From NCBI RefSeq assembly GCF_902459465.1, contig NC_047079.1, forward strand, positions 7,874,001 to 7,938,000: a DNA stretch of 64,000 nucleotides, in the 5' to 3' direction. This DNA comes from Asterias rubens. Its lineage: Eukaryota. Both the position numbers and the translations under genes were made by a program. Positions 1 to 64,000 of this stretch are shown piece after piece; position 1 is the first letter of the stretch; every line of letters begins with the position of its first letter. The notes beneath the pieces were generated by a model. It had not been told where the DNA came from, ran no database searches, and worked only from the letters and a program-made list of their open reading frames with translations.

Positions 1-189
1 CAATCAAACCAGCGTTCCCCTTTGCAAGTCCACCAACTCAAGACGAAGGCCCATCTTCTTACAAAATGGCAGCCGGCACCACAAATGTTTTAGCAAAATT
101 GTCTACACAAGCAGCTCTATGAAATAGTGCTAAGGTGACTAGGCTAGGACATTGGGCCGACCCATATGCACGACTGCTTCTTTGGTATC

Positions 190-505
190 GAATGTCCTAA
201 TCATAGAATGACGCAGAATGTTCTAATCACAGAATGACACAGAGTGTCATAATCACAGAATGACACAATGCCCTAATCACAGAATGACGCAGAATGCCCT
301 AATCACAGAATGACACAGAATCTCCGAATCACAGAGTGACACAAAGTATTCTAATCAAAGAATGGCACATAGTGTCATAATCACAGAATGACGTAAATAC
401 AGAATGGCACAGAATGACACAGAATATCCTTATAGAATGTCCCAATCACAGAGTGGCGCAGAATGTCCTTCAAGCACAAACTAATTGTCCCAGAATGTCC
501 TATCA
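190..505. repeat. Degenerate tandem repeat, unit about 25-26 bp (TAATCACAGAATGACACAGAATGCCC-like)
   Basis: About ten imperfect copies of cctaatcacagaatgac[ag]cagaatg are visible. Confidence 0.85.
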
Positions 506-3500
506 AAAGATCATTCTGTAAGACAATGTTCTACACTGGCGGGAATGTTTTTTGTGCAAGATGGAATTCAAATAATAGGCTCATACGTGAAATTGTACAT
601 AAGTCAATGTACATGTTCTAATTAATGAGAATTTTAAAACAACCCCACATTTGAAATCGAGTCGACTAGAAAATGATATGAGGTATTTTTTTCATCTTTT
701 TTGCACACAAGGAACATGAGAACGCTGACGTATGTAATACGTCATCATGCCCATAGTAAAACAAAATGATATAGCCCCTCCAAATATCTTACAAATAGAA
801 CTGATTCTAAAGAGAGCAGCCTACGTAATACCCCACCGCTATCTAGTCGAAACAATCGACAGGGGTGATTCGCCGCTCCCCATTTCACCCCTCACCCAAC
901 AAAGTGCAGACAGATTCGAGGAAGGCCTACATCATTGAACCGTCTCGCAAAGCTCATGTTATCAGGTCCTGCCAGTGCCGGACCCCGTGCATCCGCCGCC
1001 CCTCTGCAACCCCGGCCCCGTCTCGACGCTAAGTTAGCCCCAACTTTCCGGCCTCATTTAATACATCAAGTTAACATTAAATAATCAAACCTCAACGTAT
1101 TGGGGAAGGTTGATGTTATAGGAACGTGATTGGCTGGGATTTGTTAAAACGAACATTCATGACTCTGAAGAAAACCCAAGATCACAAAGCACAAAGTACA
1201 ATATTTCTGAACCCCTTAATTTTTCACAAATCACTCTTTATTGGCTTATTTTTTTGTCTTGTTCTAATGCTTTGCAACGTGAAGTTAAACAACCGGATTT
1301 TGTTTATCTATTAATACATCATTTATTTTATCTTTGATTTTTAGCCGGAAATAACATGAGTCGAATACACTTCGGGTATGATCTTTACCAATCTGAGATA
1401 TGATATAAGGTGGAATGGGTGTAAATTATCAGGTGTTGGGATATTCGCTGAAATGGGTGTAGATTCAGTTGATGGGCATGGGATCTAGGTACAACGGGTA
1501 TGAAATATTGTGTCGAGATGGTGACTGAAATGGGTGTAGATTCGGAAGTTGTATGTTTGGTGAAATACATATTATGGGCGTCAAGCTGATTGTGGGTGTT
1601 GCTACCAATTTAAATTGGGTGAGTGATTGTCGGTAAGCAACAGGTGAAATAGGTGTAAACTCACTTTTGTAATACAAAAATCAATTAAATTTAATTCCTA
1701 TCCGCGGTTTATAGCACAGCAAAGTTATCAAAAGTATCGATAGAATACAGTCATCCATGGCTTGGAGCTGAAACAAGCAGCAGTCATAAGGAGTTATGAA
1801 TTGGACCAAAGAGCAAGGAAGGTAATTGGACTGGTGACATGAGAGGAGAAGTGACATAGAAGTTTACTTGAAAGCAATTGTAGATTCTTGCATGTCCTCA
1901 CAAATCGCCTTCAAACAAAAGTATGTTGTGAATAATACATTTGCTGTAATTGTAGTAAATTCCTGTGGAGATAATGCAAGCTGAAATGAACCATGCATGA
2001 ATGAACCAATGGTTGGTTGTTACAGGGGTTGGTGGAATGTGCAGCCGGTTGCAGGCCTATACCCGTTGTAAAGAAAGAAATTAGTGTCCAATGGAATGCA
2101 CCAATGTACAGCGATCCTATACAAAAAGTAAACCCATGGGCTACCGGCGACTAGCCACGGAAATACACCCAGGGGTTCTGGCTAATTTCCCCGGTCGGTC
2201 AATGACGACAGGCCAGGGTGGCCGAGGGTGGCCGAGGGTGGTGGCAACGGCTGGCCATGCATGGTGACAATAACGTAGTAAAATGGCTGTACACGGTTAA
2301 TTTTGTGTGGTTGTGTTTGACAACAAAATAAAGACTAATTAATACAGGATTGGTTCTAAGTTATTGGCAAAGCCAAGTTATTAGACCAGAAGATGAACTA
2401 ACTATCAATGTCCATATGAAGTCCACAGAAGAGACATACCTTTTTATCAACTACAAGGTTGGCTTTCAAACAACAGTAGATAGCAGCACAGTTGGGCCGC
2501 GTTCTCAAGTGTACCGACCCGTACGGAATACACAGTATTCAGCACAGACTTTCGTAGAATCGTACGACCCGTTCTCTTTGCTCGTAAAATGTCTTGTCGA
2601 GGCCTGTACTAGCTCCAAGGTCATGAATATGCGGCGATTGAATTTTCAGAGGTCGCTGAAGCTGCTGCTACCGAGAACAGTCGCTTGTTTCACAACTTCG
2701 TCCCGTTGAGTCAACACAGCAATGGCAAATCGTCACGTCGCCATCCAGGCTCCGAGTGCACACGCGGCGTGTTGGTGTGGTAGCATTAGTGTGGAAACAG
2801 TGGTAGCATGACCCTATGGCCTATTGCTGCTCGTATCGCCACACGATCGATAAGCTTAGAGCCCGGAGTGTACGATAAGACAGCGAAGTCAACAATTCCG
2901 CCATACAGTCCAGATCCAATGAATGCCGCAGCCACAGCTGTACTGCCTGCATAGGTATTTAAAAAAGCACACGGATCAGCATTTAAAGTCGCGGTCCATT
3001 TGAATGAATACAATCACCGCAAGAATGCGGCAGGCGATGGACCGTTTCGGCGTAACGCGATCGCCGTCTCGCTTGGCTAAGCGCAGTTCGTTCTGCAGGT
3101 TTTTCCGCTAGCGTCTTTATAGGTACGTTCGATAACGCAGCGTGAAAAATACGCATTTTTTTTAGCGCGTACGATAAATGGCTTGAAATCGCCATGCAGT
3201 AATTTTCACCATGGGGTTAATAATAGAAATATCTTGAGTGGCCAAAACTTTAAGTTAGTCCCATCATCCCAACCTCCCGTGGCTTTTTAAGTGCCACAAG
3301 AAATGCACAAAGGGGGTGGGGTCCTATCAATAAACAAACTCTGCCCCCCTCTCTACCCCTCTTTACCCCCCCCCCCCCCCCCCCACCGGCGAAGAAAATC
3401 CTTTTAGAATACCTGAGATTTCCATAAATCCTTGAATGCACCTAAGTGCTCAATGAATCACATGGTGGCGCCATTTCTGCCCACCCTTGTTGGACTCTCC

Positions 3501-6500
3501 CTCTGTTATGTAGTTTCCAACGTCGTCCAGGGCAATGTGAACAATATGACAATATGACCCTAGGTTCCATTTGACACATTCATTGGAATTTAAATATTTC
3601 TATAAATTCTAGAAAGTTCTACAACAAGCAAGCCCATCCAACAAACCGCGCCCCTCTAGCGCCACATCCCAATAAGATCAAAATGCACACAACAATGGTT
3701 TGAAACGAAACCCCCGCCCCATCTCATACACCTCCCCCCCCCCCTAATAAAATACAAGATAATTAAAGTGAGGGCGCTGTTTACTTTAACATTATTGATT
3801 CAATTCCTTATGGTCCATTGCACCTGAATGAGTTGGGTGGGGCAGGGGATGGTGCATCCAGACAATGGGCACCACATGAATATCTTACGTAACTGCACCC
3901 TTAGAAGATGCATATCGTTTGTAAGAATCCATCACATGGTATTATGGAGAGAATAATATTTGTAGGGAGTGTCTACCAACTAGGCTACCGCTGCAGGTAG
4001 CTATAGCTTGTTGGTTTACGCAAAGTGCTTAGAGATGCAGAATCTCAACTCAGCCAATCTTGGAGGGCAACTCTGTTACTAAAACGAATCACTTCAAATT
4101 ATTTGATCAACTTTGCTATAGACGCTGTCGATACTTGGCGAATAATAGTTCATTATTTAACACTGTTGCTTTCCGTAATTTAATACAACCTCTCGTTTGC
4201 CTTTTTGAGGCATAGTGGACAGTAACCGTTTGATTTGGGTGTATGCAAACTATTTTACCCAAACTTAATAGTGTCGTAGTATTGTGTCCGCCATATCTTA
4301 AGGCTTACATCAAGAGTGATGATACAAATCTCAGTTATTTTTTGTATTTATTCCAAGGCCGAACGCCACATTAGTGTATTTATAATCAATGAAAACACTT
4401 TGATTTTCTCAGAACCACAACCAACAGAACAGATGTTACTCTCCAATATTAGCCTATAATATTGTGCGCCGTTTTAATACCAACCAGTTCCACAAATTCA
4501 ACAATGACCTTCAAATGGGTATGTCTTTTTTTAAATGGCGCTTCTTTCGTAAGCATTTATCTTTGGATAAAAGAGGACTGATTATAAAACCATAAACCGC
4601 TAGTGTCAAATTAAGTATATGCCTATACTGGGATGATCGTAAACAAAATTATCGATTACTTATGATAAAAAGTTCCCGATAAAGTTGTCCGTCATCTCTT
4701 TAAGACTAAAAACTAATAAAGCATGTGCGTGTTGATCTTATTAAAGAGTTGGATATCAACTGGCTCCACCATGGATTGTATTGAGTTAGTTTTTCTTGGA
4801 TGATTTAGGTCCAATCGGACTTTTGGCTTTTACAATTGTCTTCAAAAATCAAGGTTATCTCAGAATTAAACGTTTTTAATCATAAGACCGTTTGTGAGTC
4901 ACTCAACTGACTCGGAATCCATGCACAGGGGTATTTAATGGGGGGGGGGAACCAAAGGTGTGGTGTTAACAAACCCAGCCCAACTACAAATCACATCTCA
5001 CTCTAAACTTCCCTCCTCTCCCTACCATAAACTACATTGACTTTGTCAGGTATGCTATTGTCGCTTGCTGTCAATTAGAAACCAGCTCGAGCACACACTC
5101 TACAGTAACCATATTATTATTATTCTAAACAAAAGTCAGGTTGCCATTGCTAGGTGGCTTCCGATTACGAGTTCAAAGTACAGATTGTTTATTTATTTGT
5201 TGAAGTAGCAAAAAGAAATGATAACAAAACAAAATACACGGTTTGGTTCTATAAAAAAAAGAACACAAATTATAAAAGGTTTCCAAAGTCGTTGTTATAG
5301 TTATTTCGCTTACGTGCGTCGGGTGAGGTAGGGGTGAGTGCTTATCGTTGAGGATATGGCACTAATGTATTTCTAAAAGGAACGGGTGTGGCTAGAGCCG
5401 GTGCCGGTGCCTTATCCCCCAACGTTTCGATTTATACGTTTACGTAATCCAAGATGAAGACAGCATAGAATGCCAGACGAAACGTCAAGAGATTACATTA
5501 TTTGATATATCACTATATTCCATCGAGATCACAGCGGTTTGTGAATACATTCTGAGCAAGGGCAAATCACAAACCTCGAAAAAAAACCTAATAAACCGGC
5601 CGGTTATGCAGTTTTCTACGTAAAGAATACATTATTTGAAATTAAAATTCGAAAGCGTCCAAACCAAAGTTTTCCAGAACTCAGTGTCTTTCTTTGAAAC
5701 ATTCTGAAAGTATAACATTGTTATAAATTCTGAGAAAATACCAACAAATAGTTTATGCTTTTAAGTTTAAGAAATGTGTTTATTTTGATGATTATGGAAA
5801 ATAAAAATAAGAAATTGAGTCTAGGCTATGGATCAAAGGGATATCAATCGTTTCTGACAAAAATGTTTCCCAGGGAAAATGTTCAAAAGATTTTTAACAA
5901 ATTTCATTTTCATCATAATCCAGTATCTTCCATTTCCCGACCTTCAACGTTTTTTCAACTCTTGACCAGTCACTTTAAAAATTTAAGGTCTGGGTGAGTA
6001 GATAATGCTCCATGTCTACATTTTATGATGGGTCTGGTTATTTTTAGTGTTTAACTACTAAGCGTTTGATATTATTTAAGGACAGTTCTATAATCAACTA
6101 TGTCAATAAATTAAGAAGATAAGCAAGAACATGCTCCCAAAAGCCAACGCAAGGACTACCCTTCGTGAAAAACTTCATTGATAATCGAAATGTTAAAATG
6201 GTTGTGTTTTAAAGTGAAAGATATATGAAGTAGATGGTAGGCTAAATGCAAGGAAAACAACCTCTGATTTTAGGTTGATTCGGGCAGATATTTTGGTCCA
6301 ACCAGTTTCCGTGAGTGTTTGGAGAGTTTAAGTAAAGCAAACACTGTTTGTGATTTTTTTTTTTAAAGGACCAATGAAATCAACCAATGAAGTTATTGAA
6401 TCTGAATTACCAACCAATGACAAGCAAGACTCTATATAGACGAACAGCCCGTGTGATAATACAATGAAGGGGGGGGGGGGGGGGGGGGTATACAGGGAGT

Positions 6501-6926
6501 ATGATGGCTTCATATTTTTCTAAGACTAACAAACATGAATCGATAAGTTGTCAATTTCTCCAAAATGAAGATACCAATGATGACTACGAATGACAACACC
6601 ATTGAAATCAAGTTGACATCGTTATGAAATCAGCGGTGTATCTTTAACAAGTTTCCCCCATCGTGTGAACACATAATCTGGATTAAAGAGGACTCTGTTA
6701 ATTATTTATATCAAATGATAATTTCAATAACTTATCTATATCTCATTTTTGTTACTGTAGTCGACATAACGGTGAATGGTACCGATCGGTTCATAGTCCA
6801 ATCAGAGCTTTGTAGCAGTCATCTTGTTGCATTTTTACAAAGAGTTCTACTGATTCTGGCAACGACAGAGGAGCAGAAAGGATCAAATTTCTCTTTAATT
6901 GAACATTCTTAAAAATCGAGTCAGCA

Positions 6927-9900
6927 ATGGGTGAGAAGTTAAAGATCACGGAGCCATTGGCAGAAAATAAGGCGGTAAGAGTGGCTTCGTTTATTGAAAC
7001 ATTCAAGTCTTGCGCGTTCTGGTTTTGTTTGTATTTTTGTACCTTTTTGTTAAATTAATAGCTGCGACCCACATATTGTCGAGAATGATCATTGCAACGT
7101 TTGTAAAAAAAAAAGGGGGGGGAAACATTTCAGTCTTTGAGAATGTGTGAGTGACACCAGTTTCTGCTTCTACATATCATTTATGTTTCTTTCTCATTTA
7201 TTAAATCATTAATTTCACGTATGGAAATATAAAAGTATATTGATAAAAACATACAATAAAGCAGTTTTAAAAAGTAGCACCTCAGAAGGATTTCCGAAAA
7301 AGTCAACTTAATTACTATCAGGTTGATATCCTGATGCTTCATGAGGAAACAGACCAATATTAAATGACATTATTGTAACATTAACATTGTTTGATTTTGT
7401 TTTAAACAAAGTATTCAGCGATACGTTTAAAATCAAGTCGCCAAGTAAGGATCAAATAACCTTGTTTTATCCCCAGCAAATTTTTGCTAAACGGAAAATG
7501 TATACCAGCCAAAATATTGTGTGATGTGCATTGATGATACCTGGTTCCCCGTAATTCAGAGTTGTATGCAAAAGCAGTGGCGTTTTCTGTTTGAAAACGC
7601 TCATTTTATGTCAGCAACAGTTTAACTTGGCGATTGTTAAACTGGCATCATTCCCTCAGTATGGCTAACGTCACTTCCTTTATTGACATGTTTACAACAA
7701 GTAAACGAGATGAGTAAAATATGGACAGGTATAATTTTATCCAAATATGATCCATATTTATCTCAACTGCGATACAATTTGCAATCATTATTGCACGGTA
7801 TCAAAAAACCATACCATAAGCCTCACAGCAAAAGGTGTAGCTTCAACTTCAAATGTGGACATTTGTTTGAGATGAAAGTATAAGTTTTGTGGTGTTGTTT
7901 TACGGAGTATAGAATCACCAGGATACATTGTTGGTACCTCGAAGCCGTTGTGCTAAATCTCAATGTTTATCTCGATCCCACAACAAGCTGGAGCTAATAT
8001 AGGTCCATAATCCATACAAAACAAAGATATACTTCTATTGCCCCTTGAACTGGGAGAAGGTAAGAGGGTACCGTGGTCGTGGAATTGGAGTAGTAGTCTT
8101 GCGTAGAGCCGCAGTCTCGCGAGATAGTTACGAGAAAGCCTTATCTATCACCGCGATAGATAGTTAACGACTTGTCCACAAGTCTATAGCGTTATACTTC
8201 GGCTGGGAAGGGGGCCTTGAGAAAATTACGACCGGAATGATAATAGTGACACGCATTGGACTTTGCCCATTCAGAAAGTTGGTCCAGGGACGGGCAGTTC
8301 AATCCCCCCCCCCATCATGGCTAAGCGCATGCGCAAAGAGCGGTCATCCCTTACTCCCCCTTCCCTCCCTTCAGCAGAGACAATACTGGTAGTGTGTTAT
8401 GTAACATCTTTAGCCTACCTCGTGTGATGTGTACAAAAAGACCAGCGCTAGCTAGAACTGACCGTTACTGACCGTTACTGAACATTCGTCGTGTGGTGGC
8501 TGGACACGTCTAGGCCAGAACTGAAATATTCAAGTCTCAAGTCTTAAATCGGTTTAGTTTTCCTTTTTTCACAATGGGTCAAGTTAAATATACTTCAACT
8601 GGACATTCTAATTTACAGAAGAAGCCAACATTATGGTTAATCCTGTCCACGTTTTCCGTAACCTTCGGGTCTTCGCTGCAGTACGGATATGGCACTGGGG
8701 TTATGGCTGCACCATTTACTGTAAGTTCACCCTTTTTGTTCTTGAGTAAATTGTTTCATCCATTTTTGAACCTCTTTTGAATGATTTTCACGCCTATAAT
8801 AGGTACACCTAAACGTGTATTATTTCAGTTTTATGAGGTGGAAAGATATTAAATGGATATATACGGTTGTGATAACACGTTGTTTACCCTCTATAAACAA
8901 GTCTACTCTATGGTTTGGGAGCGCATTGTACCCCCGTAATAAACACTCCCTCATCTGCATTTCCATGCTCGACGTATACTCCAATACACCATGATTACAC
9001 CATGGTGGAAAGAAACACAACCCTTCTCCGTGCTTAAGTATACCCTTTCTTACACCATGCTTACACCATGTTTACACCATCCTTATAATACCAACATGAA
9101 TAAAATCGTATGTGTTTAAGATTTAAACTGGGTGTGTATCATGTGGCGTAAGGCGTAACCAGACATTGTCAAGCGGGGGCAGAGACATTATTTGGGACTT
9201 ATTAATGTATCAAGTCATTCATATTTTTTATTAATACTTGTATGGATCTACTTAGGGGAACTGACTTGGGTCGGGGCATGGGTTCTCCCTCCCTCCATTG
9301 TGTAACAAACTTTTTTTGTGAATGAACACAAACAACAGTTTGAAAGGACGCGATGGTTTAGTTTGTTAGGTCGCCATTAATTATTGATGTGGGTTTTTTT
9401 TATACCGGGAGCGAAAAATCAATGTTTGGTCATGATGTTCAAACCCCCAAAAGGCACAAAGCTGAGTAATTCTATCGACTGACTGATTCCATCAATGAAT
9501 GTACGAAAGACTACGGGGAAAATACAACATTAATGACGAGACTACTCTGTAAGTTCATCAACACGAGTGTTTAAAAAACACATCAAAACTCTATTTCCAG
9601 AATTAGTTCATCAACCTCAGTGCATGGTATTGCTCCATGCTCGGTGCAATGTTTTGTTTCTAATTAGACAGTGATTACAGTTCGTATCATGCGCCATAAA
9701 ACAATGGAGGTATCACACCATTAGTACATCATCAATTATACTGAACCTCAGCTACATTTAACTACCATTCTCTTTACGCGGGGAATTGAGCGTAAAGTTC
9801 TTGAAGTCATGCAGGAAACTATTTTGAATTTTTTTTTATACTGAAATGAGTGTCAAAACAATGCATTTTGGCATAATACCACAAGTATCATCCTACCGTG

Positions 9901-12900
9901 AAGATAAAACCATTCACCGAAATCCGGGAACTGAGAACTACTTTTGCCCGATTTTTATTTCAGGGCCTTCCTAATTGTATCCATAGAAAGCAATGAGTTA
10001 TTACGTTTTATAAACCAAGGAGGCCATTAACAACAAAAAAGCAACAACTAACAAGGAGGTATCAAAAGTAACATGAAGCATACCGTTGAGGTAGAATTCC
10101 TACCTCAATGAATAACCCAAGCATGGTAGCTCAATCCTCCATAATGGTTTATTATGGAGCTGTAGTAGGTAGGCCCTATCTGCAATGTTTACAATAATTG
10201 TTTATCTGATATAGATTATTTAACGGTTCACCGTTAAGCTTGCATGTGAATACAATCCACCCGTAGGTTTAGTATACACCTCGTCAGTTTTGCATATAGA
10301 GGTATTTGCAAAGTTACGTAACAGTGTTATAGAACGAATAATACACGTATATTATTAGCACGAACTCACAGCTTAAGTCTCGACACTGCTTTTGTGTTGA
10401 TGGGCAGAGCGATTAAAGTCAACACTGTTGTGTTGTTGAATGGGGGCGTTTTTCAATGACATTCTGTTTTTTTGTTTTTTCACGTGGTCGTGCCCATGGG
10501 GGAGGGTACAAGAAGAACAAAATGGCGCCTTCAAAACCGAGCTGTGTGCAAACACTTAGTTATTTTTTTGTTCAAATAAAAAAAACTAATCCGTCGCGAC
10601 TATTTTCACTCATTAGGACTAAATAATAGTATATATTGTCCAAAAGGTTAGGCCTCAACATCCCATAAATGAATGGAAATGTGAAACTTTGGAGCCCTAC
10701 CACAAATGTTTTGTACTCCATCAACTCAGCTTCCATCTGACATTTCAATAAGCATTACACGAATACATTTCATAAGTTGCTTACCCCATTCTTGATTTCT
10801 TGTTGGCAGTACATCAACAACTTCTTCAATCAGTCAAACTATGATAGACGAGGAGAATATTTGAACGATACATCTTTACTATGGCTGTCTTCCTTCACCA
10901 TCTCGCTCTACTGCGTAGGGGGAGCTTTCGGAGCTTTGTTCGGCGGCCAGCTCAGCAACATCCTTGGAAGGTAAAGGGTTCACCTAGCCCAGGTTGGACT
11001 CCTCCGTTGCAGTGGCACTGACTGACGTCCTACCAGGGCTAGGGTTCACCGGTTGTCTGCTGACTCTGGTCAACTTGGAAATCGTTCAGGGATAACTTTC
11101 CGTATGGCGCCACCACTTTTTCATTCGATATGAAATAATAATATAGGAACTTATTTACCTGATTGATATATCCCTTTTTGTAAAAATGAGTGAAAAAGTG
11201 GTGGCGCCATACGGAAAGTTATCCTAGTTCATCTTTACTTGCAGTTGGTTGCTCTTCCTTGGCAGTGAACAACCCAATAATTCATGTGGTTGCAGTTGTA
11301 ACAAACAATGGTTCCATGGTTGGTCAAACACAAACATTTTACTTCAAATCCACGCGGGCAGATCCCGTACACAACAAAATATTTGACAGTCCACCCTTTG
11401 TCTAAAACCTATCGCGTTCACAGGGGTGTGCTCTCGCCGTCCAATTTTCCACCCCGCCTTGCTCGGCGCAGGTTAGTGGCGTTGACTGACATGTCCGGGT
11501 GGGGGCGAGGTTGGTTAAAAACATTCGCCCAGCCATGCAGTGTGTAGTATACAAATATTGACTGCTTCGAGTGCTATGGTTAAAACTATGACTCCCTCGG
11601 TGATCCCCGGGAGCGTTCTATTTTAGAATAGAACGCTACGGGGATCACCGAGGGAGTCATAGTTTTTAACCATTGCACGAGTAAAAGCAGTCAATATTTG
11701 TTTTATAACACCCCAAACATTTCTAAATACTGTACTATTATTATTAAGTTACAGACCTGAATGCTACAGCTACAGACCTGAATGCTACAATCCACGGACG
11801 ACGCGAATACAGATTGCAAACACTTTTACTGTGCTGCATGTAGTGTCGTGCAATCCGAAATGGTTACAGACTATTAATTTATCATCCTCGTACACGCAAC
11901 GGACGTCTGGGTACTGCACGCCGTGTGCTAGTCTTTGGACTAGCGCATGGCAAACCGACGCACTATCACACGGCCGTCGTCTAGCAAAACTAAGACCAAT
12001 GAGCAGGCAGAATACTTGCAAGGGGTGTTATAAAAGATTTTAGTGGTTTTGAACTTCGCAGAATAGTGTTTGACACGTGGTCGTTCTCACAAAACCTGAA
12101 CCTTTTTTAATTTGTCTCTCTCTCTCTCTAGTCGACCGCGGTCGGAATCATGTTGAGGCTCACGTTTATTGATACTTATTTTGTTGCAGGAAGGGCGCCC
12201 TCCTCCTTAACAACATCTTCTCTGTGAGTGCTTCTCTAATGTTTGGCTTCAGTGGACCCAACTACGCCAATAACTTTGAGATGGTGATGCTAGCTCGTCT
12301 TGTCTACGGTTTCATGGTTGGTGAGTATAATGAAGTGAGGGCAAGGCCATTTTCATTTTGCAAATGGCACTTCCATTGGAAAATCTTCAAGTCTACTGGA
12401 AACTTTTGGAGTGGAGGGTCTCCAAGGCCAAGACCAGGGCAACGAAGACCACTCTTCGTGTAATTCCAGGCCCGCATCTATTAATCAATATTGCTCAAGG
12501 AGTTGATGATCCATCTAATCGATCAATACGTCAAGATAGTTTTTATTGCTTAATCTATCAATTAATTATAGAAACTAACATTTAATTGATTGATTGATAT
12601 TGACAGGTGTATCAATCACCATCGTGCCATTGTACCTGGCTGAAATCTCTCCAATTAATCTACGTGGTGCTATTGGTACATGCCATCAACTTATGATCAC
12701 AGTTGGAATCCTCATAGCACAGGTAAGAAATAATGTATACACTCAATTAGAAGATCTGTTTTTGTTTTAGAGAAAATAGTTGGAGAGGGGACACATAGTT
12801 GAGAGAATATTATGTGAGTTTACTTTATTCTGCACCCATTTTTTTTGTAGAAGTGATACAAATAGACGGTATCTCATATAGTGTCATACGTTTTGGGGGA

Positions 12901-15900
12901 TTTCAATTGAAGGGCCACTTTATTATTGTTGAATGACATTTTAACAATAAATTCTAATATTTACAACACAACAAAAAGATACCCAAAAACATTTGAGACA
13001 ATAAAGTGTTAACTCCTTTTTTGTGTCCGGATTTTTGTATATTTAGTACATAAATAACCGAGTTTATTGAGAATTTGTCTGCAAAAATTAGCCATAGAAT
13101 GTGTTGATATACGTCATTTATATCACTTGTTGTTAGGTGTTGGGTCTGTTCATCTTCAATCAACCAGACCAGTGGTCACTTCTTCTTGCTCTGACTGGTG
13201 TATTCTCAGGAGTAGAGATTCTAACTTTACCATTCTGTCCTGAGAGTCCAAGATGGTTACTCCTCAATAAGAACCAACCGGAGAAATGCCGTGCAGGTAA
13301 GTTACAATCACCAAGTGGCTCCGTGTATCCATGTGACAAATCTGACCTGAACTTGACCGTATGTCAGAGGTTAGCGAGTAACATTCTAAACTTAGACAGT
13401 TTAAATGAGGGGAATGAATGAAATATTGTGATATTTTGATGCAACTTTCTTCAAATTACAAGAGAATTGAAATGTAAAGTATTGATTGATTAGTTAATCT
13501 GCCAGTGAGCAGGGGTTGGATATTGGAAGCGCTTTGAGATGCCATTGGGGTGTGAGAAGCGCTAATAAAAATCAGTTATTATTATTACTAAAATGAAACA
13601 ACCAAAAAAGACCTATGGTATTGTTTCAAAACAAATAGTTAACAGCCTGAAGTTTCAACCCTGGCAGTCTTTCTTGAAGGCTAAAAGTTTACTAAGAAAT
13701 TGTTTCTAAACCTGTAAGCGGCGAACGGCGACCGGGAGAATATAGTTCCACAACAGTGGGTGTAACAAGAGAGGGAACATGAGTTGGAGCCCCACCCCCC
13801 CCCCAACCCCCAAACATTACACGAGAAAAAGTCAAGTATTAATTCGGCTAATGAACTAAGTGATTGACAAATGTTTAATTGTTGTCTCTTCTTTGAAGCT
13901 TTGGTCAAGCTTAGAGGTGATGATGATGTCGATGACGAAGTAGCCGAGATGAAGGAAGAAGCTCAGAAAGAGTCCTCAACACAGAAGGTGAGACACCCAA
14001 ATTCGTAGGAATTGATGTTCAGAGAAGTTCGTAATTTAAATCTTACATCTGGATCAGGAAACTATAATGGATGAACTTGTTTTAACGAATTAACCTATAT
14101 TGGAACCTCAATCCCTCTCCCTTCTTGTTAGGTTGGCATGTGGTCCGTTCTTACATTGAAAGATAAAACCTGGAAGATGCCTCTGATTATTAGCGTAATG
14201 CTTCACGCTGCACAACAACTCTCTGGAATCAATGCCGTAAGTTTATCTCTTTGATCTTAAAGCTGGTTTTGGGTGTGCAATGATAACCAGTTTCTTCTCT
14301 TATTTTATTGACAGTTTTTACTAATTGATTAATACACCTGTTACTTTATTTCTCAAACAGGTGATGTTCTACGTCACCATAATCTTCGAGCAAACAGGAA
14401 TGTCAGCAGAGGAGGTATCCTATGCTACAATCGGAGTGGGAGGAATCAACGTTCTCATGACAATTGTTTCCGTGAGCATACGATTTTAGGCGGGAAAACT
14501 AGCTAAACTAGCTAGACTTAAGTGGGGGGGGGGGGGGGGGGGGGGGCAGAGGTATGGTCACTCTTCTAATGACTGGGTTGGGCTATATCAGGAGTCAGGA
14601 TACTATGCAAATGGATTTAAGAACCTTTTAACCTATTGCATCAAAGTGCATTACACTATTCCTGAAATAGTCTTCACTCCTATGGAGTATGCAGCACCGA
14701 CAGCCAAATGAAAGTGCAGATTGCTCATCGCTCACATGATTCATAATAACTACCAAGTAGTAATTTACTCCTGTGTGATGACAAGCAGTTCTAGTTAAGT
14801 GTCTTGCTCAAGGACACAAGTGTGTCAACCGGGATTCGAACCCACACTCTGATGGGTTCACTATCAGAAGTTGAGTCTGATGCATTCTACCACGACACAC
14901 AAAAACTAGTGTGCAAGGACCCTGGGAATTATGAATCAAATGAAAACTCTGAAATAAACTTTAAAAAACAGTCACAATGGGATTAACAAATTGGGCAGAA
15001 ACATCCTGTAAAACAAAGAACAACAAAGCACAGGTCATTCTACCAGAATCTGTAGTTACTTCGACGTTTGTTTATTTTTTTTTATTTTCACAACATATAT
15101 CTTTCTTGCTGTTATATCAAGGTGTTTATTGTTGAGCGTGCAGGGCGTCGCATCTTGCTGCTCTATCCATTCGGATTGATGGTTCTCTTTACTGGTTTAC
15201 TGACAGTATCCCTCAATCTTCAGGTTAGTTTTCTAAAAGTAGCAAATCACCTTTTGATCTTAAGCCCTTTTCACACTGAATCTTTTACCCCCATGAAACA
15301 TAGCCCTGGGGAAGCCTAGAACTGTTTTTATCCCCCAGTTAACCCAGCGTACTTTAACAATGTGTCCCTATTTCAAGAGGTTCTAGTTTCACGTTTCAAG
15401 AATACCCAGGGATTTTACCGCTTACCCCTACTCTAGAGCAGGGATGACTTATTCCCCGGGGTACCAGGTATGAAAAGGCTGGCCGTTATTCCCCCCGAGG
15501 GCAACCCCTGGGAATGGAGTAGTGTGAACAGGACTTTAGATACGATCCCTGAACTTGAAGGGTTATCCACTTGGGACTAATCATACCTTGAATCATGATT
15601 GAAATCATGTCTGTCAACTGAACAAACTAAATGTTTGGGCACAACCAGTCTGTCCAGCTTCACTGGAATGTAAAGAAGTGTCTCTGAAAACATCCTAAAA
15701 TCTAGAAATATCATAGGCTTACCCTTTTCCAACAGCTGAAAAAATACAATATCCTTAAGGTTTGACTATAGAATCAGAACTATACAGAGTACTACTTATC
15801 AAAATTATGACAAACAAACATAATTACCTACAGAAACAAGATTTGGTTTTGGTCAACAAACATCAACCTTAAAATGTTACCCTTTATGGTATTTTTTTAA

Positions 15901-18343
15901 GGTTAAACAATCATTTCAGTGTCTCTGTAGACCTCATACCTTGATTAAAATCCAGCTGCTAAGGTTCATAAAAACACTTGTTACTATCTACTTTAGAAAC
16001 TCTCCAAAGAATTGCATTGTTAAGCAGCGACAAAATAATACTTTCCGCCACAAAACTTAGCACTAAACAAACTGAAGTTCACTAGCAATCAAGAATACAG
16101 ATTCTCAATATACAAAAAGGAAACCAGTCTATTCAAATGGTTGTCTTTGAAGAGAGCTTACTGGAATAAAGTCAGGGCCCAATTTCATAGAGCTGCTTAA
16201 GCAAAAAAAAAAAACTAAGCACAACCAAATCATGCTAACCAGAATAAAGGTTACCAGCCAAAATACCATGTTACATGTACAATTTGAGAATGGTATCCTG
16301 CTCATTATTGCTAAGCAGAGCATTGTTTATGCTAATATGCTAAAGCAACTCTATGAAATACGGCCCTGTTTACACGACCCAATGTTCACCTTGTTCACAT
16401 CAATACAAGCACACATACAAGGTAGTATGTCACCGCTGGCCGGCCATGCAGTCCTCTTCCGGTTAAGTCATGTCTGATTTGAGAGCGCTGTACTGAACAC
16501 CCTGATCCATCTTACTATTCACAGGACTACTGTCAGAATCAGAACTCTGTAAAGATAAAGATGATAGATTGATCATCTAAATATTACTTCCCTTTTCCAT
16601 TAATTGACATTATTATTAGTCTAAAGGAATGGACAGGAAAGAAGGGTTAGCTAGAGCTTTGTATTGAGAAAGTTGTGACATGGAAGGACCAGTTTCCTTT
16701 GGTCTTGTGTTTGCTGGCTGTGATTTTAAATCCAAATGTAGCACAGCCTAATGTGCAGTCTAGTCTGGCACCCTGTGCGCACATGCATTTTTGGGGCTGA
16801 AAATTGCCTTTAATCATAAGTTGTCGTGCAACTCTCTCATTACGCATGCTCTGTATCCAGACACTGTAACTCTAATGTAATTCTCTCATTACGCATGCTC
16901 TGTATCCAGACACTGTAACTCTAATGTAACTCTCTCATTACGCATGCTCTGTATCCAGACACTGTAACTCTAATGTAACTCTCTCATTACGCATGCTCTG
17001 TATCCAGACACTGTAACTCTAATGTAACTCTCTCATTACGCATGCTCTGTATCCAGACACTGTAACTCTAATGTAACTCTCTCATTACGCATGCTCTGTA
17101 TCCAGACACTGTAACTCTAATGAAACCTTAGTACAGGTCATGACCCTTATTTATTATTAATATATTCTTATTTGTATTGACAGGACTCGTTTGATTGGAT
17201 GAGATGGCTGAGCTTGGCCTTTATCTTCTTGTACATTATTTCATTTGCTATTGGACCTGGTAAGTGATGAGTCAGCAGTTTCTTTTTCCTCTTGTACATT
17301 ATTTCATTTGCTATTGGACCTGGTAAGTGATTAGTCCGCACTTTCTTTTACCCCTTGTACATTATTTCATTTGCTATTGGACCTGGTAAGTGATGAGTCA
17401 TCAATTTCTTTTTCCTCTTGTACATTATTTCATTTGCTATTGGACCTGGTAAGTGATGAGTCAGCCGTTTCTTTTCCTTCATAACTAGCTCTGGTCAGAC
17501 TGGAACTCCAACCTTCACTCTGTTGGGCAGAAACACCAAAGCTCGAGTCCGGTGCGCTTAACAGCTCGACTATGACACAACACAGCATGTAGGGATAAAT
17601 AGACTTGACAACTTATGAGCATACAGACTGCTAATACTGAGTAGCAATCGATGATATTTGAGTAGCGACTGGTAAGAATTCATGTTGCATTAGATTCCAT
17701 ACAAGAGAAGTTATTCCTATGTCTAATTGATTAATCCACTTTGTATTTTGCCAGGACCTATCCCTTTTGTGATTGTCCCCGAGTTGTGGGCCCAGGGTCC
17801 CCGCCCATCTGCCATGTCTATTTCTGTCCAAGTCAACTGGTGGTGCAACTTTGTTGTTGGTCTGACCTTCCAGTTTATCCAGGTAAGTCAAATTAGTTGA
17901 TCCCTGTTGTGTGATCCACAATGTGTGGTTAGTTGATCCACAGTGTGTGGATACCATCCATCAATACAGCATGGTGGAAAGTTACTGTTTAGTTCTGTAT
18001 TTTAATAAAGAACTGGCATCTATATTAATGCAAACCAATACATTGATACCTCACAATGCAATGTCTAAAATCTTACATCCTTAAAATAGTTTGTCACTTT
18101 AATGTTATGTATTTATCATTTATTTCTTGTTCTTGTTATCTTATTTTCTAGTCTGGCATCGGAGCTTATACATTCCTGGTCTACATGGCTTTCCTGATCT
18201 TAAGTACCATCTTCATATTTTTCTTTGTTCCTGAGACAAAGAACAGGACATTTGAAGACATCTCTTCTAGTTTTGGAAAGAAACACGAGGTCAACCAAAA
18301 TGAGTATGAACTGCAGGGTTCCAACAAGAGAGATCAGTTGTGA
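6927..18343 (+). CDS. Facilitated hexose transporter (SLC2A/GLUT family, MFS sugar porter), paralogue 1; 506 aa, 13 exons
   Basis: Exons: 6927-6974, 8619-8720, 10810-10970, 12190-12320, 12607-12722, 13137-13296, 13899-13987, 14132-14236, 14361-14471, 15122-15223, 17184-17259, 17755-17882, 18152-18343. All introns are GT-AG with consistent phases; total 1521 nt. Motifs: [60 protein letters not shown]. Exon 1 is the least certain; an alternative in-frame ATG lies at 8574. Confidence 0.95.
8100..8573 (+). promoter_or_regulatory. Probable alternative (intronic) promoter of GLUT paralogue 1
   Basis: CpG-richer patch with palindromes TCTCGCGAGA (8115-8124, BANP/ZBTB33-type motif) and GCGCATGCGC (8325-8334, NRF1 motif), upstream of an in-frame ATG at 8574. 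Confidence 0.5.
11090..11224. mobile_element. MITE, 135 bp, about 34-bp terminal inverted repeats
   Basis: GGATAACTTTCCGTATGGCGCCACCACTTTTTCA ... TGAAAAAGTGGTGGCGCCATACGGAAAGTTATCC. Confidence 0.85.
11551..11701. mobile_element. Foldback (fully palindromic) MITE-like element
   Basis: Arms acaaatattgactgc..ggttaaaactatgactccctcggtgatcccc..agcgttctatt and its reverse complement, centred near 11626. Confidence 0.8.
14794..14900 (-). mobile_element. tRNA-derived SINE fragment with CORE-like segment
   Basis: Reverse strand shows B box GGTTCGAATCCC followed by GTGTCCTTGAGCAAGACACTTAAC; related copies lie near 17485-17580, 54680-54830, 58030-58460 and 59690-59760. Confidence 0.75.
15264..15534. 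mobile_element. Decayed MITE (Harbinger-like ends)
   Basis: Imperfect TIRs GCCCTTTTCACACT ... AGTGTGAACAGGAC, with internal CCCC/GGGG-rich inverted motifs. Confidence 0.5.
16173..16368. mobile_element. MITE, PIF/Harbinger-like
   Basis: TIRs CAGGGCCCAATTTCATAGAGCTGCTT ... AAGCAACTCTATGAAATACGGCCCTG; related copies at 29096-29300 and a partial at about 25880-25945. Confidence 0.8.
16832..17122. repeat. 49-bp minisatellite, about 6 near-identical copies
   Basis: ctctcattacgcatgctctgtatccagacactgtaactctaatgtaact starting at 16834, 16883, 16932, 16981, 17030 and 17079. Confidence 0.95.
17228..17479 (+). repeat. 63-bp tandem repeat x4 spanning the 3' end of GLUT paralogue 1 exon 11 and its splice donor
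   Basis: cttgtacattatttcatttgctattggacctg|gtaagtgat... with GT positions at 17260, 17323, 17386 and 17449. Confidence 0.95.
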
Positions 18344-20577
18344 ACTGACCCAAATAATGTATCAGAATAGATTAAACAGTAAAATACAAGAACCACATTT
18401 GTGTGTGTGTGTCACTCAAACTGGAGACTTTAAACAAAGGAACAAAGTATACGATTGCTATCACATAGGAAAACAATAGGGTCCATTTTTGTCTGTGGGT
18501 CCACAGTCACTCAGTCTTGTCTGACGATAAAACTCATCTTTTTATCATTCAATGAGTCAGTTTTGTTTTAATTCAAATTTGTTTTTTAAGTAATATTAAG
18601 TGCCTCGAAAACAAGATTTGCAGTGGAGATATTTATACATTTCTCTGTTGTTTGTCATGGTGTTTTTGTAAGACAAATTAAACAATTTGGAATGTTGCAG
18701 TAATTTGTAGATATGTTTAATCAGGTTAAATCTAGTCTCTAGAAATAGTCTCTTTATATTGATGCATAAATTCTGTGTTGGAATCAACTGAAGTTGTGTC
18801 CGAAGTGACTTCGGCTTCGGCTGCAATGTTAACGAAAGCCTAGCTACAGCTATTGGCTACAGCTATTGGCTACAGCTATTGCCTAAGTCAACAATGTTGA
18901 AGAAGCCTTGTCATCATCCAGCCACAGCCACTGGACTGGCTCCCAGTAACCCATTGCCAACTCTAAAGAAGATGGGTTGCAAGAGACAAATGACCAACAG
19001 GGTACCAGGCAATAGATGACAGGCCAAAAAGAAGTTGATTCAGAAGTGTAGTTAGAATAAATAAAAGTGGAATAAATGTATTTTTGAATTGAAAAGAATT
19101 CTTCTGAAAAAAGTTGTTTTTGGAATTGCTAAAATTGATAGACTTAAAAAAATGTCAGCACACACATTTGATGTATTTTAAGGGATTGTAGTAAACAATG
19201 GTATGATAAGAAAAGATTTGTCAAAAACATTTATGATGGATGTCTACACAAGATTGAATACAACACCGAGGTGCTACAACTGGTTATATTATCGATTAAA
19301 CTCAGTACATTTTTAGCTCATTGTGTTTTTGCTGTGTATGTGAGAGTGGTTCTTAAAATTAGACTAAAAGCTAGAGCGGTGTACACTTGACTTAAGTTCT
19401 TTACAAGTTTGAATGTCTAAGGATATCAACTTTGTGACAACAACCTTACAGACCATTTCGTGTTGGGTTTTCTACTTTCGAATTACTGTTCAATGCAAAA
19501 TGTGCTCTTTTATTACTAAGCATAGTAATAGTAACATCTGTATAAATTTCTATGTGATTTTTTGAATACGGCTTTTCTTTCTCATTACAATTCATATCTG
19601 TAAATATTATAATCTGTTCGTGTTTTGTTTTCTCCCTTTGTTCCAATGTTAGATTTGTAAATATTTTAAATAATACCACAATTATAAAGCTTTTAAGTGT
19701 ATATGGCTATCGTTATGGCTATGGCTACGGCTATGGCTATGGCTACGACTATGGCAAATGGCTGTTGTCTGAAGCAATAATGAAGAAGGGCTTTTGATTG
19801 TCTAGCCAAAATGCTTTGTAAAGCCTTTACTGTGGGCACAAGTGGCATTGGCTAAGGCTACTGCCTTGGCTGTAGAAACAGTGAGAATTGGGCCTTTTCA
19901 GTATCTAGCCATAGTCATTTAATTAAAGCCATTATTTTGAGTTCAGCCTCTGATTCAAACCCTTGATACCAAAATGAGGCTTGAAGTGCAAAATCTGGCT
20001 ACTTTTTCATGTACTGATAGTTTTGTAATTTTGTCCTTCCAAGTGAAAAATAAGAGTACTTGAATTAGAGTGATTTTTTAAAAAGTACTATAAATCAAGT
20101 CTAATAAATGAAATTGAAATAGTTACAAATGAAATAATTTAGGTAATTGAACATTGTTATCATATTTTAAGAATGGCTGACATTGCAAGTAAAAGTGAAC
20201 TTTAAAATTTCAAACATTTAAAATTTCAAACATTTAAAATGCCTTTTCCCCATCTTTTTGAGTCGGAAGTGTTTATGTTTATCTTGATATTTGTGATCAG
20301 TAGTGGTATACAAAATTGTCATGCTGATAAGAAATATTGTTTCCTTCTTCCAACCATGATACAAACAATGTAATCACTCCTACTCATGCATTTACTACAA
20401 GATGTCATATTGCAGGCTGGTATGGTTAATCTACCCTTCAGAACCACAGTGGAGGATATTGAATGGTCCAACAGTAGGAGGGTTAATAGTCAACAAGCAG
20501 CCTGTATTAACTAGACATACAAACAAACAGCACAGCAGATTGTATTCAGAAATTCTATTTAGAAAGCAAGAGATTAA

Positions 20578-20949
20578 AGGCAGTGGACACTGTTGGTAAT
20601 TGTCAAAGACCAGTCTTCTCACTTGGTGTATTTCAAATGCATAACAAAAAAACCTGTGAAAATTTGAGCTCAACTGGTCTTCGACGTTGCGAGATAATTA
20701 TGAAAGAAAGAATACCTTGTCGCCTGAAGTTATGTGCTTTCAGATGCTTGATTTCATACCTCAAATTCAAAATTTGAGCTCTCAAAATCAAATTCACGGA
20801 AAATTACTTATTACTTGAAAACTACATCACTTCAGAGGGAGTCATTCCTCACAATGTTTTATACTATCAACCTCTCCCCATTACTCGTTACCAAGTGAGT
20901 TTTTATGCTAATAATTATTTTGAGTAATTACCAATAGTGTCCACTGCCT
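20578..20949. mobile_element. Non-autonomous DNA transposon (Kolobok-like: TTAA target, AG...CT ends), 372 bp
   Basis: TTAA|AGGCAGTGGACACT ... AGTGTCCACTGCCT|TTAA. Confidence 0.9.
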
Positions 20950-22303
20950 TTAACAACAAAACAGCAAGAGTAAATAAAAATTGGCTACAGAGCATGCAAT
21001 ACATACAGTGATATGGTTTATTATAAACATAGAACAGCCACATGCATATATTGGTTAACAGTAAACAGTAGTAGATAAATAATCACAGTGCTTTGTTAAT
21101 AATAGTATTAATCCACCGCATTAATATCACAAAAGCAAATAAGTGTTATTTGACAAAGAAGCCAAAGAAAGACAAATGTGATGCGATCAAGCAAAATGAA
21201 TCCTTTGTCAACCTAGGTCATACAATTTTGATATCGCCTTTATTGCACAAGATTCAAACCACTCGTTCAGCTGGATTGCATCACAAATAATTAAGTGCAG
21301 CATTAGATTTTTTAAATATACAAATATTGACACAGTTACCTTATAAAAAACAATCACTTAAGTTTTGTAAAATATATACATTTTTTATATTTAGGTCTTG
21401 AATAACTTTGTTCTGTTAATATAGTCCACACAACTTTCCCCCAAAAAGCAAACCTCCCCAAACATTTTTTTTTGCATAACAAAAAAACCTGTGAAAATTT
21501 GAGCTCAACTGGTCTTCGAAGTTGCGAGATAATTATGAAAGAAAGAATACCTTGTCGCCTGAAGTTATGTGCTTTCAGATGCTTGATTTCATACCTCAAA
21601 TTCAAAATTTGAGCTCTCAAAATCAAATTCACGGAAAATTACTTATTACTTGAAAACTACATCACTTCAGAGGGAGTCATTCCTCACAATGTTTTATACT
21701 ATCAACCTCTCCCCATTACTCGTTACCAAGTGAGTTTTTATGCTAATAATTATTTTGAGTAATTACCAATAGTGTCCACTGCCTTTAACAACAAAACAGC
21801 AAGAGTAAATAAAAATTGGCTACAGAGCATGCAATACATACAGTGATATGGTTTATTATAAACATAGAACAGCCACATGCATATATTGGTTAACAGTAAA
21901 CAGTAGTAGATAAATAATCACAGTGCTTTGTTAATAATAGTATTAATCCACCGCATTAATATCACAAAAGCAAATAAGTGTTATTTGACAAAGAAGCCAA
22001 AGAAAGACAAATGTGATGCGATCAAGCAAAATGAATCCTTTGTCAACCTAGGTCATACAATTTTGATATCGCCTTTATTGCACAAGATTCAAACCACTCG
22101 TTCAGCTGGATTGCATCACAAATAATTAAGTGCAGCATTAGATTTTTTAAATATACAAATATTGACACAGTTACCTTATAAAAAACAATCACTTAAGTTT
22201 TGTAAAATATATACATTTTTTATATTTAGGTCTTGAATAACTTTGTTCTGTTAATATAGTCCACACAACTTTCCCCCAAAAAGCAAACCTCCCCAAACAT
22301 TTT
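20638..22303. repeat. Near-perfect 835-bp tandem duplication
   Basis: 20638-21468 recurs at 21473-22303; the ORF track shows identical ORFs at 21093 and 21928. Confidence 0.95.
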
Positions 22304-22384
22304 CTCAGAAGTAGACACACACATGGTGTTATCACAAACCAGATATATCAATATCTAACCATGCAATACCCCAAATCCCATTAA

Positions 22385-22741
22385 AGGAACACAATGCCTT
22401 GGATCGGACGAGTTGGTCTATAAAAAGCGTTTGTAACCGTTTGTTATAAAATGCATATGGATAGAAAGATCTTTTAAAAGTAGAGTACAATGATCCACAC
22501 AAATTTGCCTCTAAATTGCGTGGTTTTCCTTTTACTCTAACACGGTCGGCCAAACTTGACTCCCATAAATGGCCGACCGTGTTAGTCGACGATGTAAAAG
22601 GAAAACTGTGCAATTTCGAGGCATGTTTGTGTGGATCATTCTCTACTTTTAAAACATCTTTCTAACCATTTGCATTTTATAAAAAACGGTTACAAAAGCT
22701 TTTTATAGACCAACTCGTCCGATCCAAGGCAACGTGTTCCT
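22385..22741. mobile_element. Foldback MITE with TTAA target duplication (Kolobok-like), 357 bp
   Basis: TTAA|AGGAACACAATGCCTTGGATCGGACGAGTTGGTCTATAAAAAGC ... GCTTTTTATAGACCAACTCGTCCGATCCAAGGCAACGTGTTCCT|TTAA; inverted symmetry extends almost to the centre. Confidence 0.9.
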
Positions 22742-23742
22742 TTAACTTGTTGCTAAACTCTGTACATAATGTACAATCTGGTACAGACTATGTACATTCT
22801 GCACTCATACTGATTTTGAAAAAAAAGGGCACTTCGGAGCTTCTTATTGTCCCTTTTTTGTTTGGTCTTTTTTTTATATATACATATTTTTTTTTAAATC
22901 TCTCCTCAATCAAATGAAAACAGCCCCATCAGTTTTATAGACACTTTTCAAGTGGGTTCCTATTAGCTTCTTTTGTTATAGTTCTGAATGTGTGCTACCT
23001 AGGCTTGCCCATGTACATAAAGTCAAAAGTTTACTATATGTCTCGTGTGCTAGTGCTATCAACCCCTAACTGCCACCCCCCCCCAATCTTTTATTATTCA
23101 TCAGTCAAGATTTCAACAAAACAGAAAATATGAGATACTATAAAACGGACTGTTCAAAAACATTCTTTATAAAAATTAGAAGGTAATAAGTACACAGTAA
23201 GAGAACATAAAGCAGGAATGTCAGGCCTTTAAGGTAGGGTACAAGCATTGAGAAATGAATGTATAAAAACAAGTCCATGTGACAGACTTAAGAATTGCAG
23301 AAATTAAGTTTGTTAGTCAGTCTCACACTTAAATAGTTGTCTTATGGAACAAATTTATGTAATCCGATTCATAAGATTTTTAACAAAATGGTACAAAAAA
23401 CGATATTTGTATTTGCCTTGTTATATGGTGATTTAAGTTTTTATAATTGAATTAAATGAAAGAGTACTTTCTAATCTGATGCTGTAACTTGTTTAGATTT
23501 AACAGAGTAAGAATGCAAAGTGATTAATAGACCAACAAAACAAACATTGTACTTTACCTTAATGGCTCAACAATCAGAACAGAAATAAAACACTAAATTA
23601 AAGTGCAAGACATCATGCAGTTTGCTCACAGAAATAAATCAGCAAATTAAAGTGCAAGCCAACATGCAGAGTTCATACAGCAGAAGCGGATAAAAGAAAA
23701 CTCAACTTAACAACATATGATACAAAACAAGAAGAAAATAGT

Positions 23743-23875
23743 AGTCGCCAAGGTCTTAAAAGGCCATTTAAAACCAGCAGAGTTGAGGCCATGCGTCAAA
23801 GACCGAGCCTTTTCGCTTTGCAACAACAACTCTTTTAAACACTTTAAATGGCTGTTTAAGACCTTGTCGCTGACT
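23743..23875. mobile_element. Small inverted-repeat element downstream of the GLUT paralogue 2 stop codon
   Basis: cgccaaggtcttaaaaggccatttaaa ... tttaaatggctgtttaagaccttgtcgc. Confidence 0.6.
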
Positions 23876-24020
23876 CTTGAGTTAATGTCCAATCACAAAT
23901 GCACCATTAAGTACAAAGCACAATAATAAAGGAAAAGCTGCATTTATTTTAGAAGGATGTGTTGAAAAGCTGAGCTGCTTCGAAACTAAATGTCTTGAAA
24001 TATTAGGAAAGGAAAACAAA

Positions 24021-27000
24021 TTAGTTGTTATTTTCAGAGATTGACAATCCTTTGTTACTCACTCCTCCTTCTTTGCCATTCTCCAGACTGTTCTTGGATT
24101 TGAAGAGGGCGCTTATCTCTTCAAAACTCTTGTTCTTTGTCTCCGGAACAAAGAAGAATGTGAAGATGAAGAAGATGACCAGGAGGACAATAAAAATGAT
24201 GAAGACGTAGTCAGTCAGTGAGTTCTGTTTCAAGAAAGAAAAGAAAAAGAATAACATCTTGAAACCAAGCTTTACCGAGCTAAGAAGTCAATTTAGTGGC
24301 AACAGCCTCATCAACGCAGTTTAACCAAACAAGCATAAAAGCTCAAACATGTTTCTGGAACCCAGTGCACTTATTAAAAAAAGAAGGGGTCCGCCCTGGT
24401 TTGATTGGCTGCATATTGCACCACAGCACATTTCTCATACTTCAAATGTAGTACAACATACCTTGCAAACAAATACTGAATGTTGAAGTGACTTGGGCGT
24501 AACTGAGTTGACTGATTTGAGAGCTATATAAGCAGCAACTATTACTTTTATTATTATTATTAAAGCAGGTATCGAACCCTTGTATTGGCCCCCATGGATG
24601 ATGTCATACAATGGAAGCGTGTACCACCTGTCTTGCCTAACTCTCAGCCAATGATATGTCATCATTGACCTCAGTGAGGGCGCTGTTTGGAATTGTGACC
24701 TATTAGGTAACAATTAACAGTGGTTACCACCTCTTCTCTCAGCTGGGTCAGAGGTCACTGAGATTATTAACGGTTCTACAGTACCTGAAGTATTGGAAAC
24801 AGAAGACCAACAGCAAAGTTTGCTGTCCAGTTGACGCAGAATGCAATACTGATGGCAGCTGGTCTGGGACCTTGAGAAAACAGCTCTGCTACTATCAGCC
24901 ATGGAATGGAACCTGAAGGAAGAAATGTCGGAAAACATTGCTTAATATGCATGTTTTACTTTGTAAGAGGAAAGTTGTAAATTTCAATAGCACTCCGCAA
25001 TGATGCTTAAAAAAAAGCCAAGAACGGATCTCAAGTTTGTCAATGTCACTAACATACACACGTGTTATGTCCTAGTTCTATGTTTACTATGTTTACTATG
25101 TTTACTTGTACATGTACTGACAACAATACTAGTGCAGTTTGGTGTCAATGATGCAGTGATCAATAACTGGTGAAGTGTAGTGCAGTTTGGTGTGTCAATG
25201 ATGCAGTGATCAATAACTGGTGAAGTGGTTGTCCAACAGCCAGACATTTTGAGAAAAAAGTGACCTCATTAGTATGGACCATGCTATTACTACGATATCA
25301 AAATAATAATACAAATAATTTAATGATAATAACTTATTCATTAATATTGCGCCCATTCCACACAAGCGCATGATCAGGTTTTGACAGACAATATTCCTAA
25401 TCCTAACCCCAACCCTAACCCCTATTAGGGAATTAATATTCACAATTTTTTATTAGTATGTGATAATTTTTTATGTACTTTACACACGCTCACAATTGTG
25501 CCAACAGTCAATGGATAATCAACCAGTATATACTGGTTCCAACCAGTATATACTGGTTCATTGTATATACAGATTATATACTGGTTCATTGTATATACAG
25601 ATAATTGTTATGCAAATTTATTATCACAAAGAAAATGGCTAAGTACAATATGCTTTGTACAAAGCCTTTCAGGTTCATCTTCGTAACCATTCAAATCTTT
25701 TCTACTAAAGAAATTCACAAACAAAAAACAAACTTGCCTGGTCCAATTGCAAAGCCCACGGTAAAGAACATAACACAGACGATACTTATGTAAGAAGCTG
25801 GGTCCCAGTTCTCCTGTATAAAGAAACAAAGAAATATTACAAATCAGAAATAAATTGACAAGATAAATTTGAAGTGTTAAAAGCATGATTTTGTTGTGCT
25901 TAGCAATTTTGTTGTGCTTAAGCAGCCGACATTGGGCCCTAAGAAGTCCAAGTTTAATAACAAATTCTTGTGGTATGATGACACCATGAATCAGGGATAC
26001 TGGAACGATTTTAACGTACCCCAACGACAAGGAATATGGTCAGTAAAGATGCCCAGACAGCCATGAATCCAAGCCCAAAGAGATGAAGAGCACGACGCCC
26101 ACTGCGATCCATCAACGGCACCTATTAAAAGAACAAATCAACAAATTTCTGTTACTTAGACGTCAATAGAAATTCACCCAATCTGTTGAGTTAAAAAGTG
26201 GTTCCACAGTAAAGGACCAGAAGTTATTTTGTGCCACAGCAGTCTGCTAGTTGCATTTCTTTCTATGGCATTTTTAGCAAATAGTGCCCACTATTGTCAG
26301 ATTACTTACACTAACGATAGTCATCAGGACCATAACACCTCCAGTGCTTAGAGTTGCGTACATAGCGTTTTCCTGGGTAATGCCGGCGGCAACAAAAATC
26401 AGCGAGGAATAATACAGAACCTGTGAAAGAGAGTATTGTATAAAGACAAAGGAAAGATACATCATTTTTTATTTTTTATTACACATCAAACAGCACAATT
26501 GCACATAACGAGATGAATAGGAAGAAAGCCAACACAATGAGGTAGGGACTGAAACCCAATCCACATGCAAGACTTCAGTCTAAGGTGGGATATAGATAAA
26601 GGAAGAAACCCCCCAAGGTGGAAAACCCTTACAATGTGATAGGGACTGAAACCCAATCCACATAAAAGACTTCAGTCTAAGGTGGGATTCCAACCTGGGC
26701 GCCACAGATATAGATGATGGAAGAAACCCCCTAAGGTGGAAAACCCTTACAATGTGATAGGGACTGAAACCCAACCCACATGCAAGACTTCAGTCTAAGG
26801 TGGGATTCCAACCTGGGCGCCACAGATATAGATGATGGAAGAAACCCCCTAAGGTGGAAAACCCTTACAATGTGATAGGGACTGAAACCCAACCCACATG
26901 CAAGACTTCAGTCTAAGGTGGGATATAGATAATGGAAGAAACCCCCTAAGGTGGAAAACCCTTACAATGTGATAGGGACTGAAACCCAATCCACATAAAA

Positions 27001-30000
27001 GACTTCAGTCTAAGGTGGGATTCCAACCTGGGCGCCACAGATATAGATGATGGAAGAAACCCCCTAAGGTGGAAAACCCTTACAATGTGATAGGGACTGA
27101 AACCCAACCCACATGCAAGACTTCAGTCTAAGGTGGGATTCCAACCTGGGCGCCACAGATATAGATGATGGAAGAAACCCCCCCAAGGTGGAAAACCCTT
27201 ACAATGTGATAGGGACTGAAACCCAACCCACATGCAAGACTTCAGTCTAAGGTTGGATTCCAACCTGGGCGCCACAGATATAGATGATGGAAGAAACCCC
27301 CTAAGGTGGAAAACCCTTACAATGTGATAGGGACTGAAACCCAATCCACGTGAAAGACTTCAGTCTAAGTTGGGATTCCAACCTGGGCGCCACAGATATG
27401 AAAGGCAGGTAAGGAGACCACTGAGCCAACCTGGGCCCAATAGTTTTCAGTGTCAGTAATCAATTAATTATTATTATTACTATTATTATTTATTCGGCAT
27501 GTAAACACGTTTAAACATATACAGTACAAAACAAAAGCCAGGGACATATGCCTGGAATTAAAAAAGTTTACTTAAAAACTGTAACCCGAGGGCCTTCAAT
27601 TATAATATCCCTGGCCATATATTAAAATTACAAATGACTTCAATATGAACAGTTTATCTTCACACTCACGAACACCAGACAAATTTTCTGACCTTAAAAC
27701 TCACAAACTTCAGCTGGCAGCACAAAGAAAATTTGTTACCTGAAAGAGTTTAAAACACTAAAAAACATCTTTAAAATCTTTTGACGGAGCTCTTACAATG
27801 AAGTTTAACAAAACTCTTACCGCATTTATTCCTGACAGTTGCTGTGACAACTGCATGACAATACTGATCAACAGAGGGCGCCGTAATGAGCTGCGTTTGA
27901 AAAGTTGCCAGACGCTGACACGTTCCTCTTTCTGTTCTTCTGCATGCTCTCTCCTCATCTCAGCAATCTCATCTTGGATATCGGAATGACGTCGCAACCA
28001 AACAAGAGCTGGAAATAAAATAATAATAATTGAAACTGAGTACAGGTCATTATTTAATCACTGGGGCCAAACTCTTTAGAACAAAAACATTACTGAGCAC
28101 AAAAACAATTGTGATTACCATAACTAGGTTATCAGCCAAATTTATGTGTCACATACACCATTTGCGGCTGGTATTCCGTTCATCAGGTCAATTAACAACA
28201 TATATTGCATTGCCCAGATGATAATTACTATTAAAGTAAAAACATTCAAAGAAACTCGCTGTAGTCCAGCATGCTTAGACCAAACTTCAAAAATTTGGGT
28301 CTAGAATTCCTCAAGGTGTTTAAAATAACCAGGGAGAACCTTGTGTTTTTTTCCTACCTTTTTCAGCTTCCTTTTGCTTGTTCTTGTTGATTAACAAATA
28401 TCTTGGGCTCTCTGGACAGAACGGCATGGTTACCAGCTGAATTATAGCTGGTATTATTGCAGCACCCAAACACAAAGGCCAAAGGTCATCAGTGCCTGCC
28501 ATACATCAAAGAATAAAATACTATTGACAAAAGGATACATTTTTGGAATTGCTCGTTTACTTGTGATTTACATTTTAAAATAAGTGTGTGGGTTTGCTTG
28601 AATTGGTTAATCACTGACCAATGACCAAAATGGATGTCAGCGAAAACAACCCTGATTGCGTTGCGGCAAAACAATGGGGGTTGTTTTCGAAGGAACCAAT
28701 TTGGTTATTAGCCAGTATTTAACCAACTCAAGCAAAAACCACACAGTTATTTTGCCATTTGATAACAATAACAACCATTTGCAATACATGGCTACAGGCC
28801 TATATATGGCTGGTTTCTTTATTACAAAAGTACACCCAAATACACCTCAGTACTGTTGCAATTAGACTTGATATCTAGACGCATGTAAGCTTTTAGTCAA
28901 ATGTAGAGCCAGGTACATGACTCAACTTTGGAATTATGTGCTTACAATCACAACTCCTTATAGGGTTAGCGCCAAACTTTTATACAAGTTTTTACTTGTG
29001 TATTAAGCAAAGAATGCTTTGTACACACTCACCCAAGCAAAAGTAGCTGAGCTTTTAAAAAAAGCTGATTTTTCATTTACAAGAAGTAGAGCCATGGGCC
29101 CAATTTCATTAAGTCTGTAAGCAAAAAAGCTTAATAAGCACATAATAAGCACAGACAATTACTGATTAATAACAGCAGCAGGTTACCAGCCACAATAACG
29201 TTAATTTTACATTGTTTGTGACTGGTCCCCCACTCAATTTTTGCATAACAAAGAAATGTGTCAAGCAGTGTTTTCTGCTTAGCAGCTTTATGAAATTGGG
29301 ATTGGACCCTGGTTTGTAGTTTACCTAAGAGAACAGGAAGACCAAGAACCTGTGATAGTAAAATACCAACAGTCACACCCAGTTGGTTCATCACGCTGAT
29401 TGCACCACGTAGATTGAACGGAGACGATTCAGATAGGTACATTGGCACAATACCAGTGTTGATGCCTGTGGGAAAACAAACATTGAAAAAATTTGTTTAA
29501 GAAAACTAATGTTGGAAAAGACTACAAATTTCAAGCCAATGTAGATAAGACACCAAAAAAACAAACATTCGATTATGATTTAATTTGCATTTGGTAATCC
29601 AACAGGGGGTTTTGTTTCGTATAGTCTTATGTAATTTGTATTTGTATTTTTAATGTCTATTTTGTAACTGCTCATTTCTTACTCCGTGAAATAAAAAATG
29701 AAACATTCACTCATCAAGGACACAAACATAGCAGTCTATTTAGCATGTTAAGTGTCCTTTTGGGTACAGATATTGATAACGTTACAGGAATATTGTACGT
29801 GGGATGAGTTGAACCGCAGTAGACATATTGAGTCCTTTATGGTTGACTCAAGCGTAGCTCAGTGAGAAGCAAGGACAAACAGTGTCATGGTTCAATTACT
29901 CTGAATGCAATGACAATGTCATACCTCAAGGGACCACTAAGCAAATATCAAAATGCCTCTTTATGTATAATAGTAATAATAATAATAATAATAGTTATAA

Positions 30001-33000
30001 TAATAATAATAACCGTATTAATAGAGCGCCTTTTGCAAAGGATACAAAGCTTTAGGGAGAAGGCGACCAAAAGCCTAAAAGAGAACGTTCTTCTTATCGT
30101 GTCCACACACTAGCTGTTGTGTTTCAGCCAGGACTGAACACAACTTCTTGCAATATCATTATACTCTGCAAGGTCTTCAATTCTGCAGTTCTGAGAGATC
30201 AAGTGTGGTTTTCAAAATCCTTTCTGTGCCTTGAACACCCAGCAGGGTGGATACGTAAGTCTTATTATTATTATTATTATTATTACAATAACAGCACAGC
30301 CACCCATTGGGTTTTGAGGCATTGTACTTTGTCAAAACGCCTCTTTACAATGTATTGTATGAACTGCTGTATTATTATTGTATTGAGTTACGGCATTTTC
30401 TAACCTTCACCTTTATAAACATCTGCATACAGTTTGATTCTGTTGTCGACTGCAGTAGGAAATTGATTATAAATGCTTTACAAGTGGTTTTGCATAACAT
30501 CATAATTAGATTTATAGAAATTTGCCTCAGGTATAAAGAATATTAATTTTGGTTTTACCCATTACCCAGCAAACTGAGTAAACAGCGCTAACTCACATGG
30601 ATGATCATGTATATGGGTATAACCACCATTAATATAAGAATCAAAGTCCAACAGTTTGGGCGTTGAGGTGTGTTGTGGGATTAGAGTGAGATAGGACCCT
30701 GTGAGTGATTGGGGTGTTTTGTTTTGGATGTTTTGTGTTGGATGTTTTATTTGTGATGTTTTGTTTGTAATGTTTTGTTTGTGATGTTTTGTTTGTGATG
30801 TTTTGTTTGTGATGTTTTGTTTGTGATGTTTTGTTTGTGGTGTTTTGTTTGTGGTGTTTTGTTTGTGATGTTTTGTTTGTGATGTTGTGTTTGTGATGTT
30901 TTGTTTGGGATGTTTTGTTTTAGATGTTTTGTTTGTGATGTTTTGTTTGAGATGTTTTGTTTGTGATGTTTTGTTTGTGATGTTTTGTTTGTGATGTTTT
31001 GTTTGTGATGTTTTGTTTTGGATGTTTTGTTTGTGATGTTTTGTTTGTGATGTTTTGTTTGTGGTGTTTTGTTTGTGATGTTTTGTTTGTGATGTTTTGT
31101 TTGTGATGTTTTGTTTGTGATGTTTTGTTTTGGATGTTTTGTTTGTGATGTTTTGTTTGGGATGTTTTGTTTGTGATGTTTTGTTTGTGATGTTTTGTTT
31201 GTGATGTTTTGTTTGGGATGTTTTGTTTGGGATGTTTTGTTTGGGATGTTTTGTTTGGGATGTTTTGTTTGTGATGTTTTGTTTGTGATGTTTTGTTTGT
31301 GATGTTTTGTTTGTGATGTTTTATTTGTGATGTTTTGTTTGTGATGTTTTGTTTGGGATGTTTTGTTTGTGATGTTTTGTTTGTGATGTTTTGTTTGTGA
31401 TGTTCTGTTTTGGATGTTTACTGACCACAATTGATTCCCACGATGATTCTTCCAATAATGAGCATCTCATAAGACGAAGCTAACTGACTGAAACCCATCA
31501 GTAGAGCGGCTAGTACAGCTAAGACATTATTCATCAATAAACTGCCTTTCCTAAAATAGAAAGAACCAAAACAACGATTTTATTTCACAAACCAACAATT
31601 CCAATAAACCAGGGAACTGACAATAAAAGGAAGGTCTATAAACTCTTCACATGAGTATTTAAATTAGTCACATGATTTTGGGACACATTAAAAAAAAAAA
31701 AAAAATTGTTGCACAAGTAAAAATTCTTGGCTTATCGCCAGTTTGTGATCATGTGATAATCTTGATCAGATAAAGCTTGTATTTAACAAGCTGTGCACGA
31801 TGGATTTAGATGAAGGTACCCTTTATTTACTGGTGCTACCAGCTAGCATTGCCCCACGCTACACTGTCACGCACAGCTATGATGGACATTTTAATACACT
31901 CAAGCCTGCAATAGTTGATAAACCAATTAGCATTGCACCAGCCTGCAAATTCATCATTGAAGTCTTTTACACATCAACCAGGAAAGAGAAAAGTCTCGAG
32001 ATTAATGTAATATTTATAAATAACTATTTCCAAATAACCAGGTGTGATATTTAGTTCATCAAAAAAAAACAGTAAGAACATTTTGTTGAGGGACCTACCT
32101 TCCAAATCTATCTGCCATAGAACCAGCAGTTAAGGATCCGATCATCCCACCAACTGCAAAAATGGCCACAGTTGTCGCAAAAAGAAACTCATTTCTATCA
32201 TCCGGCATAAAAGAACCGGTCCGTCTGTATTCCGTTTCATTGAAGAAGCTTTGAATGATCTGAATAACAAAAAGTGATAAATCTCAATTAAGTGATAAAT
32301 CTTAACTCAGAAAGTTCATGAGTAAAATAACAATAACATTCACTTGAAAAAAATATATTTTTCTTCATCTCTGAAATCAACTAAAGCATGGAATAAGTTA
32401 ACCGTAAAAAATGACTCAGCAAAATAACATAAAGTTGAACATTTTAGTTTCTAAGCAGCTTAAAGAAACTGTGCCCAGTTGGAGGTGCAGTAAAGGTTTA
32501 AATCAGCCTATAATCTCTGTTGACATGCCATTTTGAGATAAGGTGGACACAGCACTGTGGTCCACTATTAGGCCAAATAAAAACAAATACCAGTTGATCG
32601 TCCGGATTTTGTCAAAAAAGAGGAGGATGAGGACCTTATTATTTATTATTTACTATTTTTTTTTCAAGATGGCCGCTTATTAAACAGGCCACCAATTCTT
32701 CAATTTGAATCAACCGCAAACTTATTTTATACATATTTGTTGCATGAGGACCTGTGTGAACTATTAACAGGGTCGGATTACTCTAAAAAGATTTGCTGGT
32801 AAGCATTCACTAATATTGTTTTATGAAACAGACGGTTACAAGTGTTCGAGAGCATCACAAAGATGGATTTAAAATAAAAAAAGGATGCGGGCGGGGACGA
32901 TCAACTGGTATTTTTTTTTATTTGGCCTAGGCTTGGGTAAATCTGTCTGTATACACCCAAACCAAACAGTGCACTCATTTAGTGTCCACCATCGGCCTAA

Positions 33001-35908
33001 GGTCTTGTAGGACTATAAACTTGGCTCTTCAAGGGCCTCCCTTTGGTGTAAAGTAGCACCTTAAGGAGGAATGTAAATTAGTACAGGAACCTTTCAAAGG
33101 GCTACACAGCAAAAGCACCTAGGGTTCCATGGCAACTGCTGTGGGCGATGTGTGTTATTTCCAGGCCAGTTCTTAGCCTTTGGTTCCCATGGTCCCCCCA
33201 AAATGTCTTGGTCAGATTTCCAGAGCATTCTTGGTTAAAACTGAAATTCCAGGCCTCTGGGAGTGGTAGAACTTCTACGCAGCTTCGAGTGTCATCATTT
33301 CAAAACTTCAATAACATGGGTCTCATCACTCATTCACTTCTAATACTGTTGGTTTTTACTGTACTATAGCTGAGAGAGTTAAGCAGGGGTTTTAAAATCC
33401 TAACAGTGTGTACAAAAAAAGCAGAGTCACCCAAGCTTCACTATCCATTGAATGGGTTTGAGGCATTGAATGGGTTTTGAGGCATCGCATGGTGAGGTCT
33501 AAGCATTGACTGGTTTTAGTCTATTTGCGTAGCATGGAGGAAGAATCAAGTTTCCTATACCATATATGTATTCATAGAGCTCTTTGATGTAATCAACTCA
33601 GTAGGGTAAATAGCAAAGACATTTTAGAATTCAAAGAGCAAATATACACAGCAAAGTAGATAAATACACAGCATTAAAATGCGACCTGAATATTCATACA
33701 AAAAGTACAGTTAGTTACATAATACTCAAGTAAATATTGATTGGAGAATTGCTGGTCACACAGCATTGTTATTCAACCCATAGAGCTAGCATCACCTCCA
33801 TGGATCAATCCTAACTCTATGCTTCATGATTCAACATGGCATGGCAATTCACTATGAACATTCACACACCACATGTTTGCACTCATTACATCATCCTTGC
33901 TCTATGGTTACATAAGTACAGGAGTACACCCAACCACATGGTTAGTGCATATGGTTAGTGGCAAGAGACAATCTTATACTAAAGGCCTACAATGACAAAG
34001 CATTATTATAGCAAAGGACCATAGAGTAAATATAACCACTGTCCCTCACAAAACAAACATCTTCAACCCAACTGTTCATCTTGGATAGTAGTATGGATAT
34101 ATCATTGGCCGTTTGTGGTCCTAAACTTAAACACTTAACACTCAGAATGAAAGGTGTGCTATGCAGTTGAATGATTTGTGTACACACCAGTGCAGAAATG
34201 ACCAATGCATTAGGTGGAGCATTGTTCCTCGTTTATAAAGGAACTGAGAAACACTTGGGATTATATATTGAATTTTTTTTTCCTGGTTCATAACATTATT
34301 CTATTATTTGCACCCAGAGACAAATTGTTCCTTTATGTCATTTGTTGTGTTATTTGCAATGCTACTGTCTGTTTGCTATGAGTGCTGTGGTCTTAATGGA
34401 ATGACGCTATATAAAGCCCAGTGTACATGTGTATGTTGACAATGAACATAACAAGATTAAAACCATCAACTATGTACACATCTATCAACAGGGTCTACTT
34501 AAAAATGCACACCAAATTTGTGTGAAATATTTGTATGTGTTGACTCTCTACTGATCTATTTGATAAATCAGTTAATTACAATGTCAACAAGTGTCAAAGG
34601 TCAAGAGATAGGTTTCATAAGAAAGGAGTGGTGAGATTTTGAAAAGGCATTGCGCACTAAAACTATACTCAACTTGACCCAGAAGTTGAGTGCTACAGTA
34701 TGCATAAAAATGCAAAATTTGACCTTTCATTCTTGATTTGACAAACGCAAGAAATATAATTTCTTTTTAAAATGCAAATTTTGACCTTTCATTCTTGATT
34801 TGGCAAACATGAGAAATATTTCATTTATAAGTATCTGTAGCTGCTTGGGGATAAGGTTTACGAGATAGCCAGTGGGTTAGCAAACTAAGTAAGTGCCTTT
34901 TTGAAGCAGGAAATGTGCAGTTAGCGTTAATTTTCTGGGGTTTTGTTTCCTAGGGATTGTTGGGAGTGTGAAAAAACTAATCTTGGCAAATTAAGCCGAA
35001 GTCCTTCTTCAAATCAAACCTTTTTTAGAGTTGTTTTCAGGAAACTAGTTTACAATTTTTTGTTTCCCATATTGTAATCAATTCTAAATTTGGGGTGTTT
35101 TAAAATTAATGTAAGCAAATGATATTCTTGGTTAATATTTGTTAAACAATGCTTCGTCATAACAAGCAGTTAAATTGTAAAAACTGTCACCAGAAATAAA
35201 CAATTTCTATTTCATACTCACTGGTTTGGGGTTGTTGATGACGCCAGTATTGTAACCAAACTGTAGAGATGAACCAAGTACAGCGGAACATGTTGCAAAA
35301 ACAAGAGGTGCTGTCAAGGATTCCTGAAAGAAAATTATATGGTGTGAAGATGTTACAAATGATTCGATTTACAAACAGAATATAAACTGATTCCAACATT
35401 TTTTGTACTGGGATCAATAAATTTGGATCTCAGACAACTTGTCAAATTTGTTGTTCTATATGTAAATTTGTATACACAGTGTTTTTTTGTTTTAATGTGG
35501 TTCCTTTTTGTTTGCAATTGTTGGCCTGTAGTGCAGGGATTGGTCCGAACGTCCCTACCAGTCACCGGCCATAGAGAACTGACAAGGACAAGGTCCACGT
35601 GTTTGTGTGCATGAAAACTCAAGTCGTCGGAGCCCCTCATCAAGTCAATCAAAAAGAGACAAAAAGCAACTAGCTGATGTCAAACAAAATAAAGAAAAGA
35701 AAACTTAAAAAAACAGTACCTGTTTAACGGTATGCGAGTCGTGTGCTCCATTTTCAAGCCCGTTCTTCTCATTCACTGAAGGTTTTGATTCCATGACGTT
35801 CTCCTCTTTATTGCCGTCCATCCTTGAGCGTGTTTTATCTTCATCTACGCTACTACTACTACTGGCGGCAGTTGTAGACCATTGATCTCTAGACGTTGAC
35901 CCGTACAT
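24021..35908 (-). CDS. SLC2A1: Facilitated glucose transporter, GLUT1-like class I (SLC2A family), paralogue 2; 554 aa, 12 exons
   Basis: Exons (minus strand): 35908-35720, 35323-35222, 32259-32099, 31550-31426, 29465-29325, 28495-28358, 28008-27821, 26420-26310, 26121-26020, 25813-25738, 24912-24785, 24224-24021; total 1665 nt, phases consistent, one GC-AG intron. Motifs: [79 protein letters not shown]. The symbol means SLC2A1-like; one-to-one orthology is not shown. Confidence 0.95.
26543..27438 (-). repeat. Tandem array (8 units of 97/118-119 bp) derived from a tRNA-related SINE
   Basis: Units anchored at tagggactgaaaccc: 26543, 26640, 26758, 26876, 26973, 27091, 27210, 27328. The last unit carries a SINE head (minus-strand TGGCTCAGTGG A box and GGTTGGAATCCC B-box-like). 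A monomeric relative lies at 42600-42765. Confidence 0.85.
29096..29300. mobile_element. MITE, same family as 16173-16368
   Basis: gggcccaatttcattaag ... gcagctttatgaaattggg. Confidence 0.65.
30715..31419. repeat. 14-bp minisatellite (TTGTGATGTTTTGT)n, about 50 copies
   Basis: Directly visible; it starts a few nt inside the intron after the donor at 31425 and accounts for the spurious 227-aa ORF. Confidence 0.95.
32571..32927. mobile_element. TA-flanked MITE
   Basis: TA|GGCCAAATAAAAACAAATACCAGTTGATCGTCC ... GGACGATCAACTGGTATTTTTTTTTATTTGGCC|TA. Confidence 0.8.
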
Positions 35909-36156
35909 TTATCACTAGTATTAGTAATAAGCACGGCGGGCAGAACATAACGGAAGATGATGCGTGACTCCGCTGAAAAACCATCACGTGTGTTTGGTTT
36001 GATAACATAGCGCTAGGTTCAAAGGTCAGCATAGATTTGGCACAAGAAGTCAGTGATCGATGGTGTGCGCCCTCATATGGTACGATTAAACCAATCGTTT
36101 ACTACAGCAAATCAGGGGGTAGACTGGGGCTCCTGTCTTTATGTTCAGGCTAACCA

Positions 36157-38068
36157 GGGGATGACTTTGTAAGGGGGTGCCTTTGTATGGGGGTGACTTT
36201 GTAAGGGGTGACTTTGTAAGGGGGTGACTTTGTAAGTGGGGTGACTTTGTAAGGGGTGACTTTGTAAGGGGTGCCTTTGATGTTTGTAAGGGGGCGACTT
36301 TGTCAGGGGTGCCTTTGATGTTTGTAAGGGGGTGACTTTGTCAGGGGGGGGGTAACTTTGTAAGGGGGTGACTATGTCAGGGGGTGACTTTGTCAAGAGG
36401 TGACTTTGTCAGGGGGTGACTTGGTAAGGGGTGACTTTCTAAGGGGGTGACTTTGTCAGGGGATGACTTTGTAGGGGGTGACTTTGTAAGGCGTGACTTT
36501 GTGAGGGGGTGACTTTGTAAGGGGGTGACTTTGTCAGGGGGTGACTTTGTCAGGGGTTGACTTTGTCAGGGGGTGACTTTGTCAGGGGGTGACTTGGTAA
36601 GGGGTGACTTTGAAAGGGGCGACTTTCTAAGGGGGTGACTTTGTCAGGGGATGACTTTGTAGGGGGTGACTTTGTAAGGCGTGACTTTGTCAGGGGATGA
36701 CTTCGTAGGGGGTGACTGTGTAAGGGGGTGACTTTGTCAAGAGGTGACTTTGTCAGAGGGTGACTTGGTAAGGGGTGACTTTCTAAGGGGGTGACTTTGT
36801 CAGGGGATGACTTTGTAGGGGGTGACTTTGTAAGGCGTGACTTTGTGAGGGGGTGACTTTGTAAGGGGGTGACTTTGTCAGGGGGTGACTTTGTCAGGGG
36901 GTGACTTTGTCATGGGGTGACTTTGTCAGAGGGTGACTTTGTCAGGGGGTGACTTTGTCAGGGGTGACTTGGTAAGGGGTGACTTTGAAAGGGGTGACTT
37001 TCTAAGGGGGTGACTTTGTCAGGGGATGACTTTGTAGGGGGTGACTTTGTAAGGCGTGACTTTGTCGGGGGATGACTTCGTAGGGGGTGACTGTGTAAGG
37101 GGTGACTTTGTCAGGGGGGGGGTAACTTTGTAAGGGGGTGACTATTTCAGGGGGTGACTTTGTCAAGAGGTGACTTTGTCAGGGGGTGACTTGGTAAGGG
37201 GTGACTTTCTAAGGGGGTGACTTTGTCAGGGGATGACTTTGTAGGGGGTGACTTTGTAAGGCGTGACTTTGTGAGGGGGTGACTTTGTAAGGGGGTGACT
37301 TTGTCAGGGGGTGACTTTGTCAGGGGTTGACTTTGTCAGGGGGTGACTTTGTCAGAGGGTGACTTTGTCAGGGGGTGACTTTGTCAGGGGGTGACTTGGT
37401 AAGGGGTGACTTTGAAAGGGGCGACTTTCTAAGGGGGTGACTTTGTCAGGGGATGACTTGTAGGGGGTGACTTTGTAAGGCGTGACTTTGTCAGGGGATG
37501 ACTTCGTAGGGGGTGACTGTGTAAGGGGGTGACTTTGTCAAGAGGTGACTTTGTCAGAGGGTGACTTGGTAAGGGGTGACTTTCTAAGGGGGTGACTTTG
37601 TCAGGGGATGACTTTGTAGGGGGTGACTTTGTAAGGCGTGACTTTGTGAGGGGGTGACTTTGTAAGGGGGTGACTTTGTCAGGGGGTGACTTTGTCAGGG
37701 GGTGACTTTGTCATGGGGTGACTTTGTCAGAGGGTGACTTTGTCAGGGGGTGACTTTGTCAGGGGTGACTTGGTAAGGGGTGTCTTTGAAAGGGGTGACT
37801 TTCTAAGGGGGTGACTTTGTCAGGGGATGACTTTGTAGGGGGTGACTTTGTAAGGCGTGACTTTGTCGGGGGATGACTTCGTAGGGGGTGACTGTGTAAG
37901 GGGTGACTTTGTCAGGGGATGACTTCGTAGGGAAGGGGTGACTTTGAAAGGGGTGACTTTCTAAGGGGGTGACTTTGTCAGGGGATGACTTCGTAGGGGG
38001 TGACTTTGTAAGGGGTGACTTTGTCAGGGGATGAACTCGTAGGGGGTGACTTTGTAAGGGGTGACTTT
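36157..38068. repeat. G-rich minisatellite (GGGGTGACTTTGT[AC]A, 15-16 bp), about 1.9 kb, with about 770-bp higher-order period
   Basis: More than 100 monomers; the rare variant ggtaactttg recurs at 36351 and 37121. Confidence 0.95.
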
Positions 38069-39636
38069 AATCCTATAAGGATCACCTTGCCCATTTTTCA
38101 TTAACCACAAACACACATTGACTCAACCTTCAAATAAAGACAATGAACAATTAGTTAGAAAGTTTCTTGAAAAAGATTTGTTTGAACAAAATCACTGTAT
38201 AGTTATACCACTTTCCAATATAAAAATAATATGATGAACATAATTAAAATAAAAATAAAAGGTAAGCACCTTTGCTTTTTAAAGAATACACAGATTAATA
38301 AACAATGTAAAATAACGACCTTTAAACTACGGTTGCATTTCCAAATGCATTTATAATCTAATGCATTAATTAATGCAAAATAAAGTCAGATGTTTAGCAT
38401 TTATATGTTTCTTATAAATGAACACAAAAAACGCAACATAGGGAGCTGTCATTAATTTCACTGTCATACAAAAAGTATTACGGGGAGAGCGAAGGAGACC
38501 ACAACTAAAAAGTTGTGTAAAGAATGTTGATTTTTAATGTGCATTTATTTTGAATTTATTTTTGATGGAGTCTACTTTGGGGAGGGGGTGGGTTACTTTG
38601 GGGAGGGGAGGGGTGTCCTTAGAAGTAGGACTCTCTGTCTGATCAAAATATCTGAAAATTTTGGAAGCTTTGGTCTCTAAATATAAACTATATACTCTAG
38701 ATATAAAAATATACATATAACAAAACATCTGTTTTGATGCAGTTTTTCCCACAGGGTTTAATTAAAACAATTAGAACAATTTTCAACTTGTAAAACTTCA
38801 GAAGCCAAAAATGCATCAAACGAATAGTTTTACAAAAAAATCCCAAAATGATTAAATATAATGAAATTATATATGAAAATATATAAATAAATATACCCTA
38901 CTCTTAGCTCAATCATAGAGAGAGAACCACTGAAAGAGTTATAACGTCCCAGCATCAAATGAGCAATGATCACCGCCGCCAGCACCAGTTCGTTAACAGC
39001 CATGGTTGCTTCTTTGCATGCAATACTTAGTTATTCAAAGTATGCCCCACTTTCTAAACAAATTCTGAAAAGAACATTCGAACAAATGTCTCCGTTGGCC
39101 ACAGCTGGCCATCGATCAGAGATGGTTCATCATTTACTAGAAATCCTGCCGGTTTAATATAACATCTTTCTGAACGTAGGAATCCATAGGAAATTGTTTT
39201 ATGAAAGGAACATTCAATTGCATGGTTACTCATGGCTTGACAGCATCAACCATGGCCGTCCCAGCAAATCAATGACGGCAATCATTATATACATTACAAG
39301 GGCAGACAGCACATGAAAGCAGCTGGCGATGACAATGCATTTTCTAAGGGACAAGTTTAGGTTGACGGTCTGTGGGTTTTTGTTTTAACTCCTTCTGTGG
39401 TCCTTTCCCTATGGTTCATTTCACTTGATACTGCAGGTAGACATTAAAAATGCACAAGATAAAAAAATATATACTTAATATAAATTAACACATCCAACAC
39501 CACACAAACAGTTAACAATATCAAGTTGCATAAACTGGAAAAAGTTATCTAGTAAAATACTACCACATAAAGCATTGCCTCTGTGGAAAGTATAACGAGT
39601 TGTTCAGAAATCAAACTAACTTTTCTTAAACTTACG

Positions 39637-42600
39637 TTAGTTCTGACTGTCTCTTTTGCTTTTCTTTTGACGCCTTCTTTTCATAGATGCTTCACCTTTT
39701 CCCTGATAATTTTTCTGTCCCTTAAGATTTTCAGCAAAAGAAGTTGTTCCTGTTGCTTTGCTGTGGTCTGCTCCAACATGAGCAGTTTGATTGGCAGATT
39801 GGAAGTCGTGTGACAGTGTTGAAACCATCTGATTGGATGGGGTAGCTGTTGACTGTAATGACCATCCAATTAAATCGTGATTGGTTTTAGGATGGTGGTA
39901 AGGTTGTTTTGGACCATTCTGATTGGCTGAGGTAAACTGCTGTGACTCTGTTGATGGCGCAAAGCCAGCTGCTAAACCAGGATTGGTTGAAGGTCGGTGG
40001 TGTGATCGTTTTGGACCATTCTGATTGGCTAATGTAAAGTGCCGTGACTCTGTTGATAGCGCAAAGCCAGCTGCTAAACCAGGATTGGTTGAAGGTCGTT
40101 GGTGTGATCGTTTTGGACCATTCTGATTGGCTGATGTAAAGTGACACGACTCTGTTGATGGCGCACAGCCAGCTGCTAAACCAGGATTGGCTGAAGGTCG
40201 GTGGTGTGATTGTTTTGGACCATTCTGATTGGCTGAGGTACAGTAGCGTGACTCTGTTGGTGAATGATTAGAAAGGGCAAATTGTTTCGAACGACAACGT
40301 TTTGAGCCGGAGGATGAGCTGTAATTGGTTGACTGTGAATGATGCGACTGACTTGAGAACATCTGGTTGGATAAAGCTGAGTGGTGCATTTTTGATGACG
40401 AGGAACTGTGAGATGATGTAGAACAGAATGCTCTCGCTGAGGAATTTTGGTTGGCTGATGCAATGATGAACGTCTCGGATGAATCTTTCTGATTGGATGA
40501 CTTAAAACGAGACAGTGTGCTTGATGCCATCTGATTGGTCAACAAAGTTATATCCTCAGTATTTGATTGGCTGTCTGATGCAGACACTGGCAGTTCCTTT
40601 TGACACTCCTCTGTAAAAGAAATGAAATTACTTATTTTTATTAAGTAATTAAATATACTTTTTCTATAACAGTGTCTAGAGAGATCAATATTTTCCCAAG
40701 TAGCTAACCGAACACGATTTCACAGAACTGCTTAGCACTATGGTAAGCAGAAACAGATTGCCATTGCTATTACCATACTTCCACTCAAAATGCTATATCA
40801 TGGGTGAGGTTATGCTAGCTAACTAGCGGTTGACTGAGTAAATAAACTAGTTAGACAACCTGTTCTGCAGATTAGCTCTATGAGTCCTTTAGGTTTGAAG
40901 GGATATGATATTTGCCTTAATTTTCAGAATATGAAAGACTGGGGCTTTGAGAAGTGTGGAAAATAAGAAGGAACTATATTTAGTAAACTTGAGGGTACAA
41001 AAGTGTGTGAATCGTTTCAGAGAGTTGTAATGGCTGTGAGAAGAACCAGTGTGGTCTTGACATAAACAGTATACGCTGCTCGTCTTTAGGAGAAAGAAGA
41101 CAAGCAGAGTATGCTTATGGAAACGTCAAGTTCACATCAGCTCCGAGTCTTTTCAGAGCCAACAATCCTCCCAAACAGAGATTGTACACATGGTTGTGTG
41201 CTCAAGTGTACAAGTTGAAAACAACAAAAACAACAAGCAAATTACTCGGGTGGGATTCGAACCCACGACCCTTGCAATTCTATAGCAGTGTCTTACCAAC
41301 TAGACCACCGAACTGCCTCTAGCTCCTGGGCAATCTCGGTGGTCTAGTTGGTAAGACACTGTTCTAGTACCTTACTGTTAGGAAGTTTGAATGTTTTGTT
41401 GACAAACCTTTTATTTCTGTGACTTCTTCAAACAGCCATTCCTTACTGGTATCTTGGAATGGATTGACACCAGGTAGACCCTTTTGAAGTGTGGTTGTTG
41501 GGCGATAGGTTTGGACCATGGTGAAACTGTCTAGTAACTCTTCATTCTCATCAAGACATTGGTACTCAGGCTCGGATGTAATCTCCCAGTCTGCGTCGCT
41601 GTCAGTGTCTTCAAGCGGTGTGATTGGTTGATCAGCGTCGTAGTTGGTTGCATTGAGTGCTGTGATTGGTTGAAAGGCGATGAGTGAAACAATTGTTGTT
41701 TAAAAGGCTTTAGGTACTTTTTGTAGGACAGAAAACATTAAACTACACAGTTTGAAGGTAACCTAGAAGGTAATGATGGTAGAAAGCTCCCTTTAAAATG
41801 AGATTTGCTGAAGTGCTGTAGTTTTTGAGAAATGAGTAATAATCAAGTCACACAAAAATTTGTTTACAGTTAAACACTCACCATTCTGTATTTCACCACT
41901 ATCACCATATTGACCTTCAACCTCAACGCCATGTAGTCTTCCAACATCCTGGCTGTTATCCATCATTGCCTTGTGAGATTCCCAGTCAGTTTTAGAGTCC
42001 CATATGTCAGAAAGATTTATCTGCAACAAATTCGCTGGAACCTTCCACTGGTTGTCTGGGGGGTCGATCAAAGAGCAGATACAGGGGGGCAATACGTTGG
42101 CCACTCGCAGCATAAAATGGCGCCCTCTTGCATCAGTCAGGTGGTAATATTTTGCGTGGGGCATGTTAGACTTGATCCGTACCTTGTACTTGTTGGAAAC
42201 AGGGGAGAAAAAACACTAAATGTCAATTTGTGCACTGAATCTTGCTTATTCCTGCTGATCCTTTGTATACCAATTTCATATCTGATTACTGTCTACAAAA
42301 CTAGACCAGGAGTATAAGTGCAAATAATAACTATGGTAAGCATGTAAACACTGCTTCGCCTAAAATGTGCATTACACTTAAACACAAAGGATCATTGACT
42401 CTCAAACACTTTCAAGCCAATGTAGGCTGCTAAGCACTTCACTTCCAAAAATACACATACTGATGTAGAACAAAGAGAATACATTGAATTACCAAACAAA
42501 GGTTAATAAATAGGTTTTGGGGTCTCTTAATATGAATTATATAGTCGGCAAAGCGTCCCAATGGAAACATCACACCAACTTGTTTTGTAGAGAAGTCAAT

Positions 42601-45600
42601 GAAGAAATACCAGTTTTAGACAAGGGAGGAAAACCCCTACAGAAAAAATCCACAGAGTAAAAAATACAATCCACCTGCAAGGGTTTGGTCTGATTAGGTG
42701 GGATTTGAACGAGGGTCCACAGAGGTGAAAGGCAGGGACAGAAACCACCGAGCCATCCTGACTGCCTAAGAATGATTTGATAATCTAGTAAGGTTTGTGG
42801 TGACGCCTTGCACATAAACACTCACTCTCTCCTCAAGATATATATTGTGGCTCTGAAAAGAACCTGTTGTTAAACAACTCAATGTTTTATGATTCTCTGG
42901 TCTGTTTCTTACCTCTCTAGAACCATCTTGTTCCAGATTCATTTCATCAAGCCTGTAAGTAATTCTTCTTGCTGCACCAGTTTTAATGTCCATGTCTCGT
43001 AGCTCCTGCTGGAAATGATGCAGTGACCCGCATGATGTGAAGAGATCAATCAGACGGGACCAGTTGTAGCCATGCTTCAAAAGATGTTTGACTGTAAGCT
43101 TGCGTTGAAGACCGACAACAGAGGCTGGTAAATTCTCTGAAAAGTAAAATGTTACAAGCAGTATTTATCATGGGTGTTGGCGTCATGTGAATTGGTTTAA
43201 TAGTAACTGAGCACATATCTGTCAATATTAAAGACACCCAAGGCGCACAAAGACAAAATGATTGGTTACAATTAAAAGAAAACTTGACACGGATTTTTAA
43301 CGAATGTTTGAACAAATTTGTCTTTAAACTGGACTTGAAGCACTGAAGTGATGTAAATGTGCAAAGATCTCTTGGGAGAGTGTTCCAAACTTGTGGAGCA
43401 GCCACGCAGAATTAACCTGTATCAATCTAATCTTTTTTTCTTTTTTTTTGTGGAAGCTCAGATAGCTAGGTTGGAGCTTGTATCATCATACTCTGTCTCC
43501 CACCACTCTCTGTCAATGATCCACACTCACCTTCAAGATCAACTTTATCTTCTCTGTAGTATTTTTCTCCCTCGTAGAACTCAATCCTGAAACATTGACA
43601 AATATTTCTATGAAAAAACATATAAAGTCAGGCCTCAAAATAACCCACAGCAATTGCAGTGATGCCCAATGCTTTTGCTGTGGTGCCCTTTGCAAAGTTC
43701 CAATACAAACTTAAATTGTCCTCATTGAAGAGCCCCTTACCAGAGGAAAATTGCTGCGCCCCTTCAAGATGAAATTCAAGGCCTGTAACGTAATACACCA
43801 TGAGAGACACTGCCCAGTACACTTTAATACATTTTTGATTGAATAAAGACAACTTGACTAGAGTAGGACTTGAACGTACCTGTGTTCAAAGGATTACTGT
43901 GCCAGTGCTCTATCAATTGAGCCATACAACCCTAAAGTTGGCAGTTCAAATCATGCTCTTCTAAATTTTTTCTTTTTTCAACCAAATTTTTTATAAATGA
44001 CCATTTAACTCCGCTCTTACTGATTTTAAAGGGTTGATTTGAACTGAAATCAAGGTGAGGAAGCATTTACCACTCATTTGTGTTGTAGATGGGTGTCCGA
44101 TACAGCAACCAATGAAGGCTGCACTGCGTATATAACTTCACAACGAGGGAGCCCCGGCTTCTGGAGTCCAGCAAATCTAAAGATTAAACCCAATTACCAC
44201 GAGGACTTTGACAAAATGTTTTAAAAACAACAACCTCTTCAGAATATTGTGAAATCAAAAGTGTCCTGAAATGGGAGAAGCTGGGACACAGCTTTGCCAT
44301 AAGACCAGACCATTAAGTTATGCCTCTAGAACACAGATCTATCACCAGCAACAATTGTCTGCTTACCCAATACAATCTAATGTAAGAACCACAAGGGAAA
44401 CATCTTGAAGTGATCCCTCTCCTACCATTTCTCAAGTTGTATCAGAAACTTGCAAGCCTCGACATAAACCACAAGACCAACAGCAATTGCCATTGCCCCA
44501 GGTGCTTTTGCTGCGATGACCTCTGCAAGGTTCTAATAGAAACTTACATTTGCCCCAAAGAAGTGCCCCTTACCAGAGAAGTGCCCCTTACCAGAGGAAA
44601 AATGCTGTCCCCTTCAAGAGCGAAGTTCAAAGCCTGAACTTGTTTGTGATCCCTGCTAGTCAAAGGTCCAGCCTTAGTTCCATTCATTGACCAGAAAGGC
44701 TCAAGTCTAAAAGACGTGATTCAAGTCTGGGCAAAGATTTAATACAAATACTGCTTCAGAGCAAAATAGTATGAATAATTGGTAACCTTGATATACATAC
44801 CTTGATTAGTAAATTGTGCAGGGAACCAGTCATTAAGCAGAGAACCTAGTCCAAAAGAACGTGACTGTAAAAGCAACGGGTGTTTAGCATCTTTGTACTA
44901 AAACACAACAGGATGCAAAAAGAGCAAATTATCAAGTTTTATTTCATACAAAATTTACTATTCTTGAAGAAGTCAGATAGTGAAAAGGCATGAACTAGGA
45001 GTACAGCATTGCAGTTAATGCACAGAATAGATAAGATAGTACGACACTTGCAGCCGATTTCACAAAACGCTAGGATTAATCCTATCTCGAGTTAAGACAA
45101 GTAACCCGTCCTAACTTAGAATGGGTTCAATGCGTCCTACGCCGTTGGATACGGAATTTATCATCTCCTAAGTCCTAAGATTAATCCTAATAAGTTAGGA
45201 AGTGTTTGGTGAAATCGACGGCTGGTCTCAAACTCCAGTCACATTTCTTAGGCCTCTGGGATCAGACTTTGACTTGAGGATAAGGAAATCAGGATTAAGG
45301 ATTAATAAGTGGCAGAGAAATCTGGGATAGGGTTACCTGCTTAAGGATGGGTAAGGGATCAGCATAATGAATGTTATGTGTCTCCAGGGTGGTTCTTGGG
45401 TCTATGTCATAGCTTTCCAACATTCGGAAAAAAAAGAGAAATTGAAACGTCTCTCCGCCTTGAGCAAACAAAACTATATTTTGGGGTTAGGGGAAAAAGA
45501 TGAGAAACAAAAAGAAAGATTAAAATGTTTCTGCTCTGAAGAATGAAACTGTGGGTTAGAAGTTAAAAAACGGTACATTAGAAATAAACAATAATATCAA

Positions 45601-47325
45601 ACCAAAGTTACTGAGGAAAAGTAATGCCACAGCAGTTGTGAAGTCAGTTTCATGCAAGGTGAAAAAGCATCTTCCAGTAAAATGAAAATAAATTCAAGCA
45701 ATTAAACAAGAGCTGTTCATGCACAAAATCAGCAGAACATATGGTCCACCATTTTGTGGGGTCAACAATTTGGTTCCACAAAAAATGTGAATCATGTTCT
45801 GTCATAAATAGCACACTAACCTTAATACCATTTCAATGGATATTTAGACCTGTGTGAATCATTATACTACACTTTTAAAGCATCTTTCCAACCATGTGAA
45901 TTTCATAGACAACGCTTTTTATAGCCCCAAGCACTCAACCTGAAGGCAACCTGCTGCCCCTTTAGAGCAATGTACAAGTGTGGTTTGAACAGGTGCGAGA
46001 CTTGCACAACCTATAGGGCACCCTCACTTGGTGGTTAAACAGTGTAGCTCATTTTGCCAATCCTCTTTATACAGCGTGCACAGTTTTTCTTTATGTCATC
46101 AGTGTTTTTCTTTTAAGATAGAGGATGGCGTGAATACGTGTTGTAGATTTGAAGACCTGTAGCCGATTTCACAAAACCCTAGGATTAATCCTATCTTGAG
46201 TTAGGACGAGTAACTCGTTAGTAAGGACGAGTAATCCGTCTTAACTAAGGATGGATTCAATGCATCCTAATGTCTACGGTTATGGAACTGAACTGGTCCT
46301 TAATCCTCGGATTAATCCTAAGTTAGGATGAGTTTGATGAAATAGACGGCAGTTTTGTCAGTTTCTGGTCTTGGTCTCTGACTATTGGGTCTTGACTACA
46401 ACACTGGTGAATACATAGGTACTCAGCTTTAGCATCCTTAATTCGAGACACAGGTTGTTTCCTAAAAGAAAAATACCAAAATGTCTTTATTTCTGTTACA
46501 TACCTGGATAAAGATTCAATGCAAGCTCAGAGTTTGCTGTTTCTGTCGTGTCATTGATCCATTTCAGTAAGTTAGAAATGACAGTTTCTGCTGTGGAATT
46601 TATTCCACTTTTGCCAAATCTTGGAGCCATGCTTTGCTGTGTGGATTCTTTCTCTAGAAAAAGTAATTAAAAAAAAGAGAGATAATATTATATAAAAATA
46701 CAGAGTCAGGACTACAGCAAAAATACATCCCACAACAGGCAATTTCCCACTGAAAATGTACCAGCAAATTGACATTCTATCAGAGTTAAAGGCTACTTTC
46801 TCCTAGAACTATAAGGTTCAATGCACTATCATCTCCACATGGATAAGATAGTGAATCAAACCTCATAGTCCTAGGAGGAAGGCTACCTATACTTTGATTT
46901 TATACTGTCCCAATAAATGGAGAGGCCTTAGACTTTGCTCTTGAAGGGGTACAGCAATTTCCCTCTGGTAATGCACACTTCTATTAGGAAAGTGTAAATT
47001 TGTAATGGAACTTTGTAAAGGGCATCACTTTCAGCAATAAGCGGATAATCTTCCGGACGTCGCCATGGCACCCCGTGATTGCTGATGGGTGCAATGGGTT
47101 AAACTCATAGTAGTTAGTATGCAACATTACCAACTTACTGCAGTTGTGATGGATTCTACTATAGAACATCGGGGCATCTTCTTTGTAGGGCCAGCAATGC
47201 ACAGCGATGTCCATTACTTTATGTCTCATGAAATTGGTTCCAGACGTCTTACAGGAGAAGAAGAAGAACAGCGGCATTGTCTTGTCATCATTTCTTGCCT
47301 CACAATCTTCTTGTTTGGAATCCAT
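39637..47325 (-). CDS. Uncharacterised protein, about 833 aa: inactive DEDDh exonuclease-like domain + Exuperantia-like helical (SAM-like) domain + unknown domain + disordered repeat tail
   Basis: Exons (minus strand): 47325-47139, 46653-46504, 45458-45337, 44897-44801, 44176-44071, 43586-43531, 43136-42913, 42852-42826, 42188-41882, 41659-41408, 40610-39637. All GT-AG, phases chain into a 2502-nt ORF. The domain call comes from motif resemblance by eye (FFSCKTSG, NLLKWIND, GGETFQFLFFFRML, ADPLPILK, SFGLGSLL, KHGYNWSRLIDLF). The gene model is more secure than the domain call. Confidence 0.8.
39895..40262 (-). repeat. Coding tandem repeat, 102 bp (34 aa) x about 3.5
   Basis: ggaccattctgattggct at 39911, 40013, 40115 and 40217; encodes TSANQNGPKRSHHRPSTNPGLAAGFAPSTESRHF-like units. 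Confidence 0.9.
41240..41361. mobile_element. tRNA-derived SINE head (minus strand) plus an inverted partial head
   Basis: Minus strand GGTGGTCTAGTTGGTAAG...GGTTCGAATCCC; perfect 26-bp inverted arms at 41286-41311 and 41336-41361. Confidence 0.8.
42600..42765 (-). mobile_element. tRNA-derived SINE
   Basis: Minus strand GGATGGCTCGGTGG (A box) and CGTTCAAATCCC (B box); body similar to the unit of the 26543-27438 array. Confidence 0.7.
43200..43410 (-). mobile_element. 3' end of an L2/CR1-clade LINE
   Basis: Translates as AAPQVWNTLPRDL..FTSLQCFKSSLKTNLF, typical of the ORF2 C-terminus, followed by a short 3' tail. Confidence 0.75.
43625..43785 (-). repeat. Interspersed repeat copy (unclassified family)
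   Basis: caggccttgaatttcatcttgaaggggcgcagcaattttcctctggtaagggg...; diverged copies at about 44470-44638 (-), 46925-47035 (+) and 33020-33170 (+). Confidence 0.7.
45051..45224. mobile_element. MITE
   Basis: CAGCCGATTTCACAAAAC ... GTGAAATCGACGGCTG with internal GGATTAATCC palindromes; a second copy lies at 46160-46352. Confidence 0.8.
46160..46352. mobile_element. MITE, same family as 45051-45224
   Basis: tagccgatttcacaaaaccctaggattaatcctatc ... ggattaatcctaagttaggatgagtttgatgaaatagacggcag. Confidence 0.8.
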
Positions 47326-47899
47326 CTTGAGCTTCTAGGGAATTATTGTAAGTTATTTTACTCATAAAATAAAAAAGTTTTGAAATCCCTCTAAAAAAGT
47401 CTTAGCGAAGCCTACAAAAAACAAAGCTAAGTAATTATAAAGCCAGGGTAGTTGAATTCCAAAGACGGGAGGAGGGTTCTGCTTAATATCACAACTTAAT
47501 AGTAAATAAAGGGCAATGCATTTATAAACATATTATAATTATAGGTCAGGATAGGTCACCCCCTTTAACTTAACCCTACCAGAGTACCATGCAAAAGTTT
47601 GCAGTTCTATATTGGTACAGTGAATGATATATAGAACTAAACATGCTTAATAAATCAAAACGAAACCAGCTGGTATCGTAGGCCTACTAAAACTACTGCT
47701 ACTGTAGTAGAGTAGTAGTACAACTTAACAAGCAATGATGATGCATTGAATTGATGATTGTTTTTAGTGAAATTAGTCTATTTGTATTTATTTATATTTA
47801 GAAAGACCTGAGATTGTGAGAAAGACGCTACATCTCGTGTAGCATTTTGCTATGCTTAACATAATAACAAGGGGAAATTATTCACTGCAAACAAAAAGC

Positions 47900-48127
47900 T
47901 ACCTCATTATATCATCAGGGGCCAGGAATGTCTCAATCAAAAGTACCCCTTTGCACGAAAACCTCTCTCTTCTATTTCACCGCAAAAATAGAATCGCCAG
48001 GGGACGATCGTGTGTTCTTTTCGCTCGAGTCGAGGGGCCAGGGATTGAAGGTCAGAGTTCAATTCGGGTCATCATCAATACTTTGTTGCACTTTGCGCTG
48101 GCATCATCCGCACAGGACGGATACAAA
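47900..48127. promoter_or_regulatory. Probable bidirectional promoter between the pseudo-exonuclease gene and LPCAT3
   Basis: Divergent start codons at 47325 (-) and 48128 (+). A minus-strand acceptor at 47335 and candidate donor at 47902 imply a non-coding first exon for gene 3. Locally CpG-rich, extending to about 48420. Confidence 0.6.
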
Positions 48128-51100
48128 ATGGCACAAGAAACCGCCGAAATGTCCGGTGTTTTCTCTGGAATATCTGGGAAACTTGGTATTGATGAAAGTA
48201 GCTTGCTCTACTTGTTGACCATCTTTTCATGTAAGTCACTACGTTTGCTAGTTGTATTTATTTCTCGTTTCCATTTATAATCATGATTGGTTGTCATACC
48301 CGGCCGTGCTCTCGAGACTCAATGCACATACACACGTACACCGGGCCGGCTGGGCCGGGCCGGGCCGCGTACACACCCACGGCACAGCCGGCGGACGAAC
48401 GGACGGAGTGCGGGGTATTAATCACAGCAGGGGGGTTCACATGGGTTTGATAGCCCTATACTATAATATAGGACTCTTTCTCTGTACACAGATACAGAGT
48501 CCTAACTAGTATCCTGGTGTTATTTCTTTTCAGTAGGATAACAGGAATATTGTTCACAATCAAAAACTGAATGTGGTTTTTTTTTCAAATCATCTATCAA
48601 ATTGTTTAACAAAAACACGTATCCTCTGCTTACCAGTTTTCACGCTATTATGCCTTTTTCTTTGAATTGGGAAAAAAATAATGATGCCATATATCAACCG
48701 ATGCCCTAATTATCTTCGTTTGTTAATATTAAGTATGCAAACATGTATTAAAACTTGATGGACATTGAAATGTTCACACCACACCAATCTTCGATGACTT
48801 CAACTGGCCCCATTGTTTTGAGTTTTTCCTGTTTTCACGGCAAACGAGAAAGTATGGTTTCCCGGTGAAGCCATACATGGAAGAAACATCTGCAGTGACT
48901 ACAAGTGTTCTTTGAGACTCTGTGTATGGCTGTATAGCCAGCAGTTGCCTTCATTTTATTCAAAATATTTTTTTTAAATAATTTTTTTAAATTACCATGG
49001 AAACTTGAAAAAATAAAAAAATAAAAAAAATATAAAAAGTGTGAATAATTACTGGCTTCCAAATCTGATTTTTATATTTTTTTTAATATATATTTTTCTT
49101 CTTAATATTTATAATAAAGCGTATAAATAAACAGTGATAATTGAATCAACAAGCTGATGTTTAAATTTTAATATTAATAATAGTATTGATACGAGGGTTA
49201 CAAAATAAAAATCTCCAAAAATATTAGAAAATGATATAAGAAGGCACATAGCTTCTTTAAGCCTCTGGATATTTTTTTTAAAGAATGCTCAGCAAAACAT
49301 TCAGTCACATGATTTTGATCATCATGAATTGTGAATTGAAATAGCGTTTGATGAAACTTTTTCGGTGGGCAAATGTTTTTATATGGCCTCAACATTATGA
49401 CATATTTTTGTACCTTGCAGAAAGGCCTAAAGTACCAAACTTTTTGCATTTACAAGTGCAAATGACCAGTGGAGCCTTACGTGTTTCTAAGTTTTGGTCA
49501 AGGGAGAGGAGACTCTTTGCTTGGCAAATAAAACCACACAATTTTTATCTAGGGCCTGTTTACATCGCGCACAGAGAGGAAAAAGATTTGCCACGATTTT
49601 AGGGACACCTCGAAAACAGGACCTCCTACGATACACTTCATTGCGTGTTGACATTTTTAAAGTTTTGGTTTTACAAATGTTGTTTTTTATTGTCATTTTC
49701 AGGTTATCCTTTGATGTATATTTCCAGAACCTACTTGCATGGCCAGTCACCAATGATAAAACATATCTACTTCATTGCCTGTAGCCTCACACTGGCTTTC
49801 TGTAACTTTGGTAAGACCAGAATGTTTATTTTTAGAGGCACGAGAAGTATCTATTTTACGTCAAGTACAACCCTCACCATTTTTCAACTTTTTTAACCGT
49901 GTACGTTTTGATGAATTGTATATTTATTGAAATCATTTTTATATATAAGATTTTTTTTACTAAATCTGAGTCTTGTGCATATAAACGTTACTTGTGCAGA
50001 GCAGAAAGTTTATTGTTATATGCCATTTCCTCCTTCAAGAATCATAAAAGCGAAGAAGGCCCTATCAGAAAACAGCTCACACTGATTTATTGTGTCTTGA
50101 ACATTTTATTTGCTTTTTGTTTTTTTAATTATTGATTTATTCCTTCAGGATTTGACATCATCTACTCGCTCATCTCAGTCTTACTGAACTACGCTCTGCT
50201 TGTTACTGTTGGAGGAAGTTCACTCTCAGTGGCTGTGTCATTTGCCCTCAATATGGTGAGTTTATAACCCCTCTTCTAACAAGGAAACTTTCAAATTCAT
50301 TGGAAACCTTCTTACCCATTAAATGATGTCACTGGTCTTAGTTTAGAATAATTAAAGTACATGTACATGTAGACTCATATGTCAACAGACATACATTACG
50401 ATTTAACGACAGAATGTCTGTAAGTATGTATAGATAATCCTTAGCAACCCTTTAGCAACAGTCGTAGTCATAGCCACCAAGAAATGTCTTGCTGTATTAA
50501 TCTTACCTCAAATCACATTTTAGTTTAATTTGTATTCCAGGGTTATCTTCTTTCAGCCTACATTCTTGTATCCACTGATGGTTATGACATCAACTGGACA
50601 ACACCTCACTGTATCCTGACCCTAAGGATGATCAGCGTGGCCTTTGACCTTTACGATGGCAAGAGGGATGAGGTAAATATGTAGGGTCAAATGACATAAA
50701 CTTGGGTAGATTTTATAAAGAGATATTTTCAGATGAGTTTACTATCACCATAGTGAGCTGTATTGTTACATCATGCATCTCTTCTCAAGAGTGATCTTAG
50801 CTTTTTGTGAGCTTGTGCCCTGCGTATTAAAGCATTAATAAATACTGATTGGAACTCTTTCATAAAAGGGTATTGGGGCTTTCAGACCAATCAGCACTTT
50901 CAGCCTCATTTTGGCGACATTGACTTGATTGTGGCAAAACAAGATGGCCGCACAATGATTTTGGTGTCAAAGCTATTTACTGTACATTTAAGTGTACTTC
51001 CTCATTGTCACCAATCCTCCACACACTTGAGGATAAGTTTATACATGAAGTATGATTTGTACTCGCATAACTCACATAGCAACATTGCTTCCAATTGTTT

Positions 51101-54100
51101 CTCAAAAAGGCAAATCTCAGTTCCGAGCAAAAATCATTGAACATCAAGATGACCCCATCACTCTTGGAGCTTGCTGGCTTCACCTACTTCACTGGTGGAT
51201 TCTTTGCTGGTCCCCAGTTCTCAATCCGACGCTATCTTGAATTCACTGAAGAGAAACTTCTAGATAATGACAAGGGAGAGTTGCCTAATTGCATTGGACC
51301 TGCAATGAACCGATTTGCAGTTGGTGTTGTGTATGCAGTATTGGAAACCATCCTAACACCAATGTTTAGCAATGCTTATTTACTATCAGAAGAGTTTGCT
51401 GTAAGTATAATTAAAAGTTTTTATTATAATATTTTTATTTATTTGTCATGGATAAGTTTTTTTCTTTTTTTCTTATCTTTACACCAATGTAAAAGTACTG
51501 CATACTTTGGTTCTTTTCAGAGTTCTGTGAAAAAAAGAACCCTTGGCAAATCACTCGCTCGGGATTCAAACCTACAACATTTGCTCTAGCAATGCAAAGG
51601 TCATGGGTTTGAATCCCACCCAAGTGATTTGCCAGTGGTTTTTCACATAACTTGGGAATGTACAGTATACAGTATACAGTGCTTAGTACACATCAGTGTA
51701 AGGGTCAAAACCAAGTTGTAAATATTTTAACAAACATTCAATTGTGATGAAGGAACAAGTGTGCAAGTGAGATCAATGTTAAGATTTAATCTGAGTTTCA
51801 CAAGGGTTGAGGTATTTGATTTTTTTATGTAATAAACCCTACTCATTTTCATGATTACTCTGTCATTTGTTTTGAGTTTCGACACTAGAGATATTATTTG
51901 TATTAAAACAGAAATACAAAAATGAAGTTAAAATAATTTTGTTTTCACATTGTATTCCTTTTTTTAGGCTTCATCTTTCCTGTATCAGATGTTTGCTGTT
52001 GTCATGTGGCATAAAGCAGTGTTCTTCAAGTACTGCACTGTCTTCCTGTTTGTTGTAAGATTACATCATTTCTTGAATTTTGTGATTTTCAATTTATGCA
52101 TCACTATGCTGTTCATGTGCTGTGAGATGTTTGGAGGGGGGTTGGGGGGGGGGGGTTTGAAACTGGACAATTTGTTCATTGTTTCCTAATCATACTGTTA
52201 CTATTGTGGGTGATTTTGGACGTGTATAGAAATAAAAAACAATAAAAAAGATATTAGTACATAAAATATACAAATCAAATAAATTAATATACAAACAAAT
52301 TTTAATAAAGTGGTTGTTAAATCTTATTGTTAAACAATAATACACATTACCCAAAACCAACACTAAGTTGAATTTTGTTCTTAACCAATCATCATTTCTA
52401 GGAAGGTGCTTGCATAATGAGCGGTCTAGCTTACAACGGCAAAGACAAAGAGGGAAATGCATTGTGGGATGCCTGTGCCAGCATAAAGCCGCAAATGCTA
52501 GAAACTGCTACAAGTACAGCTCAGTACATCAAAGCCTTCAATTTATCAACAAACACTTGGGTTGGAAGGTGAGTTCTTTAAGTTACGGTTAAAAGTCTAA
52601 AGAATGTTATGATGGGAAAGGTTGGGGTTGATTCGTTTTATTTTCTTATAATAGCAAACCAATGGTCGATGTATTGCAAGAAGCGGATCAGCAGATGATT
52701 TGTAAAGTTGTTTTAAAAAATGAAAAGTGCCCAACACAAAAAGCGGCCACTCGAAGTGAGGGCTTCAAGATAAAAATAGTTTATAAAGGGAGAAGATATC
52801 TGTGCACATTTCTTTCCAACGTAAATAGATTGTAAGATGGTGGAAAACAAGACACAAGGTAGGAATTCTAAAGTGCAGCAGTATAAGGAAAAGTTTGGCT
52901 AACTCCTTTTTTCTTCAATTACAAATTTGAAGATGTCTCTGTAAGTGTGTTGTCTTTAGTTACAAGCCATTTCTGGTGGTCGAGTGGAAGGACATCTGCT
53001 CTAAAATTGCAAAGGATGTGGGTTCAAATCCCACCCAAGTAATGTGCCTGTGGATGTTTATTGACACAACTTGGGAGAAAGAACTGAGTATACAGTGCTT
53101 AACACACATCTATGCATGCTTAAAAACACAAATAATATTGAATCAAATCTTTTTCCTTTAGATACGTCTTCAAGCGTCTGAAGTTTCTGAACAATCGTTA
53201 CATCTCTCAGACAGCAGCCGTCATGTTCTTAGCTGTATGGCATGGAATGTACATTGGATACTACATTTGTTTTGGTCTGGAGATATTCATCACAACGTGC
53301 GAGTTGTTTGTAAGTTTTTTGAAATCTACAAAATTCCATCCTATAAAAAGGATCTTACACATTTCTTGTTAGTTTAATTATTTCCTGTAGCTCAAACGCA
53401 TGTTGTTAGACCTAAACGGCTTTGGCTGTGGTGATTTGATGCATCAAGACCAAACACCCAGTCTCAAAAAGTACAACAACATAAGATGGTGGTGAAATGA
53501 TCTTAAATTATACAATTAATTCTGTGTATTATACAAGTTTGCTTATGCTCTCTGCATACTAATTGAGTTTTTACAGTCAATGTAGTAAATATCATAATTT
53601 GTTATACCCTAGCTGCGGCGTTACGTAAAAAAAACTTGTTTACACTCAATCAAAACAATTTTAAAAGATGTCAAGTAATCAACTAGGTGATGATTAAATA
53701 TTACTCTTTGAATTCTCCAGGTACAAGATGCAGTGAAGCGAAGCCCTCCCTTTGCCAAGTTCGTGAACAACCCAACCCTTAAACTACCTCTCTTTATACT
53801 TCTCAAGTTTACCGCTTCATTATCCGTTGGTTACCCTCTTGTTGCCTTTGTCCTGCTGCGCTGGAGGAGAATACGATTGGTAAGTTAAAATAAGATCAAT
53901 GTGGCATAGCAGTACTTTTCCTGTCCCATTGTGATTCCTGGTTCAAATGCAACCTTTGACTTGACATGTGGAATTGTTATTCAATTCCTGACTGTGGGGT
54001 TGACCCATCAGGAAGTGTAACTATTGCAGCTAAAACTCAACTTGTTATCTTCTTTTCCTATATATCCTCTAGCCATGTGACCTCAACAGCACCTTGTAAA

Positions 54101-55041
54101 CCATTACATTGTGCTTAAGGATTAGGTCTTATATTATCTCAAAAAAATCGCCCCCACTCCTTGCAGTAATAATACCTGGCGCTTTGTATCCTTTGGCAAA
54201 AGGCGCGTTATAAATACGGTTATTATTATTATTATTATTATTCAGAATTCCAGTCTCTTTTTCATAAATAGTTAATGGAATCAAGAAAGAAGAGAAGATG
54301 TTTACAGACTTTACTATAAAGCTCCTTACTCTTTTTATCCACAAATTGCAAGGCCCTAAAATGCCACTGAAGCTGATGGTTCGGAATCTTTGAAATTTGT
54401 AGACGAAAAATCACCAATCATTAGGATATTTTCAAATAGCAGCTTTTTTGTTTGTTTTGCAGGTGTACCAAGCCATGTTCCATCTTCCGACTCTTTTCTT
54501 CTTGGGGTTCCCATTTCTCTATCAGTTTCTCATCTTACCTCGTCTTAAGAAACAGGAGCGTGCTGCAAGAAAGGCTGCTGAGGTAGCCAAAGATTCAAGG
54601 TTTGTATCTTACAAGATGTGTACAGGATTGGCTATTGTCTACAAAATATAGGGAAGTTTAATTTTAAATGGTGTTGATAGAGTCAGAGATTTGGTTTGGG
54701 TCATGGTCACTGCACTTTAAGCAAGACACTTGACCATATTTGTGTAGGTCTTATGTGTGTGACTTGTGTTGTGTAATGCTCGTAAAAGAATCCAGTACAC
54801 TTATGCTTAGAAACAATTAGTACTTTAAGACGCCTGTCAGAGTTTGGTAAAGTGTTGTTTAAGAACTGCGTATTATTGTTTTTTTCTAAAAGCTTTAACA
54901 TGCCAACTAAATAATACCCTGTTATCTGTACATTTGAAGCAAACATATTTCACCCTCTGCTTGTGCTGTCTTCCATTCATATAACTTTCAATATTATTGT
55001 CTTTGACTTACAGGGAGGAAGAAAGTAATAAGATTGATTGA
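48128..55041 (+). CDS. LPCAT3: Lysophospholipid acyltransferase 5 / LPCAT3 (MBOAT5); 488 aa, 11 exons
   Basis: Exons: 48128-48230, 49703-49810, 50149-50255, 50541-50672, 51110-51400, 51968-52054, 52402-52568, 53162-53309, 53721-53879, 54463-54599, 55014-55041; total 1467 nt. Motifs: YDINWTTPHCILTLRMI..AFDLYDG, GGFFAGPQF, EGACIMSGLAYNG, FNLSTNTWVGRYVFKRLKFL, FLAVWHG (catalytic His). Confidence 0.95.
51481..51712. mobile_element. Two 5'-truncated copies of one SINE family fused head-to-head
   Basis: Left copy (minus) and right copy (plus) share GG[GT]TTGAATCCC..GTGATTTGCCA..TTTCACA[GT]AACT; they meet at ctctag near 51585. Confidence 0.75.
52975..53130 (+). mobile_element. tRNA-derived SINE (same family as 41240 and 51481 copies)
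   Basis: GGTGGTCGAGTGG A box, GGTTCAAATCCC B box, gagtatacagtgcttaacacacatc tail. Confidence 0.7.
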
Positions 55042-55520
55042 TGAAATACTTTTCTAAAGAAAGAGGAGAAATGGAAGCTGAAGTTGGTGACTATAAACTC
55101 TTTTAGTATCCATCCGTCTTATTTGTCTGAGATTGTCTCCTATAATTGCCTTGAAACCAACTAGACTGTAAAGCTCGGTTCATACTTGCTGCCAATCTGA
55201 AGCTGTTTTTCACAGCGATTGTTTCACAGGAGTTAAGCACAAGTCCACTGATGTGAATTATTCGTTGTGGCATCAAAATTTGTATTAAGCTTAATTTGTA
55301 TCGCATTCCCATTCGCAGGAAGTTTGAACCGGGCTTAATTCTATTGTGGTATGTCTATTTAAGGTCATGAATGTTTTATATTCAGCCTCGATCATAAGTA
55401 ATTAACAAAATAAATAGATATTGTGATTAATGTAAAGATCTATTAAAAAATGTCTAAGTTAAAGGAAACATTTGGTAGGAAAATATGTTTTTTGAACATG
55501 TGACAAAGTAAAAGTCCAAG

Positions 55521-56376
55521 AAGATCGTTTCACACGAGATTCAAATCAAAATGAGTTGAGCAAGTCAAAGAGAAGATCGTTCTACACGAGATTCAAATCA
55601 AAATGAGTTGAGCAAGTCAAAAAGAAGATCGTTTCACACGAGATTCAAATCAAAATGACTTGAGCAAGTCAAAGAGAAGATCGTTCTACATGAGATTCAA
55701 ATCAAAATGACTTGAGCAAGTCAAAGAGAAGATCGTTCTACACGAGATTCAAATCAAAATGAGTTGAGCAAGTCAAAGAGAAGATCGTTTCACACAAGAT
55801 TCAAATCAAAATGAGTTGAGCAAGTCAAAGAGAAGATCGTTATACATGAGATTCAAATCAAAATGACTTGAGCAAGTCAAAAAGAAGATCGTTTCACACG
55901 AGATTCAAATCAAAATGACTTGAGCAAGTCAAAGAGAAGATCGTTCTACATGAGATTCAAATCAAAATGACTTGAGCAAGTCAAAGAGAAGATCGTTCTA
56001 CATGAGATTCAAATCAAAATGGCTTGAGCAAGTCAAAGAGAAGATCGTTCTACATGAGATTCAAATCAAAATGAGTTGAGCAAGTCAAAGAGAAGATCGT
56101 TTCACACAAGATTCAAATCAAAATGACTTGAGCAAGTCAAAGAGAAGATCGTTCTACATGAGATTCAAATCAAAATGAGTTGAGCAAGTCAAAGAGAAGA
56201 TCGTTCTACATGAGATTCAAATCAAAATGACTTGAGCAAGTCAAAGAGAATATCGTTTCACACGAGATTCAAATCAAAATGACATGAGCAAGTCAAAGAG
56301 AAGATCGTTCTACACGAGATTCAAATCAAAATGACTTGAGCAAGTCAAAGAGAAGATCGTTCTACACAAGATTCAA
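55521..56376. repeat. 52-bp minisatellite, about 16 copies
   Basis: aagatcgtt[tc][ct]acacgagattcaaatcaaaatga[gc]ttgagcaagtcaaagag; begins about 110 nt after AATAAA at 55409. Confidence 0.95.
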
Positions 56377-56419
56377 AATCACATCTTATGAGACTCAACT
56401 GTTCACAAGACCACTAGGC

Positions 56420-56562
56420 TTGTCTGGTTCTAAGTTAACTGGCACAAAAGCTTGAGTCACTGACCTTGGGCTGGTGATCCAGTGGGTTTTTGTCTGGTTC
56501 TAAGTTAACTGGCACAAAAGCTTGAGTCACTGACCTTGGGCTGGTGATCCAGTGGGTTTTTG
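56420..56562. repeat. 70-bp perfect direct duplication
   Basis: tgtctggttctaagttaactggc...ccagtgggtttt at 56421 and 56491. Confidence 0.9.
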
Positions 56563-57796
56563 AGCTCACTCAACCATTATATTGCAACACACACCACTGA
56601 ATCGCTCTGATTTACAAATTTGTGGTGTTTTAATTTTGTAAAATTTTTTCAGAGTTATCATGCATGGTGATTTAGTTCTTTGGGTTTATTTGACTTTTCT
56701 TGTGAGATTTGAAACAGAAAATTAATGGGTTATTTTGAATTAACAAATATTGCATTAATGTATCACCATAGCACTTTGTACATAATTTTCTTTCATGCCA
56801 ACCAAAAAGAAAAGGTTATACCTTATCTTGATTCAAAGAGGGTAAGCAGTTTACCAGAGGCTTAAGTTTGCCGTCAAGTACTGTGTGTAATGCAAGGATG
56901 AAATGTTTACATTTGAACCAGTATGAAATGTTCCCTTTGTAAACGTGTTACTGAACATTGAACATTTGGAGTTATTGACTTATTGAATGCTGTTGTGTAC
57001 TTAGATAAGATAAAAGATATCATGTAATATTAGCGTTAAAACAAACCTGCTCAACAGGAAACAATGTTTTTCTCATAAAGTAAATAGTTAGAATAGCACC
57101 AACTAAATAGAAGTAATAATAGAGTTATATAATATTTAAGGCTTAAACCCGGCTCATTCTTCAAGTGATTGTGAAGCTAATTGTTGTTTTTTTACAATCT
57201 GATCATCAGTACTCCTGTTCTCAGGTCAAGACGCAAGATATTTTACTTCGCTATCGCAAATAATGCCACCTAGCTTTACTGAGTCCGAATACTTCCTACT
57301 CACCAAGTTTTGTTACCAAGTCCCTCAAATTATTTGTTTTGCTCCTAATTGTCCATTTTGCAATTTAGTACATGGTCCTTTTTTCATGCTAGATAATGTT
57401 TTAACATCACTGTCATGGAACTATGCAACTTGAATGCACAGCCTTGTGGATCACTGGCTCTATGCTATGTTTTTTTTCTGCTCAGTAGATAATATGCTAA
57501 GCAGTATGTCTTTCTTTACAAGAAAGTTTTGATGATACTTTGTTTCTATTGATATATCTGGCTGTATTGTGGAGGCTGTACAGTAATTCATAGTTAATTA
57601 GTAGCTCAGTATGATGGACCTTGAATTTGTACATGGGTCAAATTCTTAAGTTATTTACAAAAGCTTGACGCATCATATTTCTCTGATAAAGTTTAAACAA
57701 AGTTTTTCTCAGTGGAATATGAAAGTCTCTAGTTAACTGATCGGTTGGAAATTCATACAGAGCACATGGTTTTCCTGTAACAGCCGTGTTGTACCT

Positions 57797-60700
57797 ATGA
57801 TGATGTCACTTTATAACAACGCACTCTTTAGTTGGTTCACTGCACACCTTTGTGCATGGTGGAACCAGAAAAAGCCTCACATCCACGGAAAAGTCAAGCC
57901 AGGATTTGAACCCGTTGCCAAGCTGTTCAGGTTGTATCAAATGTTTCAGTTTCTTTTAAGAAATTATTAAAATTTTTCTCAAAAAAAACAGCGTAGTATT
58001 GGTTGTGTTTTACCAACAGACTTTTGTCAGAAGGGGTGTCCGAGGGGATAAGAACACTGGACTCAAGATCTGATGTTTCTAATGTTTCTGATCAGTGTTG
58101 GTTTGAGTCCCGGTTGTGACACTTGCGTCCATTAACAAGACACTTTATACTATTATTGCTTTGTCCTTGAGATTGGATGTAAAGCCGTTGGTCTGGTGTG
58201 TTGTGTAATGCACGTAAAGGAACTCGCCAGATACACTCGAAAAGAGAAGGGGTTAGACCCAGTATTCCTGGTTTGATTGTCTGAATAATGCACCACAGCA
58301 CTGTGTAAACCATTACATGGTGGTATAAAGGGATAGGCTCATTCTTCATAGTGTAGCTCTACATACCTTGCAGGAAAACAATACTAAGTGCTTACTTTGA
58401 GACACCCATCGGGTGTGATCAAGTGTTAAATAAGAACTCAGTTTTAATATTATTATTATAAGGCCACAAACAGCGCTTACAGGTTTTATGGCGGCATTGT
58501 AATTGGGTCCTACCTCATACTGCATTCGCACTGTACAATGATAGTGACTCTCAAAGTACGTACTCATGATTTTACTTTACTTTGCATTTTGGGTATAAAT
58601 CATGTTTTATTATATCTTTTCTACTGATTCTATTTTCTTCCAACTTGTATTTGTCTCTATGCCTGAGTCTTTACTATTTTTTCAAATGGTTTTGATTTGC
58701 TGTTATTGTACCATATGATATTGTCCTATATTTTTAACTGTTGGATTAATTGTTTATTTGCATTAAATGAGCGATTGTTCTTGTACTTGAAATGAGAAAA
58801 TGAGAAAATGTGTCCTACTTTGGATTTTGTGAGTGGTGTATGAGGACATAATGGATTTCTAACTGGTTAATGGATTATTCTGAGGTATTTAACCATCTTT
58901 AACCTAACCTATTTTAATCCAGACAATGACCCACATTGTTCTGGAACCTCATATTGTACCCTGGATGGCAGATTTTCTTGTAAACATTGGGTGAAAATTG
59001 GAACAGTCATATTTGGATTCTGCTATCCGAATGGCAGGGTTTCCCCAAGGAACATTATCGGGGTCCAAAGACTTCTTCATACAGATTAATGACCTATCCA
59101 CACCATTTCCTTTCTAAGTTGATGACAGTACGATAAGATAAGACTAAAGCTATGCATGGTGGCACTTCAGTCAGCATTTTCCAGAAGACGGTCAGAGCAC
59201 ACTGACTGAAATGCTGAGTAGAACAAACCAGCTCTTTTCAGAGCCACCCGCACTGCTCAATAAAGATTGTTACATGTCCATGGTTTCACTGCAAACCTTA
59301 CTTACTTAGTACAATCTTTGAAGTACGCAGGAAGGAATCAGCATCTGTTCTACAACAGTCAGCAAATATTGCTTGCCAATGTTCAATTGAGAACTAAAAT
59401 ATAAATTTTATTGCAGACAAGTTTGTATACCACTCTAATAATTTTGATTGATATATTTTCAGTGACAATTTCAAAACTGGTCTTGAAAGCTGTACAGGTG
59501 GTTCTGCCTTCAGTGTGTACCACAATGGGTTGAAGGTTGTTGACCTTTGGGGTGGTTTTGCCGACACTGATGTCCGACAATTCTGGAAGGAAGACACTAT
59601 GACCGTCGCATTTTCAGCTACAAAAGGTCAGTCTGTTTTTCATTTTGTGTGTTGACCATTTTCTTGAAGGTAAAGTGCCTTACTTAACGACAGAAGTGTC
59701 AAGACCAGGACTCAATCCCACACCCTGCTGATCAGAAACACCAGTGAAGGGTTCTAAACCACTCTGCCACAAATAGATGCAAGAGATTTTCCAATGCACC
59801 TTGTAATTATAAACCTCTGAAATGATGCCATCTAAGAATCAATTCAGACCTAGATTTATTTTTGTTTGAGTGAGATAAGTCGCATGCCAGATTAGTTGTC
59901 CCGTTCTTGCGGTTTTGATCTAATTCTATCTGAGATGTGACCACTAATTGATTACAAACACCTGTAAGCTTTTCTCTTATATGATGTCGTATAATATTTT
60001 ACAATGGTCTGCAGGTATGGCAGCCTTGTGTATGCTTATGCTAATAGATCGAGGGTTACTGGACTATGAAAACACTGTGGCATTTTACTGGCCAGAATTT
60101 GCACAAAATGGAAAGAAGAATATCACTGTACGAATGCTTCTTAACCACGAGGTAAGGATTTAAAGAAGATTTTCCAGTAAAGTGTTTCAAATTTTTTATG
60201 ATTTCTTGGATTAACAAGAGGGAGCAAGCTGTAGCAATAGTAATGTAACGCTGGTAATGGTAACCTTGGTGACAGTACCCTTGGTAACGCGACATCACTC
60301 CTTTACAGCAGACCCCAAAGCCTAAACTTTGAAAATGTCAGCATTTATTAGTTCATGCAAATTTCTCTTCATTTAACCAGGCTGGCTTGGCTTCAACCAC
60401 TCGACCAATCAGCCAAAAGCTCCTGAAGGACCATGATGCATTAGGGCAGATCTTAGCAGAGTCTCCACCGCAGTGGGTACCAGGCACAGCCCATGGTTAC
60501 CATGCATTCACATTTGGTCTTTACTGCAGTCAGTTATTGAGACGTGTGGATCCTAAGCACCGTACTCTAGGTCAGTTCTTCAGAGAAGAAGTTGCGGAGC
60601 CGTTTGGTAAGTTATGTCAATGGGCTGCTCATTTAGAGAAAATTTAGTGAAGTACTTATTGACAAACCTTGACTGTAAAAAGAAAGTACCCCAAAAATAA

Positions 60701-62562
60701 CTAAGTTTTCAAAATCCTTATACCCATCTCAAGATGTTAGTCTTGAATACATCTTAATTGCTAAGCAAATTGTTGTGTCAAACTAAAAGTTTTGTTAATC
60801 TCAAGAATCTTAGCTAAACATTATATGTATTAAAACTTTTCATTATTCATTGTTCATTACTGTACTGGATGCAAAAAAAATTCTTGACCTACAGATATTG
60901 ATTTTCACATCGGACTTCCATTGGAACTGAACTACAGAGTGGCAAGATTGACCGGAGCTCTAGACAATCCTCTCAAACTGATCTCCATTCTTAGTGATTC
61001 CACATCTTGGTGTTTTGCTTGGATGTTTGTCACGGGTCGTACTATTATCAGTGAAGTCCTCCACAAATCTACTGATCTAGTTAAGGTAGGAATGGGACTC
61101 AGCACTCTGCCCTCCACAAATCAACTGATCTAGTTAAGGTATGAATGGGACTCGGCACTCTGCCCTCCACAAATCAACTGATCTAGTTAAGGTATGAATG
61201 GGACTCTGCACTCTACCTGCCCTCCACAAATCAACTGATCTAGTTAAGGTATGAATGGGACTCAGCACTCTGCCCTCCACAAATCAACTGATCTAGTTAA
61301 GGTATGAATGGGACTCAGCACTCTGCCCTCCACAAATCAACTGATCTAGTTAAGGTATGAATGGGACTCAGCACTCTACCTGCCCTCCACAAATCAACTG
61401 ATCTAGTTAAGGTATGAATGGGACTCAGCACTAACGTTAGAAATAGAAGCTCAGTAATCTAAGATCTCAGACAATGTGTCAAGTTTCACTTGTATGGACG
61501 CACAGATAAACAGGCTTTATGTGTTCTCGTGTTTACTGACACTACCCTGTGATCTCCTGTGGGAGGCAGGGGGTGAACAGCAAGGATTCTAAACATGTGT
61601 GGGGGGACTCTGATCATACTAAACATTTACAGAATTTTCTGTTTTGGCGTTTTAAAAGCAATCTGACACGTCTTATTTGTTCTTTTCCCCAAAGTTCCGT
61701 AAGCTGATACAACCAGAAGCAAGAGCGCTTGAAAACCCTTCCGCCTCTGGAATTGGAACAGCCCGAGCCATTGCAAAAGTGTATGGGATATTGGCCAATG
61801 GTGGCCAGACTCTGCAAGGTCAAAGGTTACTTTCGGAAGGTATGGTGGGAAGGATTTTCAGCGAAGCAAGATCCCCAACCAAGGATAAGTTTTTTTGTGT
61901 GAAAAGCTCTTTCTCAACTGGGTTCTTCTTGACTGTCTTTGAGGTTGGTAGCATTCGAATATCTTAAGATATTGTTAAATCTCATCCTGTTTTCTTCTTT
62001 TTGTCATCTACTGTTATCATCTAGGCTCCTTCACAATAGCTATGGAAGCTAGATAGATGACGCCAGAAAATAGACAGAAAATTAAAGCCCTGAATGTACA
62101 AAGACTTTTACGAATGTTCAGTGACGTGATGTTTATCAGTATACTACCAATGTTTCTCTGTATTAGCGCCATGGAGCATTGTTTTCGATGGATATGGCGC
62201 TATATAAATTTTTACTATTATTATTATTATTGTTATCAGTCAGTTGTCGTTCAACCAAAGTTCAACAGAACAGTCAACAATTTTCTATCAATCTTTATTC
62301 TGCCACTTAACTTATCAGTTTTTTCTTACAATTGGTTTATTTTTAGGGCAACAAGCAATTTGGTCATCCAGGAGCAGGGGGGCAGCAGTGTTTAGCTGAT
62401 CCCAAACAAAACCTCGGCATAGCGTACCTGTCCAGTCATTTCTCTCCCTTTGGTCTTGGTAACGACCCACGCTATCTTTCAATACAGAAGGAAACATATA
62501 AATGTGTTACAGATCTTGAGGCCAATTTTTCTGGTATTCTGTCTGAACAGAAATCTGTGTAA
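57797..62562 (+). CDS. Beta-lactamase domain-containing protein (lact-2-like serine hydrolase, class C beta-lactamase/esterase fold); 438 aa, 7 exons
   Basis: Exons: 57797-57930, 59463-59626, 60015-60151, 60381-60606, 60895-61085, 61695-61943, 62347-62562; total 1317 nt. Motifs: GKVKPGFEPV, KVVDLWGGFAD, FSATKG (SxxK), YWPEFAQNGKKNITVRMLLNHEAG, PGTAHGYHAFTFG, PSASGIGTARAIAK, FGHPGAGG. The start codon is the least certain part. Confidence 0.92.
58030..58459 (+). mobile_element. Near full-length tRNA-derived SINE with (ATT)n tail
   Basis: Degenerate A and B boxes, CORE-like gcgtccattaacaagacacttta, tail ...aagtgttaaataagaactcagttttaatattattattat. Confidence 0.7.
61059..61432 (+). repeat. 53/57-bp tandem repeat x7 spanning the 3' end of lactamase exon 5 and its splice donor
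   Basis: ctccacaaatc[ta]actgatctagttaag|gta[gt]gaatgggactc... starting at 61059, 61112, 61165, 61222, 61275, 61328 and 61385. Confidence 0.95.
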
Positions 62563-64000
62563 GATCTTTGTCTGATGCATGGTTGTAAAATGTATAAAGA
62601 AACTAAGACATACAAGTGTCACATATCTTAAGGCCAATAAAAAAAATATCATTTCCCATCATTCTGTTGGGACAGCAACTTGAAGACCTTACTAGTGCTC
62701 ATTTCAAGTCAGCTTTTGGCAAGCTCCCTGTTAAGTATTGTAAAAACAACTAATTTCTTATGATGATGATGTACGGGTGGACCGAAGTCAGAGATCTATT
62801 AGTGGAGAATTTGTAATCAATAGTGTCCATCCATCAAATATTATATCATTGTTTATCTTGTACATTAGTTTAATAAAAAGCAACTCAAGACATTAACCTA
62901 AGTGATGTGTTACTCGGTGGATATGCATAGACTAAGTGGGAATTGAGACAAATCTAATCTGAACTTTTATTAAAGAGACTCAAAGGAAAACAAAAAATAA
63001 CTTTATATTAGTTTAAGATTTTATCAAAATACTTGGAATACTTTTATTTTAGTTCATTTGTGTGATTTGTTTGTATTTTATCAAATGCCATGTCAGACTA
63101 TGGGCAGGGATGCATTCAGTATGTAAGTGATTAAATGACTGGCGTTTTCAGGGGTTGTATATGAAGGCAAGGACCTATAGGCTCTACCAATCATTTAAAG
63201 AAAGACTATGCCATGAAACCCTGGGGTTCATCAATGTCAATGCAATAAATAAATCCATTTTTTATCAAATTAGTGTCAAGGAAAACTTTATTTGCATTAA
63301 GTTGATCAGCAATAACTGAATATAAGTCTATGTGTATGCCCGAGGTTTTCAAGGCTATTTAGTGTTTGTTTTAGGCTCACTATTGCTGCCTGCAAACATT
63401 GCACTAGTTGTGCAACCCTTCTGGTAGGTAATAATTAAAAATGAACCCAACCCAGTTTGATGAACATTGACTGTGTCTGATCATTATTTTAAATTTGAAT
63501 AAATTTTGCCCTCAGTAAATAAGTTGTATTATTCTTCTTTAACACAATAATTTATTGATGAGATAAATAAATATATCGAGGTGTATTTTTTACAGGCTGG
63601 CATTTTGTTTCATTTTATTTAAATGTTTTTCCTTTCGTTCTGAACTTCTTGTCAGTATAGAATTAACGTCTTATGAATTGACTTTTCTGTAGGCCTATTT
63701 ATATTAAGATTTTCCTATGAGGTGAGGGGAGGGGAGAGGATATTGGGGGGGTGGGGGTGTCGCCGCGGGAACTTTTCCCTTCAATTTTTAAATGACCATT
63801 AGAAATGGTAAACAGCGCCCTCAATATGAGAGAATAAACGTCTACAAAAATCACTGGTAAGCCTGTTCGGGTCAGCATTGTATTAGGCTTAAGTTTGGGA
63901 ACCAGCTGTCGGTGCTGAGTCAGTCGAGTTTGGACTCGGGTGACAACATCGCCATGTGTTGCACAACCACGTACCTTTTTCTACATCAGCAATACTTCGG

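Follow-up and report, generated by a model that had tools for sequence, protein, structure and literature searches.

Gene structure and transcription

The window analysed here, a stretch of 64,000 nucleotides of Asterias rubens contig NC_047079.1, harbours on its minus strand (47325-39640) a gene of 10 coding exons, which were modelled from GT/AG splice sites and reading frames and are preceded by at least one 5'UTR exon. The spliced ORF encodes 829 amino acids with zero internal stops and ends at a TAA stop codon (39639-39637, minus strand). An earlier sequence-only reading had proposed 11 exons, which agrees with the 10 coding exons plus the implied upstream exon, and an ORF of about 833 residues, in place of the actual 829 (or 817 in RefSeq isoform X2). 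The same reading described the gene as unannotated-looking. However, the spliced product shows zero mismatches to RefSeq "uncharacterized protein LOC117302330 isoform X2" (817 aa), except for a 12-aa in-frame extra stretch (window 40479-40444, minus strand) that is missing from the isoform, and the gene is therefore annotated but unnamed. A canonical intron as the source of the 12-aa difference was rejected, since moving the boundaries by -6 to +6 never produced a GT..AG pair.

RNA contigs aligned to positions 41350-47349 of the window confirm most of the predicted junctions, including those between exons 9 and 8 (X1 record 1) and between exons 8 and 7 (X1 record 2, X5 record 20). A single 1436-nt contig (X3 record 15) spans exons 9, 8, 7 and 5, covering exon 5 at 44070-44177, and its unaligned letters fit the lengths of exon 6 and of parts of exons 10 and 4. 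Coding exon 1 (47139..47325, aa 1-62; minus strand, as are all exons), with the start codon at 47325, is identical to RefSeq isoform X2; a contig (X1 record 6) covers 47192-47336 and continues for 120 further letters, which implies a 5'UTR exon further upstream. The ends of exon 2 (46504..46653, aa 63-112) are supported by contigs X5 record 25 and X3 record 19, ending at 46504 and 46652. In the case of exon 3 (45337..45473, aa 113-158), contigs X3 record 18 and X5 record 24 extend to 45475 and the residues VLFAQ are present in the RefSeq protein and in all orthologues, placing the acceptor at 45473 and not at 45458. The gene structure, transcription and splicing of the locus are thereby established. 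The depth of RNA contigs at the locus is low, about 5-15.

Exon 1 encodes the EXO-like strands beta1-beta3, and exon 2 a low-confidence, weakly conserved insert (aa 58-83) followed by the EXO-like helix alpha1. Exon 4 (44801..44897, aa 159-190) carries an invariant LGSLLNDW, the counterpart of TREX1 SLGSI, and exon 5 (44071..44176, aa 191-225) the region in which an Exo III motif (H-x4-D) would be expected. The long connector helix between the EXO-like and SAM-like domains is encoded by exon 6 (43531..43586, aa 226-244), and the SAM-like helical bundle by exon 7 (42913..43136, aa 245-319), which has 0 differences in RNA contigs (X3, X5). Exon 8 (41882..42188, aa 320-421) begins with a post-SAM element and ends with the start of an acidic linker; the linker continues through exon 9 (41408..41659, aa 422-505; supported by an RNA contig), and exon 10 (39640..40610, aa 506-829) codes for a Ser/Thr/Asn/Gln-rich basic tail.

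Orthologues in other echinoderms

Two further sea stars, one brittle star and sea cucumbers were found to have orthologues, and conservation over three echinoderm classes (Asteroidea, Ophiuroidea, Holothuroidea) is thus established. Intron positions are common to the orthologues across classes, and the Sugar_tr neighbour gene is also found beside the Patiria orthologue. The best-conserved part is the SAM-like bundle of exon 7, which is 72-75% identical to that of the other sea stars. Compared with the brittle star and the sea cucumber, identity amounts to 40-49% in this bundle, 39-40% in the EXO domain, 38-62% in the post-SAM element and 16-23% in the linker and tail. No relative from sea urchins, hemichordates or chordates came up in word-indexed searches, but the same searches missed the Apostichopus orthologue, which was found by Foldseek, so their negatives are no proof of absence. 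The nearest non-echinoderm structural neighbour is the amphioxus LOC109466634 protein.

Degenerate catalytic motifs

All motifs quoted in the sequence-only reading (FFSCKTSG, ADPLPILK, SFGLGSLL, DLLDSRSRG and RKLTVKHLLKHGYNWSRLIDLF) were found in the spliced product. Its version of Exo II, LYPGGETFQ, resulted from a misplaced splice site: with the acceptor 15 nt upstream, the segment reads VLFAQGGETFQ (LYPVLFAQGGETFQ), which is a better match to the motif. Exo I and Exo II were placed by aligning the brittle-star protein with TREX1 in HMMER, where they fall on FFDMEATG and VAHNGDRYDF. In the degenerate Exo I motif FFSCKTSG of exon 1, Ser24-Cys-Lys26 is found, with Ser24 and Lys26 replacing the catalytic Asp and Glu, and in the orthologue alignment the Asp site is Ser/Thr/Asn/Cys and the Glu site Lys/Arg in all five species. 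Exon 3 contains the degenerate Exo II motif VLFAQGGETFQFLF, with Gln123 at the catalytic Asp site, followed by a conserved ADPLP segment, in which the Asp of ADP(L/V)P is invariant across the alignment. Gln is found at the Exo II site in both other sea stars as well, and the Asp is kept only in the brittle star Amphiura (LYDF) and the sea cucumber Holothuria (SKDF). The Exo III region of exon 5 reads DLLDSRSRGSLVV; this segment (DLLDSRSRG) and its orthologous versions have no conserved His/Asp, the exact equivalent positions not being fixed by structural superposition.

Loss of the catalytic Exo I and Exo II residues is thus established in A. rubens. An intact D-E-D-D-H set is present in none of the four orthologues checked, so that the species-specific decay which the earlier reading had considered is not borne out. 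Since the same substitutions occur in orthologues from several echinoderm classes, the aligned sequences indicate that the loss is old.

Sequence profiles tied the protein to no known family. No Pfam family was matched at E<=10 by the whole protein, the N-terminal regions of five orthologues or the exon pieces, and this includes PF00929, PF22123, PF18609 and PF25244. A search of PDB sequences with the orthologue alignment (hmmsearch) returned no DEDDh match and nothing significant; a weak S13-like stretch (E 0.5) was taken as chance, as was WDR43, the sole match of the sea-cucumber N-terminus to the PDB (phmmer). The hhalign comparison of the orthologue alignment with E. coli DnaQ reached a probability of 0.2%; it paired helix alpha1 alone, at the topologically correct place. 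In the case of the brittle-star orthologue, all PDB sequence matches (24 of 24) were to TREX1, with individually non-significant E-values of 0.2-1.6, and the alignment covers Exo I, Exo II (VAHHGDLYDF vs VAHNGDRYDF) and the SLGS segment.

Predicted fold and structure searches

The AF2 model, which rests on only five sequences, has a pLDDT of 80-93 across most of residues 15-320. The EXO domain, beginning at residue 15, is predicted to adopt an RNase H-like alpha/beta fold with DnaQ topology, and a long helix (223-246) runs into the SAM-like bundle. The combination proposed in the sequence-only reading, a dead DEDDh fold and after it an Exuperantia-like helical domain, was recovered by structure searches of this model, which matched Exuperantia (Exu), TREX1/2 and Plex9.1, whereas sequence profile searches yielded no significant match; on the structural evidence the fold is regarded as established. 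Exu is the best match by structure in both the PDB and Swiss-Prot AFDB and also by language model. The top Foldseek hit in the PDB was the EXO+SAM structure of Exu (5l80_A, E 5e-5), with Plex9.1, a DnaQ domain, TREX2, RNase T and TREX1 next, these five at a probability of 1.00. The VIA Z-score was 16.4 to 5l80_A, aligned over model residues 14-311, 15.5 to the Exu EXO domain alone, 14-15 to TREX1/TREX2 and 13.8 to Plex9.1, the background being about 7-8. In the AFDB Swiss-Prot search, ranks 1-4 were taken by Drosophila Exu and ranks 5 and 7 by the PML C-terminus (mouse, human), and ESM language-model features gave 0.95 for Exu clusters and 0.94 for PML_C/RNase_T clusters. Taken alone, the helical domain matched mostly SAM domains, with Exu residues 269-344 at Z 6.1, and it gave nothing significant by Foldseek (E>=2; structural Z<=7.5), so by itself the model-based assignment as SAM-like is weak.

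The post-SAM element and C-terminal region

The first part of exon 8 (42188-41991, minus strand) encodes a conserved, basic post-SAM element of 66 aa (residues 320-385), which corresponds to the "novel domain" of the earlier reading and indeed is highly conserved, with no detectable relative or confident fold. No related family was found by Pfam, HMMER with exon 8 or Atlas; the Atlas look-alike search with residues 315-505 gave a best score of 0.60, and the hits of the exhaustive HMMER search with exon 8 were the Acanthaster protein, two short pieces of 154 and 106 aa, and two repeat proteins regarded as spurious. When AF2 was rerun on residues 240-400, the pLDDT of the element was below 50. 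The acidic linker (aa 386-505) has a net charge of -22 and, in its exon 9 part, conserved islands (W446, TTLxKG..NPF, EWL). The weakly conserved exon 10 tail has a net charge of +17 and includes the tandem repeat already noticed in the sequence-only reading, 3.5 copies of a 102-bp (34-aa) unit at 39906..40259 on the minus strand (91% matches, score 596); this 34-aa repeat tail is lineage-specific. Neither the EXO region (net charge -2) nor the SAM region (+1) is net basic.

Comparison with known EXO-SAM proteins

To our knowledge, the characterised EXO-SAM pseudo-exonucleases number only two: Exu, which acts in mRNA localisation in the fly oocyte, and the PXL of PML-1. Exu is known from arthropods. 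Like Exu (PDB 5L80, 5L7Z; PF22123 Exu_RNase_H_like and PF18609 SAM_Exu), the starfish protein has an N-terminal dead DEDD-type EXO-like domain with a SAM-like bundle directly after it, and in both a long, poorly ordered C-terminal region is present. Nevertheless, the two share only about 11-13% identity, neither Exu Pfam model is matched, and the domains are oriented differently to each other (rmsd 11 A for the pair vs 4 A for EXO alone); moreover, the echinoderm protein adds the conserved 66-aa post-SAM element, the acidic linker and the basic repeat tail. Exu binds RNA via its inactive EXO domain and the SAM-like domain (PMC5785220). The PXL of PML-1, a pseudo-exonuclease of EXO+SAM build, has G-rich nucleic acid as its ligand, its EXO domain is linked to the SAM-like domain by a long connector helix, and among the structural homologues of PXL this arrangement is shared by Exu only (PMC13659232).

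The starfish protein resembles PXL (human PML-1, PML exon 9, PF25244 PML_C) in the succession of EXO domain, connector helix and SAM-like bundle, but the module is C-terminal to RING/B-box/coiled-coil in PML and N-terminal, with no TRIM part, in the starfish, and PXL retains one of the DEDD residues while the starfish protein appears to have none of the four canonical ones. The active DEDDh enzymes TREX1, TREX2 and zebrafish Plex9.1 (PF00929) have the same fold as the starfish model (Z 13.8-15.1); compared with them, however, the catalytic Exo I Asp/Glu are gone and the Exo III His/Asp are not conserved in the corresponding segment. In addition, TREX1 and TREX2 lack the SAM-like domain that the starfish protein has.

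Proposed function and origin

The locus probably represents a conserved echinoderm dead TREX1/Plex9-type EXO-SAM module that, by analogy with the characterised pseudo-exonucleases Exu and PXL, most likely binds nucleic acid without cutting it. In this reading, the product of LOC117302330 carries a DEDDh 3'-5' exonuclease fold of the TREX1/Plex9 type from which the metal-binding catalytic residues have disappeared, with the long connector helix tying this fold to the SAM-like bundle in a module such as that of Exu and PML-1 PXL. The pseudo-active-site face would bind RNA or single-stranded, G-rich nucleic acid without cleavage, and the basic 66-aa element and basic low-complexity tail may provide added affinity or partner binding. 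The inferred part of this picture comprises nucleic-acid binding, the proposed contributions of the element and the tail, and a possible role in the germline.

The near-neutral EXO and SAM regions would suit a protein-protein scaffold, for instance a dimerisation platform or complex adaptor with no nucleic-acid ligand and with contacts made by the post-SAM element and NPF-type motifs. The post-SAM element is, together with the SAM-like bundle, among the most conserved stretches, SAM domains often mediate protein interactions, and Exu uses its SAM-like domain along with a beta-hairpin to dimerise (PMC13659232). Such a scaffold is nevertheless unlikely, as nucleic acid is the ligand of each of the two characterised EXO-SAM pseudo-nucleases (PMC13659232, PMC5785220) and the Lys/Arg at the catalytic Glu site in 5/5 species would suit a phosphate contact, comparable to the phosphate ion observed in the PXL pseudo-active site (PMC13659232). 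Far less probable is an active nuclease using non-canonical catalytic residues. The Exo II Asp kept in brittle star and sea cucumber and the invariant ADP(L/V)P Asp would speak for it, but both metal-holding Exo I carboxylates are replaced in 5/5 species, one of them by Lys/Arg, no conserved His/Asp occurs in the Exo III segment, the Exo II Asp site is Gln in the sea stars, and PXL, with one of four DEDD residues remaining, is inactive in vitro (PMC13659232).

A species-specific decayed copy, either a pseudogene or a recently inactivated exonuclease paralogue, is hardly credible: against the low RNA contig depth and the unnamed RefSeq gene stand an intact 829-codon spliced ORF with spliced transcripts, the same substitutions in orthologues of three classes, conserved intron positions and neighbour gene, and conservation that is domain-specific. 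As to origin, Atlas clusters close to the query bring together PF25244 PML_C, PF00929 and PF20700 Mutator, and AFDB clusters hold cnidarian proteins named 'Exonuclease R569' (TM up to 0.52), which would fit a domesticated transposon-associated PML_C/RNase_T exonuclease (Mutator-like transposase fusions occur in molluscs and cnidarians) rather than a vertical relative of Exu. This seems rather improbable, since the locus shows neither a transposase domain nor a terminal repeat nor any multi-copy signal, and both synteny and intron positions remain stable from one class to the next. It is likewise doubtful that the echinoderm protein and the amphioxus LOC109466634 protein are the deuterostome counterpart of Exuperantia, the EXO-SAM RNA-binding module then dating from the bilaterian ancestor; were it so, a dead EXO-SAM stock could have given rise to the PXL of PML.

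The echinoderm family represents a third case of an EXO-SAM pseudo-exonuclease, one that is old, constrained and invisible to Pfam. The TREX1-like Exo II wording in some of its members suggests a stepwise passage from an active TREX1/Plex9-type nuclease to a binding module. The post-SAM element is a candidate new domain and, if the reading as a deuterostome counterpart of Exuperantia is true, a lineage-specific one that binds nucleic acid or partners. Because the starfish oocyte is a classical object of experiment, a role in RNA handling would be directly testable.

Gene structure and annotation

Six-frame translation of the window from 39000 to 48000, together with the minus-strand sequence, revealed short open pieces between AG and GT sites, the in-frame joining of which yields 10 coding exons (47325-39640, minus strand) and an uninterrupted ORF of 829 codons. 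Exon 8, searched exhaustively with HMMER, led to a 766-aa protein of Acanthaster planci, and a search with the latter led to four further orthologues, those of Patiria miniata (809 aa), Amphiura filiformis (1023 aa), Holothuria leucospilota (683 aa) and Asterias rubens itself (P0007, the 817-aa isoform X2 of LOC117302330). All five echinoderm proteins are titled uncharacterized or hypothetical, and none of the five carries a precomputed Pfam domain. Since the spliced model equals P0007, the gene, taken for unannotated in the sequence-only reading, is in fact present in RefSeq as LOC117302330, albeit without a name, and the protein length has to be corrected from about 833 to 829 aa (817 aa in P0007). 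The two sequences show zero mismatches except for 12 aa missing from P0007, which correspond to a 36-nt in-frame stretch at 40479-40444. This stretch has no GT..AG ends and probably stems from the way the gene was modelled (a non-canonical model) or from an in-frame indel polymorphism of the low-complexity tail.

RNA contigs of four public runs, placed on 41350-47349, confirm the exon junctions 9|8 and 8|7 as well as both ends of exon 2. A single 1436-nt contig (record 15 of run X3) spans exons 9, 8, 7 and 5, and its unplaced letters have the length expected for exon 6 plus parts of exons 10 and 4. Two contigs extend to 45475, hence exon 3 starts at 45473 and not at the previously proposed acceptor at 45458, which adds VLFAQ in frame. 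Another contig ends at 47336 with 120 unplaced letters, pointing to a non-coding exon upstream. The contig depth across the exons is low (∼5-15), and part of the contigs are unspliced.

The introns harbour several repetitive elements. A tRNA-like sequence in intron 9 (41242-41314, minus strand; Rfam RF00005, 43.9 bits) probably represents a SINE of tRNA origin, not a functional tRNA gene. Two short interspersed repeat families are represented by direct copies in different introns, one at 45046-45230 and 46155-46315, the other at 43643-43745 and 44476-44578; the former shows a contig depth of ∼10,000-25,000 and many joints to other loci, and is therefore a very abundant transcribed element. A 35-nt stretch of intron 8 (41805-41839), where the summed contig depth reaches ∼70,000 in run X1 and loose contig ends occur on both sides in all runs, is a fragment common to some extremely abundant sequence.

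Genomic context and relatives

Intron positions match between A. rubens and Patiria, and Holothuria shares them over most of the conserved part. In Amphiura, a single unbroken exon (12255-12950 of locus L004) corresponds to exons 3-7 of A. rubens, so four introns were lost there and kept in sea stars and the sea cucumber. Synteny is common to A. rubens and Patiria as well: in the latter, a Sugar_tr gene follows the orthologue on the same strand, and in the window a Sugar_tr exon lies downstream at 29131-29448, also on the strand of the gene (minus). Upstream, on the opposite strand, are an MBOAT acyltransferase exon (51095-51589, plus strand) and, beyond it, a beta-lactamase-family exon (60387-60647, plus strand). 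A G-rich 16/31-nt satellite of ∼120 copies with a strong GC skew (36156-38068) lies 1.6 kb downstream of the stop codon, and at 30715-31419 a 14-nt unit is repeated 50 times in tandem, producing a repetitive but spurious minus-strand ORF of 227 aa.

One more sea-cucumber protein, with 37% identity, came from the AFDB clusters, where amphioxus LOC109466634 (784 aa, 19% identity, E 4e-10) is the next neighbour. Sea urchins yielded no relative in searches that failed to return one known orthologue as well.

An exonuclease-like fold followed by a SAM-like domain

The N-terminal DEDDh fold proposed from the sequence is borne out by structural comparison, while sequence profiles are silent: no Pfam family was detected at E≤10, hmmsearch of PDB with the five-species profile returned nothing significant, and neither was hhalign against E. 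coli DnaQ significant. The AlphaFold2 model of residues 1-383, built from the five-sequence alignment, has pLDDT values mostly of 80-93 over residues 15-57 and 84-320, and the predicted succession of three strands, one helix, one further strand and finally helices matches that of DnaQ-like nucleases. In a Foldseek search of PDB, the top match was the exonuclease-like (EXO) plus SAM module of Drosophila Exuperantia (Exu; 5l80_A, E 5e-5), followed by Plex9.1, a DnaQ domain, TREX2, RNase T and TREX1. VIA-align, for which the stated background is Z 7-8, gave Z 16.4 with Exu EXO+SAM over model residues 14-311, 15.5 with Exu EXO alone, 14-15 with TREX1 and TREX2, and 13.8 with Plex9.1. Among the Swiss-Prot AlphaFold models, ranks 1-4 were occupied by Drosophila Exu proteins and ranks 5 and 7 by mouse and human PML C-termini. 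An independent language-model search also placed Exu clusters at the top (0.95, 173 shared features) and PML_C/RNase_T clusters next.

Residues 240-318, modelled separately, are predicted to form a small helical bundle (pLDDT 80-90). The wide VIA search with this domain matched mostly SAM domains (ASK3, tankyrase, p73, Tric1, BICC1 and others), as well as BAF, Sla1 SHD2 and the SAM-like region 269-344 of Exu (Z 6.1), with Z values that fall short of the decisive level for helical bundles; Foldseek with the domain alone returned nothing significant. The label SAM-like thus depends on shape and on the place after the EXO domain, where both Exu and PXL, the C-terminal EXO+SAM domain of PML-1, also have a helical bundle (PMC13659232). 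In these two respects the suggestion of an Exuperantia-like helical domain agrees with the model.

Loss of the catalytic residues

All 24 PDB matches of the brittle-star orthologue were TREX1, each non-significant (E 0.2-1.6). HMMER aligned its Exo I with FFDMEATG and its VAHHGDLYDF with VAHNGDRYDF of TREX1, and the motif positions were transferred to the other species via the orthologue alignment. The Exo I Asp is replaced by Ser (A. rubens, A. planci), Thr (Patiria), Asn (Amphiura) or Cys (Holothuria), and the Glu by Lys or Arg in every one of the five. At the Exo II Asp position the three sea stars have Gln, and Amphiura and Holothuria have Asp, so that an Exo II vestige persists in these two. 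Across the five species, no conserved His or Asp occurs at the place expected for Exo III. The Exo I and Exo II residues reported as lost are indeed absent from the A. rubens protein, and the inactivation of the site thus predates the divergence of these echinoderm classes. A copy decayed in A. rubens alone, which would have undermined the original interpretation, is rejected, as no orthologue retains the full D-E-D-D-H set.

The post-SAM element, linker and tail

Identity of the A. rubens EXO domain is 57-59% to the other sea stars and 39-40% to Amphiura and Holothuria; the respective values for the SAM-like domain are 72-75%, 49% (Amphiura) and 40% (Holothuria), and for the following element (aa 320-385) 64-73%, 62% and 38%. 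The acidic linker and tail show 14-27% across all four species.

The post-SAM element, previously described as a novel domain, has a net charge of +4 and many invariant positions, including K325, R340, G341, R347 and W382, and no look-alike was found by Pfam, exhaustive HMMER or language-model searches. Its pLDDT is below 50 in both AlphaFold2 models; it is either a new small domain beyond the resolution of five sequences or an extended, conserved stretch that adopts its fold on contact with a partner. Weak, non-significant matches (E 0.5-1.8) to ribosomal protein S13, from four different sequences, were obtained with a segment that combines the last part of the SAM-like domain with this element (41883-42188, minus strand; orthologue alignment 296-349). 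They align on LEGDLRREV..IKRLM..YRG..RRG and might serve as a mere lead to an RNA-binding segment.

The linker (aa 386-505) is acidic, with a net charge of -22 and small conserved islands. The tail (aa 506-829) consists of 43% Ser/Thr/Asn/Gln, has a net charge of +17 and does contain the anticipated repeats, a 34-aa unit in 3.5 tandem copies, which is absent from the other species in the orthologue alignment.

Possible function

RNA binding by Exu draws on both the inactive EXO domain and the SAM-like domain (PMC5785220). PXL is without nuclease activity, binds G-rich single strands and holds a phosphate in the pseudo-active site (PMC13659232). By analogy with both, the EXO-SAM module of the starfish protein most likely binds nucleic acid without cleavage, holding it where an active nuclease would cut. 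The Lys or Arg that stands in place of the catalytic Glu in every orthologue would fit such a role; whether and what the protein binds, its oligomeric state and where it is expressed are inferences. The sequence-only reading was correct in its observation and main interpretation, once one splice site, the length of the protein and its annotation status are corrected. LOC117302330 belongs to a known class of proteins, the EXO-SAM pseudo-exonucleases, in which it represents a new, Pfam-invisible lineage that carries one additional conserved element.
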